Shown: positions 1-64,000 of the stretch, one piece after another
How positions within the stretch are numbered: position 1 is the stretch's first letter
Layout of the letters: each line of letters begins with the position of its first letter
From: Trypanosoma brucei
Lineage: Eukaryota
Length of the DNA: 64,000 nucleotides
Direction: 5' to 3'
Assembly (NCBI GenBank): GCA_000002445.1
Contig: CH464491.1
Location: 2,208,001-2,272,000, forward strand
The notes under the pieces: model-generated
What the model was told of the DNA's origin: nothing
The model's input: the letters and a program-made list of their open reading frames with translations, nothing else
Database searches by the model: none
Position numbers and translations under genes: made by a program

Positions 1-481
1 CGTAAGCGGCCCTGGTGTTTCTTCAAGTCGAAAAGAGTTCAGCACAGAAAACATTCTCGCTACGTGTGGTAATGAACCGCTTCCACAGGTAGGGAAGTCT
101 GTTTTCTTGCTTCGCATCGATAAATGTGAGCTGGTTTCCATCGGGCTTGTCGGCACGGAATCACCCGACCACGACGAACCACTAGAAAGGCAAACGAATG
201 CGATTGCTTATAGGAGTACCGGTGAATTGATTAGGTCCTTGAACAGCTCCAGTACTTTTTTTTCGGGCAATGGCTACAAAGGTCGCGATACCGTTATGGT
301 ACAGGTTTTGTTCAAGCCTGAAGGTGCTGCGCAGATTGAATTTTTCTGCAACGACGTGAAGACACATGAGACAGAGTGGCTTTCCCCAGTTCCACCACTG
401 CGATTTGCGGTGAGTTTGCACGGCGTCTCGGCTGTCGTAATTGAGAGATGTGTCGCAGGTGTTAAAGACGAGGATATGTAG
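1..481 (+). CDS. C-terminal fragment of an upstream gene that opens before the window; product unknown
   Basis: The reading frame starting at position 2 has no stop until the TAG at 479-481. The listed ORF at 107..481 is only the internal-Met part of it. The gene lies on the same strand as all its neighbours. I recognise no domain. Confidence 0.4.
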   Translation, partial: VSGPGVSSSRKEFSTENILATCGNEPLPQVGKSVFLLRIDKCELVSIGLVGTESPDHDEPLERQTNAIAYRSTGELIRSLNSSSTFFSGNGYKGRDTVMVQVLFKPEGAAQIEFFCNDVKTHETEWLSPVPPLRFAVSLHGVSAVVIERCVAGVKDEDM

Positions 482-1694
482 TTTCTAAACGCACATTGGT
501 GTTGTATGCGACCGGGGGTGTTTTACCCTTCTGTGTGGTGACCACGCTGCTGCAGAGTGGAGTTTGTTCGCAACTAAGTTCCTGGAACGGGCGTTTCGCA
601 GATATGGAGTTTTAATCCTTTTCCATAGGGCAGACGCACCACGTTTGTCGCACTCTGCATCATTTTCTTTTGGTCACCTTTTTTTCTTTTCCAGGTTGTT
701 CGTTGCACATGTCGATCCCGACACATTATCAATCCGCTCTTGGTGTCTTTCATCGTGGTGGTTGACTCGGTTTCGCACGTGCTCTTTTCCCCTTTTTTGT
801 CTCGCATTCTTATTCTCTGGCAGCGTCGTCAACCGTTGTGACTCCTGGAGGGTGGAGCGAGAGGCATGAGTGTGGTAGGTGACGATATTACATTTCTTGT
901 TTTTTTTTTTGGTCATCATATCTGTCCGCAACTGCCCTGCGGTGTGCGCGTGGCCAATGGAAGTGCGGGAGATTAAATGCTGTATATCCATGAGTTACTT
1001 CTTTTCTGCACTCCTAAGCGTTGGGTCTGCAAGTCTCTTGTATCAGACCCCTAATTTCTCCTTCTTGCTATCGTCGAATCATGTTCATCCCACCCTCTTC
1101 TACATGCCTGTGTATTGACCCCCGTTTACAATGATTATTGAACTGTTCTTCGTCATATATGTTTGCAAACGGGAGAGCAAGAGTGCAATCACAAAACAAA
1201 CCAATCAACTTTTAGGTTAGAGGGGTTGTCTAATTACACAAGGCTAACCAGGAGGCCCAACCCGCGGTAAGAAAGAAGTGAGAAAAGGGGCATATTAGCA
1301 AGGGGCGAGGGAAAGAAAGATCCAAACTGCTAGGTGTGTAGGCTTGTCGCTGCATTGAGGGTTGCAGGGGGGAAAAAAGGAGGGGAGAGTAGAAAAGAAC
1401 TCTCGGTGAGGAGTGTTAGGGGACCAGAGGAAGGTGAAGGGTTCCTTCGCTTCGGAGTAAATACATTTGTAACAGGGTGATAACCGTCGCGGTAAGCTGA
1501 AACAACGGAGGCGGACGAACGAGAAGCAAATTGGATAGGTTTAAGTAGTTGTTGTACCGAAAGACGGCGGGTTCAAAAACAAAATAGCAAGTCAAGGAAG
1601 AAGGGAGGCCGAATAGAACGAGAGGGAGGGAGGCGAAGAACGCGCATACATATACAAGTTCCTATATATAAACCTTTGGCGCTCCCGGAGCATA

Positions 1695-2606
1695 ATGTCT
1701 GTAGATGTCGATGCCATTATCGACAAGCTTCTCGAAGTTCGTCTGTCAAAGCCAGGAAAGCAGGTGAGCCTGTCTGAAAACGATGTTAAAAACCTTGTCA
1801 TGCGAAGTCGTGAGATCCTTCTTTCACAACCAGCATTGCTCGAACTTGAAGCCCCTATTAAAATATGTGGGGACATCCACGGGCAGTACTACGATTTGAT
1901 TCGTCTATTTGACAACGGTGGTTTTCCACCTTCCGCCAACTATCTTTTCCTCGGGGATTACGTAGACCGTGGCAAGCAGGGACTGGAGACGATTTGTCTT
2001 GTCCTCGCGTTTAAGGTGAAGTTCCCCGAGAACTTTTTTATATTACGTGGTAATCACGAATGCGCCAGCATCAACCGCATCTACGGTTTTTTTGACGAAT
2101 GCAAGAGGCGCTACAACATTCGGCTGTGGAAGGTGTTCACCGACACTTTCAACTGCCTTCCCGTTGCGTGCATTATTGACGATAAGATTTTCTGCTGTCA
2201 CGGCGGGCTTTCCCCTGACCTGCAGTCAATGGAGCAAATTAAAAAGATTGAACGCCCATGCGACGTTGCTGACACGGGACTCATATGCGATTTACTCTGG
2301 TCGGATCCGGAGGAGGGTCTCTCAGGCTGGGGCGAGAACGATCGTGGTGTGTCCTACACGTTTGGCCAAGATATCGTAGCGAAGTTTCTTAGCAGGCACG
2401 ACTTTGATTTGATCGTGCGTGCGCATCAGGTAGTGGAAGATGGCTATCAGTTTTTCGCTACGCGGCAGCTGATAACAATATTCTCGGCGCCCAACTATTG
2501 CAACGAGTTTGACAACAGCGGTGCAGTAATGTCTGTAGATGCGGACCTTCTGTGCTCCTTCCAAATCCTTAAGCCATCCGTAAAGAAGCCCAAGTACTTT
2601 CAGTAG
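1695..2606 (+). CDS. Serine/threonine protein phosphatase PP1 catalytic subunit
   Basis: The 303-aa product carries the PPP-family metallophosphatase motifs GDIHGQ, GDYVDRG, LRGNHE, HGG and SAPNYC, and is close to full-length PP1c. A purine-rich candidate 5'UTR is preceded by polypyrimidine tracts at about 660-920. Confidence 0.95.
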
Positions 2607-5520
2607 ATTGGAAGGAGCAGGATGCTACGCCCTCACTGCGTGTCACGAAGCCTCTGTTGGCAGCGGTAAGGATGAGGAGATGCTATTGCAACTGGCTACT
2701 GCAAAGCGCATAACTGGTGTGGTTGCCGGGGTGGGTGCATGTTAAAGCAACAGCAAAACAACAACAACAAGGTGGTGAGAGGATCGCATGCCCTTCTTTA
2801 TGTGACAGCGGTAACAGAGGAGAGATTATAAGGAGTGGCTGCAGGCACGAATGTGCCGCGTCACGACGCTTGACGAGTGCTTGGAAGGGTGCAGTGCGGA
2901 TCAAGAAGAGGCATGTGGCCATCATCTTCTGTTAGTTAGTGGCTGCGAAAAAAAAAAGACACTGGTGAATAAGATCAAGGTAAATGCAGAAAATATGTAA
3001 TCGAGTGGGTTCACATTTACATGGAGGCAGAAAATAATGGGTGGTGTTGGTCATGAGAGCAGCGAGAAGCACCTCAAAGGATCTTTACGGAAAGTCTGAG
3101 GGAGAAGCAAAGTTGACGTCGGTTACCGTTTGTATTCTACAGTTTCTTGAGACAACCCCGTCTGCGAACGGAGTCTCTTGACCCTTTCAGCCACTTCCCA
3201 ACCAGCCCTCTTCTCCCCTTTCACGTTATTTATTCTCGGCGGGGTCGGGGCGCGTGTTCCGGTACACAGCACCCCATGAGTACGCACAACTTCCATTCTG
3301 CGCTACAGTTGTATGTACTCCGCCGTCGACTCACCGTCTCCCCTTTTTTGTTTGGTGCTCTGTTTGTGTATGTGTGTGCCCGTGTGTGTGGTGGAATTTG
3401 CGTGGAGGAGCGGTTTTCGGTGGCTCCTCACAAGGAGTAGGAAATGAATGTATAAGGCCGATGACTCCCCAATAGAACCTCTGGCACTTTGTTTAGTTAA
3501 ATATTCCCTGTCAATATTATAATTATTGCCACTTCCTTGTGTGTTTGCGCGTGTTTTTTTTCAACCTTTTTTTCTTGAGTACCACGTCGGGGCGATGGAA
3601 GCGCTACGTGGTTGCGAAAATGACATGCCTCAGTCTGCGTGCGCTTGGGGGGGAGGGGGCGTGTCACCTTGTTTCGCTGTGCCTGCCGTTTAACTATATT
3701 TCCATGTACTTTTCCGGAAGTGACGTCAGTTGTTAAGGTTTTTTTTTGGAGTTGTTGTTGCGGCGGTAGTTAGGGTGCGAAAACTTTTTTTGCTGTCTTT
3801 TAGTTCCATTTTCGCTGACTTCTTGTAGGCCTTTGACGTGGTCGGTCGTCGTGTGCGGTGCTGTGGGGAGGCTGAGAGGGATATACTTTTGCGTTTGAAC
3901 GCCTAGCCCTTTCCTTTCTTTTTGTGCGGTGGCGCATATAGGGGTTGCGCATCCTGCTTGAGAGTCAACTGAAGAGTGCACTTGAATGAAGAAGCAAAAC
4001 CTCTGCAACGAAGAAAGGGTGAAAGTTATAAGTGTAGGAAAGAAGCGGGAAGCAACCATTGCGGTGTTACCCTCTGCGAGAGGAGGGCATATATACGTGT
4101 GCACATTAGGGGATCGGGGTGCATTACTGTTCACCACTGCAACCTATACTTTGAGTGTAGGTATTACACTTCCTAAGGTTGTTTTCCATCCCGTGGACAC
4201 TGTGAGAACGGGGCGTAGAATTAGTGATATGACCTTGCGAATTACAACTCAGGCACTCACGCACTTTTGCTTGTGTCTGTATACGTTTGGATGGCGAGGA
4301 GGACCTGCCCGTCTCTTTCATTCCGTTTGTAGTGGCACTGGGTTTTACTGATATTTGTTCACACCTTTTTTTATATATTTTCACAACCCCTCGGCCCTTT
4401 CCTTTTCCCTTGCCCCCCTTGGTCTAACTTCCGCTTTTCGGTTTGCTTGAGGTGCTGGATGGTTCAGATCAGGCAATGATGTGAGAATTACATTCGATAA
4501 AGGAGAAAGTGGGTACTCAGCTGTGAAAGAGTTGGCGGACGTAAGGGAAATTCTGTTAAGCAATAAAAAAGTAAGAAGGAGAACAAAGTTTAAGATGACG
4601 GTAAAGGGGGCAGGTGGGTGTATATTCTTTTCAGGTTCTCCCCCGCTCCAAAGGTGATGAGAAGATGCGATGGTGGGAAAGTGGACAGGATGATTGGCAG
4701 GGGAGGAAAGAGGATGGACTGACAGCAAGTGGGTGACAAGTGGGAAGCGTAGACATGGTTGGTGTATAGGTGTACTCTAAGAGCGGTTAAGGGGAATTTT
4801 CTTTTTTTTTTTTTACAAGAGAGTATGGGGTGGTGATTGTGGTTAACGAGGCCTCTGGTGATGCACCGGTGTGCCCTCCGGGTAACTTGTGCCCCAGTGG
4901 TAAATCCTTGTTTATGCATTTTTCTGCCGTATATCTCTAGTTTTTTCAGGTGTCACCTTTCCTTTACCCATATGTTTGCCGTACCTGTTGTTTTGCAACC
5001 TCCAACGCTTCCCACCGTGCATTCGTTGATTTGCTTTTTGTTTTTCTTTCAATTTAAATATGATCGAACACTTAACTGCCCATATCCCCGATGTGACGAC
5101 AGCATATTTTCAAGGGTTGTTCACGCTGGTTAGTCGTGTGTTGCCACGATTTTTTGAGTGCGTTTGTGATATTTATGGTGATACTGTGTTAGCCCTTGTT
5201 ACTTTTACAGTTCCACTTGTTTTTGAACGATTTGTGCAAATGACTGTTCGTTGGTGCGCTCATACACACTTAAGTAAGTGGCCGAGGTTGCGTACGGCCA
5301 GCCTCCTATGCCATCACGTGTTTAGTGGCTTTGCGTGTTCACGGATCTTTCCATTTGTTTGATATGAAAATAGAGCTTAGGTGGGCTGTGGAATGTCTCG
5401 TTGCAGTTCCTCGAGAAGGAAGGCAGCAATGTAAGGTTCGTGTCTATGTCTGTTGTATCCAACTTCCCTGTTCTTTCTGCTCACGTTGACTATGCCATGG
5501 AAAGTTAGATTTTCTGTTGA

Positions 5521-5578
5521 TCTTTCCTTTTACCCCCTTGTCTTCCTTCTACAATCGCTTTTTCCTCCGCACACATGT
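5521..5578 (+). promoter_or_regulatory. Polypyrimidine tract with downstream AG, candidate trans-splice acceptor for the ankyrin-repeat gene
   Basis: The run tctttccttttacccccttgtcttccttctacaatcgctttttcctcc is followed by an AG dinucleotide about 30 nt upstream of the ATG at 5625. This arrangement is the typical kinetoplastid spliced-leader addition signal. Confidence 0.45.
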
Positions 5579-5624
5579 ATGTTCGGGTGGAAAGACAGCT
5601 GTTGAGTCGCCAAAGGTGATTTAG

Positions 5625-6251
5625 ATGGCAGATGATGAACCCGAATACCGTGAGGCAGCGAATCCGATAGAGGCTTTCATTGACTGCGCACGTTACGACG
5701 AGCCTGGGGATGCCGAGGCGCTACGCACACTTTTATCAAATTCTCCGTCGTTCCTCAACTCTCAGGACGAGCAGGGACGAACCGCCCTACACGTAGCTGC
5801 GGCAAATGGTCGTTTGAAAGTACTCGAAACGCTCTTAGGATATAATCCAACACCTGATGTACCGAACAATGAAGGCAACACCGCTTTGCATTTCGCGGCG
5901 CTTAACAATCAGACGGCTGCTGCTCGATTGCTTTTAAGGCACGGATGGCGCGCGTCTGCAAGAAACGCTTTCAATAAAACCCCAATTCAACTCATTTACG
6001 GTAAGCAGTTCGAGGATATGGAGCTACTGCTTCTAGGCCACGACGACGAGTTGGAACAATTCAGTGGTCAGGCGAGTCAGGCAGCGCGCGGCCCAGCGGT
6101 GGTAAATGAGGCAACTGTGCAGCAGCAACCTGCTGTAGAAGCGGAGCGTGCTACAAATGCGGAGCAGCCTCGTGTAAATCCTGTTCAGAAGGAACAGGAA
6201 AGTGATCCCACGACGCTACTGGGCTCCGTGGGTGTTGATGAAATCGAATGA
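5625..6251 (+). CDS. Ankyrin-repeat protein
   Basis: The 208-aa product contains three to four ANK repeats (TALHVAAANGRLKVLETLL, NTALHFAALNNQTAAARLLLRHG), followed by an acidic and Q-rich tail. Confidence 0.8.
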   Translation: MADDEPEYREAANPIEAFIDCARYDEPGDAEALRTLLSNSPSFLNSQDEQGRTALHVAAANGRLKVLETLLGYNPTPDVPNNEGNTALHFAALNNQTAAARLLLRHGWRASARNAFNKTPIQLIYGKQFEDMELLLLGHDDELEQFSGQASQAARGPAVVNEATVQQQPAVEAERATNAEQPRVNPVQKEQESDPTTLLGSVGVDEIE

Positions 6252-6479
6252 TGGTCCGCTTTGGTTTACTGTTTTCTTCGTCGTTTGAGTATATGCCGGG
6301 TATAAATAACGGACACTAATAAGTACAGTCCGACGGTACGTTCAATCTTATGGAAGGCGACGCGTGTATCTTTGGGTATAAAAATCTTTGGCTGATGCTC
6401 TGCCCACCTTACGGTTACCTAAACTTCCTTTTTTGACGCTACCTTTTTTGTTCTATTTTTTAACCGCGGCAGTAATGTT

Positions 6480-7496
6480 ATGGAGCCAAGGCGTTGGCGC
6501 CCACGGTTCTTCAACCCCTTTACCGAAAGAAGACGGCGGAGCTCACACCTCCCTGTTTATCGTGGGTTCTTTCGTGTGATGCCGCTGCATCGATGGAGCC
6601 TCAACAACATACAAGCTGTTCTTGGTTACGCGGCGGCAAACCCCTCGCTTTTTGGTTTTCCTGAGCAGCCCACTTGCATTGTGAACACAGCGTATTTTCT
6701 TCCCTCTCACCGTAGTCGACAACGCGGTATTTGGGTTTTTGGGACAGAGAGGGGTTGTAAAAGCATTGTTGTTCCCTCGTCATGCAACGGAGGACAATTT
6801 GACGCAATGGACGCGAAACTGATGGAGCCGCTCTTCCGCTGGAATCCCGGTGTGGAATACATTTATCTTTCGCAAAATTGCCAAGCAATGGCATCACAGT
6901 TGGTACCTTATTTGCAACGCTGCACGCAGCTAAGGACCCTCACATTGGAAGGGTGGAACGATGCTGTGGCCATTCACCGGGTTGTAATTGCCTGCAAACA
7001 CGTTGACACTCTAGACGCCTTTTCATTTGACGATCCCGTACGTCAGTGGAAGAATGAGCTATCTGTACAGGCCCTCAACACTCTCATCGAAATGCATCCA
7101 AAACTTATTTGTGTGAAGGCGACGCGGGTTTACCTTACCGATTGGTACGAGGCCACCCAATTCTCTCGCTGTAAGCACAACATTGCGCTCGTCCCCTTCA
7201 CATGTGATTTTGTGCTGCTGCACTATGGTTTTTTTTTACTTCTTGTGTCAGTTGTCGCGTACGCGGTGTACAGAGAAACGTGGTGGTTGCTGCGGGACAC
7301 GTGCAGCCGGGCATACCTACCTTTCTGGTCTGCTCTTGCTGCCGTCGGCACATTTACAGTAATTGTAGCTCTCGACGTGGCTGGATGGAGGAGCTATGGT
7401 CGGGCGTGGGTTCACATGCACAAATACGTCATCATTGCACGCCGCCGGTGGGATATGATACGGGGACGTCATCACAAGTCGCTCATGTTGGTTTGA
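6480..7496 (+). CDS. Hypothetical membrane protein with an LRR-like central region and two or more C-terminal hydrophobic helices
   Basis: The 338-aa ORF has a leucine-rich segment (LRTLTLEGWNDAVAIH...) and predicted transmembrane helices (FVLLHYGFFLLLVSVVAYAVY and FWSALAAVGTFTVIVAL). The start codon is uncertain, since an ORF at 6388 overlaps it. A polypyrimidine tract lies at 6423-6465. Confidence 0.45.
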   Translation: MEPRRWRPRFFNPFTERRRRSSHLPVYRGFFRVMPLHRWSLNNIQAVLGYAAANPSLFGFPEQPTCIVNTAYFLPSHRSRQRGIWVFGTERGCKSIVVPSSCNGGQFDAMDAKLMEPLFRWNPGVEYIYLSQNCQAMASQLVPYLQRCTQLRTLTLEGWNDAVAIHRVVIACKHVDTLDAFSFDDPVRQWKNELSVQALNTLIEMHPKLICVKATRVYLTDWYEATQFSRCKHNIALVPFTCDFVLLHYGFFLLLVSVVAYAVYRETWWLLRDTCSRAYLPFWSALAAVGTFTVIVALDVAGWRSYGRAWVHMHKYVIIARRRWDMIRGRHHKSLMLV

Positions 7497-7916
7497 TTCT
7501 TTTCTCACATGTGGAAAATGTCTTCCCTACCTGGGGGGGGGGTTTGGTGGTGGCAGGGAAGAGTTGTGATGAGCTGCATTCTTTGTTGTTGGAATGGTTG
7601 TTTGGCAGCGGAGCCAGGACGGCGTCCCGTTTCTGCTGCTTTACTGTGAAACTGGAGCGACCGCAGTTGTGTTTGAGAGTTTTGTTCTTATGCGTTTCCT
7701 TGTCCTTTACTTTACCTGCATGATTTGAAGACGAGATATTTCTCAAGTTGCTAAATCGATTGATGAATTTGTGCCTCTTCAGAAGAACCCTTCTTGTTAA
7801 TCTTTCTCTTATAAACATACACTTGCACGCGTGCGTGCACGAACAATGGTGTCTCTGTGCGGAGGGATAGTGGCGACAGTTATTTGATACTTTGAGGCCG
7901 GGAACGGTGTAGTGCG

Positions 7917-8900
7917 ATGTCTAATGTTGCTTTTGACTCGGGGCACTCTGCCAACATTACTGATGCTGCGGTAGATACGTCGGGAAAGTTGGTGGCATCC
8001 TCTGGAGAGGATGGAACCATTCGCATTTTTGCCGTTCAGTCCGCCCCCCATGACGAAGGGAGCGAGAACGTTGACAGTGACTGGAAACTACTCACTGTTC
8101 TCGCTGGTCATACGGGAAGTGTGGTGTGCGTGGCATGGGCGCCTCCGCAGCACTACATCTCAGCCCTTCTTTCTTGTGGGGAGGATGGCCAGGTGATTTT
8201 GTGGAGTGATGTTGGGAACGACTCGCGGGAATGGACAAAAGTATACACGGCCGCACTCCCATCGCCCATATGGTGCGCTGCTTGGGCCCCGCCAGCTTAC
8301 GGTAAGATGTTCGCTGTTGGATGCAAAAATGGAGCTGTTGTTATCTTTACTGGTGAACTGCAACGGTGGGAACGCAGTGAGTTTAGTGCCCATCGCAGTG
8401 GTTGTTTTTGCCTTTCGTGGGGCCCGTCCATGCCACCAGGGGCGTTGTTTACATTGCCTCTGGAGGAAGACCCGCAAGCACTGCGATCACAAGATCAACA
8501 ACCGGGCCTGCCGATCGCTCCACCGCGTATTACAACGTGCGGAGGGGAGCGCGTCGTGACGGTGTGGACTCGAACTGCGGATGGCTGGCAGCCATTGGAG
8601 TTGCCCGTAGGGGTTGAGGCATCATGGAGAGAAGTAGCGTGGGCACCCGGGCTTGGGACTCCTTATACGTACATCGCTGCTGGTTCTGAAGAGGGTTTCG
8701 TGGCGGTGTGGTCGCATGACGGCACACCTGTGGGAGAGTGGGTCCGCGTGTTATTATGTCAGCAAGAGGATAGTATAACGAAACTTTCTTGGTCGCCTGT
8801 GGGCACCTTTTTGCTAGTGTCTTGTGCGAACGGAACCGCAAGCATGTGGCAGGAGTCAGCAGGGGGACAGGAGTGGGAACGTTCGTGTAAGCTACCTTAA
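7917..8900 (+). CDS. SEC13: Sec13-family WD40 protein (COPII coat / nuclear-pore outer-ring component)
   Basis: The 327-aa product has the characteristic Sec13 repeats: LAGHTGSVVCVAWAPPQHYISALLSCGEDGQVILWSD, IWCAAWAPPAYGKMFAVGCKNGAVVIF, and a C-terminal LSWSPVGTFLLVSCANGTASMWQES matching the Sec13 motif VSWS...LAVSGGDNKVTLWKES. Confidence 0.78.
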   Translation: MSNVAFDSGHSANITDAAVDTSGKLVASSGEDGTIRIFAVQSAPHDEGSENVDSDWKLLTVLAGHTGSVVCVAWAPPQHYISALLSCGEDGQVILWSDVGNDSREWTKVYTAALPSPIWCAAWAPPAYGKMFAVGCKNGAVVIFTGELQRWERSEFSAHRSGCFCLSWGPSMPPGALFTLPLEEDPQALRSQDQQPGLPIAPPRITTCGGERVVTVWTRTADGWQPLELPVGVEASWREVAWAPGLGTPYTYIAAGSEEGFVAVWSHDGTPVGEWVRVLLCQQEDSITKLSWSPVGTFLLVSCANGTASMWQESAGGQEWERSCKLP

Positions 8901-9376
8901 TTGTTGTGCACATGTGTGTTGCCTCCGCGGAGAAAGGAAGGGGGACATGAGAACTGAGGTAATACCGTCTGCTTGTAGGGTCGGTTGAGCGTCGCTTCCT
9001 GAACGGAGGTATTAAAGGGAGTCGCTTTTCGCTGTCCCTTCTTGGTTTGGCATCCCTCAGATGCCCTTTTCCTTTTACACTACGTGCCATTACCGCCCTT
9101 TTGCTTCCTATGGAAATGTTGTGGTGGAGGGTGGTTTAGAGCCAGCAGTGCCACGGACCGGGTTTTCACTATTTTTAAAAAAAGAAATAGCGAGGAAACA
9201 GGGAACAATAAGTGACATTTTTTTTCCAGTTTAGAGTGCGCGTATGCGTGGAGCCCCTAGTGTTGAAAAATCCTTGTCTTATGTTTCCAATACCCGTATA
9301 CGTCTCCACCCTCGAATCATCTCTTGCTCTATCTTTTCCACGCTAGTGTGTTGCTTATTAAGCAGTAAAGCCGACA

Positions 9377-9583
9377 ATGGACTTTTTATTCGGCACCATG
9401 TTTTTCGCCGCCACCGGAGCATTGGGCGTGTTCTTTACTCCTTTTCTTACGAGGGACCTGGTAGGCCTTGTGCGTATACTCTGCGTCACAGCAGCCTTCT
9501 GCTGCTGGCTTTCATGGGCGCTTATTTACCTGTCGCAGGTACATCCCCTATTGATACCAACACGAAACATCAAAAAAGAATAG
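9377..9583 (+). CDS. V-type H+-ATPase V0 subunit e (Vma9/ATP6V0E-like), a small protein with two transmembrane helices
   Basis: The 68-aa product has two hydrophobic helices. The segment LVRILCVTAAFCCWLSWALIYLSQVHPLLIP aligns with ATP6V0E1 [31 protein letters not shown]. A polypyrimidine tract and AG immediately precede the ATG. Confidence 0.6.
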   Translation: MDFLFGTMFFAATGALGVFFTPFLTRDLVGLVRILCVTAAFCCWLSWALIYLSQVHPLLIPTRNIKKE

Positions 9584-10644
9584 TGCCACCACTGCGAAGT
9601 TGTTTGGTGGTATTAACAACGGGTAGGGGTGTGGTGTGGGGTTGCGACAAAGGAGAGATTTTGATGGGAAAGCGAAGGAATTTGCTTCAATAGAAACATT
9701 CGCAACCCCCAGAGAAGTGTTGTGTGTTGAATGCAGATATGCTGGGAAGTGTAACGCGGGCTTTCACTAGATGACAGGAGGGGGTGCTGGAAAATATGTG
9801 TCGGCTGTCGGTGCTTGCAGAGCAGAGAAGGTGAAAATAATTTGCCATGTGGGGTGGAAATGAGGGATAGAAAGGGGTTTAAGACCTGCGGTTTTTTAAA
9901 AATTATCCCGTCTGACCCCCAAAAAAGTTGTTTTGCTTTTCTTTTTTTTACTATACTGTGTGGCGAAGGGACGTGGGGAGTGTCGTTGTATGCAATGCTG
10001 AAGAGGAAGATCGAAGTACCAAAGCGGATCTAACTGCCTACTGCCGGTGAACTGCCGTTCGACTCCATGTGGTGCTTTGATGGTGAAGGGTGAAGGTGAA
10101 GGGGAGAAAGGAGGGAAAGAAGGGATATGTTGAAGCACTTTTGTGGATGCCTTCTTAATGTGCTTCATACGACTGCTGTCAAGCCAAAGAGAGTTGCTTA
10201 TATACAATATGCCTTCCTCTTTTTACGGCAATTACTATATCACTAACTCCCGTTGGCGTTGTATCTCTTGTCTTGTCCCTTTTTTGTTTCTTTCCTCCCG
10301 TTTGGGTTTGCTTGTGCCCAATGATATCTGTACGTGTGTTTCACTCTGTGCTCAATGTCGGCGTTTTTGTCATGCAGACCAGCTATAGCTGTAAAAAAAA
10401 AACAGTATGCGGTACAACTTCTTCTGAATATCATTTTTTTTTTTTTGACGGGGGCGCTGGTTATTGATCGTTACGACTGAAGTTCAAAAGGACTATCACT
10501 TGGCGAAGGCTATTTGAAATTAGTAGCATACACGGAGACATAAACACAAACACAGAAGAGTCAGGAGGGAAAACATTAGTGAAGCGAGTAGAGGACCCCA
10601 ACTGGAGCGTTTTGTAACGAAGTTGCATACCATCATCCGTTACC

Positions 10645-11304
10645 ATGATGTACATTCGTACCTTCGGTGACATGCTTCACCTCCTGGCTATTTTTATTCT
10701 ACTAGGAAAGATGCTGCGGGGGCGTTCTGCTGCGGGTCTTTCTCTTAAAACGCAATTTCTTTTTGCTCTTGTCTTCACGACGCGGTACCTTGACCTGTTT
10801 TTGTCCTTTATTTCTGTGTACAACACCATGATGAAGATATTTTTTCTCGCAACCTCGTGGCATATTTGTTACCTAATGCGTTGTAAAAGCCCGTGGAAGA
10901 CAACCTATGACCACGAGAACGACACCTTCCGCATCCGTTACCTGATCATTCCCTCGTTTGTTCTCGCCCTTCTTTTCAACGGTCACCAGCATGGCATGTG
11001 GGTGATGGACGTGTTATGGGCATTTTCGCAGTACCTGGAGTCTGTGGCTATTCTACCACAAATCTTCTTACTGGAATATACAGAACGCTACGAAGCACTC
11101 ACATCGCATTACCTCGCCGCCATGGGTGCCTACCGCCTCTTTTACCTTATACATTGGATTGCTCGCTATTTCGTGCACGGAAGCGTTAATGCTGTCTCTG
11201 TGTGCGCTGGCGTGCTTCAGACAGTGTTGTACGTTGACTTCTTTTACCACTACATCAGCCAGGTTGTGTGGCGCGCTAAGCAGCGATATGATTTGGCGCG
11301 ATGA
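10645..11304 (+). CDS. ERD2: ER lumen protein-retaining receptor (KDEL receptor, ERD2)
   Basis: The 219-aa product has seven transmembrane segments. Its N-terminus FGDMLHLLAIFILLGKMLRGRSAAGLSLKTQFLFALVFTTRYLDLF matches the ERD2 consensus GDLSHLAAI..LL.KIW.TRSC.GIS.KSQ.LFALVFTTRYLDLF. Confidence 0.92.
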   Translation: MMYIRTFGDMLHLLAIFILLGKMLRGRSAAGLSLKTQFLFALVFTTRYLDLFLSFISVYNTMMKIFFLATSWHICYLMRCKSPWKTTYDHENDTFRIRYLIIPSFVLALLFNGHQHGMWVMDVLWAFSQYLESVAILPQIFLLEYTERYEALTSHYLAAMGAYRLFYLIHWIARYFVHGSVNAVSVCAGVLQTVLYVDFFYHYISQVVWRAKQRYDLAR

Positions 11305-12676
11305 AATGGGTATCGTTATGAGCACGGCATGATTTGTTTCGACTTTGTTGTACATGCACTTGGATATCCACGTGAATATGTATGTTCGTAATGGAGACAA
11401 GCAGAGGAGAATCAGGCAACGGCGGGAAGAAGGTGTTGTATTATTGCTGCGACTCGGGAAACGAGGTAAGAAGGGGCTGGAGGTGAAGGCGAGGTGAAGA
11501 GGGAAAGTGATGGAGGAGTTAGCGTGGAAGCTGGAATTGTCGCGCCATGTGGTGCATTAGAGTGAAGGAGGGTGGCCGCTTGTAAGGGACTGGAGAGATA
11601 CGGAACATGAACACTGTGAGTAGAATAGAGATATTGTGGGAATCATGAATGAGGAGTGTGCATACGAGTTGGCGTGTGTGATTAGGGGTTTGTCCTTATT
11701 ATAAAGAGGAGGGGCCGGTGCTGCAATCACCATTCAGGGATCTTCTTGCATCCTACTGAAAATACAGAGCGGATTTGTTAACGAAGTTTTGCGTTCAAGC
11801 CATTTAAGTTAGATCCCTCACCGTACGCCCTGTAGTCATAGGGAAAGTCGAGCAGATTGCAGCGGAAGATGTTTTATTGAGCACATTCCTTCGTTTGCTT
11901 TCACTCAAGCACTGATGGCTGTGGGAGCGAGGGGGATTAAGAACATGCCGCACGCGGGGGGGGGGACTGTTTTTTTTTTTTCACACCAAATGTCGGTCAC
12001 GTTCCGAAACGGATGGACCACCTTTCAGTTTTGTGTTTGGTTTTGGCACACCGGGCGTTGGTTTGGATCTGCATTATGGTAATGTACTGAGTGCTACCAA
12101 ATGCGCCTTGTGTCCTGCTGTCTTCTCATTTATGTCGTTTGCTGCTTCGTTTAAGTTTTTTTTTGTTAACGAATGCATACTTGCGAGCCCGCCTCCCTTT
12201 TGTACAAGCATGTCCTTCGACCCCAGCTTGACGCGGTACTAATAGGCTTTCCTTATCTGACTCTTTCTGTCCTATTGAGACATTTTCAGTCGTCCTGCTT
12301 CAAATGTGACGTGCCCGTACGTTACTCGTAGATATGACCCCCTTCCCCTTTTCATATTGCCAACTTAAAAGTTTTCGGGATAGAAAGAGACTGTGGAGAA
12401 TGGTACTGTTGCGGGATGGGGTCAGTTCTTCTGTACGTGGGGCCTTCACATCAACTGTGTAGTTTCAATGCACACGACTGCTGTTGCAAAACTTGGACCA
12501 GAATTGCCACTGTTATCTTTGTTGCTTTATCACGGTTTCTGTCTCACTATTTCCACTTCTCTTTCGCTCCCCCTCTTCTCGTTTTTTAGTCGGTTGTGTT
12601 GTCTTTCTCAGCTTCAGGGGGAGAAAGGAGAACGGTAGCATCAACCGCCACCTTGGGTGTGCGGACCTTTTCAGTT

Positions 12677-15600
12677 ATGAACAATTATCATATTTACGAC
12701 GAAATTGGAAAGGGCCGCCACAGTCGTGTCTATAAGGGGCGACAGAGAAAGTCGATAGAGTACTATGCGATATCGTCCATAGAGAAATCGCAGCGGCAGC
12801 ATGTGCTCACAAACGTAAAATTCCTTCGGTCCTCAAATCACCCCCGTATCATCAAGTTTCACAACTGGTACGAAACAAACAATCACCTGTGGGTTATTAC
12901 CGAACTTTGCACAGGGGGAGACATGCGGCAGGTGTTACATCCAGAAAGTCGCCTGTCAGAGGCAGCTGTCCGCTTGTATGGTGGGGACATTGCGGAGGGT
13001 CTCATGTACATCCACTCACGTGGAGTTGTGTACCGTGATTTAAAGCCGTCTAATGTCCTTATGGACTCCACCATGGCAATGCGGTTCTATGATTTCGGAC
13101 TTTCGTGTAACTTTCCCGTAAACTGTGGAGGTGGCACGATAGGGACTGCGATGTACATGGCCCCGGAACTCTTCATGAAGGAGGGCGTGCCGTCCATTGC
13201 ATCCGACTTGTGGTCTTTTGGATGCGTGCTGCTGGAGATGAGAACTGGAAAACCCCCGTTTGATGCCGATAACTTGGAAGAACTAATTACACAAATTCTC
13301 ACGGAACCATATCATCCCCACGAGGAGCTTTCTGATGAGCTGAATGAGCTACTCGGGAAGTTGCTAGTGAAGAACCCTCTAGAACGGGCAACGTGGGAAG
13401 ATGTTGTATTGAGCCCTTTTTGGCAGGGTCGACTGCATATGCCTGCCGCCCCTCACCCACCCCAACCTGCTTTTGAGAGTTTAAAACAGAAACGGCTCGC
13501 TTCTGATGGGGGAAAGGGTGACTTTGTGATGACACTAGAGGAAGCCAAGAAGGCGGTAGAATGGACTGTAGAGGTTGCGAAGCGCAACTTTATTCTCACG
13601 CAACCCGACTCTGATGGATCCGCGCTGATATGTCTGGGTGTGTACGATCGCATTGACACAAGAGACCTCACTGGAGAAGGTGAGGGTGTTCGCGACCCTA
13701 CGTCAGGTTCACTGATAGGGGATGGAAATTCGTGTGCCTCCCCCTCGTCTTGTGTAGCCCGGGTGGGCTGTGACAGCAACGCGGGGCGGCAAGGTGACGG
13801 CGCAGCACAACGGGAAGGCGATCACAACAGGGAGATGGTGAGCGATATTGGTACAGCCGTTGGTGGTAACGCCGCAAAAAATAGCAACGTGAAACAGTTG
13901 GTAGGCGGAGGTAAATTCAGTACTGCTCTTATCGATAGCCTGTTGAGCCATGTATCAGACGCGCACGTTAGGCCGCTGGTTATGAATAATCACATCGAGC
14001 GGTTTGTTGAACAAAAGTATGATGCCAAAGCTCTAGGCTTCGAGCCGCTGACGAAGAGTCAGTTGAAAGCTTACGATGAAGAACAAAAGGCTCGCTTTGT
14101 GACGAAAGTGTACCAGAGACTATCGTCATCCTCTTTGTCTTGCGAAGACAAGCTGAATGTACTCTGTTACTTTGAATCTATATGCTCGGAAAGTTCTACC
14201 GCCAATTTTGTTGTGAGCAGCTCGATCATGACGTTGTGTCTCAATATGGCCGGCCATCGCAAAGCTTCTTCTAGCTTCCGTGCCACGGCAGCGTCCATCA
14301 TGGGCATTCTTGTCCGGCATGCCACATTTATACACCCGGATCTCGCCAAGGTTAATATCCTTGCTTCAATAGTGAAAATGTACGCTGAGGAGGAGAGTTC
14401 TCGAGTACGGCGTAAGTTGGTTGCATGCTACGGCGAGTTTCTCATCTATATAGCAGTGCAGCAAGAGCGGGAGCGTGCCGTGTGGGGCGTTGACGTTCCC
14501 GCCACCTTCAATCTATACAGGAGCCTTTTGAACGACCCGGACGATGTGCAGAAGCACTACGCCATCAAAACCATCGAAAATCTGGCATCGGTGGGTAACC
14601 GCCAAATCGCACTTGACGCCTTCGTGAATGCGGAAACGATTTCCCTGTTGCTCTCTATACACGCGTTACCTCCAACGCCAACTTGTGGTGAATATATGCG
14701 AGCTGCCGCAGCGTGCACGGCTCTGAAACTTGCGATGCTCCGGGAGGAACTCATACCTGCTGTGCTGGAGTCCCCATACCTAAAGCTTGAAGCGTATGGT
14801 GGTGTACTTGCTGCACCTAGTCCAAAATTGGCACAAGCGTTGTTGACGTTTGTAAACATGACGTTAGTTAAGGGGATGGTGGGGTTACGGCACGCAAACA
14901 TTACAAAGCTTGGGAAACCAGATGCAACAAGCCCTTTCGCCTCTTCGCGGCTTACGGGAGACAAGGCGAAGGGGGTGCTGACCGCACTTAGTGGGGTCGC
15001 TGAGGCAGTTGTGCGCGGGCTTCGTAACGGCAGTGAACACGCTACAACAGCGATGAAGGGAAAAACGTTGGTGTTGTTTATTCTCTTAGGATGCATGGAC
15101 GAGCAGCTACTGGTAAGGTTCTTCACTTCATCCCGGTGTGTTGCGTACGCCGATGGTATAGCGAAGGACAAGGACAGCTACGTGCAACGTTGCACACAGG
15201 GCTTTGCTGTGTACCTGAGTTATTTCTTCGGTTCACAGTTGGAAGGATTGACTCACGGGGCACCGTCCTTCATGATGAACAACGTCCCCAGTGCTCTGTG
15301 TAACCTATTAGGTACTAGGCACTTGTCCTCTATGTTGCAGCTAAATGATAAAGTCTTTTCCAGTATTGGGAAGTGTCTTGTGATGGTGTCCTCGTCGTCA
15401 CGCTATGCTGCTGCTGGAACGAATCTCCATGAATTGGTAGAGCTACTAGCGCAGAATCGCGAGTTAGTGTTGCGCCACCGTCTTGTTATTTCGAGTGATA
15501 TTTTTCCACCATATTTGAGCATGCTGGCCGAATCTGAGAGTGAGCGCCGTTTCCTATCGTTGCGAATCCTTAGAGCGTTGATTGTCCCTTTTGGCTCAGA

Positions 15601-16438
15601 GTCATCTCGTCAGAATGAGGAAGCACAGAAAGAGGGTGCGATGTTGGACCGTGTGATGCAGGTGGTAGCTGGTATGCTGGGTGATTTGCTGAAGGAGGTT
15701 GAGCCCATCCCTGTTCATGGTATCGGATTGTTGGCAACGTGCGGCGAGAGGCGACCCAAGACGCTTGCCAACCTTGCGACTGTGGAGCTCATAGGCGAAC
15801 TGGTTCGGTACATGATGCGATCGAGGCAGAGCGGTGTTTCCAGTCCACTACAACTGGTCATGCTAGCACTACAGACGGAGCGCGGTGGCGTTCTGATGGA
15901 TTACCTTGCAGAGCAGAACTTTCCTGTGGAGGTGCTGCTGAACATTTTGGTGATGGCTGTGGAGAAGGAGGTGGATAATCTGCTGGAACCGTGCTGTGAA
16001 CTCTTTGAACATTTCCTAAAGCAGGCGGTAGCTAATCCCAACGCTGCTGCATTACGCCAGTCAGTTATGTCCGTCGCACCACGGGCCCTGGAGACGCTGT
16101 GGCTCCCTCTGTGCACTTCTCCTGTTGGTACCACTGCAAAGAGTGCCGCGGCGTGTGTGTTGTATTTTACGCAGCTTTCTCCAGAAGTGGGGCAGGAATT
16201 GCTCTCTGATGGTAACGTCCAATACATACGTGAGGTTTTGGACAAGTGTCGAAGTCCTGGAGCGGTTGTGTGTGTTATACGTACCCTACGTCTCATTCTT
16301 GAACGAGGTACGAAGCACGACGCGCAAAAGCTCATGCCCTGGCTGCTTGGCTCACTGGAGGCTGCTGAGCAAGACCAAAAATGCGGTGGCATTGTTGCTT
16401 TGGAAATTAGGGGTATTAAAGAACTTTTACGTCCCTAG
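12677..16438 (+). CDS. ULK4: ULK4 ortholog: N-terminal (pseudo)kinase domain plus a long HEAT/ARM-repeat C-terminus
   Basis: The N-terminus YDEIGKGRHSRVYKGRQRKSIEYYAISSI...IIKFHNWYETNNHLWVITELCTGGDM is co-linear with human ULK4 [27 protein letters not shown]...[26 protein letters not shown]. About 1000 aa of helical repeats follow (LNVLCYFESICSE matches ULK4 LNLLCYLCVVAGH). I chose the ATG at 12677 (MNNYHIY) as the likely start; the listed ORF extends upstream to 12596, and total length is similar to human ULK4 (1275 aa). Confidence 0.88.
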   Translation: MNNYHIYDEIGKGRHSRVYKGRQRKSIEYYAISSIEKSQRQHVLTNVKFLRSSNHPRIIKFHNWYETNNHLWVITELCTGGDMRQVLHPESRLSEAAVRLYGGDIAEGLMYIHSRGVVYRDLKPSNVLMDSTMAMRFYDFGLSCNFPVNCGGGTIGTAMYMAPELFMKEGVPSIASDLWSFGCVLLEMRTGKPPFDADNLEELITQILTEPYHPHEELSDELNELLGKLLVKNPLERATWEDVVLSPFWQGRLHMPAAPHPPQPAFESLKQKRLASDGGKGDFVMTLEEAKKAVEWTVEVAKRNFILTQPDSDGSALICLGVYDRIDTRDLTGEGEGVRDPTSGSLIGDGNSCASPSSCVARVGCDSNAGRQGDGAAQREGDHNREMVSDIGTAVGGNAAKNSNVKQLVGGGKFSTALIDSLLSHVSDAHVRPLVMNNHIERFVEQKYDAKALGFEPLTKSQLKAYDEEQKARFVTKVYQRLSSSSLSCEDKLNVLCYFESICSESSTANFVVSSSIMTLCLNMAGHRKASSSFRATAASIMGILVRHATFIHPDLAKVNILASIVKMYAEEESSRVRRKLVACYGEFLIYIAVQQERERAVWGVDVPATFNLYRSLLNDPDDVQKHYAIKTIENLASVGNRQIALDAFVNAETISLLLSIHALPPTPTCGEYMRAAAACTALKLAMLREELIPAVLESPYLKLEAYGGVLAAPSPKLAQALLTFVNMTLVKGMVGLRHANITKLGKPDATSPFASSRLTGDKAKGVLTALSGVAEAVVRGLRNGSEHATTAMKGKTLVLFILLGCMDEQLLVRFFTSSRCVAYADGIAKDKDSYVQRCTQGFAVYLSYFFGSQLEGLTHGAPSFMMNNVPSALCNLLGTRHLSSMLQLNDKVFSSIGKCLVMVSSSSRYAAAGTNLHELVELLAQNRELVLRHRLVISSDIFPPYLSMLAESESERRFLSLRILRALIVPFGSESSRQNEEAQKEGAMLDRVMQVVAGMLGDLLKEVEPIPVHGIGLLATCGERRPKTLANLATVELIGELVRYMMRSRQSGVSSPLQLVMLALQTERGGVLMDYLAEQNFPVEVLLNILVMAVEKEVDNLLEPCCELFEHFLKQAVANPNAAALRQSVMSVAPRALETLWLPLCTSPVGTTAKSAAACVLYFTQLSPEVGQELLSDGNVQYIREVLDKCRSPGAVVCVIRTLRLILERGTKHDAQKLMPWLLGSLEAAEQDQKCGGIVALEIRGIKELLRP

Positions 16439-17059
16439 ACGCGTTACACGTGTTGCTGGGTGCGAGAGGATGATTGGTAGTGGGGGCGAGTGTATCTGGC
16501 AGCACATAGTGCAGTATTACCTCACTCTCTTTCCGGAGTTGCTTACTCTGGAATACATACGCGGGCCCTGGTAGGGTGTAATTTTTTTCGTAGCCCTTCG
16601 CAATACATTTTACTGTTTTCCTACCTACCGAGGAACATGGTTTGGAGAGAGACTGGTTCCTTTGATCATCTGCACGGAGGGAGGGGGTGAGTAGAAGCTA
16701 GTGTGCTTCTCATCTGGAAAAGTTTGGGTGCGTACGTCGCTGGCTACCTAAGCCTAGCGGATGCCAAAAGATAAAGAGCCCCACAATAGGGTGCCTCATT
16801 CATTGGGTTGTGGTTCCTTCTGCACACAGCCGTGAAACTGATTTTTTCTTTTCCACAGGACTCTCTCCGTTTTTCTTTTCCTATTGACAGTACACTTTGC
16901 GTTAGTGCGTCTTCTCACGTGCTTTCCCCCCGTTCCCTTTGTCTACCCACCAGCACTCTCTTCCCCTCACTAATGTTTGTGATATGTGTTTGTTTATCTT
17001 AAACACAGCGTTTCTCGTCGCCGTCGTTGTTACTGAACCTGTTGTTTCTCTGTAGTGGT

Positions 17060-17108
17060 TCTCTTTTCCCGTTTTTTCTTTACTTCTTCTGTTATCTTTT
17101 GGGTGCAG
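17060..17108 (+). promoter_or_regulatory. Polypyrimidine tract with AG, candidate spliced-leader acceptor for the dynein heavy chain gene
   Basis: The run tctcttttcccgttttttctttacttcttctgttatcttttgggtgcag lies about 90 nt upstream of the ATG at 17201. Confidence 0.4.
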
Positions 17109-17200
17109 AACCACCTTTATTGTGGGACCGTTATACTTAGAGGGGGACATTTGTACCCAAGCACTGACACACGCAAAGCTTCCCATCGGTTAACTTTAGC

Positions 17201-20200
17201 TTGCCGATGCTTCAACACTTTCTCCGTCCTGAGGTGTTGGGAACCACCGGGAAGGACGAAGAAAATGGAACGAAGGACCACCAACCCGGCCAGCAAAGGC
17301 CGACGACTTCCAGGCTTGACTCACAGTCGCTAACAGCCACCGACACTGTAAGTGAGAGACCCAAGACAGCGGAACCACTGGACCTTGTTTCAATTAGTGC
17401 CACCTACAAGGAGACGGCTGTTCTCTTTCCTGATGCCCACCAGGCGGCATTCGAACCAAAGGTGCAAGTGCCTTTTGAGTTCCAGCGGGGGCGTATCCCA
17501 CGTGAGATTGAAATAGAGCGCCGCCGCCGACTATACGAATCGAAAGATGTAAGCCGCCTTGTTCAGGTTGCAGGGTTAACGCTGAAACTTTTAGCCCACA
17601 AAAGTAGCCAGGAGCTACCCCTGCAGGTATTCGACGATACGTCGTACGATAGTAGAATCCCAGCCGAGTGGATGGAAATTGCAGCGCAGAATGAGAACCC
17701 CGCTGGTCGCTACCTTCCCGCCGAAGGAATATACGAATTCATGAACTCCGATTTCCGCATGCGGCCCTGCCGTGTTATCGGTTGGGACGTTGCCAGGAAT
17801 GAGGTGAAGTTACTCTGGGGCGCCAAACCTGTACCGGACGAAACGCCCGTTGTTGTGCCACGTTTCCACGTGCGCCTACTGGCGGAGGACCCCGTTGTGT
17901 ATGTGGAACGCCTCGTGAATGCCCAAAAGCAGCGTGTGAAGGCTATGGCTTGGATTCGCTACCGTTTGTGCTGTGACGCGATGCCTACGGATGGTCTACC
18001 CGGGCTAGATTCCAATCTCAGTGATCGGCTTCTACGTCTTGGCACTGGAATTCCAAACTTAAACAAAGCTGTTTTCCCTGATGTCGATGAGCGTGCCCAG
18101 CGCCTCATAGCCGAGTTAACACTGGAATGGCAGCGCAGTCACAATCGTATCCTCCTACAGGATCTGATGCAGCGTGACGAGTCAACATTGCGTATGGTGG
18201 CTAATACAACACAAATGAGCCTGCAGGAGTTGGTGCGAGGACCAAATGTAGAGATCCGACGGACTATCAAGTCAGACCCAAGTTCTGTAATCCCCATTGG
18301 TGACTTTGACTTCGCAGAAAGAGAAAGGTCCTTTACTTTTTCAACCTATTACACTCAACCAGAAGTGGTGACAGCGCTGACCGGGGTCCGAAGCGAGTGT
18401 ATGAAGGTTTTGGAGGGGAGTTTGTTTAACCTTCCGAAGGCCCGCCAGATGCAGCTGTCAGAGTTTCAAAAGCTGCAGAGGGACCACATGGCAGCAGTTG
18501 AAAAATATCTTAAAGGAGAATGGACGGAAAACATATGTAACGTGATTAGGAACAGCTTTGTTTCCGCGGGAAAGGGGTGGCTGAACGTGCACGAGTCAAA
18601 GCAGGAAATATATGAGATATCGAAGTTGAAGAAGTTTTTTACGACTGTGAAGTTCATGATGGAAGACACGTTGTTTGACCTCGTTTACACTTCGTTGCAG
18701 GATTTTACTGTCTTTTTTGAGGAGGTATCAGAGTTTACAGTTAATGTGATAGACATGAACAACGTGGAGAACAAGTGGCCTGGAAGTGATGCCGATGACT
18801 GTGTGGAGAAGCAACCGCTGTTTACCATTAGGCTTGCCGAACAGGACGGGTCGTTTACCTACAGCATTTCCTTCAAGGACTTTGAGGAAGCAATCATTGA
18901 CCTCTTTTTTAGTGCCATTCAGTGTACAGATGCCATTCCACAGGTGGAAAAGTTTGTGATGTCGCAGTATTTCTGGCGACGTGAAGGTGAAGGGCCGTTT
19001 TTAGACTCCGTGAAACAACAGGAAGAGCGAGTTTGTTTGTTACGAGACCGCGTGCGCCATGCGCTGCAGAATTCGATGAAACCACTGAGGGACTACCTGC
19101 AGACTTATGATGATCTGCTACCATTGGTTCGTCTCGATAAAAAGGTGTTCATCACAGAGTATGCTGCGCAGGAGCACACCATGGAGGAGATGAAGGAGGA
19201 GATTCGCGCCCATTTGAAGGCGAAGAAAGTAGTGGCACAGAAGCTCCCTGCCTTTATTACAGTGGGCAATTATGTTGTGGACTGCCAGTCATTCGGCCAG
19301 ATTATGGCTAGCAAGGAGCATGAACTCGCGAAGCTTGTGATGAATCTCATATGTAAGATTGCCAAGACCAAGACATCGTACATCCGCGAGGAGTTCACCA
19401 AAATTGTGCGAGTAGTGGAGAAACAACCCCAGACCCCTGAGAAGCTGTACGAGCTGAAAGCTATAATTGTCAACACACCTGAGCGCATCTCCGAACTCTC
19501 TGCTGAAATCGAGGAGATGCGGCAGTACTATAATGTGCTTGATGGTTTTCAGTATGAGCTTAGTGACGAGGAATCGCGGCAGAAGTGGGAGGCCATCAGT
19601 TGGCCACGACAGCTGACACTGCGCATACAAGAAACCAACAAGCAGCTAGAGAAAGTGGAGGAAGAACTCCATGCCCGTCTCCAGAAAGAAGCCGAAGAGT
19701 TCAGCAAGAAGGTGGATGCTCTGCAACGTGTTGTGGCGACATTCTCCAAGTATACCGACGCTACAGAGGCAGAGAAGGTTGCGGCAGAGGTGAAGGTGAA
19801 CAGTATTGAGATCCGTAAGTGCATTGAACAGGCCCGCTCGATTAACAGTGATCAGCGCCTCTTTGGCGATAAGCTCACGGACTACCGTAGTGTGTTTGAG
19901 CTAGAAAAGGAGTTTAAGCCGTACAGTGATTTGTGGCTAACCACTTACCAATGGCAAGACTGTTATCGCCGCTGGCACGCTGACCCATTTGATTCTCTGG
20001 ACCATGAAGAAATTGATACAGTGGTGACAAACGCCTTTAAGACGATGACACAATTGTCCAAGACGTTCAAGGATAAGAATGCAACGCTAAAGATCGTGTC
20101 GGAGATTCGGGGTAAGGTGGAAGCGTTTAAAAAATGGGTCCCGATTGTAACCTCTCTGCGCCAACCTGGCATGAAGGAGCGCCACTGGAAGGGCCTTTCA

Positions 20201-23200
20201 GAAAAACTAAACTTGCCTCTCGTCCCAGGTGAAACGATTTTGCTCATGGAGGACCTTGAGCCTCTGCTTGGTTTTAAGGACGTTATTGTTCCTCATTGCG
20301 AGGTGGCGGCGAAGGAAGCACAAATTGAGAAGGCGCTTAAGGACATGCGGGCCAAATGGGAGAGCAGGGTATTTATAATTGAACCGTACAAGGAAAGCAA
20401 TACTTACATAATCAAAGATTCGTCTGAGATTGTTGAGTTGCTGGATGAGCACCTCAACTTGACACAGCAACTGCAGTTTTCTCCCTTCAAGGCATACTAT
20501 GCAGAGGCCATCACCGATTGGGAGCGCTCACTCAACCTTATTTCCGATATCATTGAGCAGTGGTTGGAGTGTCAGAGAGCTTGGCGTTACCTTGAGCCGA
20601 TCTTCAATGCCAAGGATATTGCACTTCAATTACCCCGTCTTACAAAGCTGTTCGATCGCGTTGACAAGACATGGCGTCGCGTCATGGGAACTGTCCATCA
20701 TCAACCCAACGTTCTGGATTTCTGTATCGGAACAAGCAAGTTACTGGAAAGTTTGCGAGAGTCTAATCGCATTCTTGAGGAGGTGCAGCGTGGGCTCAAC
20801 GATTACCTCGCAGAGAAGCGCCAGTCGTTCCCCCGCTTTTACTTCCTTTCGGATGAAGAACTGCTGGAGATCCTTTCGCAGTCCAAAGAGGTTCGACGCA
20901 TTGACGCTCACATTAGTAAACTATTTGAGTTCATACAGCGCCTCTCGTGGACGGAAAACAACGAGATCAATGGGTTTTTCAGTGGTGAAGGAGAGCATGT
21001 ACCAAGCGTTAACGTGGTGTACCCCGAGGGTAACGTGGAGATGTGGCTAGGTTCGGTTGAAACTATGATGAAGGAAGCTGTGGCTGAGCAACTACGTCAA
21101 TCCTTCTATGCGTATAGCAATACCCCGCGTGCAAAGTGGGTTCTTGAATGGGCGGCTCAGTGCGTCATCGCCGTGTCACAAATCTTCTGGACGAATGGTT
21201 GTGAGGAGGGCTTGGTGGCTGAGAAAAGTGTGGAAAACTATTTTCGGGTGCTTGAACATCAACTATTTGAGCTAGTTGATGTTGTACAATCACCCCTCAA
21301 TGCGCGGGAGCGCATCAACATGGGTGCCCTCATCACCGTTGAGGTTCATGCAAAAGACACAGTTGAGGCCATGACGCGGCACAAGGTTGACTCGATACAG
21401 TCCTTCGAGTGGATCAAACAGTTACGCTTTTATTTTGACACTGACGATCGGATGTGCCACATCAAACAGGTAGACGCCCACTTTGTGTATGGCGGTGAGT
21501 ACCTTGGCAACACTGGACGGTTGGTTGTAACCCCACTCACTGACCGTATCTACCTAACACTTACAGGAGCCTTGGCTCTGTGCCTTGGCGGTGCACCTGC
21601 AGGACCTGCGGGTACAGGTAAAACAGAAACGACCAAGGACTTAGCCAAGGCACTTGCTAAACAATGTGTTGTGTTCAACTGTCAAGAAGGTATGACCTGT
21701 CTGTCTATGGCCAAATTCTTCAAGGGACTTGCGTGGGCCGGTGCTTGGGCGTGCTTTGATGAGTTTAACCGTATTGACGTTGAGGTGCTTTCCGTTGTGG
21801 CCCAGCAGGTGACGGACCTGCAGCAGGCCTGCGTGACGAAACAGTACCGCATCGTCTTTGAGGGGAGTGAAGTAGTTGTTGACCCCACTCACGCAGTGTT
21901 CATCACCATGAACCCCGGTTACGCTGGCCGTACCGAGCTCCCAGATAACTTGAAGGTGCTATTCCGTCCCGTTGCTTGCATGGTTCCCGACTACGCCATG
22001 ATTGGTGAGATAAGGCTCTTTTCGTATGGGTACAAGAAGGCTCGTAGTTTGGCGCAGAAAATGGTTATGACATTCAAACTGAGTTCTGAGCAGCTGTCGT
22101 CTCAGGATCACTATGACTTTGGTATGCGTGCGGTGAACACTGTCATTTCGGCTGCAGGTCTAAACAAGCGGGAGAATCCCAACGAAGATGAAGATTTGTT
22201 ATTGCTTCGTGCACTGCGTGATTCCAATGCGCCCAAATTCCTCAGAGATGACATTATATTGTTTGAGGGTATTATCAGTGATCTGTTCCCAGGCACGAAG
22301 CTCTCCCCCACTGAGTACGGCGTCGTTGTTGACTCCCTTCGTCAGGTTGTTACAAGCAGTCAACTTCAACCGGTCCCAGGCTTCATAGAGAAATGCCTGC
22401 AGTTATACGATGTCACAACCCTTCGGCATGGTCTGATGCTTGTGGGCCCTGCAGGTAGTGGCAAAACCATGGCGTACACCTCGTTGCAAAAAGCTCTTTC
22501 AGGGTGCTCTGTAATGCAGAGTAAGGGGCAGGATGTAGGTGCTCGTGATTACATGAAGGTGTTCACGCACATTTGCAATCCAAAGGCTGTCACTATGGAT
22601 CAGCTATACGGTGCCTACGACGAAAATGGTGAATGGAAAGACGGTGTGCTCTGTGTTCTCTTCCGTCGGGCAGCCAAGTACGGTGATGAAGGTAATCAAA
22701 TAGGGAAACACTGGGTTATGTTTGACGGTCCTGTGGATGCTCTGTGGATTGAGTCCATGAATACTGTCCTGGATGAGAACAAGAAACTTTGTTTGGTATC
22801 GGGTGAGATCATTCAAATGAGTCGCGACATGACGATGATGTTTGAGGTGGAGGATCTTGCCGTTGCGTCGCCTGCCACGGTTTCTCGTTGTGGTATGATT
22901 TACATGGAGCCAACAGCCTGCGTACCAACTCAAGCTCTCACGAAGTCGTGGAAGGAGAGACTCCCCAAATATGTGGCTCCGCAAGCGGATTACCTCGAGC
23001 AACTTGTCGAATTGTACGTTGATGAGCTCATCGAGTATGTGCGTGCCAACCTTAGGGAGTACGTTCCGTCGACAAATGTTATTCTTGTGCATTCATTCTT
23101 TCGTATGATGGATGGCTATATAGAGTCATTTGGCGGTTTACCGGGGCAGCGCGGGCCACCAACCCTCAGTCCGGAGCGACTGGAGATTATGGCAAAGTGC

Positions 23201-26200
23201 ATCACGCCCCTGTTTTTCATGGCGATCACTTGGAGTATCGGAGCAACCTGTGATGAGGTGGGACGTGAGAAGTTTGCCGATATGCTTCGCGAAATGGCAA
23301 CGCGTAATAATCACGCCGACTCCCTGCCGGAATCAGGAAGTGTGTACGACTACTGCTTTGTGTACTACCCGTCGCCAGATGATGATGAAGAGGCCCGATG
23401 GACACACTGGGATGAACTGCGTGCGACGTGTGATATTGCTCGCACGACAAAGTTCGAAGACGTATTGGTACCGACGATTGATAACACCCGCCAGAAGTAT
23501 GTGCTGACACATCTGTTGGAACGGAAGGTCAACGTGGTCGCTGTGGGCCCCACAGGCACGGGTAAGAGTGTGGCGGCTGGCGGTTTGGTAATGAACGGTA
23601 TATCCGATCGCTTGCTTGGCCTTGCCTTCTCTTTCACACCACAGACAAAAGCGGGCGTGTTGCAGGACTCTCTCATGTCAAAGTTTGATAAACGCCGTTC
23701 GCATGTCTATGGTGCTCCGGTTGGCAAACACTTCCTTGTGTTTATTGATGACGCTAATCTTCCACAAAAGGAGCGCTATGGTGCTCAACCACCACTGGAA
23801 TTACTTCGACAACTCCTTGGTCATGGAGGTTTGTACTCATTTGTTGGTGGTATCAAGTGGAACTTGGTTATCGACACCTCTTTTGTTATGGCCATGGGGC
23901 CACCCGGAGGAAGTCGCACACAGGTGTCTAACCGTCTCATGAGGTACTTCAACTATGTTTCATTTCCCGAGATGTCGGAGGCATCCAAACGTACCATCCT
24001 TAATACAATTCTTAAGGGGGGTTTGCACCAACGAGGTGTCAAAGAGGAGGTTGTTGATTTCATAACAAACCTTGTTGATGGGACTCTGAATGTTTTCAAA
24101 CGCTGCCGCAAAGCTTTTGTTCCAACTCCATCGCACGTACATTACTCGTTCAACATGCGGGACGTCATGCGTGTGTTTCCCATGATTTACATCAACGACA
24201 CTAACAGTCTTCCAAACAGAGACGTTCTCCTGAAGCAGTGGGTGCACGAAATGCAGCGCGTCTTTTGCGACAGACTCATATGTAACGAGGATAGAGAGGA
24301 GTTCCTTTCTTTCATTGATGATGAGATAATACAGATTGGTTATGAAGGTGGTTACAAGTCGTTGCTACCTGACGGCAGGCTTATTTTCGGTGACTTCATG
24401 TCCACGGGGGAACGTAGTTATCAGCAGATTACGGACATGGATGCACTAGCGGCTTTTTTTAATGAACAGCTCCTGGCTTACAACAATGCGAATGAAAATC
24501 CTATGGGCTTGGTGCTGTTCCTTGATGCCATTGAGCACGTTTGTCGTATTACACGTGTTTTGAGCATGCCAAATGGTCACTGCCTTTTACTAGGAATTGG
24601 TGGGTCAGGTCGAAAGTCTCTAACCCGCTTGGCGTGCTTCCTCATTCCTGAGATGGACGTTTTCACTATTGAGTTCACAAAGAACTTTGGTGTGAAGGAA
24701 TGGCGGGAGGCGTTAGCTCGTTTACTGTTGGATTGCGGAAAGGACGGAAAGAAGCGCACGTTCCTATTCTCTGACACGCAAATCATTAACCAGACTCTCA
24801 TGGAGGACGTTGCGGCGCTGCTGACCGCTGGCGATGTACCCAACCTTTTTGAGGACCAAGACATAGAAATAATCAATGAAAGGTTCAAAGGAGTATGTAT
24901 GAGCGAGAATCTGCCCACGACGAAGGTTTCTATGTACGCACGGTTCATCAAAGAAGTGCGTTCTAACCTCCATATAGTCTTAGCGTTCTCACCTATCGGT
25001 GAAGTCTTTCGAACACGACTGCGTATGTTTCCCGCGCTCATTACTTGTTGTACTATTGATTGGTTTGCTGAATGGCCTGGTGAGGCCCTGCTTTCCGTGG
25101 CAAGAGCGCAACTGCAAAGCGCAAAGGGGGATTTGGGTGATGATGAGGGGGACAGACTCTCCAGGTGCTTTAAATCGCTGCATTTATCTGCTGCGGAAAC
25201 AACGGAGAGGTTCTTTGTTGAAACCCATCGACGTTCTTACATTACGCCCACGTCTTACCTGTCTCTGCTGAACACGTATATTTCCCTCGTGGAATCCAAA
25301 CGTAAGTTCGGGCGTGAGCAGGCCAGCCGTCTCGAAAACGGATTGGAAAAGTTGTATGATACCGAGGTTCGCGTCGTCGAGCTTGAGGGGCAGTTGAAGG
25401 CGCAACAGCCAGTGTTGGAGATGAAGAAGTTGGAGATCAGAGGCATCATGGAGAAGCTCCGCGTAGACCGCAAAGATGCAGCAGAAAAGGAGGCCTCAGC
25501 ACGTACAGAGGAGGTGGCCGCGACGACAAAGGCAGAGGAATGCGCTAGAATGCGCCGTGAGTGCGCTAGCCGCCTCGCTGAAGCTGAACCCGCACTTCAA
25601 GAGGCTGTTAAAGTTCTGTCAAAGATCAAGGCCGCGGAAATATCTGAATTGAACAAGTACCAGAACCCACCGAAGGGTGTGCAGTATGTTATGGAGGCCG
25701 TTGCACTCCTGCTAACGTTTGGCAACTGCCCCAAGGAATTCTATAGCGGCCCTCCCGGGGGGAAGAAAACGCCAGATTGGTGGTTGTGTGCCAAGTCGTA
25801 CATGAAGAACGCCAACCAACTTCTTGATACACTGGTACAACCCCCTGGTAAGGGAGGGTTTGACCGAGAGGCGATGGACATGCCTCTCATTGAAAAGGTG
25901 CGTACATACTATGAAAATGATGAGTTTCAACCAGAGAAGGTGAAGAGTGTTTCTGTACCTTGTATGGCTATGTGTCAGTGGGTGCGTGCAATGTACAAAT
26001 GGTTTTTTGTAAACCGTGAGATTCAACCACTGCGCGAACGACTTGCGGATGCCGAGAGGGAATTGAAGCGTGTCAATCGAGCCCTCGCCGAAACCCGTAG
26101 GAAACTTGATGCTGTCGTAGAAGCGGTCGCAAAACTTGAGAAGGAATTTGAGGATGCCATGGCCACCCAAACGGCATTGGAAAATGAGGTTGAGCAGACA

Positions 26201-29200
26201 AGTGAGAAACTACAGCGTGCTGCCCGCCTTATTGCCGGACTTGGGGGTGAGAAAGTCCGATGGAAAGAGCTTGTGGAACAGTATAAAGTGAAAGACACTT
26301 GTGTTTCGGGAGATATGGTGATAGCTGCTGCATCGATCGCCTACTTCGGCCCCCTTACTGGTCCGTACCGCAAACATCTTCTGCAAACATGGTCTGCCTC
26401 GCTTGCGGAGTTGGGTATCAAAACTAGCGAGAACAGCGATTTGTTATCAACCACAGGTGACGCAGTTCAAATACACGATTGGCAGCTTTGTGGCCTGCCA
26501 AAGGACCCACTGTCGACAGAGAATGCGATCATTTTGTCAAATGCGCGGACGTGGCCACTACTGATTGACCCTCAAGGACAGGCAAACTCGTGGATCCGGA
26601 ACTTGCACAAGGATGACAATTTGCAAGTATGCAAGGCATCGGACGACAAATTCATGAAGACGGTGGAGGGCGCTATCCGGCTAGGTCTTCCATGCCTGTT
26701 GGAGAATGTTGGTGAGTCTCTTGACCCAGCATTGGAGCCAGTTCTTCACCGCAACGTGTTTCTTATCGGTTGCACTCCGCACATACGTGTCGGCGATTCG
26801 GCTATTCCATACAACGAGAAATTCAGGTTATACATGACAACGAAGCTGCCTAATCCATCATACACTCCGGAAACCATCGTCATCGTGTCTCTTCTGAACT
26901 TCTTCATTACGCGAAGTGGACTGGAGGATCAGATATTGGCAAGAACAGTGGAGAAAGAGCGGAACGATTTGGAGCAGGAGAAGCAAAGGTTAACCCGAGA
27001 TTGTGCGGAGAAAAACAGAGAGCTAAAAGAGTTGCAGGAGAACATTCTACGCATGCTAGAGGAGGCGGAGGGAGATATTCTTGATCAGGAAGAGCTTATC
27101 GACGCTCTCGAAAAGAGTAAGCTAAAATCCACTGAAATTAGCGAAGATCTTGTACGTGCCAGAGCGACGGAGGTCACCATTGATGAGACGCGTAATAAGT
27201 ACCGTCCACACGCCTACCGGGGTGCACTGCTCTTCTTCTGTGTCTCAGAACTTTCCACTGTGGACCCGATGTATCAGTTCTCGCTCCAGTGGTACATAAA
27301 CTTAGTCTTACTCGCAATTGAGAACACAGAGGCGGCGGTAGATATTGAAGAGCGCGTTGAAAAACTCATTGAGTTCTTCACGTACTCTTTCTACACAAAT
27401 GTCTGCCGTTCCCTGTTTGAACGCCACAAGCTTACCTTTTCTTTTTTTCTGTGTACCTCAATTCTGCAGCAGCAGGACGAACTTGACGGCAACGAATATC
27501 ATTATTTGCTGACTGGTCCAACCGGAAGCGGCGGGGAGGAACCGAATCCTGCTCCAGATTGGTTAACAGAGAATTCATGGAATGAAATACAGTTCGTTTC
27601 GTCAAATCTCCCCAACTTTGCAGGTTTCGCTGAACACGTAACCCAATGTATTAACTACTACAAGGAACTCTTTGACAGCCTTAATGCCCACACGTACCCG
27701 CTTGCGGCGGAGTGGCAGGGACGGGAGACTCCCTTGCAGCGTCTTGTTGTCGTCCGATGCTTCCGAAGGGACAAGGTGGCGTCTGCTATTCAGGAATTCG
27801 TTAAGCACTATATGGGTGAGCGATTTATTATTGTCCCACAGTTTGACCTCATGGATGCATACAAGGATAGTACGTGTCTTACACCACTTATCTTTATTAT
27901 CTCACCAGGTTCTGATCCTATGAATGATCTTTTGCGCTTTGCTGAGCATATGCGCATGTCGAAGAAGTTGGACAAGGTGTCCCTTGGTCAGGGTCAGGGG
28001 AGGAAGGCGGAGGAGTTGCTCAGCAATGGTCGAGAGCGTGGTCAGTGGGTGCTGCTTCAGAACTGCCACTTGGCAACGTCGTGGATGCCGACGCTGGAGG
28101 CTATTGTGGAGAGTTTTACTTTGGAAACTGTGCGAAAGGAGTTTCGGTTGTGGCTCACTTCAATGCCCTCTGATTCTTTCCCCGTAGCTGTGCTGCAGAT
28201 ATCTGTCAAGATGACGAATGAACCACCCATGGGTCTTCGTGCTAACGTGACACGGTCGTACTATGGGCTAACTGATGATGATCTTGAACACCCAACGAAA
28301 CCCAACCAGTTTAAGAAGATGGTTTTTGCATTCTGCCTATTCCATGCCGTCATTCAGGAGCGTCGCAAGTTTGGTTCTTTGGGATTTAACATAGCTTACG
28401 AGTTCAACGACTCTGATCGTAATGTGTGTCTTCTCCAGCTGCGTAAATTCATATCGCTCTATGAGGATGTGCCTTTCGATGTCCTCACTTTCCTTACTGG
28501 TGAGATTAATTACGGAGGGCGTGTCACGGATGATTGGGATAGACGCTGCATGATGGCTCTTATTAAGGACTTCATTACTCCAGGAGTTTTAGAAGAAGGT
28601 TATTCTTTCTCTCCATCCGGTACATATCACACGGTAGAGGCGTGCTCTCGGGCCTTCTATCTCGATTACCTCGGCACGTGGCCGCTTAATCCCGAACCCG
28701 AGGTGTTTGGACTAAGTGACAATGCGGATATTACATGTGCCCAAAGCGAGAGTGCGAGCATATTGGCTACCATTCTCTCACTTGTCTCGCGTGAAAGCTC
28801 GGGATCGTCACATCAGAGCCGCGAAGAGATGCTGATTAAAACGGCTCAGCACATCATGGAGAAGCTGCCTCCGACGTTTAACGTGCAGGAATTCCACGCT
28901 AAGTATCCTACAAAGTACGAAGAATCGATGAACACAGTCCTTGTGCAAGAAGCCGTGCGATACAATCGCCTCCTTCGCTTTGTTCAGAAGTCTCTTTCAG
29001 AGTTTTCTAAGGCTGTTCGTGGTGAGGTAGACATGTCAGCCGAGTTGGAAGCTGTTGGTTCAAGTTTCTTCATTAACGCCGTTCCTGCATCGTGGGCTGC
29101 GCTGGCGTATCCTTCTTTGAAGCCTCTTTCGAGTTGGGTTGAGGACCTTCTGAGGCGCGTGCAATTCGTGCAGTCATGGTACGATAAGGGTATGCCGAAT

Positions 29201-29665
29201 GCCCTATGGATGGGTGGGTTCTTCTTCCCTCAAGCATTCCTCACTGGAACCCTCCAAAACTATGCGCGGCGCAAGGATGTCGCAATCGACTCTGTTTCTT
29301 TCAACTTTTCCTTCTTGCAAGACGAGACACCGACGACTGTTGCGGCACCAGAGCAGGGCGCCATTGTGTACGGTTTGTACCTGGAGGGCGCTCGGTGGGA
29401 CGGGGCAGGGCGCACACTCGCGGAGTCCCGACCGAAGGAACTTTATGTAGACGTCCCGCTGCTGCATTTAGATCCCGTGGTAGATCGCGTTGCTGATCCA
29501 AACGATTACATTTGTCCAGTGTACAAAACTCTCACCCGCGCGGGAACGCTTAGCACAACGGGTCACTCGACAAACTTTGTGTTGTCTATTACTATCCCAA
29601 CTGTTGCGCCCCCCGAGCACTGGATTAAGCGTGGTGTGGCTTGTGTGATTTCCCTCAATTTTTAA
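17201..29665 (+). CDS. Axonemal dynein heavy chain; the size suggests a single-headed inner-arm class
   Basis: The 4154-aa product has the AAA1 P-loop GPAGTGKTETTKDLAKALA, further P-loops (GPAGSGKTMA, GPTGTGKSV, GIGGSGRKSLTRLA), a coiled-coil stalk of about 260 aa and a conserved C-terminal domain. All of these are hallmarks of dynein heavy chains. Confidence 0.95.
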   Translation: MPMLQHFLRPEVLGTTGKDEENGTKDHQPGQQRPTTSRLDSQSLTATDTVSERPKTAEPLDLVSISATYKETAVLFPDAHQAAFEPKVQVPFEFQRGRIPREIEIERRRRLYESKDVSRLVQVAGLTLKLLAHKSSQELPLQVFDDTSYDSRIPAEWMEIAAQNENPAGRYLPAEGIYEFMNSDFRMRPCRVIGWDVARNEVKLLWGAKPVPDETPVVVPRFHVRLLAEDPVVYVERLVNAQKQRVKAMAWIRYRLCCDAMPTDGLPGLDSNLSDRLLRLGTGIPNLNKAVFPDVDERAQRLIAELTLEWQRSHNRILLQDLMQRDESTLRMVANTTQMSLQELVRGPNVEIRRTIKSDPSSVIPIGDFDFAERERSFTFSTYYTQPEVVTALTGVRSECMKVLEGSLFNLPKARQMQLSEFQKLQRDHMAAVEKYLKGEWTENICNVIRNSFVSAGKGWLNVHESKQEIYEISKLKKFFTTVKFMMEDTLFDLVYTSLQDFTVFFEEVSEFTVNVIDMNNVENKWPGSDADDCVEKQPLFTIRLAEQDGSFTYSISFKDFEEAIIDLFFSAIQCTDAIPQVEKFVMSQYFWRREGEGPFLDSVKQQEERVCLLRDRVRHALQNSMKPLRDYLQTYDDLLPLVRLDKKVFITEYAAQEHTMEEMKEEIRAHLKAKKVVAQKLPAFITVGNYVVDCQSFGQIMASKEHELAKLVMNLICKIAKTKTSYIREEFTKIVRVVEKQPQTPEKLYELKAIIVNTPERISELSAEIEEMRQYYNVLDGFQYELSDEESRQKWEAISWPRQLTLRIQETNKQLEKVEEELHARLQKEAEEFSKKVDALQRVVATFSKYTDATEAEKVAAEVKVNSIEIRKCIEQARSINSDQRLFGDKLTDYRSVFELEKEFKPYSDLWLTTYQWQDCYRRWHADPFDSLDHEEIDTVVTNAFKTMTQLSKTFKDKNATLKIVSEIRGKVEAFKKWVPIVTSLRQPGMKERHWKGLSEKLNLPLVPGETILLMEDLEPLLGFKDVIVPHCEVAAKEAQIEKALKDMRAKWESRVFIIEPYKESNTYIIKDSSEIVELLDEHLNLTQQLQFSPFKAYYAEAITDWERSLNLISDIIEQWLECQRAWRYLEPIFNAKDIALQLPRLTKLFDRVDKTWRRVMGTVHHQPNVLDFCIGTSKLLESLRESNRILEEVQRGLNDYLAEKRQSFPRFYFLSDEELLEILSQSKEVRRIDAHISKLFEFIQRLSWTENNEINGFFSGEGEHVPSVNVVYPEGNVEMWLGSVETMMKEAVAEQLRQSFYAYSNTPRAKWVLEWAAQCVIAVSQIFWTNGCEEGLVAEKSVENYFRVLEHQLFELVDVVQSPLNARERINMGALITVEVHAKDTVEAMTRHKVDSIQSFEWIKQLRFYFDTDDRMCHIKQVDAHFVYGGEYLGNTGRLVVTPLTDRIYLTLTGALALCLGGAPAGPAGTGKTETTKDLAKALAKQCVVFNCQEGMTCLSMAKFFKGLAWAGAWACFDEFNRIDVEVLSVVAQQVTDLQQACVTKQYRIVFEGSEVVVDPTHAVFITMNPGYAGRTELPDNLKVLFRPVACMVPDYAMIGEIRLFSYGYKKARSLAQKMVMTFKLSSEQLSSQDHYDFGMRAVNTVISAAGLNKRENPNEDEDLLLLRALRDSNAPKFLRDDIILFEGIISDLFPGTKLSPTEYGVVVDSLRQVVTSSQLQPVPGFIEKCLQLYDVTTLRHGLMLVGPAGSGKTMAYTSLQKALSGCSVMQSKGQDVGARDYMKVFTHICNPKAVTMDQLYGAYDENGEWKDGVLCVLFRRAAKYGDEGNQIGKHWVMFDGPVDALWIESMNTVLDENKKLCLVSGEIIQMSRDMTMMFEVEDLAVASPATVSRCGMIYMEPTACVPTQALTKSWKERLPKYVAPQADYLEQLVELYVDELIEYVRANLREYVPSTNVILVHSFFRMMDGYIESFGGLPGQRGPPTLSPERLEIMAKCITPLFFMAITWSIGATCDEVGREKFADMLREMATRNNHADSLPESGSVYDYCFVYYPSPDDDEEARWTHWDELRATCDIARTTKFEDVLVPTIDNTRQKYVLTHLLERKVNVVAVGPTGTGKSVAAGGLVMNGISDRLLGLAFSFTPQTKAGVLQDSLMSKFDKRRSHVYGAPVGKHFLVFIDDANLPQKERYGAQPPLELLRQLLGHGGLYSFVGGIKWNLVIDTSFVMAMGPPGGSRTQVSNRLMRYFNYVSFPEMSEASKRTILNTILKGGLHQRGVKEEVVDFITNLVDGTLNVFKRCRKAFVPTPSHVHYSFNMRDVMRVFPMIYINDTNSLPNRDVLLKQWVHEMQRVFCDRLICNEDREEFLSFIDDEIIQIGYEGGYKSLLPDGRLIFGDFMSTGERSYQQITDMDALAAFFNEQLLAYNNANENPMGLVLFLDAIEHVCRITRVLSMPNGHCLLLGIGGSGRKSLTRLACFLIPEMDVFTIEFTKNFGVKEWREALARLLLDCGKDGKKRTFLFSDTQIINQTLMEDVAALLTAGDVPNLFEDQDIEIINERFKGVCMSENLPTTKVSMYARFIKEVRSNLHIVLAFSPIGEVFRTRLRMFPALITCCTIDWFAEWPGEALLSVARAQLQSAKGDLGDDEGDRLSRCFKSLHLSAAETTERFFVETHRRSYITPTSYLSLLNTYISLVESKRKFGREQASRLENGLEKLYDTEVRVVELEGQLKAQQPVLEMKKLEIRGIMEKLRVDRKDAAEKEASARTEEVAATTKAEECARMRRECASRLAEAEPALQEAVKVLSKIKAAEISELNKYQNPPKGVQYVMEAVALLLTFGNCPKEFYSGPPGGKKTPDWWLCAKSYMKNANQLLDTLVQPPGKGGFDREAMDMPLIEKVRTYYENDEFQPEKVKSVSVPCMAMCQWVRAMYKWFFVNREIQPLRERLADAERELKRVNRALAETRRKLDAVVEAVAKLEKEFEDAMATQTALENEVEQTSEKLQRAARLIAGLGGEKVRWKELVEQYKVKDTCVSGDMVIAAASIAYFGPLTGPYRKHLLQTWSASLAELGIKTSENSDLLSTTGDAVQIHDWQLCGLPKDPLSTENAIILSNARTWPLLIDPQGQANSWIRNLHKDDNLQVCKASDDKFMKTVEGAIRLGLPCLLENVGESLDPALEPVLHRNVFLIGCTPHIRVGDSAIPYNEKFRLYMTTKLPNPSYTPETIVIVSLLNFFITRSGLEDQILARTVEKERNDLEQEKQRLTRDCAEKNRELKELQENILRMLEEAEGDILDQEELIDALEKSKLKSTEISEDLVRARATEVTIDETRNKYRPHAYRGALLFFCVSELSTVDPMYQFSLQWYINLVLLAIENTEAAVDIEERVEKLIEFFTYSFYTNVCRSLFERHKLTFSFFLCTSILQQQDELDGNEYHYLLTGPTGSGGEEPNPAPDWLTENSWNEIQFVSSNLPNFAGFAEHVTQCINYYKELFDSLNAHTYPLAAEWQGRETPLQRLVVVRCFRRDKVASAIQEFVKHYMGERFIIVPQFDLMDAYKDSTCLTPLIFIISPGSDPMNDLLRFAEHMRMSKKLDKVSLGQGQGRKAEELLSNGRERGQWVLLQNCHLATSWMPTLEAIVESFTLETVRKEFRLWLTSMPSDSFPVAVLQISVKMTNEPPMGLRANVTRSYYGLTDDDLEHPTKPNQFKKMVFAFCLFHAVIQERRKFGSLGFNIAYEFNDSDRNVCLLQLRKFISLYEDVPFDVLTFLTGEINYGGRVTDDWDRRCMMALIKDFITPGVLEEGYSFSPSGTYHTVEACSRAFYLDYLGTWPLNPEPEVFGLSDNADITCAQSESASILATILSLVSRESSGSSHQSREEMLIKTAQHIMEKLPPTFNVQEFHAKYPTKYEESMNTVLVQEAVRYNRLLRFVQKSLSEFSKAVRGEVDMSAELEAVGSSFFINAVPASWAALAYPSLKPLSSWVEDLLRRVQFVQSWYDKGMPNALWMGGFFFPQAFLTGTLQNYARRKDVAIDSVSFNFSFLQDETPTTVAAPEQGAIVYGLYLEGARWDGAGRTLAESRPKELYVDVPLLHLDPVVDRVADPNDYICPVYKTLTRAGTLSTTGHSTNFVLSITIPTVAPPEHWIKRGVACVISLNF

Positions 29666-30304
29666 AGGGAGGGCTTCCGCTGAGTGTTTGGTTTTATTTT
29701 TGCCTGTGCGTCTGTATTTGTCTGTACTTGTAGAAATTCCCCTTCCGATGGAGGTGGCTCTCGGAGGGGCGGGTAACCGAAATATTACGTGAAGTTAAAA
29801 CGAGGACCCGAGTCCCCTTTCTGTTGCCGAACGGGCCTAAGGCGTTTATAGAGAGAACAACGCAGGATAGTTGAGCAGGTGTTGGAGAAGACGAGGCAAA
29901 AAGTTGGAAGTGTGTGAGGGCTGAGATAGAAAGAAGGAAGGGAATTGTTCGCACCGTGAGACTGTATATATTTACATGCGTATTTGACTAGATATGCTCA
30001 GGCTTTTCTATTCCTGTAATGTAAATAGTCATAGAGATGGTGTAGCTAGCTTAAGGGGCCATCTTTCCCTTTACTACTGGGAACTATGTAGTTTTCTGTC
30101 TAACCGTACTCGATGTTGTTGTGTTCTTTTTATCCCACAAATCCGTCGTCGATTCGCTGCACAGGCCCTTGTGTCTGTGTGACGCGTGTCTTATTTTTTC
30201 CTTAATTCTCACTATTTCTTTAATCAAGCTGCTGTGACGCCGACAAGAGAAGCGAATACATTAGTAGCACAGCGCTGTACCGTAACTCGAAGTAGAGGAG
30301 AGCG

Positions 30305-30601
30305 ATGTCGCAAAAAGGTTTGAAGGGTAAAACTCGCGGGAAGAGCGAAGGTGCCTTGCGCAAGTACGTGGGTGAGGCCAAGAAGAAAACAGTCTTCAAC
30401 AAAGGGCGTAAGACATTACAAACCAAAGCGAGGGCAAACTACATATCGGCTGTAGAGTCACATATGGCTTCCCGTGTTCCATCTGATCAGCGTGATCGAC
30501 TCAGAGTTGTGAAGGCAACTGGAGGATTGCAGCCGAAAAAGAAGCATATGAAGAAGCCACTGACTAGAGGGCGTAAGCGTAAGGGCGACAAGAAGGGATG
30601 A
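30305..30601 (+). CDS. Small, highly basic (K/R-rich) hypothetical protein, possibly nucleolar or RNA-binding
   Basis: The 98-aa ORF is located in a pyrimidine-rich intergenic context on the same strand as the neighbouring genes. Composition is not random. I recognise no family. Confidence 0.4.
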   Translation: MSQKGLKGKTRGKSEGALRKYVGEAKKKTVFNKGRKTLQTKARANYISAVESHMASRVPSDQRDRLRVVKATGGLQPKKKHMKKPLTRGRKRKGDKKG

Positions 30602-30967
30602 ATTGTATTCCTTGGTTATGTGGCTGTCGGGTGGTCTCCACTTGTTGGACTCATCCCCTCGTGGCTCTCCTCACTCCAATCACCTCTTCTGGGAAAAAAG
30701 GATGTGGGGAGAGGTGACTGTCATTATTGGTGGGTTTGAAATGTATGGTACGGCCGTGTCGAGTAAGCAAGTGCTCTTCGACGCGTTGTGAAGCTTGCGT
30801 TACACTCCCTTTTTAAATGTTCATGCATCACGGTTACGTGGCGTCTCTTTGCTAGTTCTACTGCTTTCCTCCTTGTGTTTACTTTTCGACATGTACAATA
30901 GGGTGAGTGCTTCGACCGGGCTGTGTGGTGCCGAGTCAGAAGCACACGTAAACCGGCTCTCGTACTG

Positions 30968-32431
30968 ATGGAAGACTACGAAACCGTGGCCGCCGTCGGT
31001 GAGGGGACGTATGGCATTGTCTACAAATGCCGATGTAAAAAGAGCGGTCGAGTTGTAGCAATCAAATGTTTTAAGAGAAAGAGGGATTGTGTGTTTTCTC
31101 GCCGCGTTATACTACGGGAGCTTCGGGCACTGAAACTGCTGGTAGGACAGCCGGGTGTTGTGCAACTTCTGCGAGATTTTCATACCGGTGGGCAGCTATG
31201 CCTTGTTATGGAGTATTATGAGCACAACTTGTTGGATATCATCCGGCGCAATCCGCATGGGGTCCCACGCCCACAACTTAAGCAGATTCTCTTCACACTC
31301 CTTGTTGGTGTGCGTTCGTGCCATCACCACGGAGTTGTACACAGGGACTTGAAGCCGGAGAACATACTTGTGTACCAAGGAAGGGTATCATTTGTGTGTG
31401 ATTTGGGGTCCTCAAGAATTCTGCGTCAGCCAGGAACCTTAGTTAAAACAACAAGTGGGGGGCTTCTCCGTACTCCTACGGATCAACCAGGGCCACTAAC
31501 GGGGAACGTCGCTACACGCTGGTATTGCAGCCCAGAGATGCTTATTGGATTGCCACATTATAACTTCACCTCAGACATGTGGGCCGTGGGTGCTGTCATG
31601 GCCGAATTAGCTCGCGGGATGCCCCTTCTTCCGGGTAAATCGCGTTTCGATCAGCTCAGCCTCATAAATCAGCGTGTAGGGGACTTAGCAGAACTGGGGG
31701 AGTATTCAAAGTTTTCTCCCTTTATTGCAACCGCAGTTAAGGGCCGCGAAAGCAATAGCATCGCAGGTGACTTTCTGACGCGGGTGTACCGGAGCGTGTT
31801 GGGTGTTGACGGTATGAATCTCCTGCGGGAACTGTTGTCAGTTGACTACAGGAAGCGCTTGACTGTAGACAAGGCCCTCGCTCACCCTTTCTTCAAGATG
31901 TATGTGGTACCCGGTGTATCGTTGCCACTCAGCTTTTATGGTACGTCAACACTCCGCCGGTCAAAGACTGTGGAGGAACTAAGTGGGCTAGCCGTCGACA
32001 AGGGACCAGGTGCAGGTGATTGTGACAAATGGTTTGGACTTGGTCTGGGGAAACCCGTGCCGGTAGCCGAGATTGAACCGCTTAACATGCTGAGTCCTGT
32101 GAAACCAAGGACTGTAGAGGTTCTCGATCACCATAGCCCCGTAAGAAAGCACTGCGTGAATCCTACCAAGCGCAGTAGTTGCGCAGCTAATGACCCCACT
32201 GACGAGTGTGAGCCACACTCACGGCAGGGTAGCGTCTCCAACAACAAGCGGCGCACATTTAGTAAGAGGCCTCTCTTGTCCCAACAGCGGTCGCTGCCTA
32301 ATATATCGTCAAGTTCAGTGGGGAAGGCCATTGTCGCAAGGTTCCCGGAGCCACAACGCTCCAGTATTGCGGAACCTCACTTAAAACTTCCTCGAGTCAA
32401 TGAAGGACATTACAATGGCTCGAAGCGGTGA
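30968..32431 (+). CDS. CMGC-group protein kinase, CDKL/RCK-like (cyclin-dependent kinase-like)
   Basis: The product has a glycine loop GEGTYGIVYK, the beta3 motif VAIK, the catalytic loop HRDLKPENILV and the activation segment LTGNVATRWYCSPEMLIG (compare CDKL YTDYVATRWYRSPELLVG). The C-terminal tail is Ser-rich. I chose the start at MEDYETV (30968); the listed ORF starts at 30923. Confidence 0.85.
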   Translation: MEDYETVAAVGEGTYGIVYKCRCKKSGRVVAIKCFKRKRDCVFSRRVILRELRALKLLVGQPGVVQLLRDFHTGGQLCLVMEYYEHNLLDIIRRNPHGVPRPQLKQILFTLLVGVRSCHHHGVVHRDLKPENILVYQGRVSFVCDLGSSRILRQPGTLVKTTSGGLLRTPTDQPGPLTGNVATRWYCSPEMLIGLPHYNFTSDMWAVGAVMAELARGMPLLPGKSRFDQLSLINQRVGDLAELGEYSKFSPFIATAVKGRESNSIAGDFLTRVYRSVLGVDGMNLLRELLSVDYRKRLTVDKALAHPFFKMYVVPGVSLPLSFYGTSTLRRSKTVEELSGLAVDKGPGAGDCDKWFGLGLGKPVPVAEIEPLNMLSPVKPRTVEVLDHHSPVRKHCVNPTKRSSCAANDPTDECEPHSRQGSVSNNKRRTFSKRPLLSQQRSLPNISSSSVGKAIVARFPEPQRSSIAEPHLKLPRVNEGHYNGSKR

Positions 32432-34527
32432 CAAGAGTGGACTATACGGGCGGAAGGAGGCAACGACTTGAATGTTTTTGCTTGCTTTCTTCCACTCCCC
32501 GTTTTTGTTTTTACCGGTCGGTATACCCATTGTTGTACCGGTGTTAAACTTTGCAGTGTCTTCTTATGACTGCAGAATCGAACGAAAAAGCGAAGCAATG
32601 GAAGAAATAACTAAAGGAAAAGGGAACCCTGTTGTGATAAACATGAGCGCGCCTGTGGCGGAACACCGTTTCGTTTCCTCTTCATGGCTGGTTGACTTTT
32701 CCGCTCCCCCCTCCGCCCATTTTTACCCCCTGATCGTGGACTCACCGAAAACAGGAAAGGAGAGTAAATCTCTTCCTCCTCTCTCAAATATGTTTATGTA
32801 TATTTGTTGGTGTGCCGACTTCTGTTCTTATTTCGCTGTTGATTTCTTTCCTACGTAAGTAATATCTGATCTGTGCATGAGACAATAGCGTTTGATGGAT
32901 TAAAGAGGCCACATTTTTTTTTTCGGTTTCGCAAGCCCACACATCTGATCCCAGCGCCTCTGTTCTTGAGGCACCTCCCCGCTGCATATATTCATTACAC
33001 GGGACAGTTGAACGCTACCTGGTTTGCGTGACATTTGTGATTTTAACGAAAATCTCCTCGTGTGCATTTCCATATTGTGCGGGGTGCGTGTGTGTGTTTG
33101 TGTGTTTGCTTCCCTTCTCGTGCAACCGTCGATTAAACTCGCATGATGGTTGTTAAAAGGAGGGAGCGAGAGAGAACGAAAGCAAGAAGTAGAAGTGGTT
33201 GCTTTTCTCTCGATCAACGCAACAGGACGGTCCTCTGCCTCTCCATAAAGCGGTACCCACTTGTTGTACCACATCCTTTATTTTTTTTTTTCCTTTCTCA
33301 AAGGGAAAGAACTCCAGCCTCCTACCTTTTTTTTTCTTTTTTCGCAACTGATATCCCTCTTTGGTGGATGCGGCCGTGCTAAAGCGATCCCCTCATTGGT
33401 TCGTTCTAGTGTGTATGCGCATACGAACGTGTATATGTCTCTTTTTTTTCCCCCTCTGCGTTTGCCATTTGTTCTGTTTGACTTCACCTCCATTACTCCA
33501 TCTATATTTTGGTTGAAATGCGTCCAACGATGGGTAAAAGAGGAGGGAAGGAAATGCTATTCTTTATGACAACCCCTATTTCTTCTTTTGGTGTTTCTGT
33601 TGTGTCATCTTTTTTTACCCCGTCCTACTTGCTCCACCCGGCAAGTCGGCAAGAAGTGTATGCGTTTTTGTGTGTTTGTGCTTAATGAGGCAGATCTGAT
33701 CTTTCTCTTCTACTTTGCCTTCACCTTTACTTTTGCTTTGTTTCGTTTTTGTTATTCTTGACTTTTATTCTTCCGTCTACACACCCCTCACACGTTGACA
33801 ATCGTCTTACCGCAAAATGTAGCCGGTAAAACAACAAGTAACATTTGTGTTACAGTCACTTTCCATTTTCTTTTCTTCCCGTTCTTTCATTTTTTCCTTT
33901 TTGTTGGCGTTTCTTTTTCTCCTTTACAAGCCCCTCCTTCTTCCCTGATTGGTGTTATATATTCACAAATATTGTTATTATTATTATCATCTTTTTAACC
34001 AATGTTTTTGTGGCTTCCCACTTCCATCATTGAGAAATTATATACCTTTAAGTTACTCGAAGCAGCTTCCTGTGTGGGATCTAGCGATGGTGAAAAGCCC
34101 AGAAGGGGGAAAAAGTGAAAGTAAGAAGAAAAGAGGAAAAAGCCGTATTTTAAAGGGTGTGACACAGGTATTCTTGACTTCCTGCTTCCATTTATTTAAG
34201 TGTTTGTGTCCCCAAAACTTCGGCTGGAAGGTGTTTGACAGTGGCGATACTTTCAGTCCATCCTCCCGATCTCACATATCGAAAGACATGTGGGGAAGGG
34301 GGGACTAATGATGAAAATGAAGGCGCTTGTCGAGACGTGGTCCAATGTGAAAACAGTCTGGTACACGTGACCCTGCTTCGCGTGGTTGTGTGCGTGACTC
34401 TGCTTCTTCTTTTTTTTCTTTTTTCTTTGTTTTACTCTTGCGTATTTGTTTTGTTCCGTACGTAACCAGCCCGTTACGCATCTACTATTGTAGAAAGAAA
34501 ATATAGTGTTAGGGACATTGAGGGGGA

Positions 34528-35442
34528 GTGAAACAGAAATTCTCTCTCCTTTTTATCCATACAATCGGGTACAACCCTCCGTCACCTTCCATTATGTCAC
34601 ATTTGGGGGGTCACATCGATGCGTTGAGGGCTCGCTTTGGAAATGTTGAAATTGTCTGCCAGCGACCAGGAGAAACGTTACTTCAGGTGGAGCGTGAAGA
34701 ACTAACTCATGGATGCACTCTTACTCTATACGTTGCCCTTAGCGAAACATTCCCCAACTCGCCTCCAACGGTAGCCTACGCGGGAGGTCGAAAAGTGTCA
34801 ATTGCCCCTGAGGATCCTGCGGGAGTGGCCGCCATGTCGCAGGCGGTGTGGGTTCCCGGGAAGTCGCAGTTGGTGGATGCCGTGGGGAACGCTTTCAACA
34901 ACATTGCCAACTTGTGGGGGGATGTGGCACCACCATCATTGAAGGAAGTCGAAGGTGCGCTGGCGTCTAAATCGGACTCTGTGCTCGAGGACATTGCGTC
35001 AAACCCCAACTGTCTGGAGTCGTATTCGCATCAATTGTCATTTCTCAAAAAAGTTCGGGATGCGCGGTTGCGTGCCGCAGACGATGTTGAGAAGGCTTTG
35101 GAGGAGAATAGGAGGCTTCAAAAAGAGGTTATGAGAGTGAGGGGTGAGGTGGAAGAATTGCAACAACGCCTTGAGGCGCAGCTGGCAACTGTACAAGATG
35201 CGCGGAGGAGGATACCGTTGTTGGATGCCATAGGATCGCCAGAGGCTTTGGCAAAAACCTTTGCTGCTGACGTGAAGACCTTGGATACACAGTGTGAGAA
35301 AATAGCCAAGGATCTCCTCGCGGTGGATTATAGTAGTGATAAGCGTGATTTTGATACTCTAATCGAGGAGTACAAACAGAAGGCGAAGGAGCGCCACATC
35401 ATGGATTTAAAGCGCAGGGCCTATCATGCGTCGCTTGCATGA
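34528..35442 (+). CDS. Hypothetical protein with an N-terminal UEV/RWD-like (UBC-fold, no catalytic Cys) domain and a C-terminal coiled coil; candidate ESCRT-I (Vps23/TSG101- or Vps37-like) subunit
   Basis: The 304-aa product contains LYVALSETFPNSPPTVAY, which resembles the UEV/RWD motif YPxNPP (TSG101 YPYNPP), and no Cys follows it. Residues about 180-250 are heptad-rich (LQKEVMRVRGEVEELQQRLEAQLATVQDARRR). An alternative start lies at 34594 (MSHLGG). Confidence 0.55.
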   Translation: MKQKFSLLFIHTIGYNPPSPSIMSHLGGHIDALRARFGNVEIVCQRPGETLLQVEREELTHGCTLTLYVALSETFPNSPPTVAYAGGRKVSIAPEDPAGVAAMSQAVWVPGKSQLVDAVGNAFNNIANLWGDVAPPSLKEVEGALASKSDSVLEDIASNPNCLESYSHQLSFLKKVRDARLRAADDVEKALEENRRLQKEVMRVRGEVEELQQRLEAQLATVQDARRRIPLLDAIGSPEALAKTFAADVKTLDTQCEKIAKDLLAVDYSSDKRDFDTLIEEYKQKAKERHIMDLKRRAYHASLA

Positions 35443-35893
35443 AGGATTGGAAAGGCGGTAGTGTGACCGCAAATAGGTAATGCAATGGAGGTTCGAAAAC
35501 AGCCGCGAGGATGTCGGCGATGTAAGGTTTCGATTTAACATGCCACAATAAATTTTGCAATGCAACCGCCTGCGCACTTGTTCTTTCGCTCCTGCGCTTT
35601 TTTTTTGCTGCTTACTCACGGGGAGGCGGCGACGGTCGTTTGTTTCACTCTCGTGTGAATATACGTACGGATGCGTGTATTCGTTCGTGGTTAAGTTCTG
35701 TCGCTCGCTGTGCAACTTCTGTAAACCAGATGTGTTGTTGCCCCCGCTTAGTGATGCGGGAGCTGCAAACCCATTTGGTGTACGGTTACCTTATCCATGC
35801 ATTGTTCTTACCACCGGGGTTCCTTCTGGTAATACCAACGGAGGAAGTAATGCAGAAAGGGATAATATCAGTAGTGTAAACTCCGAAATTTTA

Positions 35894-35921
35894 TGTGTGT
35901 GTGTGTGTGTGTGTGTGTGTT
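35894..35921. repeat. (TG)n microsatellite followed by a G-run
   Basis: The sequence tgtgtgtgtgtgtgtgtgtgtgtgtgttggggg was read directly from the window. Confidence 0.95.
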
Positions 35922-36415
35922 GGGGGTGGGATGTCGTTTTAGGGTGTGCCTTTTCTACAGCTCTGTGTCTGGAAAAGAAGTTCCCTCTTCCAACTGATCG
36001 CTTCGGGTTGCGACTTTGTCCTTTAGTTATTCAACTGACGAAGCTGTTATGTCGCTAAGCGTGTCCGACACGTAAGTTAGGCGACATTATTAGGTTATGA
36101 AGAGGTTAAACGAACAAACAGAAATAAGTACTGTTCTGTCTCGTTTTGGTGGTCAGAATATACTCTGCAGAGGGGCGTCACTTCTTCAACGAGGTGATTC
36201 GTTGTTTAGTTGCACACTGAAACAAGTCAAATTTGTATTTTATGTATTTCTGTTTACACAGCTCTACTTCTTGTCTTCTCACTATCCGTTGTTTTATACT
36301 TCTTTGCACTCAAGGACTGGTAGGGTAAAAACAGTGAAGGCAAATTAGTGCAAGATCTTATTTATTTTAGGGGTGCACGCACGTACATATACATACTCGT
36401 GTCATTCAAGAGATT

Positions 36416-36619
36416 ATGTCATCAGTAGGAAGTAACCGTAATTCCTCATCCCGTGAAGACAATAGTACGTGCATGAAGTGCCATAAGGAGCGCATCACAT
36501 ACTGCACGAATAGTTGTGGCCATGCTCTTTTCTGTGGAAAGTGTGCTATGAAAGTTGCCACAGGGGGTAAGTGCAAGCTGTGCGGCACACTCTATTCAGG
36601 CGTGAAGCGCATTAGCTAG
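36416..36619 (+). CDS. Small RING-type zinc-finger protein
   Basis: The 67-aa product has a cysteine/histidine spacing CMKC-x11-CGH-x3-C-x2-C-x9-C-x2-C that fits the C3HC4 RING pattern, resembling the C-terminal RINGs of IAP/MDM2-type E3 ligases. Confidence 0.45.
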   Translation: MSSVGSNRNSSSREDNSTCMKCHKERITYCTNSCGHALFCGKCAMKVATGGKCKLCGTLYSGVKRIS

Positions 36620-37180
36620 TTGTTGTGATCTTTTTTTGTTGTTTCCGTTACCAAAATATGGGTGAAGTGCGGGGGCTTTGGAAATGTGCTGGTGGTTTGA
36701 ACCCCGTCATGTTTGCTCTCTCCGCCCCTTTTACCGGGACGTTGGCCCTCCAGGGGTATTTCAGTCGTATTCACTCACATCTACACGATTGGTGTTATTT
36801 GTGGGTGATGTGTTTCGACTAATGTACAAAAAGAAACATTCAGCAGTTCTTTCCGTGGGTTACCGATGCCGCTGCCGATTCTCCCACCCCGCTCTCGATG
36901 CGATTTGCAGAAAGGCAGTCAAAACATGTCCAATGTTTTCCTTTACGTCGTGGGCACAGTTAAATAAGTTTATATTTGTGCCCTCGTTTCTGCTACTCCA
37001 CCCTCCCCGTTGTTTATGGATTGTTGTTGTTTTTTTGTGTGTGGGTGGGTGAAAACGTCTCCAGTATGTTATAAGAATACAGTGGTATTGAAGTCGGTTT
37101 TTTACTTATTTCGTGGATGCTACACTACTGCTACCGAAGTGTGCCTTTTGTCAAGAAAAATGATGGCTTTTGACCCATTA

Positions 37181-37307
37181 TTTGTTTCCTCTTTTCCAAA
37201 ACTCAAGTGCCAGAAACTTCTTCTTCACTTTTCTTTCTTTCTCTCTCTCTTTGTCATTGAGCTGCTCTGCTGCTGTCTCATTGTTTCCTTTGTACCTTCA
37301 CGTTCAG
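37181..37307 (+). promoter_or_regulatory. Extended polypyrimidine (CT-rich) tract upstream of RAD51, candidate trans-splicing/polyadenylation signal
   Basis: The run tttgtttcctcttttccaaaactcaag...cttttctttctttctctctctctttgtcattgag...tttcctttgtaccttcacgttcag ends in AG about 130 nt upstream of the ATG at 37437. Confidence 0.4.
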
Positions 37308-37436
37308 CATTAGAAGTTCGGTGAGTCGTGGGGAATTCTTTGAGAGGTGGTGCGCGCTTTAAAGAGAAACCAGCAACAACACCGAAAGGGCTTCTCCAGA
37401 TTCCCCGTGAAGGTTTCTTAACGCGTATACCAGGGG

Positions 37437-38558
37437 ATGAACACTCGCACCAAAAATAAGAAACGCACTAAAGAGGTGATAGAAGATGAAGTTCACGACA
37501 TCGATGATACCGCGTTCGATGATGCCGCAGTGGATGCGGTCAACGACAACACGCAAGAGATGCAGCAGCAAGTTGGTGACGCTGCCGGTGGGCCTTCCTT
37601 TCGTGTCCTTCAGATAATGGAAAACTATGGAGTTGCTTCTGCTGATATCAAAAAGTTGATGGAGTGTGGCTTTCTCACCGTTGAGTCTGTCGCGTATGCA
37701 CCGAAGAAATCAATTTTAGCAGTGAAGGGCATAAGTGAGGCAAAGGCTGAGAAGATAATGGCGGAGTGTTGTAGACTCACTCCGATGGGCTTCACGCGCG
37801 CTACGGTTTTCCAAGAGCAACGGAAAGAAACTATTATGGTCACGACAGGCAGCCGTGAGGTGGACAAACTCCTTGGAGGTGGCATTGAAGTTGGTAGCAT
37901 CACGGAACTTTTCGGTGAGTTTCGCACAGGGAAGACGCAGCTCTGCCATACCCTTTGTGTTACATGCCAACTTCCACTTTCGCAAGGTGGTGGTGAGGGA
38001 ATGGCGCTTTATATTGACACTGAGGGAACATTCCGTCCTGAGCGCTTGGTAGCTGTGGCGGAACGGTACAGCCTGGACCCAGAGGCCGTTCTTGAAAATG
38101 TGGCTTGCGCTCGTGCTTACAACACGGACCATCAGCAGCAGTTGTTATTGCAAGCGTCCGCCACTATGGCTGAGCACCGTGTCGCAATAATCGTTGTTGA
38201 TTCCGCCACAGCTCTTTACCGTACTGATTACAATGGACGGGGTGAGTTGGCAGCACGGCAGATGCATCTTGGAAAGTTCCTCCGCTCTTTGCGCAATCTT
38301 GCTAATGAGTACAACGTGGCCGTCGTTGTTACCAATCAGGTTGTTGCCAATGTGGATGGTGCTGCCCCCACATTCCAAGCGGATTCTAAGAAACCCATTG
38401 GGGGCCACATCATGGCACATGCCTCCACTACACGGTTGAGCTTACGGAAGGGAAGGGGAGAACAGCGTATTATTAAGGTGTATGACTCACCTTGTCTCGC
38501 TGAAAGTGAGGCCATCTTCGGCATCTATGAGAACGGTGTGGGAGACGTTAGGGACTAG
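37437..38558 (+). CDS. RAD51: RAD51 recombinase
   Basis: The 373-aa product has an N-terminal HhH domain ([21 protein letters not shown]), Walker [32 protein letters not shown], and Walker [16 protein letters not shown], and is co-linear with eukaryotic Rad51. Confidence 0.95.
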
Positions 38559-39440
38559 TGCCCCATCTTTTTTTTCCTCGTCATTTGTAGAAAAACATTC
38601 ACTCCGAAAGCGGAGAAGTGCATGCTGCAGTTCGAAGGCTTCGGTTTTGTCGTGTTTATGGTACACGTTATTCTGTCCTCCTTCCGGGCAGCAGGTCACT
38701 TTTCGATTTGCCTACGACTTCACTCTTTTTTTTTTCTCTTTCCTCCTGTTTAGTGCATCGGTGAGATTGACACCCGTATACCCGTTTCTGTGATTGTATG
38801 TCTGTCTGTGTGTGCGCATTTGAGTGTTGGCGGACCCTCCGTCTGTTCCGCTCTTTAGTGTTTCCCTGGCGGATCATCCCCGCTGTCGCTCCCCTTCCCT
38901 TCCCGATTTTTTTTAAAAAGAAAAACTTTCTCTTCTGATACTTGATCTGCCTTGCTCGGTTACAAACTGTTGCGCTGTACCGCGAGTTGGGAAGGTGGGG
39001 ATTAACGAATGTGGCGGCGAGGATTGCGAAGGCAATTGTAGGTAACTTAGAAAATGAAGCAAACAAACAACAAGAACGAGAATCACAGAAGTTTTTTTTT
39101 TGGTTGAGGGAGTTGCACAACGACGAAGCACAAAGAAAGACAGCAAAAAAAAAAAGGAAACAAACGAAAATAACAGTTCGAAGTGCTCTAGAAAAAGTGT
39201 GGGGGACAAAGGTGTGCGCTGTAGTTTGTTTCGGTTTCTTCCGTGCATTATACTCTTGCGACGGTGAAGTCAAGATTTATGGAAATGGGAGCGAAAATGG
39301 GTAGTAGTCTAATTCCATTGTTTTATATGATATTCCACTTCCATGTCCTGTGCGAACCGTCTTTCACTTTTGTATTGACGCTCAGCCTAAATCATAAACA
39401 CACGGACACACACAAAAAAAATACACATGTTTTTTTTTGT

Positions 39441-39550
39441 TACACTGACGTTTGCTTTGTTTTGTAGTAGTATTTTGTTGTCATCCTTGCTACTTTTTCT
39501 TTTTTCACTTTTCCCCATCTTTCCTATTTAAAAAAAAAATTTCACAACGC
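39441..39550 (+). promoter_or_regulatory. Polypyrimidine tract upstream of RPS26, candidate trans-splice signal
   Basis: The run tttttttttgttacactgacgtttgctttgttttgtagtagtattttgttgtcatccttgctactttttcttttttcacttttccccatctttcc lies about 90 nt upstream of the ATG at 39638. Confidence 0.45.
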
Positions 39551-39637
39551 TCTCACCTCACTGACACACTAACTACGAACTTGAAGCTTAGGAGGCAACA
39601 CACACTTTAAAAGAACACCAGCAGCTCTACAAAAAAG

Positions 39638-39973
39638 ATGACGACGAAGCGCCGCAATCATGGTCGTGCCAAGCCTCCCTGCAGCCGTGGTCGTGTCCGG
39701 CCTGTGCACTGCTTTAACTGCAGCCGTCTCGTTCCCAAGGACAAATCTGTTGGCCGCTTTGTGGTCCGCCGTATGCTCGATCAGGCTTCCGCCCGTGACG
39801 TGGCTGAGGCATCCCTCATCTACGGTTCTGGTTTCCCTATGCCAAAGCTCTACATGAAGCAGCGCTACTGCATTGCCTGCGCTATTCACAGTCGAACTGT
39901 ACGCGCCCGCCCTGTGGAGGATCGCAAACGTCGCTACACGTCCAAGGTGCCCTTCCGTCCAACTGGCAAGTAA
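39638..39973 (+). CDS. RPS26: 40S ribosomal protein S26 (eS26)
   Basis: The 111-aa product MTTKRRNHGRAKPPCSRGRVRPVHCFNCSRLVPKDKSVGRF...LYMKQRYCIACAIHSRTVRARP matches the eS26 consensus MTKKRRNNGR.K.GRGHV.P.RC.NC.RCVPKDKAI.KF...LY.K..YCVSCAIHS.VVR.R. Confidence 0.92.
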   Translation: MTTKRRNHGRAKPPCSRGRVRPVHCFNCSRLVPKDKSVGRFVVRRMLDQASARDVAEASLIYGSGFPMPKLYMKQRYCIACAIHSRTVRARPVEDRKRRYTSKVPFRPTGK

Positions 39974-40697
39974 TAACTCCACCCGCCACTGCGTGGCTGA
40001 AGGAGTAACCGGGGAGCATATAATAATAGTCGTGCTGGATGTGTGAAGTCGCTGAGCAAATCGCAGTCTGTTTACCTCTTTTGTGTTCTATATCTTAGAC
40101 ATCAGACATGTGATCTTGCATTGTACTAGCGCATTGCCTCCTTGCCGCAAATATGTTTTTATTTTTATTTTATTTGTTTATTTATTTCCTGACACTCCCC
40201 GTGTCTCGATATCTATAAATGTTCCCACGAAGCTAAAGAACAGTGGTGAAAGGAAAAAAGGACCGGAAGCACTGGAGCTTCGTGGTTTGGTCCTATTTCA
40301 TCACCCCCCCCCCAAAAAAAAATTAGAACACCACTGTATGTCTTTGTAGAGCTGGGCGAAAAGTCACTACTATTTACCTTTTCTCTCCTTTTGTTCTTAC
40401 TTTCATTTGCTTTGTTCCGTTTCCTCTCCGAATGCTGCGCTCTTGTTGTGGCCGGATCCACTTTCATTGAATTTTGGAAGCGTGTTTCGGGAGAGGAAAG
40501 TAGGGGATAGGTGAACAAGTACGTATATAAAACACACGTAAGTTAACTTATATATACCTGCTTGTGTTTGTTTATTGTTGTACACTGGTTGTTCACTAAC
40601 GTTCGAACCTTGACGACGGTGTGTATCTGCATCACTTCAAAGGCTAACGACACGAACGAAAACACATACGTGTAGCGGCTGAACATACACCCTTTCA

Positions 40698-43600
40698 ATG
40701 ACGAGTATCGAACAGATTGAAATCAGCGGAGTGCGCAGCTTCGACCCTAATCCAAATAACCGTCAGCGCATTGTCTTTAAGAAGCCACTCACTGTTATTC
40801 TCGGAAAGAATGGTGCTGGAAAGACAACTATTATTGAGGCACTTCTGAACGCCTGCACGGGTCAAATGCCTCCTGGTGGTGGAACAGAAAAGAGTTCGTT
40901 TGTGTACGACCCAAAGGTTGTGGGTGAGAATGATGTGAAGGCTCAGATCCGCCTTCTTTTCACGGGAAGGGGTGGGAAAGTTATGCAGGTTATTCGCTCG
41001 TTTCAGGCTACACGGACGCGGAATAAAACCACCTTCGCGACGCTCGATAACATTGTCGCCTTCCAAGATTCTGCGACGGGGAAAATCATATCCAGCACAT
41101 ATCGCGCCAATGACGTGGACCGCGCGATTCCAGACATGCTTGGTGTATCTCCTGCGGTATTGGAGCACGTCATATTCTGCCACCAGGAGGATGGAAATTG
41201 GCCCCTCTCCCCCCCGAAGGAAGTGAAGAAGATATTTGACGATATATTTGCAGCCACGCGTTATGTTCTTGCCCTCGACCGTTTGCGGGAGAATAATAAG
41301 GAACTGCGCCGCCAGCAGAAGGAACATGAGGCGAGCTTAATGTCATTGTCAGAGCACAGAGAGCAGGCACGCCAAATATCGGCGGATATTACAGTTAAGG
41401 AGGAGACTGTCGCAGGTATTAAAGCAAAAACGGATGCGCTGGCACCCCAATTGCAGGAACTGCAAGCCATCGCTACTGCTCTAGATAACGTGGAGCATCG
41501 TGCTGAAGGTTTATCTCGAGAAGCAGCTGTCATTGAAGGTCGAATAGGCGAAAAGAGGGAGTCTCTCAGCCGGTTAAACGTTTCCCCGCCCGGATACTCA
41601 CTGGGGGAGTTACTGCAACGCAGGCAGAACTTCGGTGAAAAGTTGAGGGAACTGGAATCCACTGTTTCGACAAAGAAGGAGCTTATGGAACGGGCGGTGG
41701 CGGAGCTTCGCCGTTGTGAAGAAAGTGTTGTGAGCCTCCGCTCCGGTATTGAGTTTCGTGAGAAACAGGAACAGCAGCACAAGAGGGAATGCGAGGAACT
41801 CAAGGTAATAATGAGTGATTTGTCTATGAAATTTGTCATCGATGGGGAGATCAATGAGCATTGTTTGACAAAGATAACGGAATATGTTAATGAGGAACTT
41901 CACAACGAAGAGCAAAAGCGAAGTGGAGAGCTAAATTCCATAGATGCAGGAATTCGTGCTGTAGAGGATAGAAGGTCCACAACACTTCGTGCGATGGACA
42001 CCGAAGGTAAGGAGAAGGAAATGAAAGAGGAGCAGCTCCGTCATCTGATGAAGAGATGTGGCGACGCAAAGGAGGCACTCGGTAAGTTGGCTCCGTACGT
42101 TACCCCTACACGTCTGAAGAATGTGCAGGACACGATTACCGAGTTGGAAAAACGTGTTGAGGCAATGGAGCTGCTGCAAAAGGGTGACGCGAGGTACAGG
42201 CAGCGACAGGACATCTTACAGAGTGTTGAGGCACAAAATAAGGTTGTCGCTCAGTTGCGACAAGAACTGTCCCGACACAAGCAGCGCTCAGGTCGTGAGG
42301 CAGAGATGAATCTCCTTCGTACCCAGATTGCGGAAAAGGAGGAAATTATCAACAACCGACTGCAGGAAGAGCTAATTGCAGGACTCAATGACCTTGGCTG
42401 CAATACAGGCGGATCGCAGACCCTCACAACTGTAACGATGCAAATCGACAAACTGAGGCGCAAGATGGCAGACACGCTTTATAGCGTCGAAGCAGAGGCC
42501 AATGACCTTGATCGCCAGTTGATTGCACTGAAACAGAACCGGTCGCAGTTGGAGGGGAAAATTGTCAGCGAGAATATAGAGCTACAGAGGAAGAGGGTTC
42601 AATGTATCAGCAAACTTGGAAATGATGATGCCCTAACTAACTTTGAGGCGCTTCTAGTGGAGGCGCGTGACAGATATCACAAATTGAATGAGAAGCTTAG
42701 TGGATCTAAAGCATTGGCCGCATGTCACGCCCACTTTGTGGAGCAGGCTAAGGTTGAGGACAAGTGCCCACTCTGTGGTCGTGCTTTTGGCAGTGAGAAT
42801 GAGTTGAATGACTTCTTGGCATCCTTTAAGGTGGGTCAACAAACCTCTGGGAAGGATAGCATAAAAGAGGGTGACGTTGAGAAGGCTCTGCAACGCGTGC
42901 GCGGACTCGAGCAGTTGGAGTCTGATGTAATGGACGTGAGGCGGCTTGCCGATAATGCACCACAACTGGAGGAGTCACTTAAATCTACGATTAAGCAGAT
43001 TCGAGACAAAGAAATTCTCCTGGAGGATGTGCACAACAAACGAGACAAAGTGAAGGACGAAATGCAGCGTGCGCAAAAACTGGTTCAGGCTGCGATGGAG
43101 GTGAATGCCATGACATCTGAGAAGCAGGCACTACTGCAGCAGCTTAACAGACGAGAGGCAGCATGTGCAGAGGCGAGCACATCTTCCGCTAACATTGGGG
43201 GTGCAGGGGAGCCTTGCTGTGCGGGTGAATTAGCGTCACTTTCGTACGAGGAGCTGTCGGACAAGTACGAGTCCGCAAATGCTGAACTTCACCGGTTGAA
43301 TGTGCTTCTAAGTGAAATGCAGAGAGGGGAAGAGGGAGGCTCTGCCCAAGCACTTGTCAAGGAGCTTACAATGAAGCGGTCGGAACTCTGTGAATTGAAA
43401 ATGAAGCTTACTCGTCAAGCCGAGGTTGAGGCAACGATTGCTCAATATGCGGAGCAGGAGGAAGGTTACGTCAGCCGTATTGCTGAAATAGACGACCAAC
43501 GGGAAAAACTGGTGGCCCAACTTGAATCTTACAATAAGGAGTTGGAAGCACTGCATGCAAAGCGGAAGGAGCTTGAGTTGGCGTCTCAACAGGGATACAT

Positions 43601-44747
43601 TGGTCAGCTAAAAAGAACACTAGGACTTCTTTCGGCTGTGCTACCGAGGCTGCGGGATTACATCACTTCAAGGGTTGGCGAAGAGCTCTCAAGAGACAGA
43701 GAGAGCTTGTGTGTGAATGAAAAACGACGAGACACGCAAGCTGAAGAGGTCAAGCTTCTCCGCTTATCAATTGACGACACATTGCGTATAATCAATGAAG
43801 AGCAGCGGCTCAGAGTGGAAGTGGACAAGTACATTGAGTATCTCGAGAAAAAGGGTTCCATAGAGGAAGATGAAAAACGTTTGAGTGATGTTAGGTGCAC
43901 CCTTTCTGAGTTGAAAGTAAATGCTGTGCCCGCTGCAGAAGCCGTCCTCGGAAAGGATGTTGTGGAGAGGGAAAGTGTTGGCCGAATTCGTGAGCTTATT
44001 CGCGGGAAAATCAGTGCGTTGGAGTGCCTTCGTGCTCAGCAAGATGGTGTCGCCGAGGCGATGCGACAGGACATTGAGAGTCTCAAAGGTCAGCTTACTC
44101 GCGATAAGTACAAAGATATTGAAAAGCGCTACCGCACGACCTTCCTGAAGGTCCAGACTACTGAAATTGCGGTTTCGGATGTGGAAAAATATTATCGAGC
44201 GCTGGAAAAGGCAGTGCAGACCTACCACCAAGAGAAGATTGCGCAGATCAATCAAATCTTGGCTGACCTTTGGCGACACACCTACAAGGGAAGCGATATT
44301 GACACCATTGAACTCCGTTCCGAGGATGATGTCACGTCAACTACAGCGAGGCGGAGTTACAGCTATCGTGTGGTGATGAAACGGGGGAACAGTGAAATGG
44401 ACATGCGGGGCCGTTGCAGTGCGGGTCAAAAGGTACTTGCCTCTGTTCTCATCCGACTTGCGCTAAGTGAAGCCTTTTGTTGTGACTGCGGAATTCTTGC
44501 ATTAGATGAGCCGACAACGAATCTTGACGAAGATAACGCGCGTTCTCTTGCGGAGTCGCTACGCATGCTTATTGACAGTCATCGAGCAGTGAAACATTTT
44601 CAGCTTATTGTCATTACTCACGATGAGCACTTCGTCCGCGCGCTAGGAGGCCAGGCACTGGATACTTTTTATTACATTCATAAGGATAGAGAGGGCGCCT
44701 TTTCTGTGATTGAGGAGCGCACTTTCGATCAGTTGTTCGCGAGTTGA
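40698..44747 (+). CDS. RAD50: RAD50 (SMC-like DNA double-strand-break repair ATPase)
   Basis: The 1349-aa product has an N-terminal Walker A LTVILGKNGAGKTTIIEAL, about 900 aa of coiled coil with a central zinc-hook CPLCGR (nt about 42764-42781), and C-terminal signature motif CSAGQKVLASVLIRLAL, Walker B LALDEPTTNLD and a D-loop. Confidence 0.95.
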   Translation: MTSIEQIEISGVRSFDPNPNNRQRIVFKKPLTVILGKNGAGKTTIIEALLNACTGQMPPGGGTEKSSFVYDPKVVGENDVKAQIRLLFTGRGGKVMQVIRSFQATRTRNKTTFATLDNIVAFQDSATGKIISSTYRANDVDRAIPDMLGVSPAVLEHVIFCHQEDGNWPLSPPKEVKKIFDDIFAATRYVLALDRLRENNKELRRQQKEHEASLMSLSEHREQARQISADITVKEETVAGIKAKTDALAPQLQELQAIATALDNVEHRAEGLSREAAVIEGRIGEKRESLSRLNVSPPGYSLGELLQRRQNFGEKLRELESTVSTKKELMERAVAELRRCEESVVSLRSGIEFREKQEQQHKRECEELKVIMSDLSMKFVIDGEINEHCLTKITEYVNEELHNEEQKRSGELNSIDAGIRAVEDRRSTTLRAMDTEGKEKEMKEEQLRHLMKRCGDAKEALGKLAPYVTPTRLKNVQDTITELEKRVEAMELLQKGDARYRQRQDILQSVEAQNKVVAQLRQELSRHKQRSGREAEMNLLRTQIAEKEEIINNRLQEELIAGLNDLGCNTGGSQTLTTVTMQIDKLRRKMADTLYSVEAEANDLDRQLIALKQNRSQLEGKIVSENIELQRKRVQCISKLGNDDALTNFEALLVEARDRYHKLNEKLSGSKALAACHAHFVEQAKVEDKCPLCGRAFGSENELNDFLASFKVGQQTSGKDSIKEGDVEKALQRVRGLEQLESDVMDVRRLADNAPQLEESLKSTIKQIRDKEILLEDVHNKRDKVKDEMQRAQKLVQAAMEVNAMTSEKQALLQQLNRREAACAEASTSSANIGGAGEPCCAGELASLSYEELSDKYESANAELHRLNVLLSEMQRGEEGGSAQALVKELTMKRSELCELKMKLTRQAEVEATIAQYAEQEEGYVSRIAEIDDQREKLVAQLESYNKELEALHAKRKELELASQQGYIGQLKRTLGLLSAVLPRLRDYITSRVGEELSRDRESLCVNEKRRDTQAEEVKLLRLSIDDTLRIINEEQRLRVEVDKYIEYLEKKGSIEEDEKRLSDVRCTLSELKVNAVPAAEAVLGKDVVERESVGRIRELIRGKISALECLRAQQDGVAEAMRQDIESLKGQLTRDKYKDIEKRYRTTFLKVQTTEIAVSDVEKYYRALEKAVQTYHQEKIAQINQILADLWRHTYKGSDIDTIELRSEDDVTSTTARRSYSYRVVMKRGNSEMDMRGRCSAGQKVLASVLIRLALSEAFCCDCGILALDEPTTNLDEDNARSLAESLRMLIDSHRAVKHFQLIVITHDEHFVRALGGQALDTFYYIHKDREGAFSVIEERTFDQLFAS

Positions 44748-45600
44748 GAGGTGTAAACCTCCTTGCTTACGACTGGATGTGGATGTGCTACCACGCGTGG
44801 TCGTGTGTTGAAAACAGAAAGATGTTTGAAGGGGGAAAAAATGAGAAATGGGCGCACTGTGGGGAGTGCGGGAAATAAAAATGGTAGTACGTGAAAGGAG
44901 GAGCACCTCAAGGTGGGCTGAGTTGTTTGTTTGTTTTTGTTTTATTGTATTTCACTCTTCAAGTTAGCCCTTTAAACATTGCTGTCTCCCTGTACGTGTA
45001 GGCCCTAACTTAGTTGCTGTGCGTCGCTTGCACACGAGTCAGAGGAGAGTAAATAAAAAGAACAGAGAAATGCTAAAAAAGCAAAAGGAAGAGGGATGAA
45101 TGGGTGACACCCGTGGTGATGGATAGTGGAGAGTTTGAAGATACTTTGTAATGCCCCATCGTTTCTTTATATACAAAAATATATAAACCTATATATCCAT
45201 CTGTACACAGAGATAAGTCTATATATATATATATATTTGTATTCATATATTCAAGATTATATACCTCAAAACTTTCTTCATCTCCCTGCGCATACATCTA
45301 CAAATACACATATATATGTATATCTATATATGCATGGGCTCATGCAAGCACATTACCTCACGTGCGTAGCACACAAATTGCGCTTATGAGGGTGGGCTCC
45401 CATGGTGGAGTGCTGCCAGAACTCCGGTTTCCTCATCGGCGCGACCCTTCTTTTTGTAGTTCCTTTTATTTAATATAAAGATGAAATATATATTTCTTCA
45501 CTGCGCATACATGTACACCTCTCCGTATATACCATACCTATCACCTTTCCTTTCTACACAATTCCACTGTTATATAAACGATTATACAAACACACGTGTA

Positions 45601-45624
45601 ATATATATATATATATATATATAT
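45601..45624. repeat. (AT)12 microsatellite inside a roughly 500-bp AT-rich imperfect-repeat intergenic region (about 45150-45650)
   Basis: The sequence atatatatatatatatatatatat was read directly from the window. The surrounding region is rich in tatata, catacat and atacaca motifs. Confidence 0.9.
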
Positions 45625-46057
45625 GTTCACCACTTTTGTTATGTTTTTTCTTTTTTTTGTGTTTCAGAGTTTTTCGTTACACACATTTTTTTCCTGGTTT
45701 TGATGCCGGTCCTGATTCCTTCCTCCCACTCTTATAGTAAAAAAGATGAAGGGAAGGGAGTTTAAAATAAGATTTTTTTAAAAAAGACAAGCTGAGTCGG
45801 TAATGATCTGGAGGAGAGCCGTTCGTTTTTTTTTTTTCGTTTTTGTCTATAGAGATTTAAGTATAAGTAACTCTTTGAGTCCTTTAGGGGTCAACTTCCT
45901 GATTAAACTCCTTACATTTGTTCAGTCGCTGTGTCCTTCGCATCCGTGCGCATGAAAAAATTAATAAAGTGCTAATTTGCTTTTCTAATCCTCCCTTTTT
46001 TTTTTCTTTCTCCCCCCACGCATGCTTTTGAAGTTTTGATTCTTTTTAGTAGAAACG

Positions 46058-46987
46058 ATGAGGTCAACTGAGGTCGGGCGTGTTGTGGAGGATTTTATTG
46101 TACTCCCTCCGACACCCAAGTCCAAGTGGAAGTTGTCTGATTTCGAGCTTTTGCACAAACTTGGCGGCGGCAATTACGGGGATGTACACCTCGCCTCCGT
46201 GAAGGATTGCAATTTTGTTTGCGCGCTGAAAAGGTTGTCCATTAAAAAACTTGCGGATTTTGACATTGCGACGCAACTCCGTCGTGAAATTGAGATCGCT
46301 TTTAACACGCGTCACAAGTACCTGCTGCGAACCTATGCATACTTCTTTGACGAAACTGATATTTATCTCATTATGGAGCCATGCAGCAACGGCATGCTTT
46401 ACACGGAACTCAACCGAGTGAAATGCTTTGCGCCACCGACAGCAGCCCGTTACGTGGCTCAGCTCGCTGAAGCCCTCCTCTACTTGCATCAACATCACAT
46501 CCTCCACCGCGACATTAAGCCGGAGAATATTTTACTAGATCACAACAATAACATCAAACTGGCGGATTTCGGTTGGTCAGTCCACGATCCGGATAACCGT
46601 CGCAAGACATCTTGCGGGACGCCAGAGTATTTTCCACCAGAAATTGTGGGACGACAAGCGTACGATACGAGTGCTGACCTTTGGTGCCTGGGCATCTTCT
46701 GTTATGAGCTTCTCGTTGGTAAAACACCGTTTGTTGGAAAGGATACAGACCAAATCTGCAAGAACATTCATTCCATGCACTTCAAAATACCGGAGAATAT
46801 ACCGTCAGAAGCGAAGGACCTCATCGCGAACTTGCTTCTGCGTGATGGGTCACGGAGGCTTGCACTTCACCGTGTCGTGAATCACCAGTTCCTTCTCAAG
46901 TATTATTATCTCCCAAACAATTTACAACCTCCCACTGGAAAGCGTCCGCGTCTCGATGCAGAGCCAACTGCAGGGAAAGAGAATTAA
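46058..46987 (+). CDS. AUK1: Aurora kinase
   Basis: The 309-aa product has [12 protein letters not shown] and the Aurora activation-loop signature [30 protein letters not shown] (human AURKA: [30 protein letters not shown]). The symbol AUK1 is inferred from the 309-aa length and from synteny with RAD51 and RAD50 as I remember it in T. brucei; it is not verified. Confidence 0.88.
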   Translation: [309 protein letters not shown]

Positions 46988-47159
46988 AAATCACAACAGA
47001 AGCAAAAGTGAAGGAAGGGAGAAAAACACTTTTAGGCATTACCCCGCATGAGTTGTATTGTGCTTGTGTGTTCTCATACAAACACTCTCATAATTGATGG
47101 TGTATTTGTACTACTTGTTCACTGCTGTTTATTAGAGAGAGGAAGAATGGGGGCGGGGG

Positions 47160-47182
47160 AAACAACAACAACAACAACAACA
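47160..47182. repeat. (AAC)7 trinucleotide microsatellite
   Basis: The sequence aacaacaacaacaacaacaaca was read directly from the window. Confidence 0.9.
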
Positions 47183-48012
47183 GTGACAACCGAAAAGCCT
47201 TGCTTCCCTTTTGGTTTATTTCCGAGGGTAAGTCGTGTCTGTTTTTTTTTCTTTCTGTAATTTTAATCTCAAAGTTCCTTACCCAGTTTCTATTTGAATT
47301 TAATTATCACTTTTCTTTCGTTTGTTACGCTTGTTTTTCGCCACTTTGCCCGCTTGTAGGAGAGTGTCGGCTCATTTCCTTCACCTACGGAAGAAGTGAA
47401 GGGACGTGCGGTGATGATTATTGGATTCTTTGAAGCAGTAAAGGCGTGTAAATGTACACGCATGATGGAGTTGTACACCTGCTGGGCAGTGTTTTACTAG
47501 CGGCTAGTGGCAGTTTAGGATTGTGTTCGTGTTGAGTTTGTTTGTTTGTTTGTTTTTTTGCTTTTGCGCTATCATTATTATTGTTGTTGTTTTTTACGTC
47601 GCCATTACAATTGTACTGTTATATATTACCCTTCTTCTTGTTTTTGCGCTCGTTTTTCGGCTCGGTTGTTTGTACCCTTCCCATAATTTTTTAGAGGGAC
47701 AGAGGTGTGATGATGCAACTCATGACTCGTGTTGTTTGTGCTGGCAGACAAGTAAAGCGAGAATCAAAAAAAAATAATAATAAATAATAATATCGAGAGG
47801 AACCCATCAGGCACCTTGTGTGAGGCAATTTGCAAGCGAGGACCAAGAAAATAGAACCCCGCTAGAGGCGTAGATTTCGGAGAGGATTGTTCGATATAAC
47901 TCCCCCTTTTCTTCACTATTTTCTCACCCCTTCCATCATGTTGAAACCGCTTCTTCGCCAAGTCGCTAATTTCAGGCTCCTTCCTTCTTGCTGTGAATTG
48001 AAACACTGCTTT

Positions 48013-48055
48013 CCCTTTCCCTTTTCCTTTTCCTTTTCCCTTTTCCTTTTTTCTT
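48013..48055. repeat. (CCTTTT)n hexanucleotide-like repeat; a (GK)n run appears in the minus-strand shadow ORF
   Basis: The sequence ccctttcccttttccttttccttttcccttttcctttttt was read directly from the window. Confidence 0.9.
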
Positions 48056-48202
48056 CTTTTGCTCCCCCCTTCCACTTCGCATGTAAGGGTCGCTTTTTTG
48101 TCTCTTTTTCTAAATCACCTTTTAAAAAAAATAATAAATAAATAAATTAAATCTGTAGGCCATTTTCTTGTCACAGAATACAAATTCATATACGTTTTAT
48201 AG

Positions 48203-49396
48203 ATGGAGTTCTCTGGATCTACATTATCCGTTGTGGAGGTCGAGCACACCGTTAGGCAACTGCGCCCATTTCCCCTTCAAGATATCGGAACGGCAGAGTG
48301 GAAGAATCAGCGGGAAGCCGTGGAGCGACTCAACATGTGCACTCATAGTAACGCCGTTCTGAAAAAAGACGATACAGTTAAGGCATTTCTCATAGAACAT
48401 GAAAAGCTTCCTGTGTTACTGCACGAGTTGTTGGTTATGGAAGTGTGGCGGCAGCGTGTGCTTCCATTGATAAAGGACCAAATAGTCCAGCATCCAGCTG
48501 GCATTTACATGTACGTGCAGTACGAGATGGTGTTGCTAAACCTCTTCGAGTGCATCGCATTTCACGAGGAAGTTGTGGTGGCTCTTGACGAGGATGTATT
48601 GGAGTTAATTGACTACTGTTGGCGACAGGCTTCGAGACTTTTCGCAGAGCAGAATGTCAACGAAGTGCAGAGCAAACCAACAGCCCGGGATGTTAGCAAC
48701 GCTGCGAATACGGTGGAGGAGGTCCTCAAAAGTGCGGACCGGCAGATGCTTCATGCCATTTATCAGCGTGCAATGGCTTCCCTTTCTATCCTGTGGTTTA
48801 TCATCGATCGGTTGAACCAACTTCCTCTCGCGGCGTCCAACTCGGTTCTCGTGAAGAACGATCTCATTCTTGGACTTACGGAGGTGATGTTGCTTCAGCC
48901 GTGGTTACGGCGCTCCTCAGAGGCAACACAGAAGTTTTTCAACGGTGAGTTCAAAGACATTCCGCGGGCTGATGTATTGCTTGTTTGTACGCCTGAGGCC
49001 CACACATGGTTTTCGCTCCATAAACTACTTTGTGACCCGGAGTGCCGGCGGCGGTACTCGTATACACAAAGCAAGAAGGAACTCATCCTGCGCATTCGAC
49101 ATTTTCTTAATGACACCCTCGTTGATCAAATACCAGCTCTTGCGAGCTTGCAGAGGGCGCTTGAGGAGCTTTCGTTTCTCCAACCGCCCAGCGGAACAGA
49201 AGAAAAGTTTAAAAGCACTCTTACGATTGAGCAGGTCCCACGTATCATGACGTTGGTGGAGGTGGAGAGAAAAGGGAGTTGGGACGATCTCGCGTCCACG
49301 TTACGTGCCATGCTGCAGGACCCGAGTGTTCGCAACGAGGACGCGATGAGGTTATCGAGAATATTTGACGAAATGTTTTCCGATCAGTTGAAGTAA
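48203..49396 (+). CDS. ZMYND10: ZMYND10/DNAAF7-like protein (axonemal dynein-arm assembly factor homolog) lacking the C-terminal MYND finger
   Basis: The N-terminus [30 protein letters not shown]...[22 protein letters not shown] aligns with human ZMYND10 [30 protein letters not shown]...[32 protein letters not shown] matches LDLVDYCHRK, and [23 protein letters not shown] matches [23 protein letters not shown]. The ORF stops at 397 aa without any Cys/His cluster. Confidence 0.7.
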   Translation: [397 protein letters not shown]

Positions 49397-49565
49397 CGAA
49401 CATCTGATATATCCACATGCGATGAAACCATCCGGGTCTGCGTGTCAAAATGGCTGAGGTAAGAAATTACAGACCTAGAAAGGAGGTACAGAGTTATAAT
49501 ATATACATATTGGGTGGATACTGAAGGATAGTGCGGCCCGTTTGTTTTACCCCATATTTTTTCAG

Positions 49566-49596
49566 CACACACACACACACACTCTCTCTCCCTCTT
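49566..49596. repeat. Compound (CA)n(CT)n microsatellite
   Basis: The sequence cacacacacacacacactctctctccctc was read directly from the window. Confidence 0.9.
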
Positions 49597-50113
49597 TCAT
49601 TTCTTACCTTTTCATTTTACTTAATTCTTATGGCAACGGCCACTGCTGCCTTTCCGTTGTGTGGAAAAAGTATGTCAGCATCTTTGATCTCCTGAAAGGG
49701 GAGTAGCAAGGGAGGAGTTGAATAATTGTAGACGATAGTTCACGGCACGGGTAAACGTACCGTAATAAGGACGCGCAACAAACTGTGTGTAGTTGTGTGT
49801 GTCTATCTTATAGTTTCGTGCGTGTGACGTTTTTTTTTTTAGATTCCAGTTCTTATAGAATAATAGAGCGGGGGGTTGGGCGAGGGGGTGTGCAAAAAGT
49901 TATATATATATATATATACCAGATCCTGCAGGCAGGTTCTTCGCACTGCAGCTCTGAAGTGAGAAAGCTAAGGCGGTTGGCGTAGGGGGAACTGATATAA
50001 GATATACAGTGAAAGTTGTTCTTTGAGAAAGTAAGAGGTGGACGGAGGTGAGGCGCTAGGACTAATAGTGGCGCCTGATATATTGTGCGACATTCGGTGT
50101 ATGTTAGAAGGGC

Positions 50114-52315
50114 ATGTCTGATGTTCCGGAGCTTCCGTCATTTGAGGCGGCGGACGTTGACGACCGTCCGCCACCTCCATCGATCAGTGACTACCCCATA
50201 GGCTGTGAGGTGGGTCTCGTGGATATCAACATTGCCAAGGTGGCACAGACGGAGGAGTTGTGGGAGCCTTTCATGGACCACTTCTTTACTCAAGGAAGAC
50301 GGACGGTGCGGGTGGTGAGACACCAGGGCGATTATACCTTTGTGGTAAGCGAGGAAGATTCCATGATTGTGGGTTGCACATTGTACCGTGCCTGTCTTTG
50401 TGAACCTAAGGTGCGCATCGGTAAGTACGGTGGCACCAATGCCATAGTTTTAGGGTGTGACAGCACACACTCCATTGAGAGACGCACTTCCGGTTTGTCT
50501 GTCGTGACGGATCGTGAAGGTGATGCGGTGTGGGGCCCTGACTCGCCATTTCCTGATGGCGCAGCTGCCGATGGGGCCCCGGTGCCTGAATTTACGCCCC
50601 CAAGAGAGTCTGAGATTCCTTCGGACTGCCTCGAACGTGGGGGCCCATGTGTGCAGGAGCAACCAACGAAAGGGCAGGCCACACTGGAGGAGCGACGGTA
50701 CAATTCTGCGTTAATGAAGGCCTACGATGCTAGGATGAGGAAGGATTATAGTGAAGCCGTGCGGTACTGCACCAAGGCGTTGAGGCATTGTCCCAGTGGC
50801 TGTGTGAGAGCATTAGCTAACCGTTCAGCTATGTACCTGAGCATGCGTGACCCGAAAGCGGCCCTTGCGGATGCTCTTAAGGTGATTGAGCTGATGCCCA
50901 GCAACTATGTAGGCTACGTTCGCGCGGGTAATGCCATGCGTGGATTGAAGCGGAATGGAGAGGCACGGAACTTTTACCAGGAGGCACTAAAGTTGGACCC
51001 AAACAACGAAACAATTAAGTATCTAGAAAAAGATAACGCGGTGCTGATGGTGTACGCCTCGAGGCGGCGCAGAGGGCAGCATGCCTACGTTAGTGTGGAT
51101 CGATCGACCCTTAATATCATTCTCGTATCGGGGAAGGATCAGTGTGCAGGTGACGTAGCCTGGGAAGAAATAACGTCTATTGTAGCTCCACTCGGTGAGA
51201 CTGCGGATCTTTGCGATGCATCAGCGTGTATTTGCCCCCCACACGTGTGTGGAAACTGTTACCGACCACTTACCAAAGTCGAGGATTTCTTCAACTCTCT
51301 TGTAGGTGTGGAGCTTAGTCTCTTGAATGAGCTGTACAGCGGATGCAATGCTGTAAGTTGTACTTACAGCTGTGGCACCGTGTTCTGCTCAGAGAATTGT
51401 CGTACGAAGGGTTGGGCTTCTCACCACTGGATAGAATGCCCTGTTATCGGCAAGTGGCGTGAAGCATTTAAGAATATACCTGCTGTTTACAGATCGTTCT
51501 ACGCTGATTGTGCGTCCCACATAAATATGGTGACACCTGCAAAGGAGCAGGCAAACGGCTCGACAGATGGCCGTGATGGTTCCAGCAATTATGACGGCCC
51601 GTTTGCTTCACTTGCCTTATCTGTGGAGGGTAACCTAACTCAGGCACTGATTGCGTGCTGTCGACTTGCTTGCCGTATGTTTGTGGATGCCGTTAGTCGT
51701 GGACAGGCACTGAAGGATGTGGTCCTGCCATACAATTGGTTGTTGCCAGAAGATTGTAGCTACGTTCGTGTGACTGACGAAGGGGCAGCCAATAACGTGT
51801 TCACCCTAATCGCTAACAAGATGCTTAGACCCGTTTACGTATCACTTGAGCGGTGCTTTGATAACGAAGAGGGGGAATATCTTTCATTTGAGCTCTTCCT
51901 TCGCTTTTTTGAGCGAGCCCGCTTCAACAGCATCAAGTTACGCACATCATTGTGGCCCACCGTGCAGAAGGAAGCAAGGTGCTACAAGGAGCGACCCGCA
52001 GGTTTCGGTACCACAGAAATCGTAGGAGGACGAAATGTAGGTGTCTCTCTGGACCGGCAGTTGGAACACATTCAGTCGGCCCAAGCGACCTCTGTTGCGG
52101 GTTATTACGAGTACCTTGCGCTTTTTACCGCCTTTCCGGCGGCTTTCTCTCCACAACCGACCCGAAGTAAGCGAAACTTGGAGTCGTCGCGTCACAACTT
52201 GAATTTGAGGTTGGATATCGAGTCCTCTGCGATGATTCGAGCGGATGCAATTGAATATATTGCCGAAGGCGAGCAAATGGCTGTGGATCGATTGACTACA
52301 ACATATTTTGTGTAG
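50114..52315 (+). CDS. TPR-repeat protein with an internal MYND-type zinc finger
   Basis: The 733-aa product has TPR-like repeats at about aa 200-300 (AVRYCTKALRHCPSG...AALADALKVIELMPSNYVGYVRAGNAMRGLKRNGEARNFYQEALKLDPNNE). It also has a Cys/His cluster CGNC...CTYSCGTVFCSENCRTKGWASHHWIEC whose second half matches MYND, Y/FC-x3-C-x4-W-x2-HH/K-x3-C (compare ZMYND10 YCCRECQVKHWEKHGKTC). Confidence 0.65.
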   Translation: MSDVPELPSFEAADVDDRPPPPSISDYPIGCEVGLVDINIAKVAQTEELWEPFMDHFFTQGRRTVRVVRHQGDYTFVVSEEDSMIVGCTLYRACLCEPKVRIGKYGGTNAIVLGCDSTHSIERRTSGLSVVTDREGDAVWGPDSPFPDGAAADGAPVPEFTPPRESEIPSDCLERGGPCVQEQPTKGQATLEERRYNSALMKAYDARMRKDYSEAVRYCTKALRHCPSGCVRALANRSAMYLSMRDPKAALADALKVIELMPSNYVGYVRAGNAMRGLKRNGEARNFYQEALKLDPNNETIKYLEKDNAVLMVYASRRRRGQHAYVSVDRSTLNIILVSGKDQCAGDVAWEEITSIVAPLGETADLCDASACICPPHVCGNCYRPLTKVEDFFNSLVGVELSLLNELYSGCNAVSCTYSCGTVFCSENCRTKGWASHHWIECPVIGKWREAFKNIPAVYRSFYADCASHINMVTPAKEQANGSTDGRDGSSNYDGPFASLALSVEGNLTQALIACCRLACRMFVDAVSRGQALKDVVLPYNWLLPEDCSYVRVTDEGAANNVFTLIANKMLRPVYVSLERCFDNEEGEYLSFELFLRFFERARFNSIKLRTSLWPTVQKEARCYKERPAGFGTTEIVGGRNVGVSLDRQLEHIQSAQATSVAGYYEYLALFTAFPAAFSPQPTRSKRNLESSRHNLNLRLDIESSAMIRADAIEYIAEGEQMAVDRLTTTYFV

Positions 52316-53510
52316 TTGGTGAAAACAAACTGCGTTTAACTCCAGTGGGTGCCGGCACGTGCTTCGTGGGAACTTTGTTTTATGATGTGTTAAAGTTGCG
52401 GGGCGGGTTAGGAGTCATGAATGCGTGGGACGAAAAAAAAGCAACAAAGAAACTCGCGAGCACAAACAAGCATGCACAAACGCAATCAAAGACCAACAAC
52501 AAAGCGGAAGTGGCAGTGCAGAAGGCGGTGTGTGATGGCAGTTTCCCACCACCACCGCCACCACCCCCCCCCCCAAAAAAAAAGAAAAGGGAGACATTTG
52601 ATGTTTTATTGTTTTGTTTTGTTTTTTCGACCCAAGTAGCGACAACCCTAGTCATTAGCGGCACGAGTTGGAAGAGGAAAGTTAAGGTAATGCTGTCTAC
52701 TCCCGCTTCCCCGTCTGCTTTGTTATGCTTTTTGGAGAATAAAACTGTGACTGGGAAAACAAGAGGGATGGGAATACTGTTTTAGCTGGTATTGGTGCCA
52801 CTTGTAAACTTTTCTTTTCCCTTACTGGGTAGGTTCAATCGGACGGAAAATGTTTAACGTTAAGATGATCGTTTATTTGTTAACATATGCCAACGATAAA
52901 GTAAAGCGTATTATATGTTTGCGGTTGGTTGCGGTAGGAAAAGGGCTGATGCCTCGAATGGCGTGTCGTTCCTCAACGTGGAGTGTTTGGGGAGGAGGGG
53001 AAGATTCAGATGGAACGCTCCGGGCCAGTTGTTTTCTTCCGTGTTTTTCCTTTAGTTGGACATCCTTTTTCTACACCCCCATAAGTGCGAAAGGTTTTCT
53101 TTTTTGTGGTTGGCTACCCTCAACCACTTTTGTTCACATTGATTATGTTTTCTTACGCTTGGCTGTTGGATTACCCCCCTCGTTCATACCTAGGTTGGCT
53201 ACAGTGGAGGCCTTTATTTTTGTTTAATTTCTGTGAAACCTTCCCTTCCCTTACTTTCCTCCCCTGAATGTATTCTGGAAATGTTAGTGTTTTAGGACAT
53301 GGCGCCATGTTCACCTTGCGGGACCACTGGAGAAGAGGAGTGAAGGGTATGTGAAGGAAAAGGGAGTAAACAAAAAAAAGCGTGATAACGTTGATGGAAC
53401 CCAATTTCGTTTATTGTCCTCTCTTTTTGTCTTTTTTTTTTTGATCCGTGGGATATCGTCCGCTTGCCTTTTGCTCTGCCAATGGGTGACGCGGGTCTTT
53501 TTTTTTTTTT

Positions 53511-53526
53511 TGTGTGTGTGTGTGTG
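53511..53526. repeat. (TG)8 microsatellite preceded by a T13 homopolymer
   Basis: The sequence ttttttttttttttgtgtgtgtgtgtgtgtgcgtg was read directly from the window. Confidence 0.85.
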
Positions 53527-53814
53527 CGTGGATACTCTTTGTTTCCTCATGTAGCATGTGAATTTCCGGAGGTGAAAGGTGAGGACGGCACGTTGACTTG
53601 GATTCTATGTGATTGGGGATGATATTCCTCATTGTATTTGAGGTAGCGAGCAAATTGTACTGCGAGCACATATATATTTATGCGGCTTTCCAACTGAGGC
53701 TGATAGACCGGTTCCCACCTTTCTTTGCATAGCAATGTCTTTCTTTTCTCCATTCTCTTCTAAAGCCTTCTCACCTTTCTTTTCCGGGGACGACGCGCGA
53801 AACGGGGGCCGTTA

Positions 53815-54399
53815 TTGAACAACAAGGTTCTCGAGTGTAAAGTTATGAGCCACCCAGATGGTTCCGGCAAAGCGGGATCATCCATTACGCATGCTATGGC
53901 TTTGCACATGATAAGCAAGGCCTCTTTGCTTGCAGGGCACTCAACTCAACAGCAAAACAATGGAAGTGGGTCAGTAGGCAACTTCTCCGATACGCTATCA
54001 AACATTAGTGGGTTTGCTGCGAGCGCTGCCGACAATTCAGTGAGAAATGGAGCTACGGTGGCCGCCTCTGTCGGTAATCATGAGCGCCACGGCCCCGTGT
54101 GGATCGCTCTATTGATATGGCTAAGCTTCATCTTGGTGGTTATTTTTATCATCGCGCGCTTCGTGCTTTGGTGCCTGAGCTCGCGCCGAGCCGCCCGTGC
54201 GGGCTACAACGAAATTTGGGATGGGGTAGGTTACAGTGGCAATCGATCTGCCATGGCAGCGACGGATGGCGGAGCTCCTTCAAGCACGAGAACCAGCGTA
54301 GTAGGAAACGCTTCTCGGCAGCAGTTTCGTCATTCGCGGCAGAAGGCTGCGAGACGCTCGTACGGGACAGAAAACCCTTCAGCCGAGGTGGAGGTGTGA
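53815..54399 (+). CDS. Hypothetical single-pass membrane protein
   Basis: The 194-aa ORF has one strongly hydrophobic helix (VWIALLIWLSFILVVIFIIARFVLWCL), with a Ser/Ala-rich N-terminal part and an Arg-rich C-terminal part. I recognise no family. The start may be the internal Met at 53845. Confidence 0.35.
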   Translation: MNNKVLECKVMSHPDGSGKAGSSITHAMALHMISKASLLAGHSTQQQNNGSGSVGNFSDTLSNISGFAASAADNSVRNGATVAASVGNHERHGPVWIALLIWLSFILVVIFIIARFVLWCLSSRRAARAGYNEIWDGVGYSGNRSAMAATDGGAPSSTRTSVVGNASRQQFRHSRQKAARRSYGTENPSAEVEV

Positions 54400-54819
54400 G
54401 AGAGTCATAGAATCTTGTTCCGCATCCTGTGCATATGAGGAGGGAAAGAGTCAGTCGGTGATTCCTCCCATTTGGGGGACAATGTACGGGGGAAGGAGGG
54501 AAAAGGAGTGTGGGAGAAGGCAGAAGCTGGTACTTTTTACACAACTGAAAGTCCTCTGCGGTTTCGCGCACAACGTGTGGATTATTGTTATTGTAATTAT
54601 GTTGATGAATCGGTTTGAGCCTCTTTGCAAGTTTCGCCCTCTGAGTTTCTCTGTAGGGTCTCTTTCTTCCTCAACACTGCATCTTCCTTGTGAAATTAAA
54701 GGTTGAGAGTTTTATAATAGAGAGTATATTACGTCTATCGCAAGCGTTCGTAAAAGCAGATACACGCGCAGAAACGAACGGAGGAACCTCATTAGGTACG
54801 CAACTCTTCCGCCAGAGTT

Positions 54820-56088
54820 ATGAACACCATTTTCCGCCTTTTTCTGTTATTCGTGCAACTTTATGGCATCTCAGATCCCGCTACTGGGTCTAGCAGCTAC
54901 ACCACGGCAGGAATGGGGCGGGCGGAGGTACCAGAGCCCGAGTGGAGTTACTCCAACCTTGCGGCATGGCCACCGCTATGCCACACAGGGATGCACCAAA
55001 GCCCCATCTCCTTCAAGAATCTTACGCCGTCAGAGCTGCGGTGCACCAAGCCTCCGCAGCCATTGGAATTTTCTGAAGGATGTACCTTCAAGGCCGAAAG
55101 CACTTCCCTAAAAATCGACAACGGCGTTAACACGATCCGTGTTACGTTCCTTCCACTTGGTAAAACGGCTGGTGATCGAACCAACGTTTGTACTCTCCGC
55201 GATCCGTCCGGTGCTACTGGTGCCCAGAAGTATCAGCTTACTGCCATGCACTTTCACGCGCCACCAGAACATCTTTTCCCCCACGCGGCGCCCGATGCGG
55301 AGCTACACATTGTCTTCAAAGCAGAGGATGAACACAGTGTGGAACCCGCTGTTGTCGTCGCAGTGCAACTCGCTGCATCCGACGCAGCAAACACATCTGC
55401 GACGCGGGCACTTAACCACATTATGATCGACGGCCCGTTACCGCCGCGGCAGGCTTCCACCACATGCACCCTTGAAAGAAATTTGACTGTTGCCGAGATG
55501 TTGCCGCAGCGTCAGAGTTACGTAACATACAGTGGCTCCCTAACAACTCCACCATGCACGGAAGGGGTTCGCTTTGTAATAATGACAACCCCGCAGCTCA
55601 TATCGAAGGCGGCTTTCAACAAGTTGTCGCAGGTACTCCGCCAGACGTGGCCAGAGAATCGGCTGGGGAACCGGCGGCCGACTCAACCTCTGAACGGGCG
55701 GGAAGTTTGTCGGTACGTGGATGGCAGGCATCCGAAGACAAGCAATGGGCAAGGTGTATGGGGAGACTACCTTGACACCATTCCTGCCACTGGTGATTCA
55801 GTGAGTGAAGGTGGTAATCCATCTGGAAGTGAGGAGGGGGTAAAAGGCAACCTGAGTGGAGCTGATGTTGGTGCAAATCAAACGGAAGAAGAGAAAGATG
55901 GAAAGCAGCTGTGGCCTTACGTGCTTAAACCCCATGAAGCCATCCTTTTCACGGCTGCTGCAGTTATTCTCGTTGTTGCGGCACTCATTTTGTACTGGTG
56001 GTCAAACAATGCAAACGAAAAAGTTGATGCCAACGAGGCGGAATGGTTGGGCACCGCAGCTGAGGTGTACGGGACATCCTCCCTCTAA
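54820..56088 (+). CDS. Alpha-class carbonic anhydrase with an N-terminal signal peptide and a C-terminal transmembrane anchor
   Basis: The 422-aa product has the alpha-CA motifs SPISF, YQLTAMHFHAPPEH (zinc ligands His-x-His), AELHIVF (third His ligand) and YVTYSGSLTTPPCTEGVRFVIMTTP (Thr199 loop). It has a hydrophobic N-terminus (IFRLFLLFVQLYG) and a C-terminal helix (AILFTAAAVILVVAALILYWW). Confidence 0.85.
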   Translation: MNTIFRLFLLFVQLYGISDPATGSSSYTTAGMGRAEVPEPEWSYSNLAAWPPLCHTGMHQSPISFKNLTPSELRCTKPPQPLEFSEGCTFKAESTSLKIDNGVNTIRVTFLPLGKTAGDRTNVCTLRDPSGATGAQKYQLTAMHFHAPPEHLFPHAAPDAELHIVFKAEDEHSVEPAVVVAVQLAASDAANTSATRALNHIMIDGPLPPRQASTTCTLERNLTVAEMLPQRQSYVTYSGSLTTPPCTEGVRFVIMTTPQLISKAAFNKLSQVLRQTWPENRLGNRRPTQPLNGREVCRYVDGRHPKTSNGQGVWGDYLDTIPATGDSVSEGGNPSGSEEGVKGNLSGADVGANQTEEEKDGKQLWPYVLKPHEAILFTAAAVILVVAALILYWWSNNANEKVDANEAEWLGTAAEVYGTSSL

Positions 56089-56371
56089 ATTGTTCCTCTG
56101 TGCGTTTGCTTTTGTGCCGAATGTGACGACTGAGTGAGTCAGGAAGTTATGTGTGTATGTGCAGAGGGCGTTATAACTCTCTTCACACCAATGTCGGGTG
56201 GAGTGGGTTGTGTGATATCTTGCTTCTCTTCTTTGTTGTCTTTCTCCTTAATTGTGCGGAGAGGCGCGCGAAGAAATCGTTCCCCTGACATCTGTATCCC
56301 TACATCCTACACCATAAATACTGTCAAACGTGTATGGTGCCCAAACGCACTAACATTGTATTTAACGTCCC

Positions 56372-58789
56372 ATGTTCAGAAGGGCGTATCACACGAACCT
56401 TGGGAATGCCCACTTGTATCATCCTCTTCACCAACCTAAGTTTCACCGCAAGGATACAAATTTAAGGGTCCAGAGAAAACAGGGTCACACGGCCCATATG
56501 ACGTCACCTCACCTCCTTACGTTCAGCCAAGAAGCTGTGTGCGTTGCCGAGGAGTTTGGTGTGGCTTTCTATGCTCCGAAGAACTTGAAGAAATTTCAGG
56601 TTGAACGCTTCAACGGGGTGAGGATTGCAGGGATATACGCTACAAAGGCCTCTGACGGTGGGTCTCACCTCCATGTAGTGGATGTTGAGGCCAACTGGTT
56701 CCTTGTCTCCCTTTCTCGCGTTGAGGTAGTCTCCTCATCATCCATTGAACTTTCTGAAGAAAATTCTGTCAAGCAAAGTGAGTCCTCGCGCCACTCCGAG
56801 GAATGCGCGCGTCGACTACCGAACACTGAAGGGATTTTGGAGGCTCACTTTCATGAGGCCGGTGGCGTACTTCACTGCGTGGTTCTCACACGATGGGGTG
56901 CATATGAAACGGTGCTAACTAATACAAGCAGAATAGTGGCGAGGAACATTATATCTTTTCCGTTTGAGATGCGGAATTGTTTTATGTCCGTAGGGAGAAC
57001 AAGTGGTCTTGTTGTTGTTTGCCAGCGGAGTGAGAAGTGGCTGCGATACTCCCTTTTCGAGCAGCGTGATAACGAGCGTATCAGGATGTTTGATTCTCCA
57101 GTTAATGTTCAAAGCTTTGCTGTGAACCCCATTTCCAATTCAGTGGTTTTGGGCGGTACACGGGGTGAGATGGTACTTTACCCTTCTATTACTGAGAAGA
57201 ATTATTTTTCAGATCATTGGCATCATACGCCGTTAACGGCGCTCAGTTTTTCCATAGACGGGAAAGCATTTTACTCAGGGGCCCGTGAAGGGATGATATT
57301 GGTGTGGAATACCTCGTCATATACCTACAAGAAGGTAAGCTGTGGTTTGGGTTGTATCAACAGCATCGCAGTGCCAACGGGAAATGGTTCAAGAGTATTA
57401 CTGAGTTGCGCCGAATCCACCATTGCCGTGCTTGACCTCTTGCAAATGCAGGTAGAGAAGTTCGTTGAGGGCGTACAGTGGTCTACCGATGAGTCGTGTA
57501 GCGGGCTCGTGGTGAGTCAGTGGATGGGCCAGCCGGCAGTGATTCTTACGGGGTTGCCTAACGTGGTGCGTGTTTGTGATCCCTTCACTCAGCAGGCGAT
57601 CTACTCTCTTCACATATCTTCCCAGATGGAGACTATACCGAGCCCCCCGCGTCATGGCATTCAATACGTGGGGTTGCTAAACAACAACCGCACAATAGTA
57701 ACCTATGAGGAATTTAGTGGTGTTTCGTTGCCGTCGTTATTGCGCTTCTGGGCATACAGTTCTGATTCTAAACGGCATGAAGAATCGATGACAATTTGTT
57801 CACCCCATCGCAGTCAAGTACTGGCACTGACGACGGATGACACCCAGCAGCGAGTCTTTACCCTCAGTGGCGAGGCGATGAAATGCTGGGTGGAATGCAA
57901 AGAAGATCTTAACGATGCGCACGCAATCGGGAAGAAGACTTGGGGCAACCAATCGAGCTGCGTAACTCCGTCGCGCCTTGTGCAGGATTTAATTATTTCC
58001 CACGACGGCTCCTTATGTTTCATCTCCGATGATAATGTTCACGTCTATAACGTCAAAGCCTTACATCCGGGACAACCATGGCAGCGGGTTCTCACCTTAA
58101 CGCAACATTTTTCACTTTCTCCGCTGAAGAATCTGACGCTACTGCACGAGTGCCGTGCACTTGTGGCCACTGACGCCGAACGCGTGTACTTTTGGTCGTT
58201 AGCCAAGCCTCGCCGGCAGGCAACGATATGGAAGGACAAAGGAGTCGGAGGGAAGGCGGCTGGCATCACAGCCATGTGCGGGTTTTCAGTGAATTCTGTT
58301 CTTGTGGCAACAGAAAGATGCAACCTCTGGGAGCTGAGCGCTGCAGACGTGAACGAAATGGGAAAGGTTGTTGGTCAAGCAAATAGCGCCACGGAGCACC
58401 GTATTACATTCATGAAACCACTGTCCCTTCTTAAGCAGCCAGACCGAATTGCAGTAGTGGACAGCGTTTCTGGTTTTCGAGTCATGCACGTCTCACTGGA
58501 AGGGAAGGGAGGAGTTAATGTGCAGCAATTTGAGCGTACCACTGCGAGAGACGAATCTAATGAGACACTCTCGTCGCTAAAACAGTACTTTCAGGAGGCC
58601 CCTGTGAGAAGCAACAACTTTGACGGAGCGGACGAAAATGCCTCCACCATCCTGGACCGCGCATCTCAAGTGGCAGAGGCACAGAAATGGCTGGTGGGGG
58701 TCCTGGCGGACTCCGCCTACACCGCCCCACCTATGAGTGCCTTGCTTTCTTCATATTTGCAGAGACGTGCGGGTGTAGCAACGTTTTGA
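56372..58789 (+). CDS. WD40-repeat protein, WDR75/UTP17-like (candidate nucleolar t-UTP / SSU-processome subunit)
   Basis: The 805-aa product has several WD repeats. The segment HWHHTPLTALSFSIDGKAFYSGAREGMILVWNTS resembles human WDR75 LHWHHDMVMDLAFSVTGTSLLSGGRESVLVEW. The true start may be the internal Met at 56498 (MTSPHLL). Confidence 0.55.
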   Translation: MFRRAYHTNLGNAHLYHPLHQPKFHRKDTNLRVQRKQGHTAHMTSPHLLTFSQEAVCVAEEFGVAFYAPKNLKKFQVERFNGVRIAGIYATKASDGGSHLHVVDVEANWFLVSLSRVEVVSSSSIELSEENSVKQSESSRHSEECARRLPNTEGILEAHFHEAGGVLHCVVLTRWGAYETVLTNTSRIVARNIISFPFEMRNCFMSVGRTSGLVVVCQRSEKWLRYSLFEQRDNERIRMFDSPVNVQSFAVNPISNSVVLGGTRGEMVLYPSITEKNYFSDHWHHTPLTALSFSIDGKAFYSGAREGMILVWNTSSYTYKKVSCGLGCINSIAVPTGNGSRVLLSCAESTIAVLDLLQMQVEKFVEGVQWSTDESCSGLVVSQWMGQPAVILTGLPNVVRVCDPFTQQAIYSLHISSQMETIPSPPRHGIQYVGLLNNNRTIVTYEEFSGVSLPSLLRFWAYSSDSKRHEESMTICSPHRSQVLALTTDDTQQRVFTLSGEAMKCWVECKEDLNDAHAIGKKTWGNQSSCVTPSRLVQDLIISHDGSLCFISDDNVHVYNVKALHPGQPWQRVLTLTQHFSLSPLKNLTLLHECRALVATDAERVYFWSLAKPRRQATIWKDKGVGGKAAGITAMCGFSVNSVLVATERCNLWELSAADVNEMGKVVGQANSATEHRITFMKPLSLLKQPDRIAVVDSVSGFRVMHVSLEGKGGVNVQQFERTTARDESNETLSSLKQYFQEAPVRSNNFDGADENASTILDRASQVAEAQKWLVGVLADSAYTAPPMSALLSSYLQRRAGVATF

Positions 58790-59904
58790 TTGCCATTATC
58801 TGGTCTACAGTGCTAAGTATCTCAGTTGTAATGGTGGTTGTTCTGTGCATTGGGGAGCAAGTGACGGCGGGAAACCACCGGGAAGGGCAATCAATTGTTG
58901 ACGTCCAAATGTGCGAGTTGTTAACCATACACGAGGGTTGCGATGTATGTGGTGTGGTAAACTAATCATTTAAGAGCCGTAAGTATCACTGTGCAGAACA
59001 TGCTGTGGATGCGTAGGGGAAAAGAAAGGAGGAGGAGGGAAAGAGTGTGTGGCCTAGGTGGCGCTTTTTCTCATTCTTTTTGTTCTTTAAAATCACAGTG
59101 TCTCGTTATAAACGTTTAACCTCCCCCATTATTTTGCCCAAGAAGACACGAGCAGCGGGCGTCCTTAAATGTTAACTCATTGCATGAATTCTTTCACTCT
59201 ATCGTTACCGGCCCCTTGAAAATGTGCTGTGTATTTTCTCTGTTGGGCTTATAATAGGAAAGTGACCGTCCAGAGGATATCCAATGCATGGATTAATTCG
59301 TTGTTAGGTGCTATTAAAGTGTATGACCCTTCCGTGGTGGCCCATGGCGACACGTTACTCCTACGATTCGCCGCCTGTCCGGACAGTGGTTCGTAACATT
59401 TACACCTATCAATCATGTTTTCTCTCCTCTTGCTCCTTGTAGGGGCTAGGGTGTACGGCATGCTCGCCTCCAAAAGGTATTTGAGTGATCTCACACACAC
59501 CATGTTGTTGCATTGTGTGATGTCAGCATGTAAAGGCATGGCTGCAAATGTATGCGTATACGTGAGGAATGTAGGAACGGTATATACCGCTACCGTGTTA
59601 TGACAACTTGAGACGGAGTGGGCCAAAATAGGTGTGATAAGGCGGGATGGAAGGAAATGACCTCAGGGGGCTATATTGTGTGATGCCGTCTCTATGGAGG
59701 CTTAACGTAACCGCGTGTGACTCAAATACCCTTTAGGTTACAGGTTTTTTTTTTTGCATCCGTGAGGAATTCAAAAAATAAAGACGAACGTAACTCTTCG
59801 CCTTTCTTTGTTTCGTTAGTGGTAGGTTACTTGACACTTAGATCCCTACACATACTTCCTTTTTAGGCTTCAATATAGTAAGCATTCTACAACAGTGTTG
59901 TTAC

Positions 59905-60738
59905 ATGGATGATGTTGGTGACGAAGAGGTGGTGGGCATGCATGCAGACAAAGATGACTTAAACAGCTTGCTCATGTCAACGAAAACGGCGTCGGAGTAT
60001 GGTGTTGAGGCTAGCGGGCGGTGGGTTTCACGCCCGAAGAAACGTGCCAGCAGGAAACCAATGGACGCTGGGGTGAGTACTTATGACGTTCAAAAGAAAT
60101 CACGCGCAGAACATAGCACAAATGGCGTGTCACAGGCGGGTGTTGACGGCAACACTGGTGGGACAATTGATGGAACGAGCGAGCCTTTTCTATCATCTGA
60201 TAGGGTCTTGGCCCCGTGCCCACGTGAGGTAATGGTTAATCGTGTCATGGAGTACGTAATGATGAGGGAGTTGGGTGGCCGTCACAACACCACGCAATGT
60301 GGCGAGGAAGGATTCGCTCCCTTTCGTGCGGCGCTGCTTGCCGAAACTGCTTCAATGAGACCAGTGGCGGAATACGATGTCATTCACTCAGTACGCGGCA
60401 TGTCTAGTGTTCCTTGCCACGAAAAGGCACCGGATGCTGTTGTGCAATACCGCAGGCGGTTGTACTGTTGCTCCTACGATAGGGACCTGGTGGGTGGCCA
60501 CTCGTCAGGCAAACCGCCCCATACGCGGGAACACCTGCGCGCGCTTGTAGGCTCGGGGCTTAGAGGTAAAGGATCAGGTGAGACCGTGCCTGTGCGCACC
60601 ACTTCCCAAGCAATTTGTGAAGCAGGTAAACCAGATGTGAAAGCTGGCACAAATACGGTCCTGTTCGATGACACTAGATTGAAGCCGGCGAGTAGTTTCC
60701 TGCAAGACTCTTCCTCGGGTGACGACGAGAGTGTGTAG
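59905..60738 (+). CDS. Hypothetical protein
   Basis: The 277-aa ORF lies on the same strand as its neighbours in an otherwise ORF-poor interval. It has an acidic N-terminus and Cys/His residues (CPREV, CGEEG, CHEKA, YCCSYD). I recognise no domain. Confidence 0.4.
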   Translation: MDDVGDEEVVGMHADKDDLNSLLMSTKTASEYGVEASGRWVSRPKKRASRKPMDAGVSTYDVQKKSRAEHSTNGVSQAGVDGNTGGTIDGTSEPFLSSDRVLAPCPREVMVNRVMEYVMMRELGGRHNTTQCGEEGFAPFRAALLAETASMRPVAEYDVIHSVRGMSSVPCHEKAPDAVVQYRRRLYCCSYDRDLVGGHSSGKPPHTREHLRALVGSGLRGKGSGETVPVRTTSQAICEAGKPDVKAGTNTVLFDDTRLKPASSFLQDSSSGDDESV

Positions 60739-61084
60739 GTTAATACTTGGTGTTTTGATGCCTTCCCCATTGTGTATGTTTTGTTTGAGTTTCAGGTGAA
60801 GTCCGACTGCACATAACGTCTCCCATACCCCTGTTTAATTATGCCACTGCATAGCAAGAGTGAACCCTGTTCTTTTGCCCAGTTTGCTCTGTGAACGCAT
60901 GCATTTTTTGTCCATGTTTTGTTGCAACAATCGCCCCACATGTCTTTGACACGCTCTCATTTGTGTAACCGCAGAGTTTACGGCACTAGCTTTGCAGTGC
61001 GGTGACACACGCATAGATTTATTTTGTTATATCTTTTACATATATTTCCCCCCGTCGGAGTATACCTCGCATTTGATCAACACG

Positions 61085-63772
61085 ATGGATGAAACACCGA
61101 ATGCTGTAAAGCAGCTATATACGGATGTGGAGTACACCATAGGGTCCAACCCAGAAATGGAGAAGCAGGTGAAGCACGGCTGTGTGGTTATCGGACGGCT
61201 GCGTGTGTACTCAAGCTATAACTCGGGCCTTGCATTTGTGCGTAGTGGTGCTTTCCCAGCGGATGTTGTTGTGAAGGGATACGGAAGTATTAATCGTTTT
61301 TTGCATAATGATGTGGTTGCGGTGCAACTTCTTCCCATGGAGCAATGGGAAGACGTGGTTTCGGGTGAGTTGGAACCGGATGGCGACGATAAGGATGAGT
61401 TTCGCACGATGAGACCGGATTCAGAGAGACTCCCCGATGGGCGGCGCATCACACGGTGGATACGAGACACCACGATGAATAACAGAAAAAACCGAGAGAT
61501 GTGGCTGGCGGAGATGATGTCCGCCCCAACCCAGCACAACTGGCATGGCAAGAAGCCGTCGGGAAGTGTGATAGCCGTCCTCGAGCGTAAGCACCCACTG
61601 CTTTTTGTGGCCCGCTTGGCCGACGACGCGCTCTCCTCTCAGGAGGTTATACAGGACAGACGCTTCTACCGTTTCAAAGTATTTGATCAATTACTTCCTC
61701 ATATCGCCGTTTTTGGCCGTGATATTCCTTTTAGCCTGCGTGAGAGTATCAGGGAACGGTTTTACTTGTTACGTCTGGAAACGACAACTGGTGGGGACAT
61801 AGTGTGGGTGGAATCTCGTTTTCCCACTGCAAGGATAATATCCACGTTTGGTAGTGTGCACTCGTTGCGTGCAAACACTTTCGCGATTTGCTCTGCGCAC
61901 CACATTGTCACGGACGACTTCTCAGAAGAGGCGTGCAACTGTATACCCGACCGGCTAATAATTCCGAACTCAGAGGAAATGAAACGAACCGGTCGCCGTG
62001 ATCTGCGCAGAGAAGAGTTCGTGTGTAGTATCGACCCTGCCACGGCCCGTGATCTGGATGACGCCCTTAGCATAACCTTATTGCCAGGAGGGTACCGTGT
62101 TGGGGTTCATATCGCCGATGTATCACATTTCGTTTCCCCGGGGTCGGCACTTGATGAGGAGGGTCGTGCGCGGGCGACGAGTGTGTACCTTGTGGACCGA
62201 GTTTATCACATGCTTCCACGAAAACTGAGCGAGGAGTACTGCAGTTTGCACCCAGGGTCCGATAAACTTGCTTTCTCTGCCATCTTTCAGTTGGACCTCA
62301 ACGGCAAGCTGAAAGGGGAATGGTTTGGAAAGAGCGTTATCCGCAATCGTTGCCGCCTCTCATATGATGATGCTCAACGAATTATCGATGGTAACCTAAC
62401 TACCCTTGATGCATTAGATTACGGTGGCGTAACGGATCGCCGAGAGCTTTCGCAGCTGAAGGAACGTGTTGCGACGTCGGTGAAACACCTTTTCGATCTG
62501 GCATCCAAACTCCGCGCTGCAAGTTTTGAACGGGGTCGTCTAGCGTTTTCCACTCCTGAGATCGGTTTTCACTTTGAGGACATATCGAATCCCACGCACC
62601 CAATTGGGTTCAATGTCCATAGGCAGATAGAGGCAAATTGGCTGGTAGAGGAGTTTATGCTGCTTGCCAACTTACGAGTCGCCCAAAAGATTGTGCAATA
62701 CCTTCCTGACCAAGCAATACTGCGTGTGCACCCACCACCGAAGAGGGTTCTGTTTGAACAGCTGAAGCTGTCTCTTGCAAGAGTGAACATTGAGCTGAAA
62801 GGACGATCCAACAAGTCGCTCGAGCAACTTCTTAATAGCGTGAGGGATCATCCGTTGCGGGACGAAATTTCTATCATGGTGAAGAACACTCTGTCTCTAG
62901 CGAAGTATTGTACAAACGGTGAAAATTTTACTAACAAAGTTCCCCTCGGGCACTACGCTCTAGGGTTAGAGTGGTATACGCACTTCACCTCACCCATTCG
63001 CCGCTACGCTGATATCATCGTCCACCGGCAGCTACTATGCGCTTTGGAGATCGAATCAATTGTAAAGGGGAAGCACCGCACCGGCAAGACATGTGCGGGT
63101 GCTGTTGGAATGGAGGTGGAATGTCTTGACTCAGCGGAGTTTTTTACTTCCACTTATGAAGTCATGAATATTGCAGATGAATGCAATGAGAATAAGAGGG
63201 CTGCGGACAGTGTGAGCGAAGCTTCACTAAAACTATTCTTCTGTCACTATCTCAAGTCCTTGCGGTCTCTGTGGGTTTCGAGCAACAAAGAAGATCCCTT
63301 TATTCCACGCGTGGATGCCGTCGTCATAAGCGTGGCTCCTGAAAAAAAGGTGTTGATGCTATACGCAAGAGTGGTAGGGATCAGTGTTGAGATTAGTTTA
63401 AAAAGTAAGACACAAAAATTTGTTGCGGAAAGCGGTAATAATGAGAATAGGGATGAGTCCAACAAGGAGGAAACTGCGTCGCTTCACAGTGAGATAAGAA
63501 GAAAAAGAGGGAGCGCCACTGGGGGAAATCACAGGGGTGGGGAGAGACAAAAGAGCCCTCCACGTGCGCAAGAGGCGAAGATAACCATCAACTGGGGGTT
63601 ACACCCCCAAACTAATGAAAAGGTTGAAGAGGAGATTAAAGAACTCATGATGGTTTCCGCCGTCCTAACAATAAAACGAAACGTGAAAGGCTATGAGGAA
63701 CCGGATATGATTATGGACCCACCGTGGTTGCGGGACGAAAAACGGATGGCAATACCCACAAGTCTCGTTTGA
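61085..63772 (+). CDS. RNase II/R-family 3'-5' exoribonuclease, DIS3L2-like (RNB domain, no N-terminal PIN domain)
   Basis: The product has the RNB catalytic motifs CSIDPATARDLDDALSI, GVHIADVSHFV, SVYLVDRVYHMLP and LGHYALGLEWYTHFTSPIRRYADIIVHRQL. Upstream cold-shock-like beta regions are present and there is no PIN/CR3 module, so it resembles DIS3L2 rather than RRP44. I chose the start at MDETPNAV (61085); the listed ORF starts at 60992. Confidence 0.88.
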   Translation: MDETPNAVKQLYTDVEYTIGSNPEMEKQVKHGCVVIGRLRVYSSYNSGLAFVRSGAFPADVVVKGYGSINRFLHNDVVAVQLLPMEQWEDVVSGELEPDGDDKDEFRTMRPDSERLPDGRRITRWIRDTTMNNRKNREMWLAEMMSAPTQHNWHGKKPSGSVIAVLERKHPLLFVARLADDALSSQEVIQDRRFYRFKVFDQLLPHIAVFGRDIPFSLRESIRERFYLLRLETTTGGDIVWVESRFPTARIISTFGSVHSLRANTFAICSAHHIVTDDFSEEACNCIPDRLIIPNSEEMKRTGRRDLRREEFVCSIDPATARDLDDALSITLLPGGYRVGVHIADVSHFVSPGSALDEEGRARATSVYLVDRVYHMLPRKLSEEYCSLHPGSDKLAFSAIFQLDLNGKLKGEWFGKSVIRNRCRLSYDDAQRIIDGNLTTLDALDYGGVTDRRELSQLKERVATSVKHLFDLASKLRAASFERGRLAFSTPEIGFHFEDISNPTHPIGFNVHRQIEANWLVEEFMLLANLRVAQKIVQYLPDQAILRVHPPPKRVLFEQLKLSLARVNIELKGRSNKSLEQLLNSVRDHPLRDEISIMVKNTLSLAKYCTNGENFTNKVPLGHYALGLEWYTHFTSPIRRYADIIVHRQLLCALEIESIVKGKHRTGKTCAGAVGMEVECLDSAEFFTSTYEVMNIADECNENKRAADSVSEASLKLFFCHYLKSLRSLWVSSNKEDPFIPRVDAVVISVAPEKKVLMLYARVVGISVEISLKSKTQKFVAESGNNENRDESNKEETASLHSEIRRKRGSATGGNHRGGERQKSPPRAQEAKITINWGLHPQTNEKVEEEIKELMMVSAVLTIKRNVKGYEEPDMIMDPPWLRDEKRMAIPTSLV

Positions 63773-63949
63773 TCAAAGTGCCCTCCGTTATTTTTTCCTT
63801 TTTCGTTTTTTACTTGTTACGTTGTGTTGTACTTTAACTTCTTTGACGTCATAGTCTCGGGTAATTACAGCGTCTTTCTTCCTTTTATTTATTTATTTCT
63901 TGGAGTGGATCTTAGCGAATTGTTTTTATTTTTCGACAGACACGCCCGC

Positions 63950-63952
<3 letters not shown>

Positions 63953-63981
<29 letters not shown>
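63953..63981. repeat. (TA)14 microsatellite in the 3' flank of the exoribonuclease gene
   Basis: The sequence tatatatatatatatatatatatatatat was read directly from the window. Confidence 0.95.
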
Positions 63982-63984
<3 letters not shown>

Positions 63985-64000
63985 TTGATATATTAGTCTG

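What the first reader, a model, noticed from the sequence alone, without database searches (positions are those of the whole stretch)
12677..16438. ULK4 ortholog: catalytic lysine lost but YRD and DFG motifs retained
Human ULK4 is a pseudokinase that lacks the VAIK lysine, the HRD aspartate context and the DFG motif. In this ortholog the beta3 lysine is likewise absent (YYAISSI instead of VAIK). However, the catalytic loop is nearly canonical (YRDLKPSNVLM) and DFG is intact (YDFGLS). This intermediate state suggests either residual or atypical phosphotransfer, or conservation of an ATP-binding scaffold. It makes the trypanosome protein a useful comparison for the evolution of pseudokinases.
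Basis: partly seen in the sequence, partly recalled or inferred. Interest (0 to 1): 0.5.

Follow-up and report, generated by a model that had tools for sequence, protein, structure and literature searches.

The report
Trypanosome ULK4 pseudokinase gene, already described
This gene is the Trypanosoma brucei copy of ULK4, a flagellum-associated kinase-like protein; the missing catalytic lysine is real, but it is shared by all kinetoplastids and already published, so the finding is correct but ordinary.

Summary
Window 12677-16438 (+) is a 1253-aa ORF with an N-terminal protein-kinase domain and a C-terminal ULK4-type HEAT domain. It is 99% identical to the T. b. gambiense orthologue. McCoy et al. 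2023 list the T. brucei gene as FCP5/TbULK4, Tb927.11.8150.

In 120 homologues the Lys and Glu are kept or lost together. All sampled kinetoplastids, including Bodo saltans, lack both. A diplonemid and Euglena longa keep both. The loss therefore dates to the kinetoplastid stem and is independent of the metazoan one.

The "near-canonical" remainder is not conserved in close relatives:
- T. congolense has NFG and KPSS.
- T. vivax has YRN and DFS.
- Leishmania has DLQTRN and DFS.
- The family norm is YCD, so the R of YRD is derived rather than retained.

This fits a non-catalytic, probably nucleotide-binding scaffold that partners the active kinase Fused/STK36 at the flagellum. It fits residual catalysis poorly. 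A motif alignment that includes TbULK4 (McCoy 2023, Fig. 1B) and a class of pseudokinase protist ULK4s (Preuss 2020) are already published. Low interest.

The parts
12677..16438 (+). Complete CDS of the T. brucei-group ULK4 orthologue (listed for T. brucei as FCP5/TbULK4, Tb927.11.8150), 1253 aa plus stop
   Evidence: ORF. It is 99% identical (9 substitutions) to T. b. gambiense P0001. The exact protein is found on NCBI contig CZPT02001585.1. The gene identifier comes from the Fig. 1 legend of PMC10295485; I did not compare the window with the TREU927 sequence itself.
12686..13420 (+). Kinase-fold (pseudokinase) domain, aa 4-248
   Evidence: Pfam PF00069, E 1.7e-56. AlphaFold2 model pLDDT 92, pTM 0.92. 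Best fold matches are human ULK4 6u5l and 6tsz, TM 0.79-0.85.
12707..12730 (+). Glycine-rich loop GKGRHSRV (G11, G13, S16, V18)
   Evidence: G11 and G13 are invariant across the 60-sequence family alignment. S16 occupies the position of the WNK beta2 lysine, by my own alignment to WNK1 from memory.
12773..12775 (+). S33 (TCG), the position of the VAIK/beta3 catalytic lysine (PKA K72); the lysine is lost
   Evidence: The alignments to MARK1 and to human ULK4 carry no gap in this segment. S in 10/10 Trypanosoma; A, L, S or M in 29 further homologues that lack the lysine; K in the other 81 homologues. The predicted beta3 strand spans residues 29-36.
12785..12796 (+). K37-S-Q39-R40 at the N-terminal cap of alphaC. 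K37 is invariant family-wide. Q39 occupies the position of human K39, which replaces the VAIK lysine in ATP binding.
   Evidence: K37 is invariant in 60/60 and 120/120 sequences. The predicted alphaC helix runs 37-52. The role of human K39 is from Preuss 2020.
12812..12814 (+). N46 (AAC), the position of the alphaC glutamate (PKA E91); the glutamate is lost
   Evidence: MARK1 alignment. N in 10/10 Trypanosoma, S or C in other kinetoplastid-type sequences, E in 79/81 lysine-retaining ULK4s.
13031..13054 (+). Catalytic loop YRDLKPSN (D121 = PKA D166, K123 = K168, N126 = N171), intact in this species
   Evidence: Not conserved in relatives: YGD in most Trypanosoma, YRN in T. vivax, KPSS in T. congolense, YNDLQTRN in Leishmania.
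13091..13099 (+). DFG motif (D139 = PKA D184), intact in this species
   Evidence: T. congolense has NFG, T. vivax DFS and Leishmaniinae DFS or DFC.
13091..13168 (+). Short activation segment, DFG to APE, 26 aa, with no helical insert
   Evidence: The length is 26 here, against about 33 in plants. Preuss 2020 report a mean of 49.6 in metazoans. DSSP on the model finds no helix in residues 142-161, where 10-residue block-mean pLDDT is 74-78 (residues 141-160).
15182..15763 (+). ULK4-type HEAT repeat region, aa 836-1029
   Evidence: Pfam PF23606 HEAT_ULK4, E 4.1e-22, above the gathering score.

Best explanation
The locus encodes the T. brucei-group ULK4 orthologue (named FCP5/TbULK4 in T. brucei). 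Its N-terminal domain is a well-folded kinase-like domain that lost the beta3 Lys / alphaC Glu pair (S33, N46) in the common ancestor of kinetoplastids.

It most likely does not phosphorylate substrates. It most likely acts as a pseudokinase scaffold or allosteric partner. The conserved N-lobe surface and nucleotide pocket would hold the domain in an active-like shape, probably with bound nucleotide. In that shape it would bind and stabilise or activate the true kinase Fused/STK36 (FCP6) at the tip of the growing flagellum (the flagella connector). The C-terminal HEAT repeats would dock other partners.

The intact YRD...N and DFG residues in T. brucei are leftovers that have not yet drifted, or that serve Mg-nucleotide binding. 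They are not evidence of catalysis.

Shown here: gene identity, the motif states, their phylogenetic distribution and the predicted fold. Taken from the literature: localisation, the Fused interaction and the flagellar phenotype. Inferred: nucleotide binding and the absence of catalysis.
For: 1. ULK4 identity: Pfam Pkinase plus HEAT_ULK4; best sequence and fold matches are human ULK4.
2. Lys and Glu are lost together. Across 121 sequences, 79 have both, 39 have neither and 3 are mixed.
3. All sequences named as kinetoplastids, including Bodo saltans, lack both. The diplonemid Artemidia motanka and Euglena longa have both.
4. Constraint on the remaining catalytic residues is relaxed. Among 10 Trypanosoma sequences, D121 is kept in 8, N126 in 9, D139 in 9 and G141 in 8, although 44% of kinase-domain sites are invariant. 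Leishmaniinae have Q at the K168 position and DFS or DFC. In the 81 lysine-retaining ULK4s, D121 is kept in 81, K123 in 80 and N126 in 79.
5. The domain as a whole is under strong constraint. Kinase-domain identity to other Trypanosoma is 62-75%, against 50-60% over the full length.
6. The ULK4-specific N-lobe residues named by Preuss 2020 are conserved: R22, F61, W64, E66, L71. So are most of the adenine-pocket residues of the human ULK4-ATPgammaS structure: V18, A31, E76, C78, L128; the sixth, L33, is S33 here.
7. Literature: LmxULK4 is called a pseudokinase because it lacks the VAIK lysine. It interacts with LmxFused through its N-terminus, depends on Fused for stable expression, and its knockout phenocopies the Fused knockout. 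TbULK4 and TbFused localise to the flagella connector (PMC10295485; PMC7902614).
Against: - No biochemical test of TbULK4 exists. McCoy et al. state that pseudokinase status was 'not directly tested'.
- In T. brucei itself D121, K123, N126, D139-F-G, GT and APE are all intact. The catalytic machinery other than the Lys-Glu pair is therefore formally complete.
- Some kinases without the canonical lysine are active (WNK).
- The residues human ULK4 uses for its unusual ATP binding (K39, R125, K126, N139) are not present here (Q39, S125, N126, D139). Nucleotide binding cannot simply be transferred from the human structure.
- The T. congolense NFG/KPSS state rests on a single database sequence.
Confidence: 0.72

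Rival explanations
1. TbULK4 is an atypical but active kinase. Phosphotransfer would survive loss of K72/E91 because another basic residue positions the ATP phosphates. Candidates are K37 or R40 at the alphaC N-cap, or R14 in the G-loop. This would resemble the displaced lysine of WNK kinases or K39 in human ULK4.
For: T. brucei keeps D121, K123, N126, DFG, GT and APE. K37 is invariant, and position 40 is always basic apart from one His (R in every kinetoplastid-type sequence). Both sit at the start of alphaC in the model, next to the position of human K39, which contacts ATP phosphates. The model has an ordinary active-like kinase fold and a short activation loop that does not obviously block the substrate site.
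Against: K37 and R40 are equally conserved in ULK4s that still have K33, so they did not arise as compensation. The WNK position is S16, which is invariant. Sister species have lost D121 (T. vivax and the unidentified Trypanosoma-like sequence P0010), D139 and N126 (T. congolense) or K123 (Leishmaniinae). Catalysis therefore cannot be the conserved function of the clade. The alphaC glutamate is lost as well.
Confidence: 0.1
2. TbULK4 is a nucleotide-free scaffold, a pseudokinase that no longer binds ATP at all. The pocket residues would be conserved only for fold stability.
For: Both partners of the Lys-Glu salt bridge are gone. The compensating residues of human ULK4 (K39, R125, K126, N139) are absent.
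Against: G11 and G13 are invariant and A31, E76, C78 and L128 at least 90% conserved in the 60-sequence alignment; V18 is V/I/A in the kinetoplastid-type sequences. All except V18 keep that conservation in the lineages that lack the lysine. N126 and D139, the Mg ligands, are kept in most kinetoplastids (38 and 36 of 39). Human ULK4 binds ATP tightly without K72 and needs it for stability.
Confidence: 0.15
3. The missing lysine is an artefact: a misalignment, a sequencing error or a wrong start codon.
For: None found.
Against: The alignments to human ULK4 and to MARK1 have no gap in the beta3 segment. The AlphaFold2 model places beta3 at residues 29-36 with pLDDT above 90. S33 is encoded by TCG, at least two changes away from any Lys codon. 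It is shared by 10/10 Trypanosoma orthologues from independent assemblies. The ORF length equals that of the annotated orthologue.
Confidence: 0.01

Closest known systems
Leishmania mexicana ULK4 (LmxM.28.0620) and T. brucei FCP5/TbULK4 (Tb927.11.8150), as described by McCoy et al. 2023 (PMC10295485), Baker et al. 2021 (PMC7902614) and Varga et al. 2017 (cited in PMC10295485)
   Same: By the gene identifier in PMC10295485 this is the same gene (TbULK4) or its direct orthologue. The architecture is the same, and so is the loss of the VAIK lysine, which those authors used to call it a pseudokinase. Their Fig. 1B is a G-loop/VAIK/HRD/DFG motif alignment that includes TbULK4.
   Different: Leishmania has gone further: K168 is replaced by Q, it has DFS, and the catalytic loop is YNDLQTRN. 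RNAi of the T. brucei gene gave only a moderate growth defect (PMC3894213) and did not affect flagellum assembly (PMC10295485), unlike the Leishmania knockout.
Human ULK4 pseudokinase domain (PDB 6TSZ and 6U5L; Preuss et al. 2020, Khamrui et al. 2020)
   Same: It is the best sequence and fold match. Residue numbering is identical through the DFG position. Both lack the beta3 Lys and the alphaC Glu. K37, R40, the hinge residues E76 and C78, L128, F140 and the ULK4-specific N-lobe residues are conserved. Both have Fused/STK36 as a proximity or interaction partner, according to the literature.
   Different: Human ULK4 has FCD-ISPRK and NFC, and binds ATP without metal through K39, R125, K126 and N139. 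Here those positions are Q39, S125, N126 and D139, which is the canonical Mg-ligand set. The human and metazoan activation segment is long (mean 49.6 aa per Preuss 2020) with a helix that props alphaC. Here it is 26 aa with no predicted helix. The two losses are independent events.
ULK4 orthologues that retain the catalytic lysine: plant RUNKEL/RUK, Tetrahymena, diplonemid, Euglena
   Same: Same domain architecture, the same YxDLKPSN catalytic loop, DFG and K37.
   Different: They keep K33 and E46 (79 of 81), and most have YCD rather than YRD.
WNK kinases (active despite lacking the beta3 lysine)
   Same: They lack the canonical VAIK lysine while keeping the catalytic loop and DFG.
   Different: The WNK substitute lysine lies in beta2 of the G-loop. 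By my own alignment to WNK1 from memory, the equivalent residue here is S16, which is invariant in the family. WNK membership was not otherwise tested.

Membership tests
ULK4 (Unc-51-like kinase 4) orthologous group | N-terminal kinase-fold domain followed by C-terminal ULK4-type HEAT/armadillo repeats | tested here: met
   PF00069 at aa 4-248 and PF23606 HEAT_ULK4 at aa 836-1029, both above the gathering score.
ULK4 (Unc-51-like kinase 4) orthologous group | The kinase domain is closer to ULK4 than to any other kinase of known structure | tested here: met
   By sequence, ULK4 6u5l and 6tsz score E 3e-50, against 1e-36 for the next family, MARK. The top Foldseek hits are 6u5l and 6tsz.
ULK4 (Unc-51-like kinase 4) orthologous group | ULK4-specific N-lobe constraint residues (R22, R23, K24, I27, F29, F61, W64, E66, L71 in Preuss 2020) | tested here: met
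   F61 and E66 are invariant. R22, W64 and L71 are at least 90% conserved and present here. I27 is present and F29 is replaced by Y29. The basic stretch is RQRK, residues 22-25.
ULK4 (Unc-51-like kinase 4) orthologous group | Functional partnership with Fused/STK36 and ciliary or flagellar localisation | not testable with these tools
   Literature only: PMC10295485 and PMC7902614.
Pseudokinase (sequence definition) | At least one of the beta3 Lys, the catalytic-loop Asp or the DFG Asp is missing | tested here: met
   S33 replaces the lysine, and N46 also replaces the alphaC Glu.
Pseudokinase (functional definition) | No phosphotransfer activity | not testable with these tools
   Supported only indirectly, by relaxed conservation of D121, N126, D139 and G141 in sister species.
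Metazoan-type ULK4 ATP-binding mode | K39, R125, K126 and N139 coordinate the triphosphate without metal; FCD and NFC motifs | tested here: not met
   Q39, S125, N126 and D139; YRD and DFG.
Metazoan-type ULK4 ATP-binding mode | Extended activation segment with a helical insert (LEEFFALVAAEE) that packs on alphaC | tested here: not met
   The activation segment is 26 aa. No helix is predicted between residues 142 and 161.
WNK-type displaced catalytic lysine | A lysine in beta2 of the glycine-rich loop substitutes for the beta3 lysine | tested here: not met
   By my alignment to WNK1 from memory, the equivalent position is S16, which is S in 118 of 120 family members.

The most novel reading that the evidence does not exclude
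T. brucei-group ULK4 alone among kinetoplastid ULK4s keeps a complete Mg-ATP catalytic set apart from the Lys-Glu pair. It might retain weak or atypical phosphotransfer, or ATP hydrolysis. The family-invariant K37 or R40 at the alphaC N-cap would substitute for the beta3 lysine. That would make it a naturally occurring 'K72-less' enzyme within a clade of dead orthologues.
Probability: 0.08. Interest if true: 0.45.

Novelty: already known. Interest (0 to 1): 0.15.

Why it matters
The finding matters little as it stands. The gene is annotated and named. Its missing VAIK lysine has been published as the basis for calling kinetoplastid ULK4 a pseudokinase. The idea that ULK4 lost catalytic residues several times independently is also in the literature.

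This check adds three modest refinements:
- The Lys-Glu pair was lost once, on the kinetoplastid stem. Diplonemid and euglenid orthologues still have both residues.
- The remaining catalytic residues are drifting in sister species, which argues against residual catalysis.
- Kinetoplastid ULK4 lacks both the metazoan compensating residues and the activation-loop helix. If it binds ATP, it must do so differently from human ULK4.

The third point makes it a reasonable comparison case for pseudokinase structural biology, but not a surprising one.

Tried and rejected
- Displaced-lysine hypotheses. K37 ('EK') is invariant in ULK4s with and without K33, so I rejected it as a relocated catalytic lysine, although a supporting role is not excluded. 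The WNK-type beta2 lysine is rejected because the position is S16.
- Residue 39, the site of the human compensating K39. It is Q here. It is R in 19 of 39 lysine-less sequences against 18 of 81 lysine-retaining ones. That enrichment is too weak and too phylogenetically confounded to interpret.
- A second database search seeded with the human ULK4 N-lobe. It returned mostly short vertebrate fragments. These were enough to tabulate metazoan motif states but not to build a balanced eukaryote-wide tree.
- Side-chain geometry. The structure tool returns no coordinates, so I could not measure distances from K37, R40 or R14 to the nucleotide site, and no ATP docking was possible.
- Cluster look-up. 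It named only the EukProt sequences among the ten queried. The taxa of the Logan/ENA environmental lysine-less sequences among them (P0010-P0012, P0015, P0032, P0034, P0045) remain unknown, and the other unnamed ones (e.g. P0013, P0016, P0018, P0031, P0047) were not looked up.
- Literature search for Tb927.11.8150. It found only the kinome RNAi screen and McCoy et al. I found no biochemical study of TbULK4.
Full report
**What is there.** Window 12677-16438 (+ strand) is one uninterrupted ORF of 1253 codons, ending in TAG at 16436-16438. The mechanical ORF list starts at an upstream GTG (12596). The first ATG is at 12677, and the product length equals that of the annotated orthologues. A stop codon lies in frame 29 codons upstream (12590-12592). 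A polypyrimidine tract ending in AG (about 12545-12589) precedes the ATG, as expected for a trypanosome trans-splice acceptor; that reading is my inference. Every ORF of 250 aa or more in the 64-kb window is on the + strand, which fits a kinetoplastid polycistronic unit.

**Gene identity.**
- The protein is 99% identical (9 substitutions) to a T. brucei gambiense DAL972 'protein kinase, putative'.
- The exact sequence occurs on NCBI contig CZPT02001585.1 of assembly GCA_001457755.2.
- McCoy et al. 2023 give the T. brucei gene as FCP5/ULK4, Tb927.11.8150 (PMC10295485). I did not compare the window with that strain's sequence directly.
- Pfam finds a protein-kinase domain (aa 4-248, E 1.7e-56) and the ULK4-specific HEAT domain PF23606 (aa 836-1029, E 4.1e-22).
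- Among all PDB sequences the best matches are the two human ULK4 pseudokinase structures, 6u5l and 6tsz (E about 1e-50, against 1e-36 for MARK kinases).
- An AlphaFold2 model of residues 1-300 built on 60 homologues is confident (pLDDT 92, pTM 0.92). Its best Foldseek matches in the PDB are again 6u5l and 6tsz.

**Checking the observation.** The N-lobe through the DFG-equivalent position aligns to human ULK4 without gaps, so the residue numbers coincide up to that point. I verified each motif at codon level:

| Feature | T. brucei residues | Window nt | Human ULK4 |
|---|---|---|---|
| G-loop | GKGRHSRV (11-18) | 12707-12730 | GRGSKTVV |
| beta3 lysine position | A31-I-S33-S (S33 = TCG) | 12767-12778 | L33 |
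| alphaC N-cap | K37, Q39, R40 | 12785-12796 | K37, K39, R40 |
| alphaC glutamate position | N46 | 12812-12814 | W46 |
| Catalytic loop | YRDLKPSN (119-126) | 13031-13054 | FCDISPRK |
| DFG | D139-F-G141 | 13091-13099 | NFC |
| APE | 162-164 | 13160-13168 | APE (canonical, per Preuss 2020) |

- S33 aligns with the VAIK lysine of MARK1 and with L33 of human ULK4.
- N46 aligns with the alphaC glutamate of MARK1 and with W46 of human ULK4.
It omits that the lysine's salt-bridge partner is lost too.
- The model places beta3 at residues 29-36 and alphaC at 37-52.

**Distribution across the family.** I aligned the first 340 residues of the 120 best homologues with the window protein, MARK1 and human ULK4, then read off the key columns.

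1. The Lys and Glu go together. 79 sequences have both, 39 have neither and only 3 are mixed.
2. Every sequence named as a kinetoplastid lacks both. This covers nine named Trypanosoma species or subspecies, Bodo saltans, Leishmania, Leptomonas, Porcisia and Novymonas. Position 33 is S or A, and position 46 is N, S or C.
3. The nearest canonical relatives were identified by cluster look-up as the diplonemid Artemidia motanka (P0037) and Euglena longa (P0042). Both have AIKS or AVKS at beta3 and NEV in alphaC.
4. The pair was therefore lost on the kinetoplastid stem, after the split from diplonemids.
5. Metazoan ULK4 fragments from a second search show a different and deeper degradation. Position 33 is L, I, V, H or Y. 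Position 46 is W, H, R, L, N, S, T or Q. The N171 equivalent is K in most of them, and DFG is NFC or SFC in most.
6. The kinetoplastid state is thus a parallel loss, not an intermediate on the way to the human state. This agrees with Preuss et al. 2020, who recognised 'Pseudo Protists/Plants' alongside 'Pseudo Metazoans'. [quoted passage not shown]

**Are the 'retained' motifs meaningful?** The retained catalytic residues are not conserved among close relatives.

| Lineage | Catalytic loop | DFG region |
|---|---|---|
| T. brucei (window) | YRDLKPSN | DFG |
| T. congolense (60% identical overall) | YRDLKPSS | NFG |
| T. vivax | YRNLKPSN | DFS |
| P0010 (unidentified sequence, 50% identical, placed with Trypanosoma) | YGNLKPSN | DFS |
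| Most other Trypanosoma | YGDLKPSN | DFG |
| Leishmaniinae | YNDLQTRN | DFS or DFC |

- Among 10 Trypanosoma sequences, D121 is kept in 8, N126 in 9, D139 in 9 and G141 in 8.
- Yet 44% of all kinase-domain positions are invariant in the same set. The catalytic positions are therefore no better conserved than a typical site.
- In the 81 lysine-retaining ULK4s, D121 is kept in 81, K123 in 80 and N126 in 79.
- The 'nearly canonical HRD' is also not an ancestral retention. The family norm is Y-C-D (C in 64 of 81), most Trypanosoma have Y-G-D, and R120 appears only in T. brucei, T. congolense and T. vivax.
- The kinase domain is nonetheless the best-conserved part of the protein. Its identity to other Trypanosoma is 62-75%, against 50-60% over the full length.
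- The ULK4-specific N-lobe residues (R22, F61, W64, E66, L71) are conserved across the family, lysine-less lineages included. So are the adenine-pocket and hinge residues of the human ULK4-ATPgammaS complex: A31, E76, C78 and L128 are at least 90% conserved, and V18 is V, I or A.

**Mechanism.** The pattern is a constrained fold, surface and pocket with unconstrained catalytic residues. That is what a scaffold or allosteric pseudokinase should look like.

The literature supplies the partner and the phenotype:
- In L. mexicana, ULK4 and the predicted active kinase Fused/STK36 phenocopy each other: short, unstable flagella.
- The two proteins interact through the ULK4 N-terminus, and ULK4 stability depends on Fused (PMC10295485; PMC7902614).
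[quoted passage not shown] 2017, as cited).
- RNAi of Tb927.11.8150 gave a moderate bloodstream-form growth defect (PMC3894213).

I therefore commit to a non-catalytic, probably nucleotide-stabilised scaffold that regulates Fused, with confidence about 0.7.

If nucleotide is bound, the mode should differ from the human one. The human compensating residues K39, R125, K126 and N139 are Q39, S125, N126 and D139 here, which is the canonical Mg-ligand set. The metazoan activation-loop helix that props alphaC is also absent: the activation segment is 26 aa and no helix is predicted. This contradicts the suggestion in Preuss et al. that such a helix is likely to be general to ULK4s lacking the beta3 lysine, although their Fig. 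2C probably already showed the length difference.

**Rivals.**
- Residual or atypical catalysis (about 0.1). It cannot be excluded for T. brucei specifically, because only the Lys-Glu pair is missing there. But K37 and R40 predate the loss, the WNK position is serine, and sister species have lost further catalytic residues.
- A nucleotide-free scaffold (about 0.15). This is possible, but pocket conservation argues against it.
- Artefact. This is excluded.

**Novelty.** The finding is already known. The gene is named. McCoy et al. Fig. 1B is a G-loop/VAIK/HRD/DFG alignment that includes TbULK4. Preuss et al. scored the K72, E91, D166 and D184 equivalents across ULK4 orthologues. The refinements added here are small: the loss dated to the kinetoplastid stem, drift of the other catalytic residues, a derived R120, and the absence of the metazoan compensations.

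Noticed in passing
window 17207-29665 (+): The next gene downstream is a dynein heavy chain of about 4152 aa, with Pfam DHC_N2, AAA_6/7/8, MT and other dynein domains. ULK4, a flagellum-tip protein, thus sits next to a dynein heavy-chain gene in the same transcription unit. This is probably coincidental in a polycistronic genome.
   Followed up: partly
window 1-64000: All 16 ORFs of 250 aa or more are on the + strand, and cumulative GC skew rises steadily. This fits a single kinetoplastid polycistronic transcription unit. Upstream neighbours include a WD40 beta-propeller protein (7917-8900) and an ER-lumen-protein (KDEL-type) receptor (about 10646-11305).
   Followed up: partly
window 12545-12589: A polypyrimidine tract ending in AG lies about 90 nt upstream of the ULK4 ATG. 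It looks like the trans-splice acceptor region. An in-frame stop at 12590-12592 confirms that the ORF cannot extend much further upstream.
   Followed up: no
homologues P0048, P0049, P0050, P0062 (including Chlamydomonas reinhardtii and Pleodorina starrii): Chlorophyte ULK4s keep K33, E46 and YCDLKPSN but have GGFGL in place of xDFGL. The DFG aspartate is lost while everything else is kept. This is a third, independent route of partial active-site erosion in the ULK4 family.
   Followed up: no
homologues P0032, P0033, P0036 (unnamed Logan assemblies): Environmental ULK4s that are 33% identical to TbULK4 over 94% of the query (P0032; P0033 and P0036 share the motifs) carry FYAILSTDKCRR around beta3. 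This is strikingly like human FVAILCTDKCKR: Leu at position 33 and the same TDKC context. It looks like convergence, and the source organisms are unknown.
   Followed up: no
window 13124-13126 and 13175-13177 (aa 150 and 167): Two of the nine differences from T. b. gambiense lie in or beside the activation segment: C150 versus R, and M167 versus T. The other seven are at aa 336, 339, 409, 662, 825, 1084 and 1098.
   Followed up: no
window 42001-44000, inside ORF 40698-44747 (+): This stretch has an unusually high GC skew (0.20) and AT skew (0.19) compared with the rest of the window. That suggests a compositionally biased or repetitive coding region in this 1349-aa ORF.
   Followed up: no

What the first reader, a model, noticed from the sequence alone, without database searches (positions are those of the whole stretch)
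48203..52315. ZMYND10 ortholog has lost its MYND finger, while the adjacent downstream gene carries a MYND-like finger plus TPRs
The 397-aa protein is co-linear with the N-terminal and central part of human ZMYND10/DNAAF7, a cytoplasmic assembly factor for axonemal dynein arms. It terminates cleanly with no Cys/His cluster. In metazoan ZMYND10 the C-terminal MYND domain mediates interaction with client chaperones. The next gene 0.7 kb downstream encodes a TPR protein with a Cys/His cluster whose second half fits the MYND consensus and contains a roughly 30-aa insertion. Two explanations are possible. Either trypanosomes use a MYND-less ZMYND10, or the MYND function has been partitioned onto a neighbouring co-transcribed gene, perhaps by ancient fission or by an annotation or frameshift issue. 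The first would be informative for the mechanism of dynein pre-assembly.
Basis: partly seen in the sequence, partly recalled or inferred. Interest (0 to 1): 0.55.

Follow-up and report, generated by a model that had tools for sequence, protein, structure and literature searches.

The report
MYND-less ZMYND10 beside a SMYD5-like gene
Trypanosoma brucei's version of the cilia-motor assembly factor ZMYND10 really does lack its zinc finger, as in all its kinetoplastid relatives, but the finger in the neighbouring gene belongs to an unrelated SMYD5-type protein and was not split off from ZMYND10.

Summary
The window is T. brucei TREU927 chromosome 11. ORF A (48203-49396, 397 aa, Q384J6) matches human ZMYND10/DNAAF7 at E 3e-62. 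It is co-linear with human residues 6-393 and stops exactly where the human MYND domain (394-430) begins. All 65 kinetoplastid-type relatives (41-99% identical) also lack a MYND. The 717-bp spacer holds no degraded finger. The loss is therefore old and real, not a frameshift. ORF B (50114-52315, 733 aa, Tb927.11.8240) has three TPRs and eight invariant zinc ligands. Its finger is SMYD5-type: the C-terminal half aligns end to end with SET-and-MYND proteins (hhalign 99.7%, E 2e-25). It shares their roughly 33-residue insertion between the first two ligand pairs. It scores 30-42 bits on SMYD5-like fingers and at most 5.7 bits on ZMYND10 fingers. B lacks the NHSC motif, the catalytic Tyr and the post-SET cysteines, so it is probably an inactive pseudo-methyltransferase scaffold. 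The A-then-B order is conserved in five further divergent contigs, but upstream RAD50 and AUK1 are conserved too. Fission is not supported. Functional coupling in trans is untested. Interest is modest.

The parts
48203..49396 (+). ORF A: MYND-less ZMYND10/DNAAF7 ortholog (397 aa; XP_828897.1 / Q384J6; by gene order probably Tb927.11.8230). The predicted fold is an armadillo-type helical solenoid.
49397..50113 (.). Intergenic spacer with microsatellites and pyrimidine tracts. It contains no degraded MYND.
   Evidence: Six-frame translation shows stops throughout and no Cys/His cluster.
50114..52315 (+). ORF B: Tb927.11.8240 (733 aa; XP_828898.1 / Q384J5, 'hypothetical protein, conserved'). It is a TPR plus SMYD5-like protein.
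   Evidence: ORF. Accessions. The TrypTag tagging primer matches 52253-52312 exactly, and the recorded localisation is 'cytoplasm[points,weak]'.
50162..50413 (+). B aa ~17-100: conserved beta-rich N-terminal domain of unknown family (DRPPPP..DYPIGCEV...RHQGDYTFV...TLYRACL).
   Evidence: Many invariant columns. pLDDT about 55-77 with four strands. No Pfam hit. It is also recognisable in L006.
50681..51064 (+). B aa ~190-317: three-TPR domain of the Hsp70/Hsp90 co-chaperone structural class.
51077..51193 (+). B aa ~322-360: beta strands equivalent to the N-terminal S-sequence of a split SET domain.
   Evidence: Strands E324-359. They align to the GRG...E.P segment of SET+MYND proteins.
51248..51439 (+). 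B aa 379-442: SMYD5-type MYND zinc finger (C4-C2HC). The 33-residue insertion between ligand pairs 1 and 2 lies at aa 383-415, nt 51260-51358.
   Evidence: Eight invariant ligands. Pattern scan. Pfam scores. Spacing comparison. HMM scores. The M-insertion of SMYD5 is described in PMC9221539.
51458..52312 (+). B aa ~449-733: helical SET-I-like region and degenerate core SET. It has no NHSC motif, no catalytic Tyr and no post-SET Cys cluster.
   Evidence: hhalign against SMYD5-like proteins gives probability 99.7%, E 2.1e-25 over 300 columns. The invariant columns hold no His, Cys or Tyr in this region. No Pfam SET hit.
40698..44747 (+). Context: 1349-aa RAD50-like gene, syntenic with A in divergent contigs.
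   Evidence: tblastn to L002 and L003. SMC_N/AAA_23/SbcC Pfam on the counterparts. Not itself scanned against Pfam here.
46058..46987 (+). Context: Aurora kinase AUK1 (309 aa; Tb927.11.8220 by gene order).
   Evidence: Pfam Pkinase E 2.8e-63. Ortholog in L003. The gene identifier comes from PMC6445472 and is assigned here by gene order, from my own knowledge.

Best explanation
These are two independent genes that lie side by side in an old kinetoplastid gene block. Gene A is the ortholog of the axonemal dynein assembly factor ZMYND10/DNAAF7. The kinetoplastid lineage lost the C-terminal MYND finger before the lineages sampled here diverged. What remains is the armadillo-type helical body plus the short C-terminal helices. 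I infer that A still acts as a cytoplasmic scaffold for folding and assembly of dynein arms, using surfaces outside the MYND. Gene B is not a piece of ZMYND10. It is a TPR domain fused to a SMYD5-like split SET domain, and its MYND finger sits between the S-sequence and SET-I as in all SMYD proteins. The finger carries the SMYD5-specific long insertion. B has lost the SET cofactor and catalytic motifs and the post-SET zinc site. It is therefore most likely a non-catalytic protein-binding scaffold in the cytoplasm. Shown here: the homologies, the domain loss, the finger type and the conserved gene order. Inferred: A's retained dynein-assembly role, B's lack of catalysis, and the absence of a special link between A and B.
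For: A is homologous to human ZMYND10 and ends at the MYND boundary. [quoted passage not shown] None of 65 relatives has a MYND, whereas P0066 has one scoring 38.4 bits. The spacer holds no remnant. A's model is confident (pLDDT 88.6) and ARM-like, resembling among others the chaperone-linked ARM proteins HspBP1, Sil1, She4, Hgh1 and Ric-8A. An exhaustive HMMER search with B's C-terminal half found 187 proteins. Of 68 distant hits scanned, 35 carry Pfam SET, 30 carry zf-MYND and 14 carry TPR, although the TPR was not in the query. One hit is named SMYD5. The profile-profile alignment spans the whole half (99.7%, E 2e-25). The ligand spacing is identical to SMYD5-like proteins, with a first loop of 32-42 residues against 7 in ZMYND10. 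The B-finger HMM scores 30-42 bits on SMYD5-like fingers, 24-34 bits with the insertion removed, and at most 5.7 bits on ZMYND10 fingers. PMC9221539 describes the same insertion and the extra residue before the His in SMYD5. The A-then-B order recurs in L002, L004, L005, a 6153-bp contig and L006, together with upstream RAD50, kinase and RING genes. TrypTag places B in cytoplasmic points. Mali et al. cite medaka deletion mutants as still capable of functional rescue and conclude that the FKBP8 interface extends beyond the MYND (PMC6044906).
Against: In mammalian cells the MYND matters. ZMYND10 p.Gln366*, which lacks it, fails to bind or stabilise DNAI1 (PMC5895051). W423A abolishes FKBP8 and HSP90 binding (PMC6044906). 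A MYND-less protein doing the same job therefore needs another contact, which I have not identified. No functional data for A in any kinetoplastid turned up in the searches. The A-B adjacency survives changes in the genes between RAD50 and A, and detectable synteny downstream of B is lost, so it is at least as stable as its surroundings. The SMYD-like comparison set was itself selected with B's profile, which inflates its scores. B's model is only moderately confident (pLDDT 69), and the fold searches were swamped by the TPR, so the SET fold is supported by profiles and not by a structural match.
Confidence: 0.8

Rival explanations
1. Functional partition in trans. After ZMYND10 lost its finger, the neighbouring TPR-MYND protein B binds A, or A's partners, and supplies the MYND and TPR chaperone-recruiting surfaces. 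In mammals these come from the ZMYND10 MYND together with the TPR protein FKBP8.
For: The A-then-B order is conserved in every divergent contig with enough flank except L001. B combines a MYND-type finger with a TPR whose closest structural matches are Hsp70/Hsp90-binding TPRs, including the dynein assembly factors SPAG1 and RPAP3. B is cytoplasmic and punctate in TrypTag. B appears to have lost catalysis, which fits a pure adaptor role.
Against: Kinetoplastid genes are transcribed in long polycistronic units, so adjacency does not imply co-regulation (established knowledge). RAD50 and AUK1 are conserved in the same block. In L001 the A ortholog has no B within 10 kb. B's finger is SMYD5-type and scores near zero against ZMYND10 fingers. 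From the alignment, read by eye, only about 2 of the 5 carboxylate-clamp positions of HOP-type TPRs are kept (N236 and R270, while the HOP K73 position is V266). Canonical EEVD binding is therefore doubtful. There is no interaction or phenotype data.
Confidence: 0.1
2. Ancient gene fission. An ancestral ZMYND10 split, and its MYND exon was captured by the downstream gene.
For: A ends exactly at the MYND boundary. The next gene on the same strand has a MYND-like finger.
Against: B's finger lies 379 residues into B, behind an N-terminal domain and a TPR, and inside a split SET domain that aligns end to end with SMYD5-like proteins. The first-loop length is 33 in B against 7 in ZMYND10. HMM scores on ZMYND10 fingers are at most 5.7 bits. 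Mollusc SET+MYND proteins with an N-terminal TPR show that this combination exists without any ZMYND10 link.
Confidence: 0.02
3. Sequencing frameshift, premature stop or annotation error in this assembly hides a MYND at the 3' end of A.
For: None found.
Against: Proteins of identical length occur in T. b. brucei, T. b. gambiense, T. equiperdum and in independent read assemblies. All 65 relatives end at the same place. No finger remnant occurs in any frame of the spacer.
Confidence: 0.01

Closest known systems
ZMYND10 / DNAAF7 (human NP_056980.2; axonemal dynein assembly factor, mutated in primary ciliary dyskinesia)
   Same: A shares 32% identity with it and is co-linear with human residues 6-393. 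It is the same single helical, ARM-like body. Sequence databases already give A this name.
   Different: A has no C-terminal MYND finger. In mammals that finger is needed for DNAI1 stabilisation and for FKBP8/HSP90 binding. The loss is shared by all kinetoplastid-type relatives found.
[quoted passage not shown]
   Same: B's C-terminal half has the same order of elements: S-sequence, MYND, SET-I, core SET. It has the same long insertion between the first and second zinc-ligand pairs and the same C-x3-C-x8-H-x3-C second half. Like SMYD5, it has no TPR-like C-terminal domain.
   Different: B has an extra conserved N-terminal domain and a true three-repeat TPR in front. It lacks the NHSC motif, the catalytic Tyr and the post-SET cysteines. 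It does not reach the Pfam SET or, in T. brucei, the zf-MYND thresholds. I saw no poly-E tract, although I did not look for one specifically.
Mollusc TPR-SET-MYND proteins (P0137 Argonauta, P0153 Argopecten, P0155 Lottia)
   Same: They have an N-terminal TPR followed by a split SET domain with an inserted long-loop MYND, and a similar total length of 709-730 aa.
   Different: They keep a Pfam-detectable SET domain and carry a second, canonical MYND at the C-terminus. Whether the TPR fusion is shared ancestry or convergence was not tested.
Hsp70/Hsp90-binding TPR co-chaperones (HOP TPR1, SGT, PP5, RPAP3, SPAG1, FKBP8)
   Different: The carboxylate-clamp residues are only partly kept, as read by eye. 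EEVD binding has not been shown.

Membership tests
ZMYND10 / DNAAF7 | Homologous helical body, co-linear with metazoan ZMYND10 | tested here: met
   BLASTP E 3e-62. hhalign probability 100%, A 7-397 against human 6-393.
ZMYND10 / DNAAF7 | C-terminal MYND zinc finger (Pfam PF01753) | tested here: not met
   No Pfam hit. No Cys/His pattern in A, in 65 relatives or in the spacer. The family name therefore overstates what A contains. A is an ortholog of the body only.
ZMYND10 / DNAAF7 | [quoted passage not shown] | not testable with these tools
   The literature searches found no kinetoplastid functional data.
MYND zinc finger (PF01753), applied to B | Eight zinc ligands in C4-C2HC order | tested here: met
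   C379, C382, C416, C420, C425, C429, H438 and C442 are invariant in 16 orthologs.
MYND zinc finger (PF01753), applied to B | Score above the Pfam gathering threshold (22.7 bits) | tested here: inconclusive
   The T. brucei finger scores 9.3 bits, or 13.1 bits with the insertion removed. The finger of ortholog P0077 scores 28.1 bits. 9 of 13 orthologs hit at E<=1, best 6.5e-5.
SMYD family (SET domain split by MYND), SMYD5 type | MYND inserted between the S-sequence and SET-I/core SET | tested here: met
   The profile-profile alignment covers all these elements. Distant homologs carry Pfam SET spanning the finger, for example P0155 SET 323-643 with MYND 396-426.
SMYD family (SET domain split by MYND), SMYD5 type | Long insertion between the first and second ligand pairs, and one extra residue before the His | tested here: met
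   The first loop is 32-33 residues in the B family and 32-42 in SMYD5-like hits, and both have C-x8-H. The feature is described for SMYD5 in PMC9221539.
SMYD family (SET domain split by MYND), SMYD5 type | SET cofactor and catalytic motifs (NHSCxPN, GEExxxY Tyr) and the post-SET Cys cluster | tested here: not met
   Only the second Asn (N695) and a G-x-Q-L remnant align. No His, Cys or Tyr is conserved there, and the protein ends about 10 residues after the remnant. No Pfam SET hit. B is therefore filed as SMYD5-like, not as a SMYD enzyme.
SMYD family (SET domain split by MYND), SMYD5 type | Lysine methyltransferase activity | not testable with these tools
   This needs a biochemical assay.
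EEVD-binding TPR co-chaperones | Three-TPR fold | tested here: met
EEVD-binding TPR co-chaperones | Two-carboxylate clamp (Lys, Asn, Asn, Lys, Arg) | tested here: inconclusive
   Read by eye from the HMMER alignment to STIP1, N236 and R270 align with clamp residues. V266 replaces the Lys, and the first-helix Lys and Asn positions appear to be L200 and Y204. No structure-based alignment was made.

The most novel reading that the evidence does not exclude
B (Tb927.11.8240) is a kinetoplastid-specific dynein pre-assembly adaptor. It is a catalytically dead SMYD5-like scaffold whose MYND finger and TPR work in trans with the MYND-less ZMYND10 next door. On this reading it replaces the ZMYND10-MYND/FKBP8-TPR link to Hsp90 that operates in animals.
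Probability: 0.08. Interest if true: 0.65.

Novelty: new variant of a known kind. Interest (0 to 1): 0.3.

Why it matters
ZMYND10 is a human ciliopathy gene, and the role of its MYND finger is disputed. Patient-type truncation and point mutants lose client and FKBP8 binding, yet Mali et al. cite medaka deletion mutants as still capable of functional rescue. A whole flagellated lineage that has kept the ZMYND10 body for hundreds of millions of years without the finger is a natural deletion experiment. If A is still needed for dynein arms in T. brucei or Leishmania, the core function lies in the ARM-like body, and both organisms are genetically tractable for testing this. Separately, B is an uncharacterised, conserved TPR plus SMYD5-like pseudo-enzyme. 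Neither point changes current understanding unless the experiments are done, and the more exciting fission idea is not supported.

Tried and rejected
1. Pfam on full-length B found only TPRs and no MYND or SET. Isolated fingers had to be scanned to see the sub-threshold signal.

2. PDB sequence searches were uninformative for the C-terminal half of B. The searches with B alone and with its full family profile returned only TPR proteins. The C-terminal-half profile gave nothing significant; a MYND protein, ANKMY1, appeared only at E 4.4.

4. The afdb50 library was unavailable, so A's model could not be matched to predicted ZMYND10 structures. I used an exact look-up of the human sequence instead.

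5. The second word-indexed homolog search with the A alignment returned no new ZMYND10 sequences.

6. A first reading suggested that B lay upstream of A in L001. That was my error: one FASTA file holds several loci. It was corrected.

It was rerun without that row.

8. Literature searches for kinetoplastid ZMYND10 function, and for Tb927.11.8230 or Tb927.11.8240 in main texts, found nothing.

9. Downstream synteny beyond B was not detectable by BLAST.


Full report
**What is there.** An exact-sequence look-up identifies the window as Trypanosoma brucei brucei TREU927 chromosome 11. [quoted passage not shown] B is XP_828898.1 / Q384J5, 'hypothetical protein, conserved'. A TrypTag tagging primer for Tb927.11.8240 matches window 52253-52312 exactly. 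B is therefore Tb927.11.8240, and its C-terminally tagged form was scored 'cytoplasm[points,weak]'. The upstream genes are a RAD50-like ORF (40698-44747) and an Aurora kinase (46058-46987; Pfam Pkinase). By gene order the kinase is AUK1, Tb927.11.8220 (identifier from PMC6445472). A is then presumably Tb927.11.8230, which I infer from order and did not verify.

- A matches it at BLASTP E 3e-62, 32% identity, residues 12-364 against 11-353.
- A profile of A's family aligns A 7-397 to human 6-393 of 440. The human MYND ligands start at C394, so A stops at the domain boundary.
- Pfam finds no MYND in A.

**The loss is old and real.**
- The homolog search returned 65 relatives of 367-484 aa at 41-99% identity. 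They come from Trypanosoma, Leishmania, Porcisia, Leptomonas, Novymonas, Phytomonas, Strigomonas, Angomonas and many unnamed assemblies.
- None has a precomputed MYND. The next hit, P0066 (27% identity, 451 aa), does, and its finger scores 38.4 bits on Pfam zf-MYND.
- In the alignment all kinetoplastid-type sequences end, or continue with non-Cys tails, where P0066's finger begins.
- A pattern scan of all 66 sequences finds a MYND-like cluster only in P0066.
- The spacer has stop codons in every frame and no Cys/His cluster. The only full MYND-like pattern in the 64-kb window is the one in B.
- Proteins of identical length occur in several T. brucei subspecies and in independent read assemblies.

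A frameshift or annotation artefact is excluded. I could not name the organisms behind the most divergent contigs, so I cannot say how deep in Euglenozoa the loss lies.

**B's finger is a MYND, but of SMYD5 type.**
- The ligands are C379-x2-C382-x33-C416-x3-C420-x4-C425-x3-C429-x8-H438-x3-C442, and all eight are invariant in 16 orthologs.
- The T. brucei finger fails the Pfam threshold (9.3 bits, or 13.1 bits with the insertion deleted, against 22.7). The finger of ortholog P0077 passes at 28.1 bits. Nine of 13 orthologs hit at E<=1.
- I ran an exhaustive HMMER search of 1.84 billion representatives with a profile of B's C-terminal half only, residue 318 to the end, which excludes the TPR. It found 187 proteins. 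Beyond the kinetoplastid orthologs these mostly match the strands plus the finger.
- Of 68 such proteins scanned, 35 carry Pfam SET, 30 carry zf-MYND and 14 carry TPR.
- Individual examples have a SET domain that spans the finger, which is the SMYD architecture. One is named SMYD5, and three mollusc proteins are TPR-SET-MYND.
- Profile-profile alignment of B's half against 16 of these gives probability 99.7%, E 2.1e-25 over 300 columns. It runs from the S-sequence through the finger and SET-I to the core SET.
- The first loop is 32-33 residues in the B family and 32-42 in the SMYD5-like set, but 7 in human ZMYND10 and in P0066.
- An HMM of B's finger scores 30-42 bits on the SMYD5-like fingers, and 24-34 bits with the insertion removed. 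It scores at most 5.7 bits on the two ZMYND10 fingers. The comparison set was chosen with B's profile, so its high scores are partly expected. The low ZMYND10 scores are independent of that choice.

**B is probably not an enzyme.** In the alignment to SET-competent relatives the NHSC motif has no counterpart. Only the second Asn (N695) and a G-x-Q-L remnant of GEEL survive. The Tyr that follows is absent, and the protein ends before any post-SET Cys cluster. Pfam SET is not detected in any of the 13 orthologs. I therefore call B SMYD5-like and predict a non-catalytic scaffold. This is inference.

**B's other domains.**
- From the sequence alignment, read by eye, only about two of the five carboxylate-clamp positions are kept. 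EEVD binding is therefore uncertain.
- The conserved N-terminal domain (about aa 17-100) has no family assignment.
- B's whole-protein model is only moderately confident (pLDDT 69). The fold searches were swamped by the TPR, so the SET assignment rests on profiles and not on a structural match.

**Gene order.**
- The order A then B, on the same strand, recurs in L002, L004, L005, a 6153-bp contig and L006, where only B's N-terminal domain is recognisable.
- It also recurs in T. congolense (consecutive locus numbers) and in a EukProt genome (consecutive gene numbers).
- In those five contigs the A orthologs are 41-51% identical to T. brucei A.
- The same contigs also keep RAD50-like, kinase and RING genes upstream. 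A-B is therefore part of a longer conserved block.
- In L001 the A ortholog (42% identical) has no B within 10 kb.
- Downstream of B no similarity was detected.
- Kinetoplastid genes lie in long polycistronic units, which is established knowledge, so adjacency alone says nothing about co-regulation.

**Interpretation.** The second option, fission or frameshift, is not supported, because the neighbour's finger belongs to a different and older architecture.

A trans partnership remains possible but has no evidence beyond adjacency and domain content. I give it about 0.1.

The mammalian literature is mixed on how much the finger matters:
- p.Gln366* fails to bind or stabilise DNAI1 (PMC5895051).
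- W423A loses FKBP8 and HSP90 binding (PMC6044906).
- The same paper notes that the interface extends beyond the MYND, and cites medaka deletion mutants as still capable of functional rescue.

The kinetoplastid protein fits the view that the core function lies in the helical body. No kinetoplastid functional data were found.

**Verdict.** This is a correct and careful observation. The ZMYND10 domain loss is a genuine lineage-wide variant of a known factor and is worth a knockout experiment. The neighbour is an uncharacterised TPR plus SMYD5-like pseudo-enzyme. The link between them is most likely coincidental. Interest is modest.

Noticed in passing
window 50162-50413 (B aa ~17-100): B has a strongly conserved, beta-rich N-terminal domain (DRPPPP..DYPIGCEV..LVD...WEPFMD...RHQGDYTFV...TLYRACL) with no Pfam family. 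It is the only part of B still recognisable in the low-complexity-expanded ortholog in L006.
   Followed up: partly
proteins P0137, P0153, P0155 (Argonauta, Argopecten, Lottia): These mollusc proteins of 709-730 aa combine an N-terminal TPR, a split SET with a long-loop MYND and a second canonical C-terminal MYND. This is the same TPR plus SMYD5-like layout as B. Whether it reflects shared ancestry or convergence is unknown.
   Followed up: partly
window 40698-44747 and 46058-46987; L002-L005: A RAD50-like gene and the Aurora kinase AUK1 lie upstream of A, and this order is kept in divergent contigs. A small RING-finger gene sits between the kinase and A in L003, L004 and the 6153-bp contig, but no ORF of at least 100 aa is present on the + strand of the T. 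brucei window between 46987 and 48203.
   Followed up: partly
window 49397-50113: The spacer contains (CA)n, (TC)n-rich and (TA)n microsatellites and a T11 run. These are typical trypanosome intergenic signals for trans-splicing and polyadenylation. The sites themselves were not mapped.
   Followed up: no
L006 1538-5974: The gene after the A ortholog in this AT-rich contig (40% GC) runs for at least 1478 codons. It starts with B's N-terminal domain and is then filled with Asn/Ser/His low-complexity runs. No finger was found before the contig ends.
   Followed up: partly
window 50114-52315, B aa 411: T. brucei and T. congolense B carry an extra Cys (C411) just before the third ligand. A naive pattern scan therefore reads the spacing as x28/x4/x8 instead of the family's x33/x3/x4. 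This, together with sequence divergence, may be why the T. brucei finger scores lowest on Pfam zf-MYND.
   Followed up: partly
L004, L005 and the 6153-bp contig: Intergenic spacers in these divergent kinetoplastid-type contigs are only about 100-280 bp, against 717 bp between A and B in T. brucei. This suggests much more compact genomes. The organisms were not identified.
   Followed up: no
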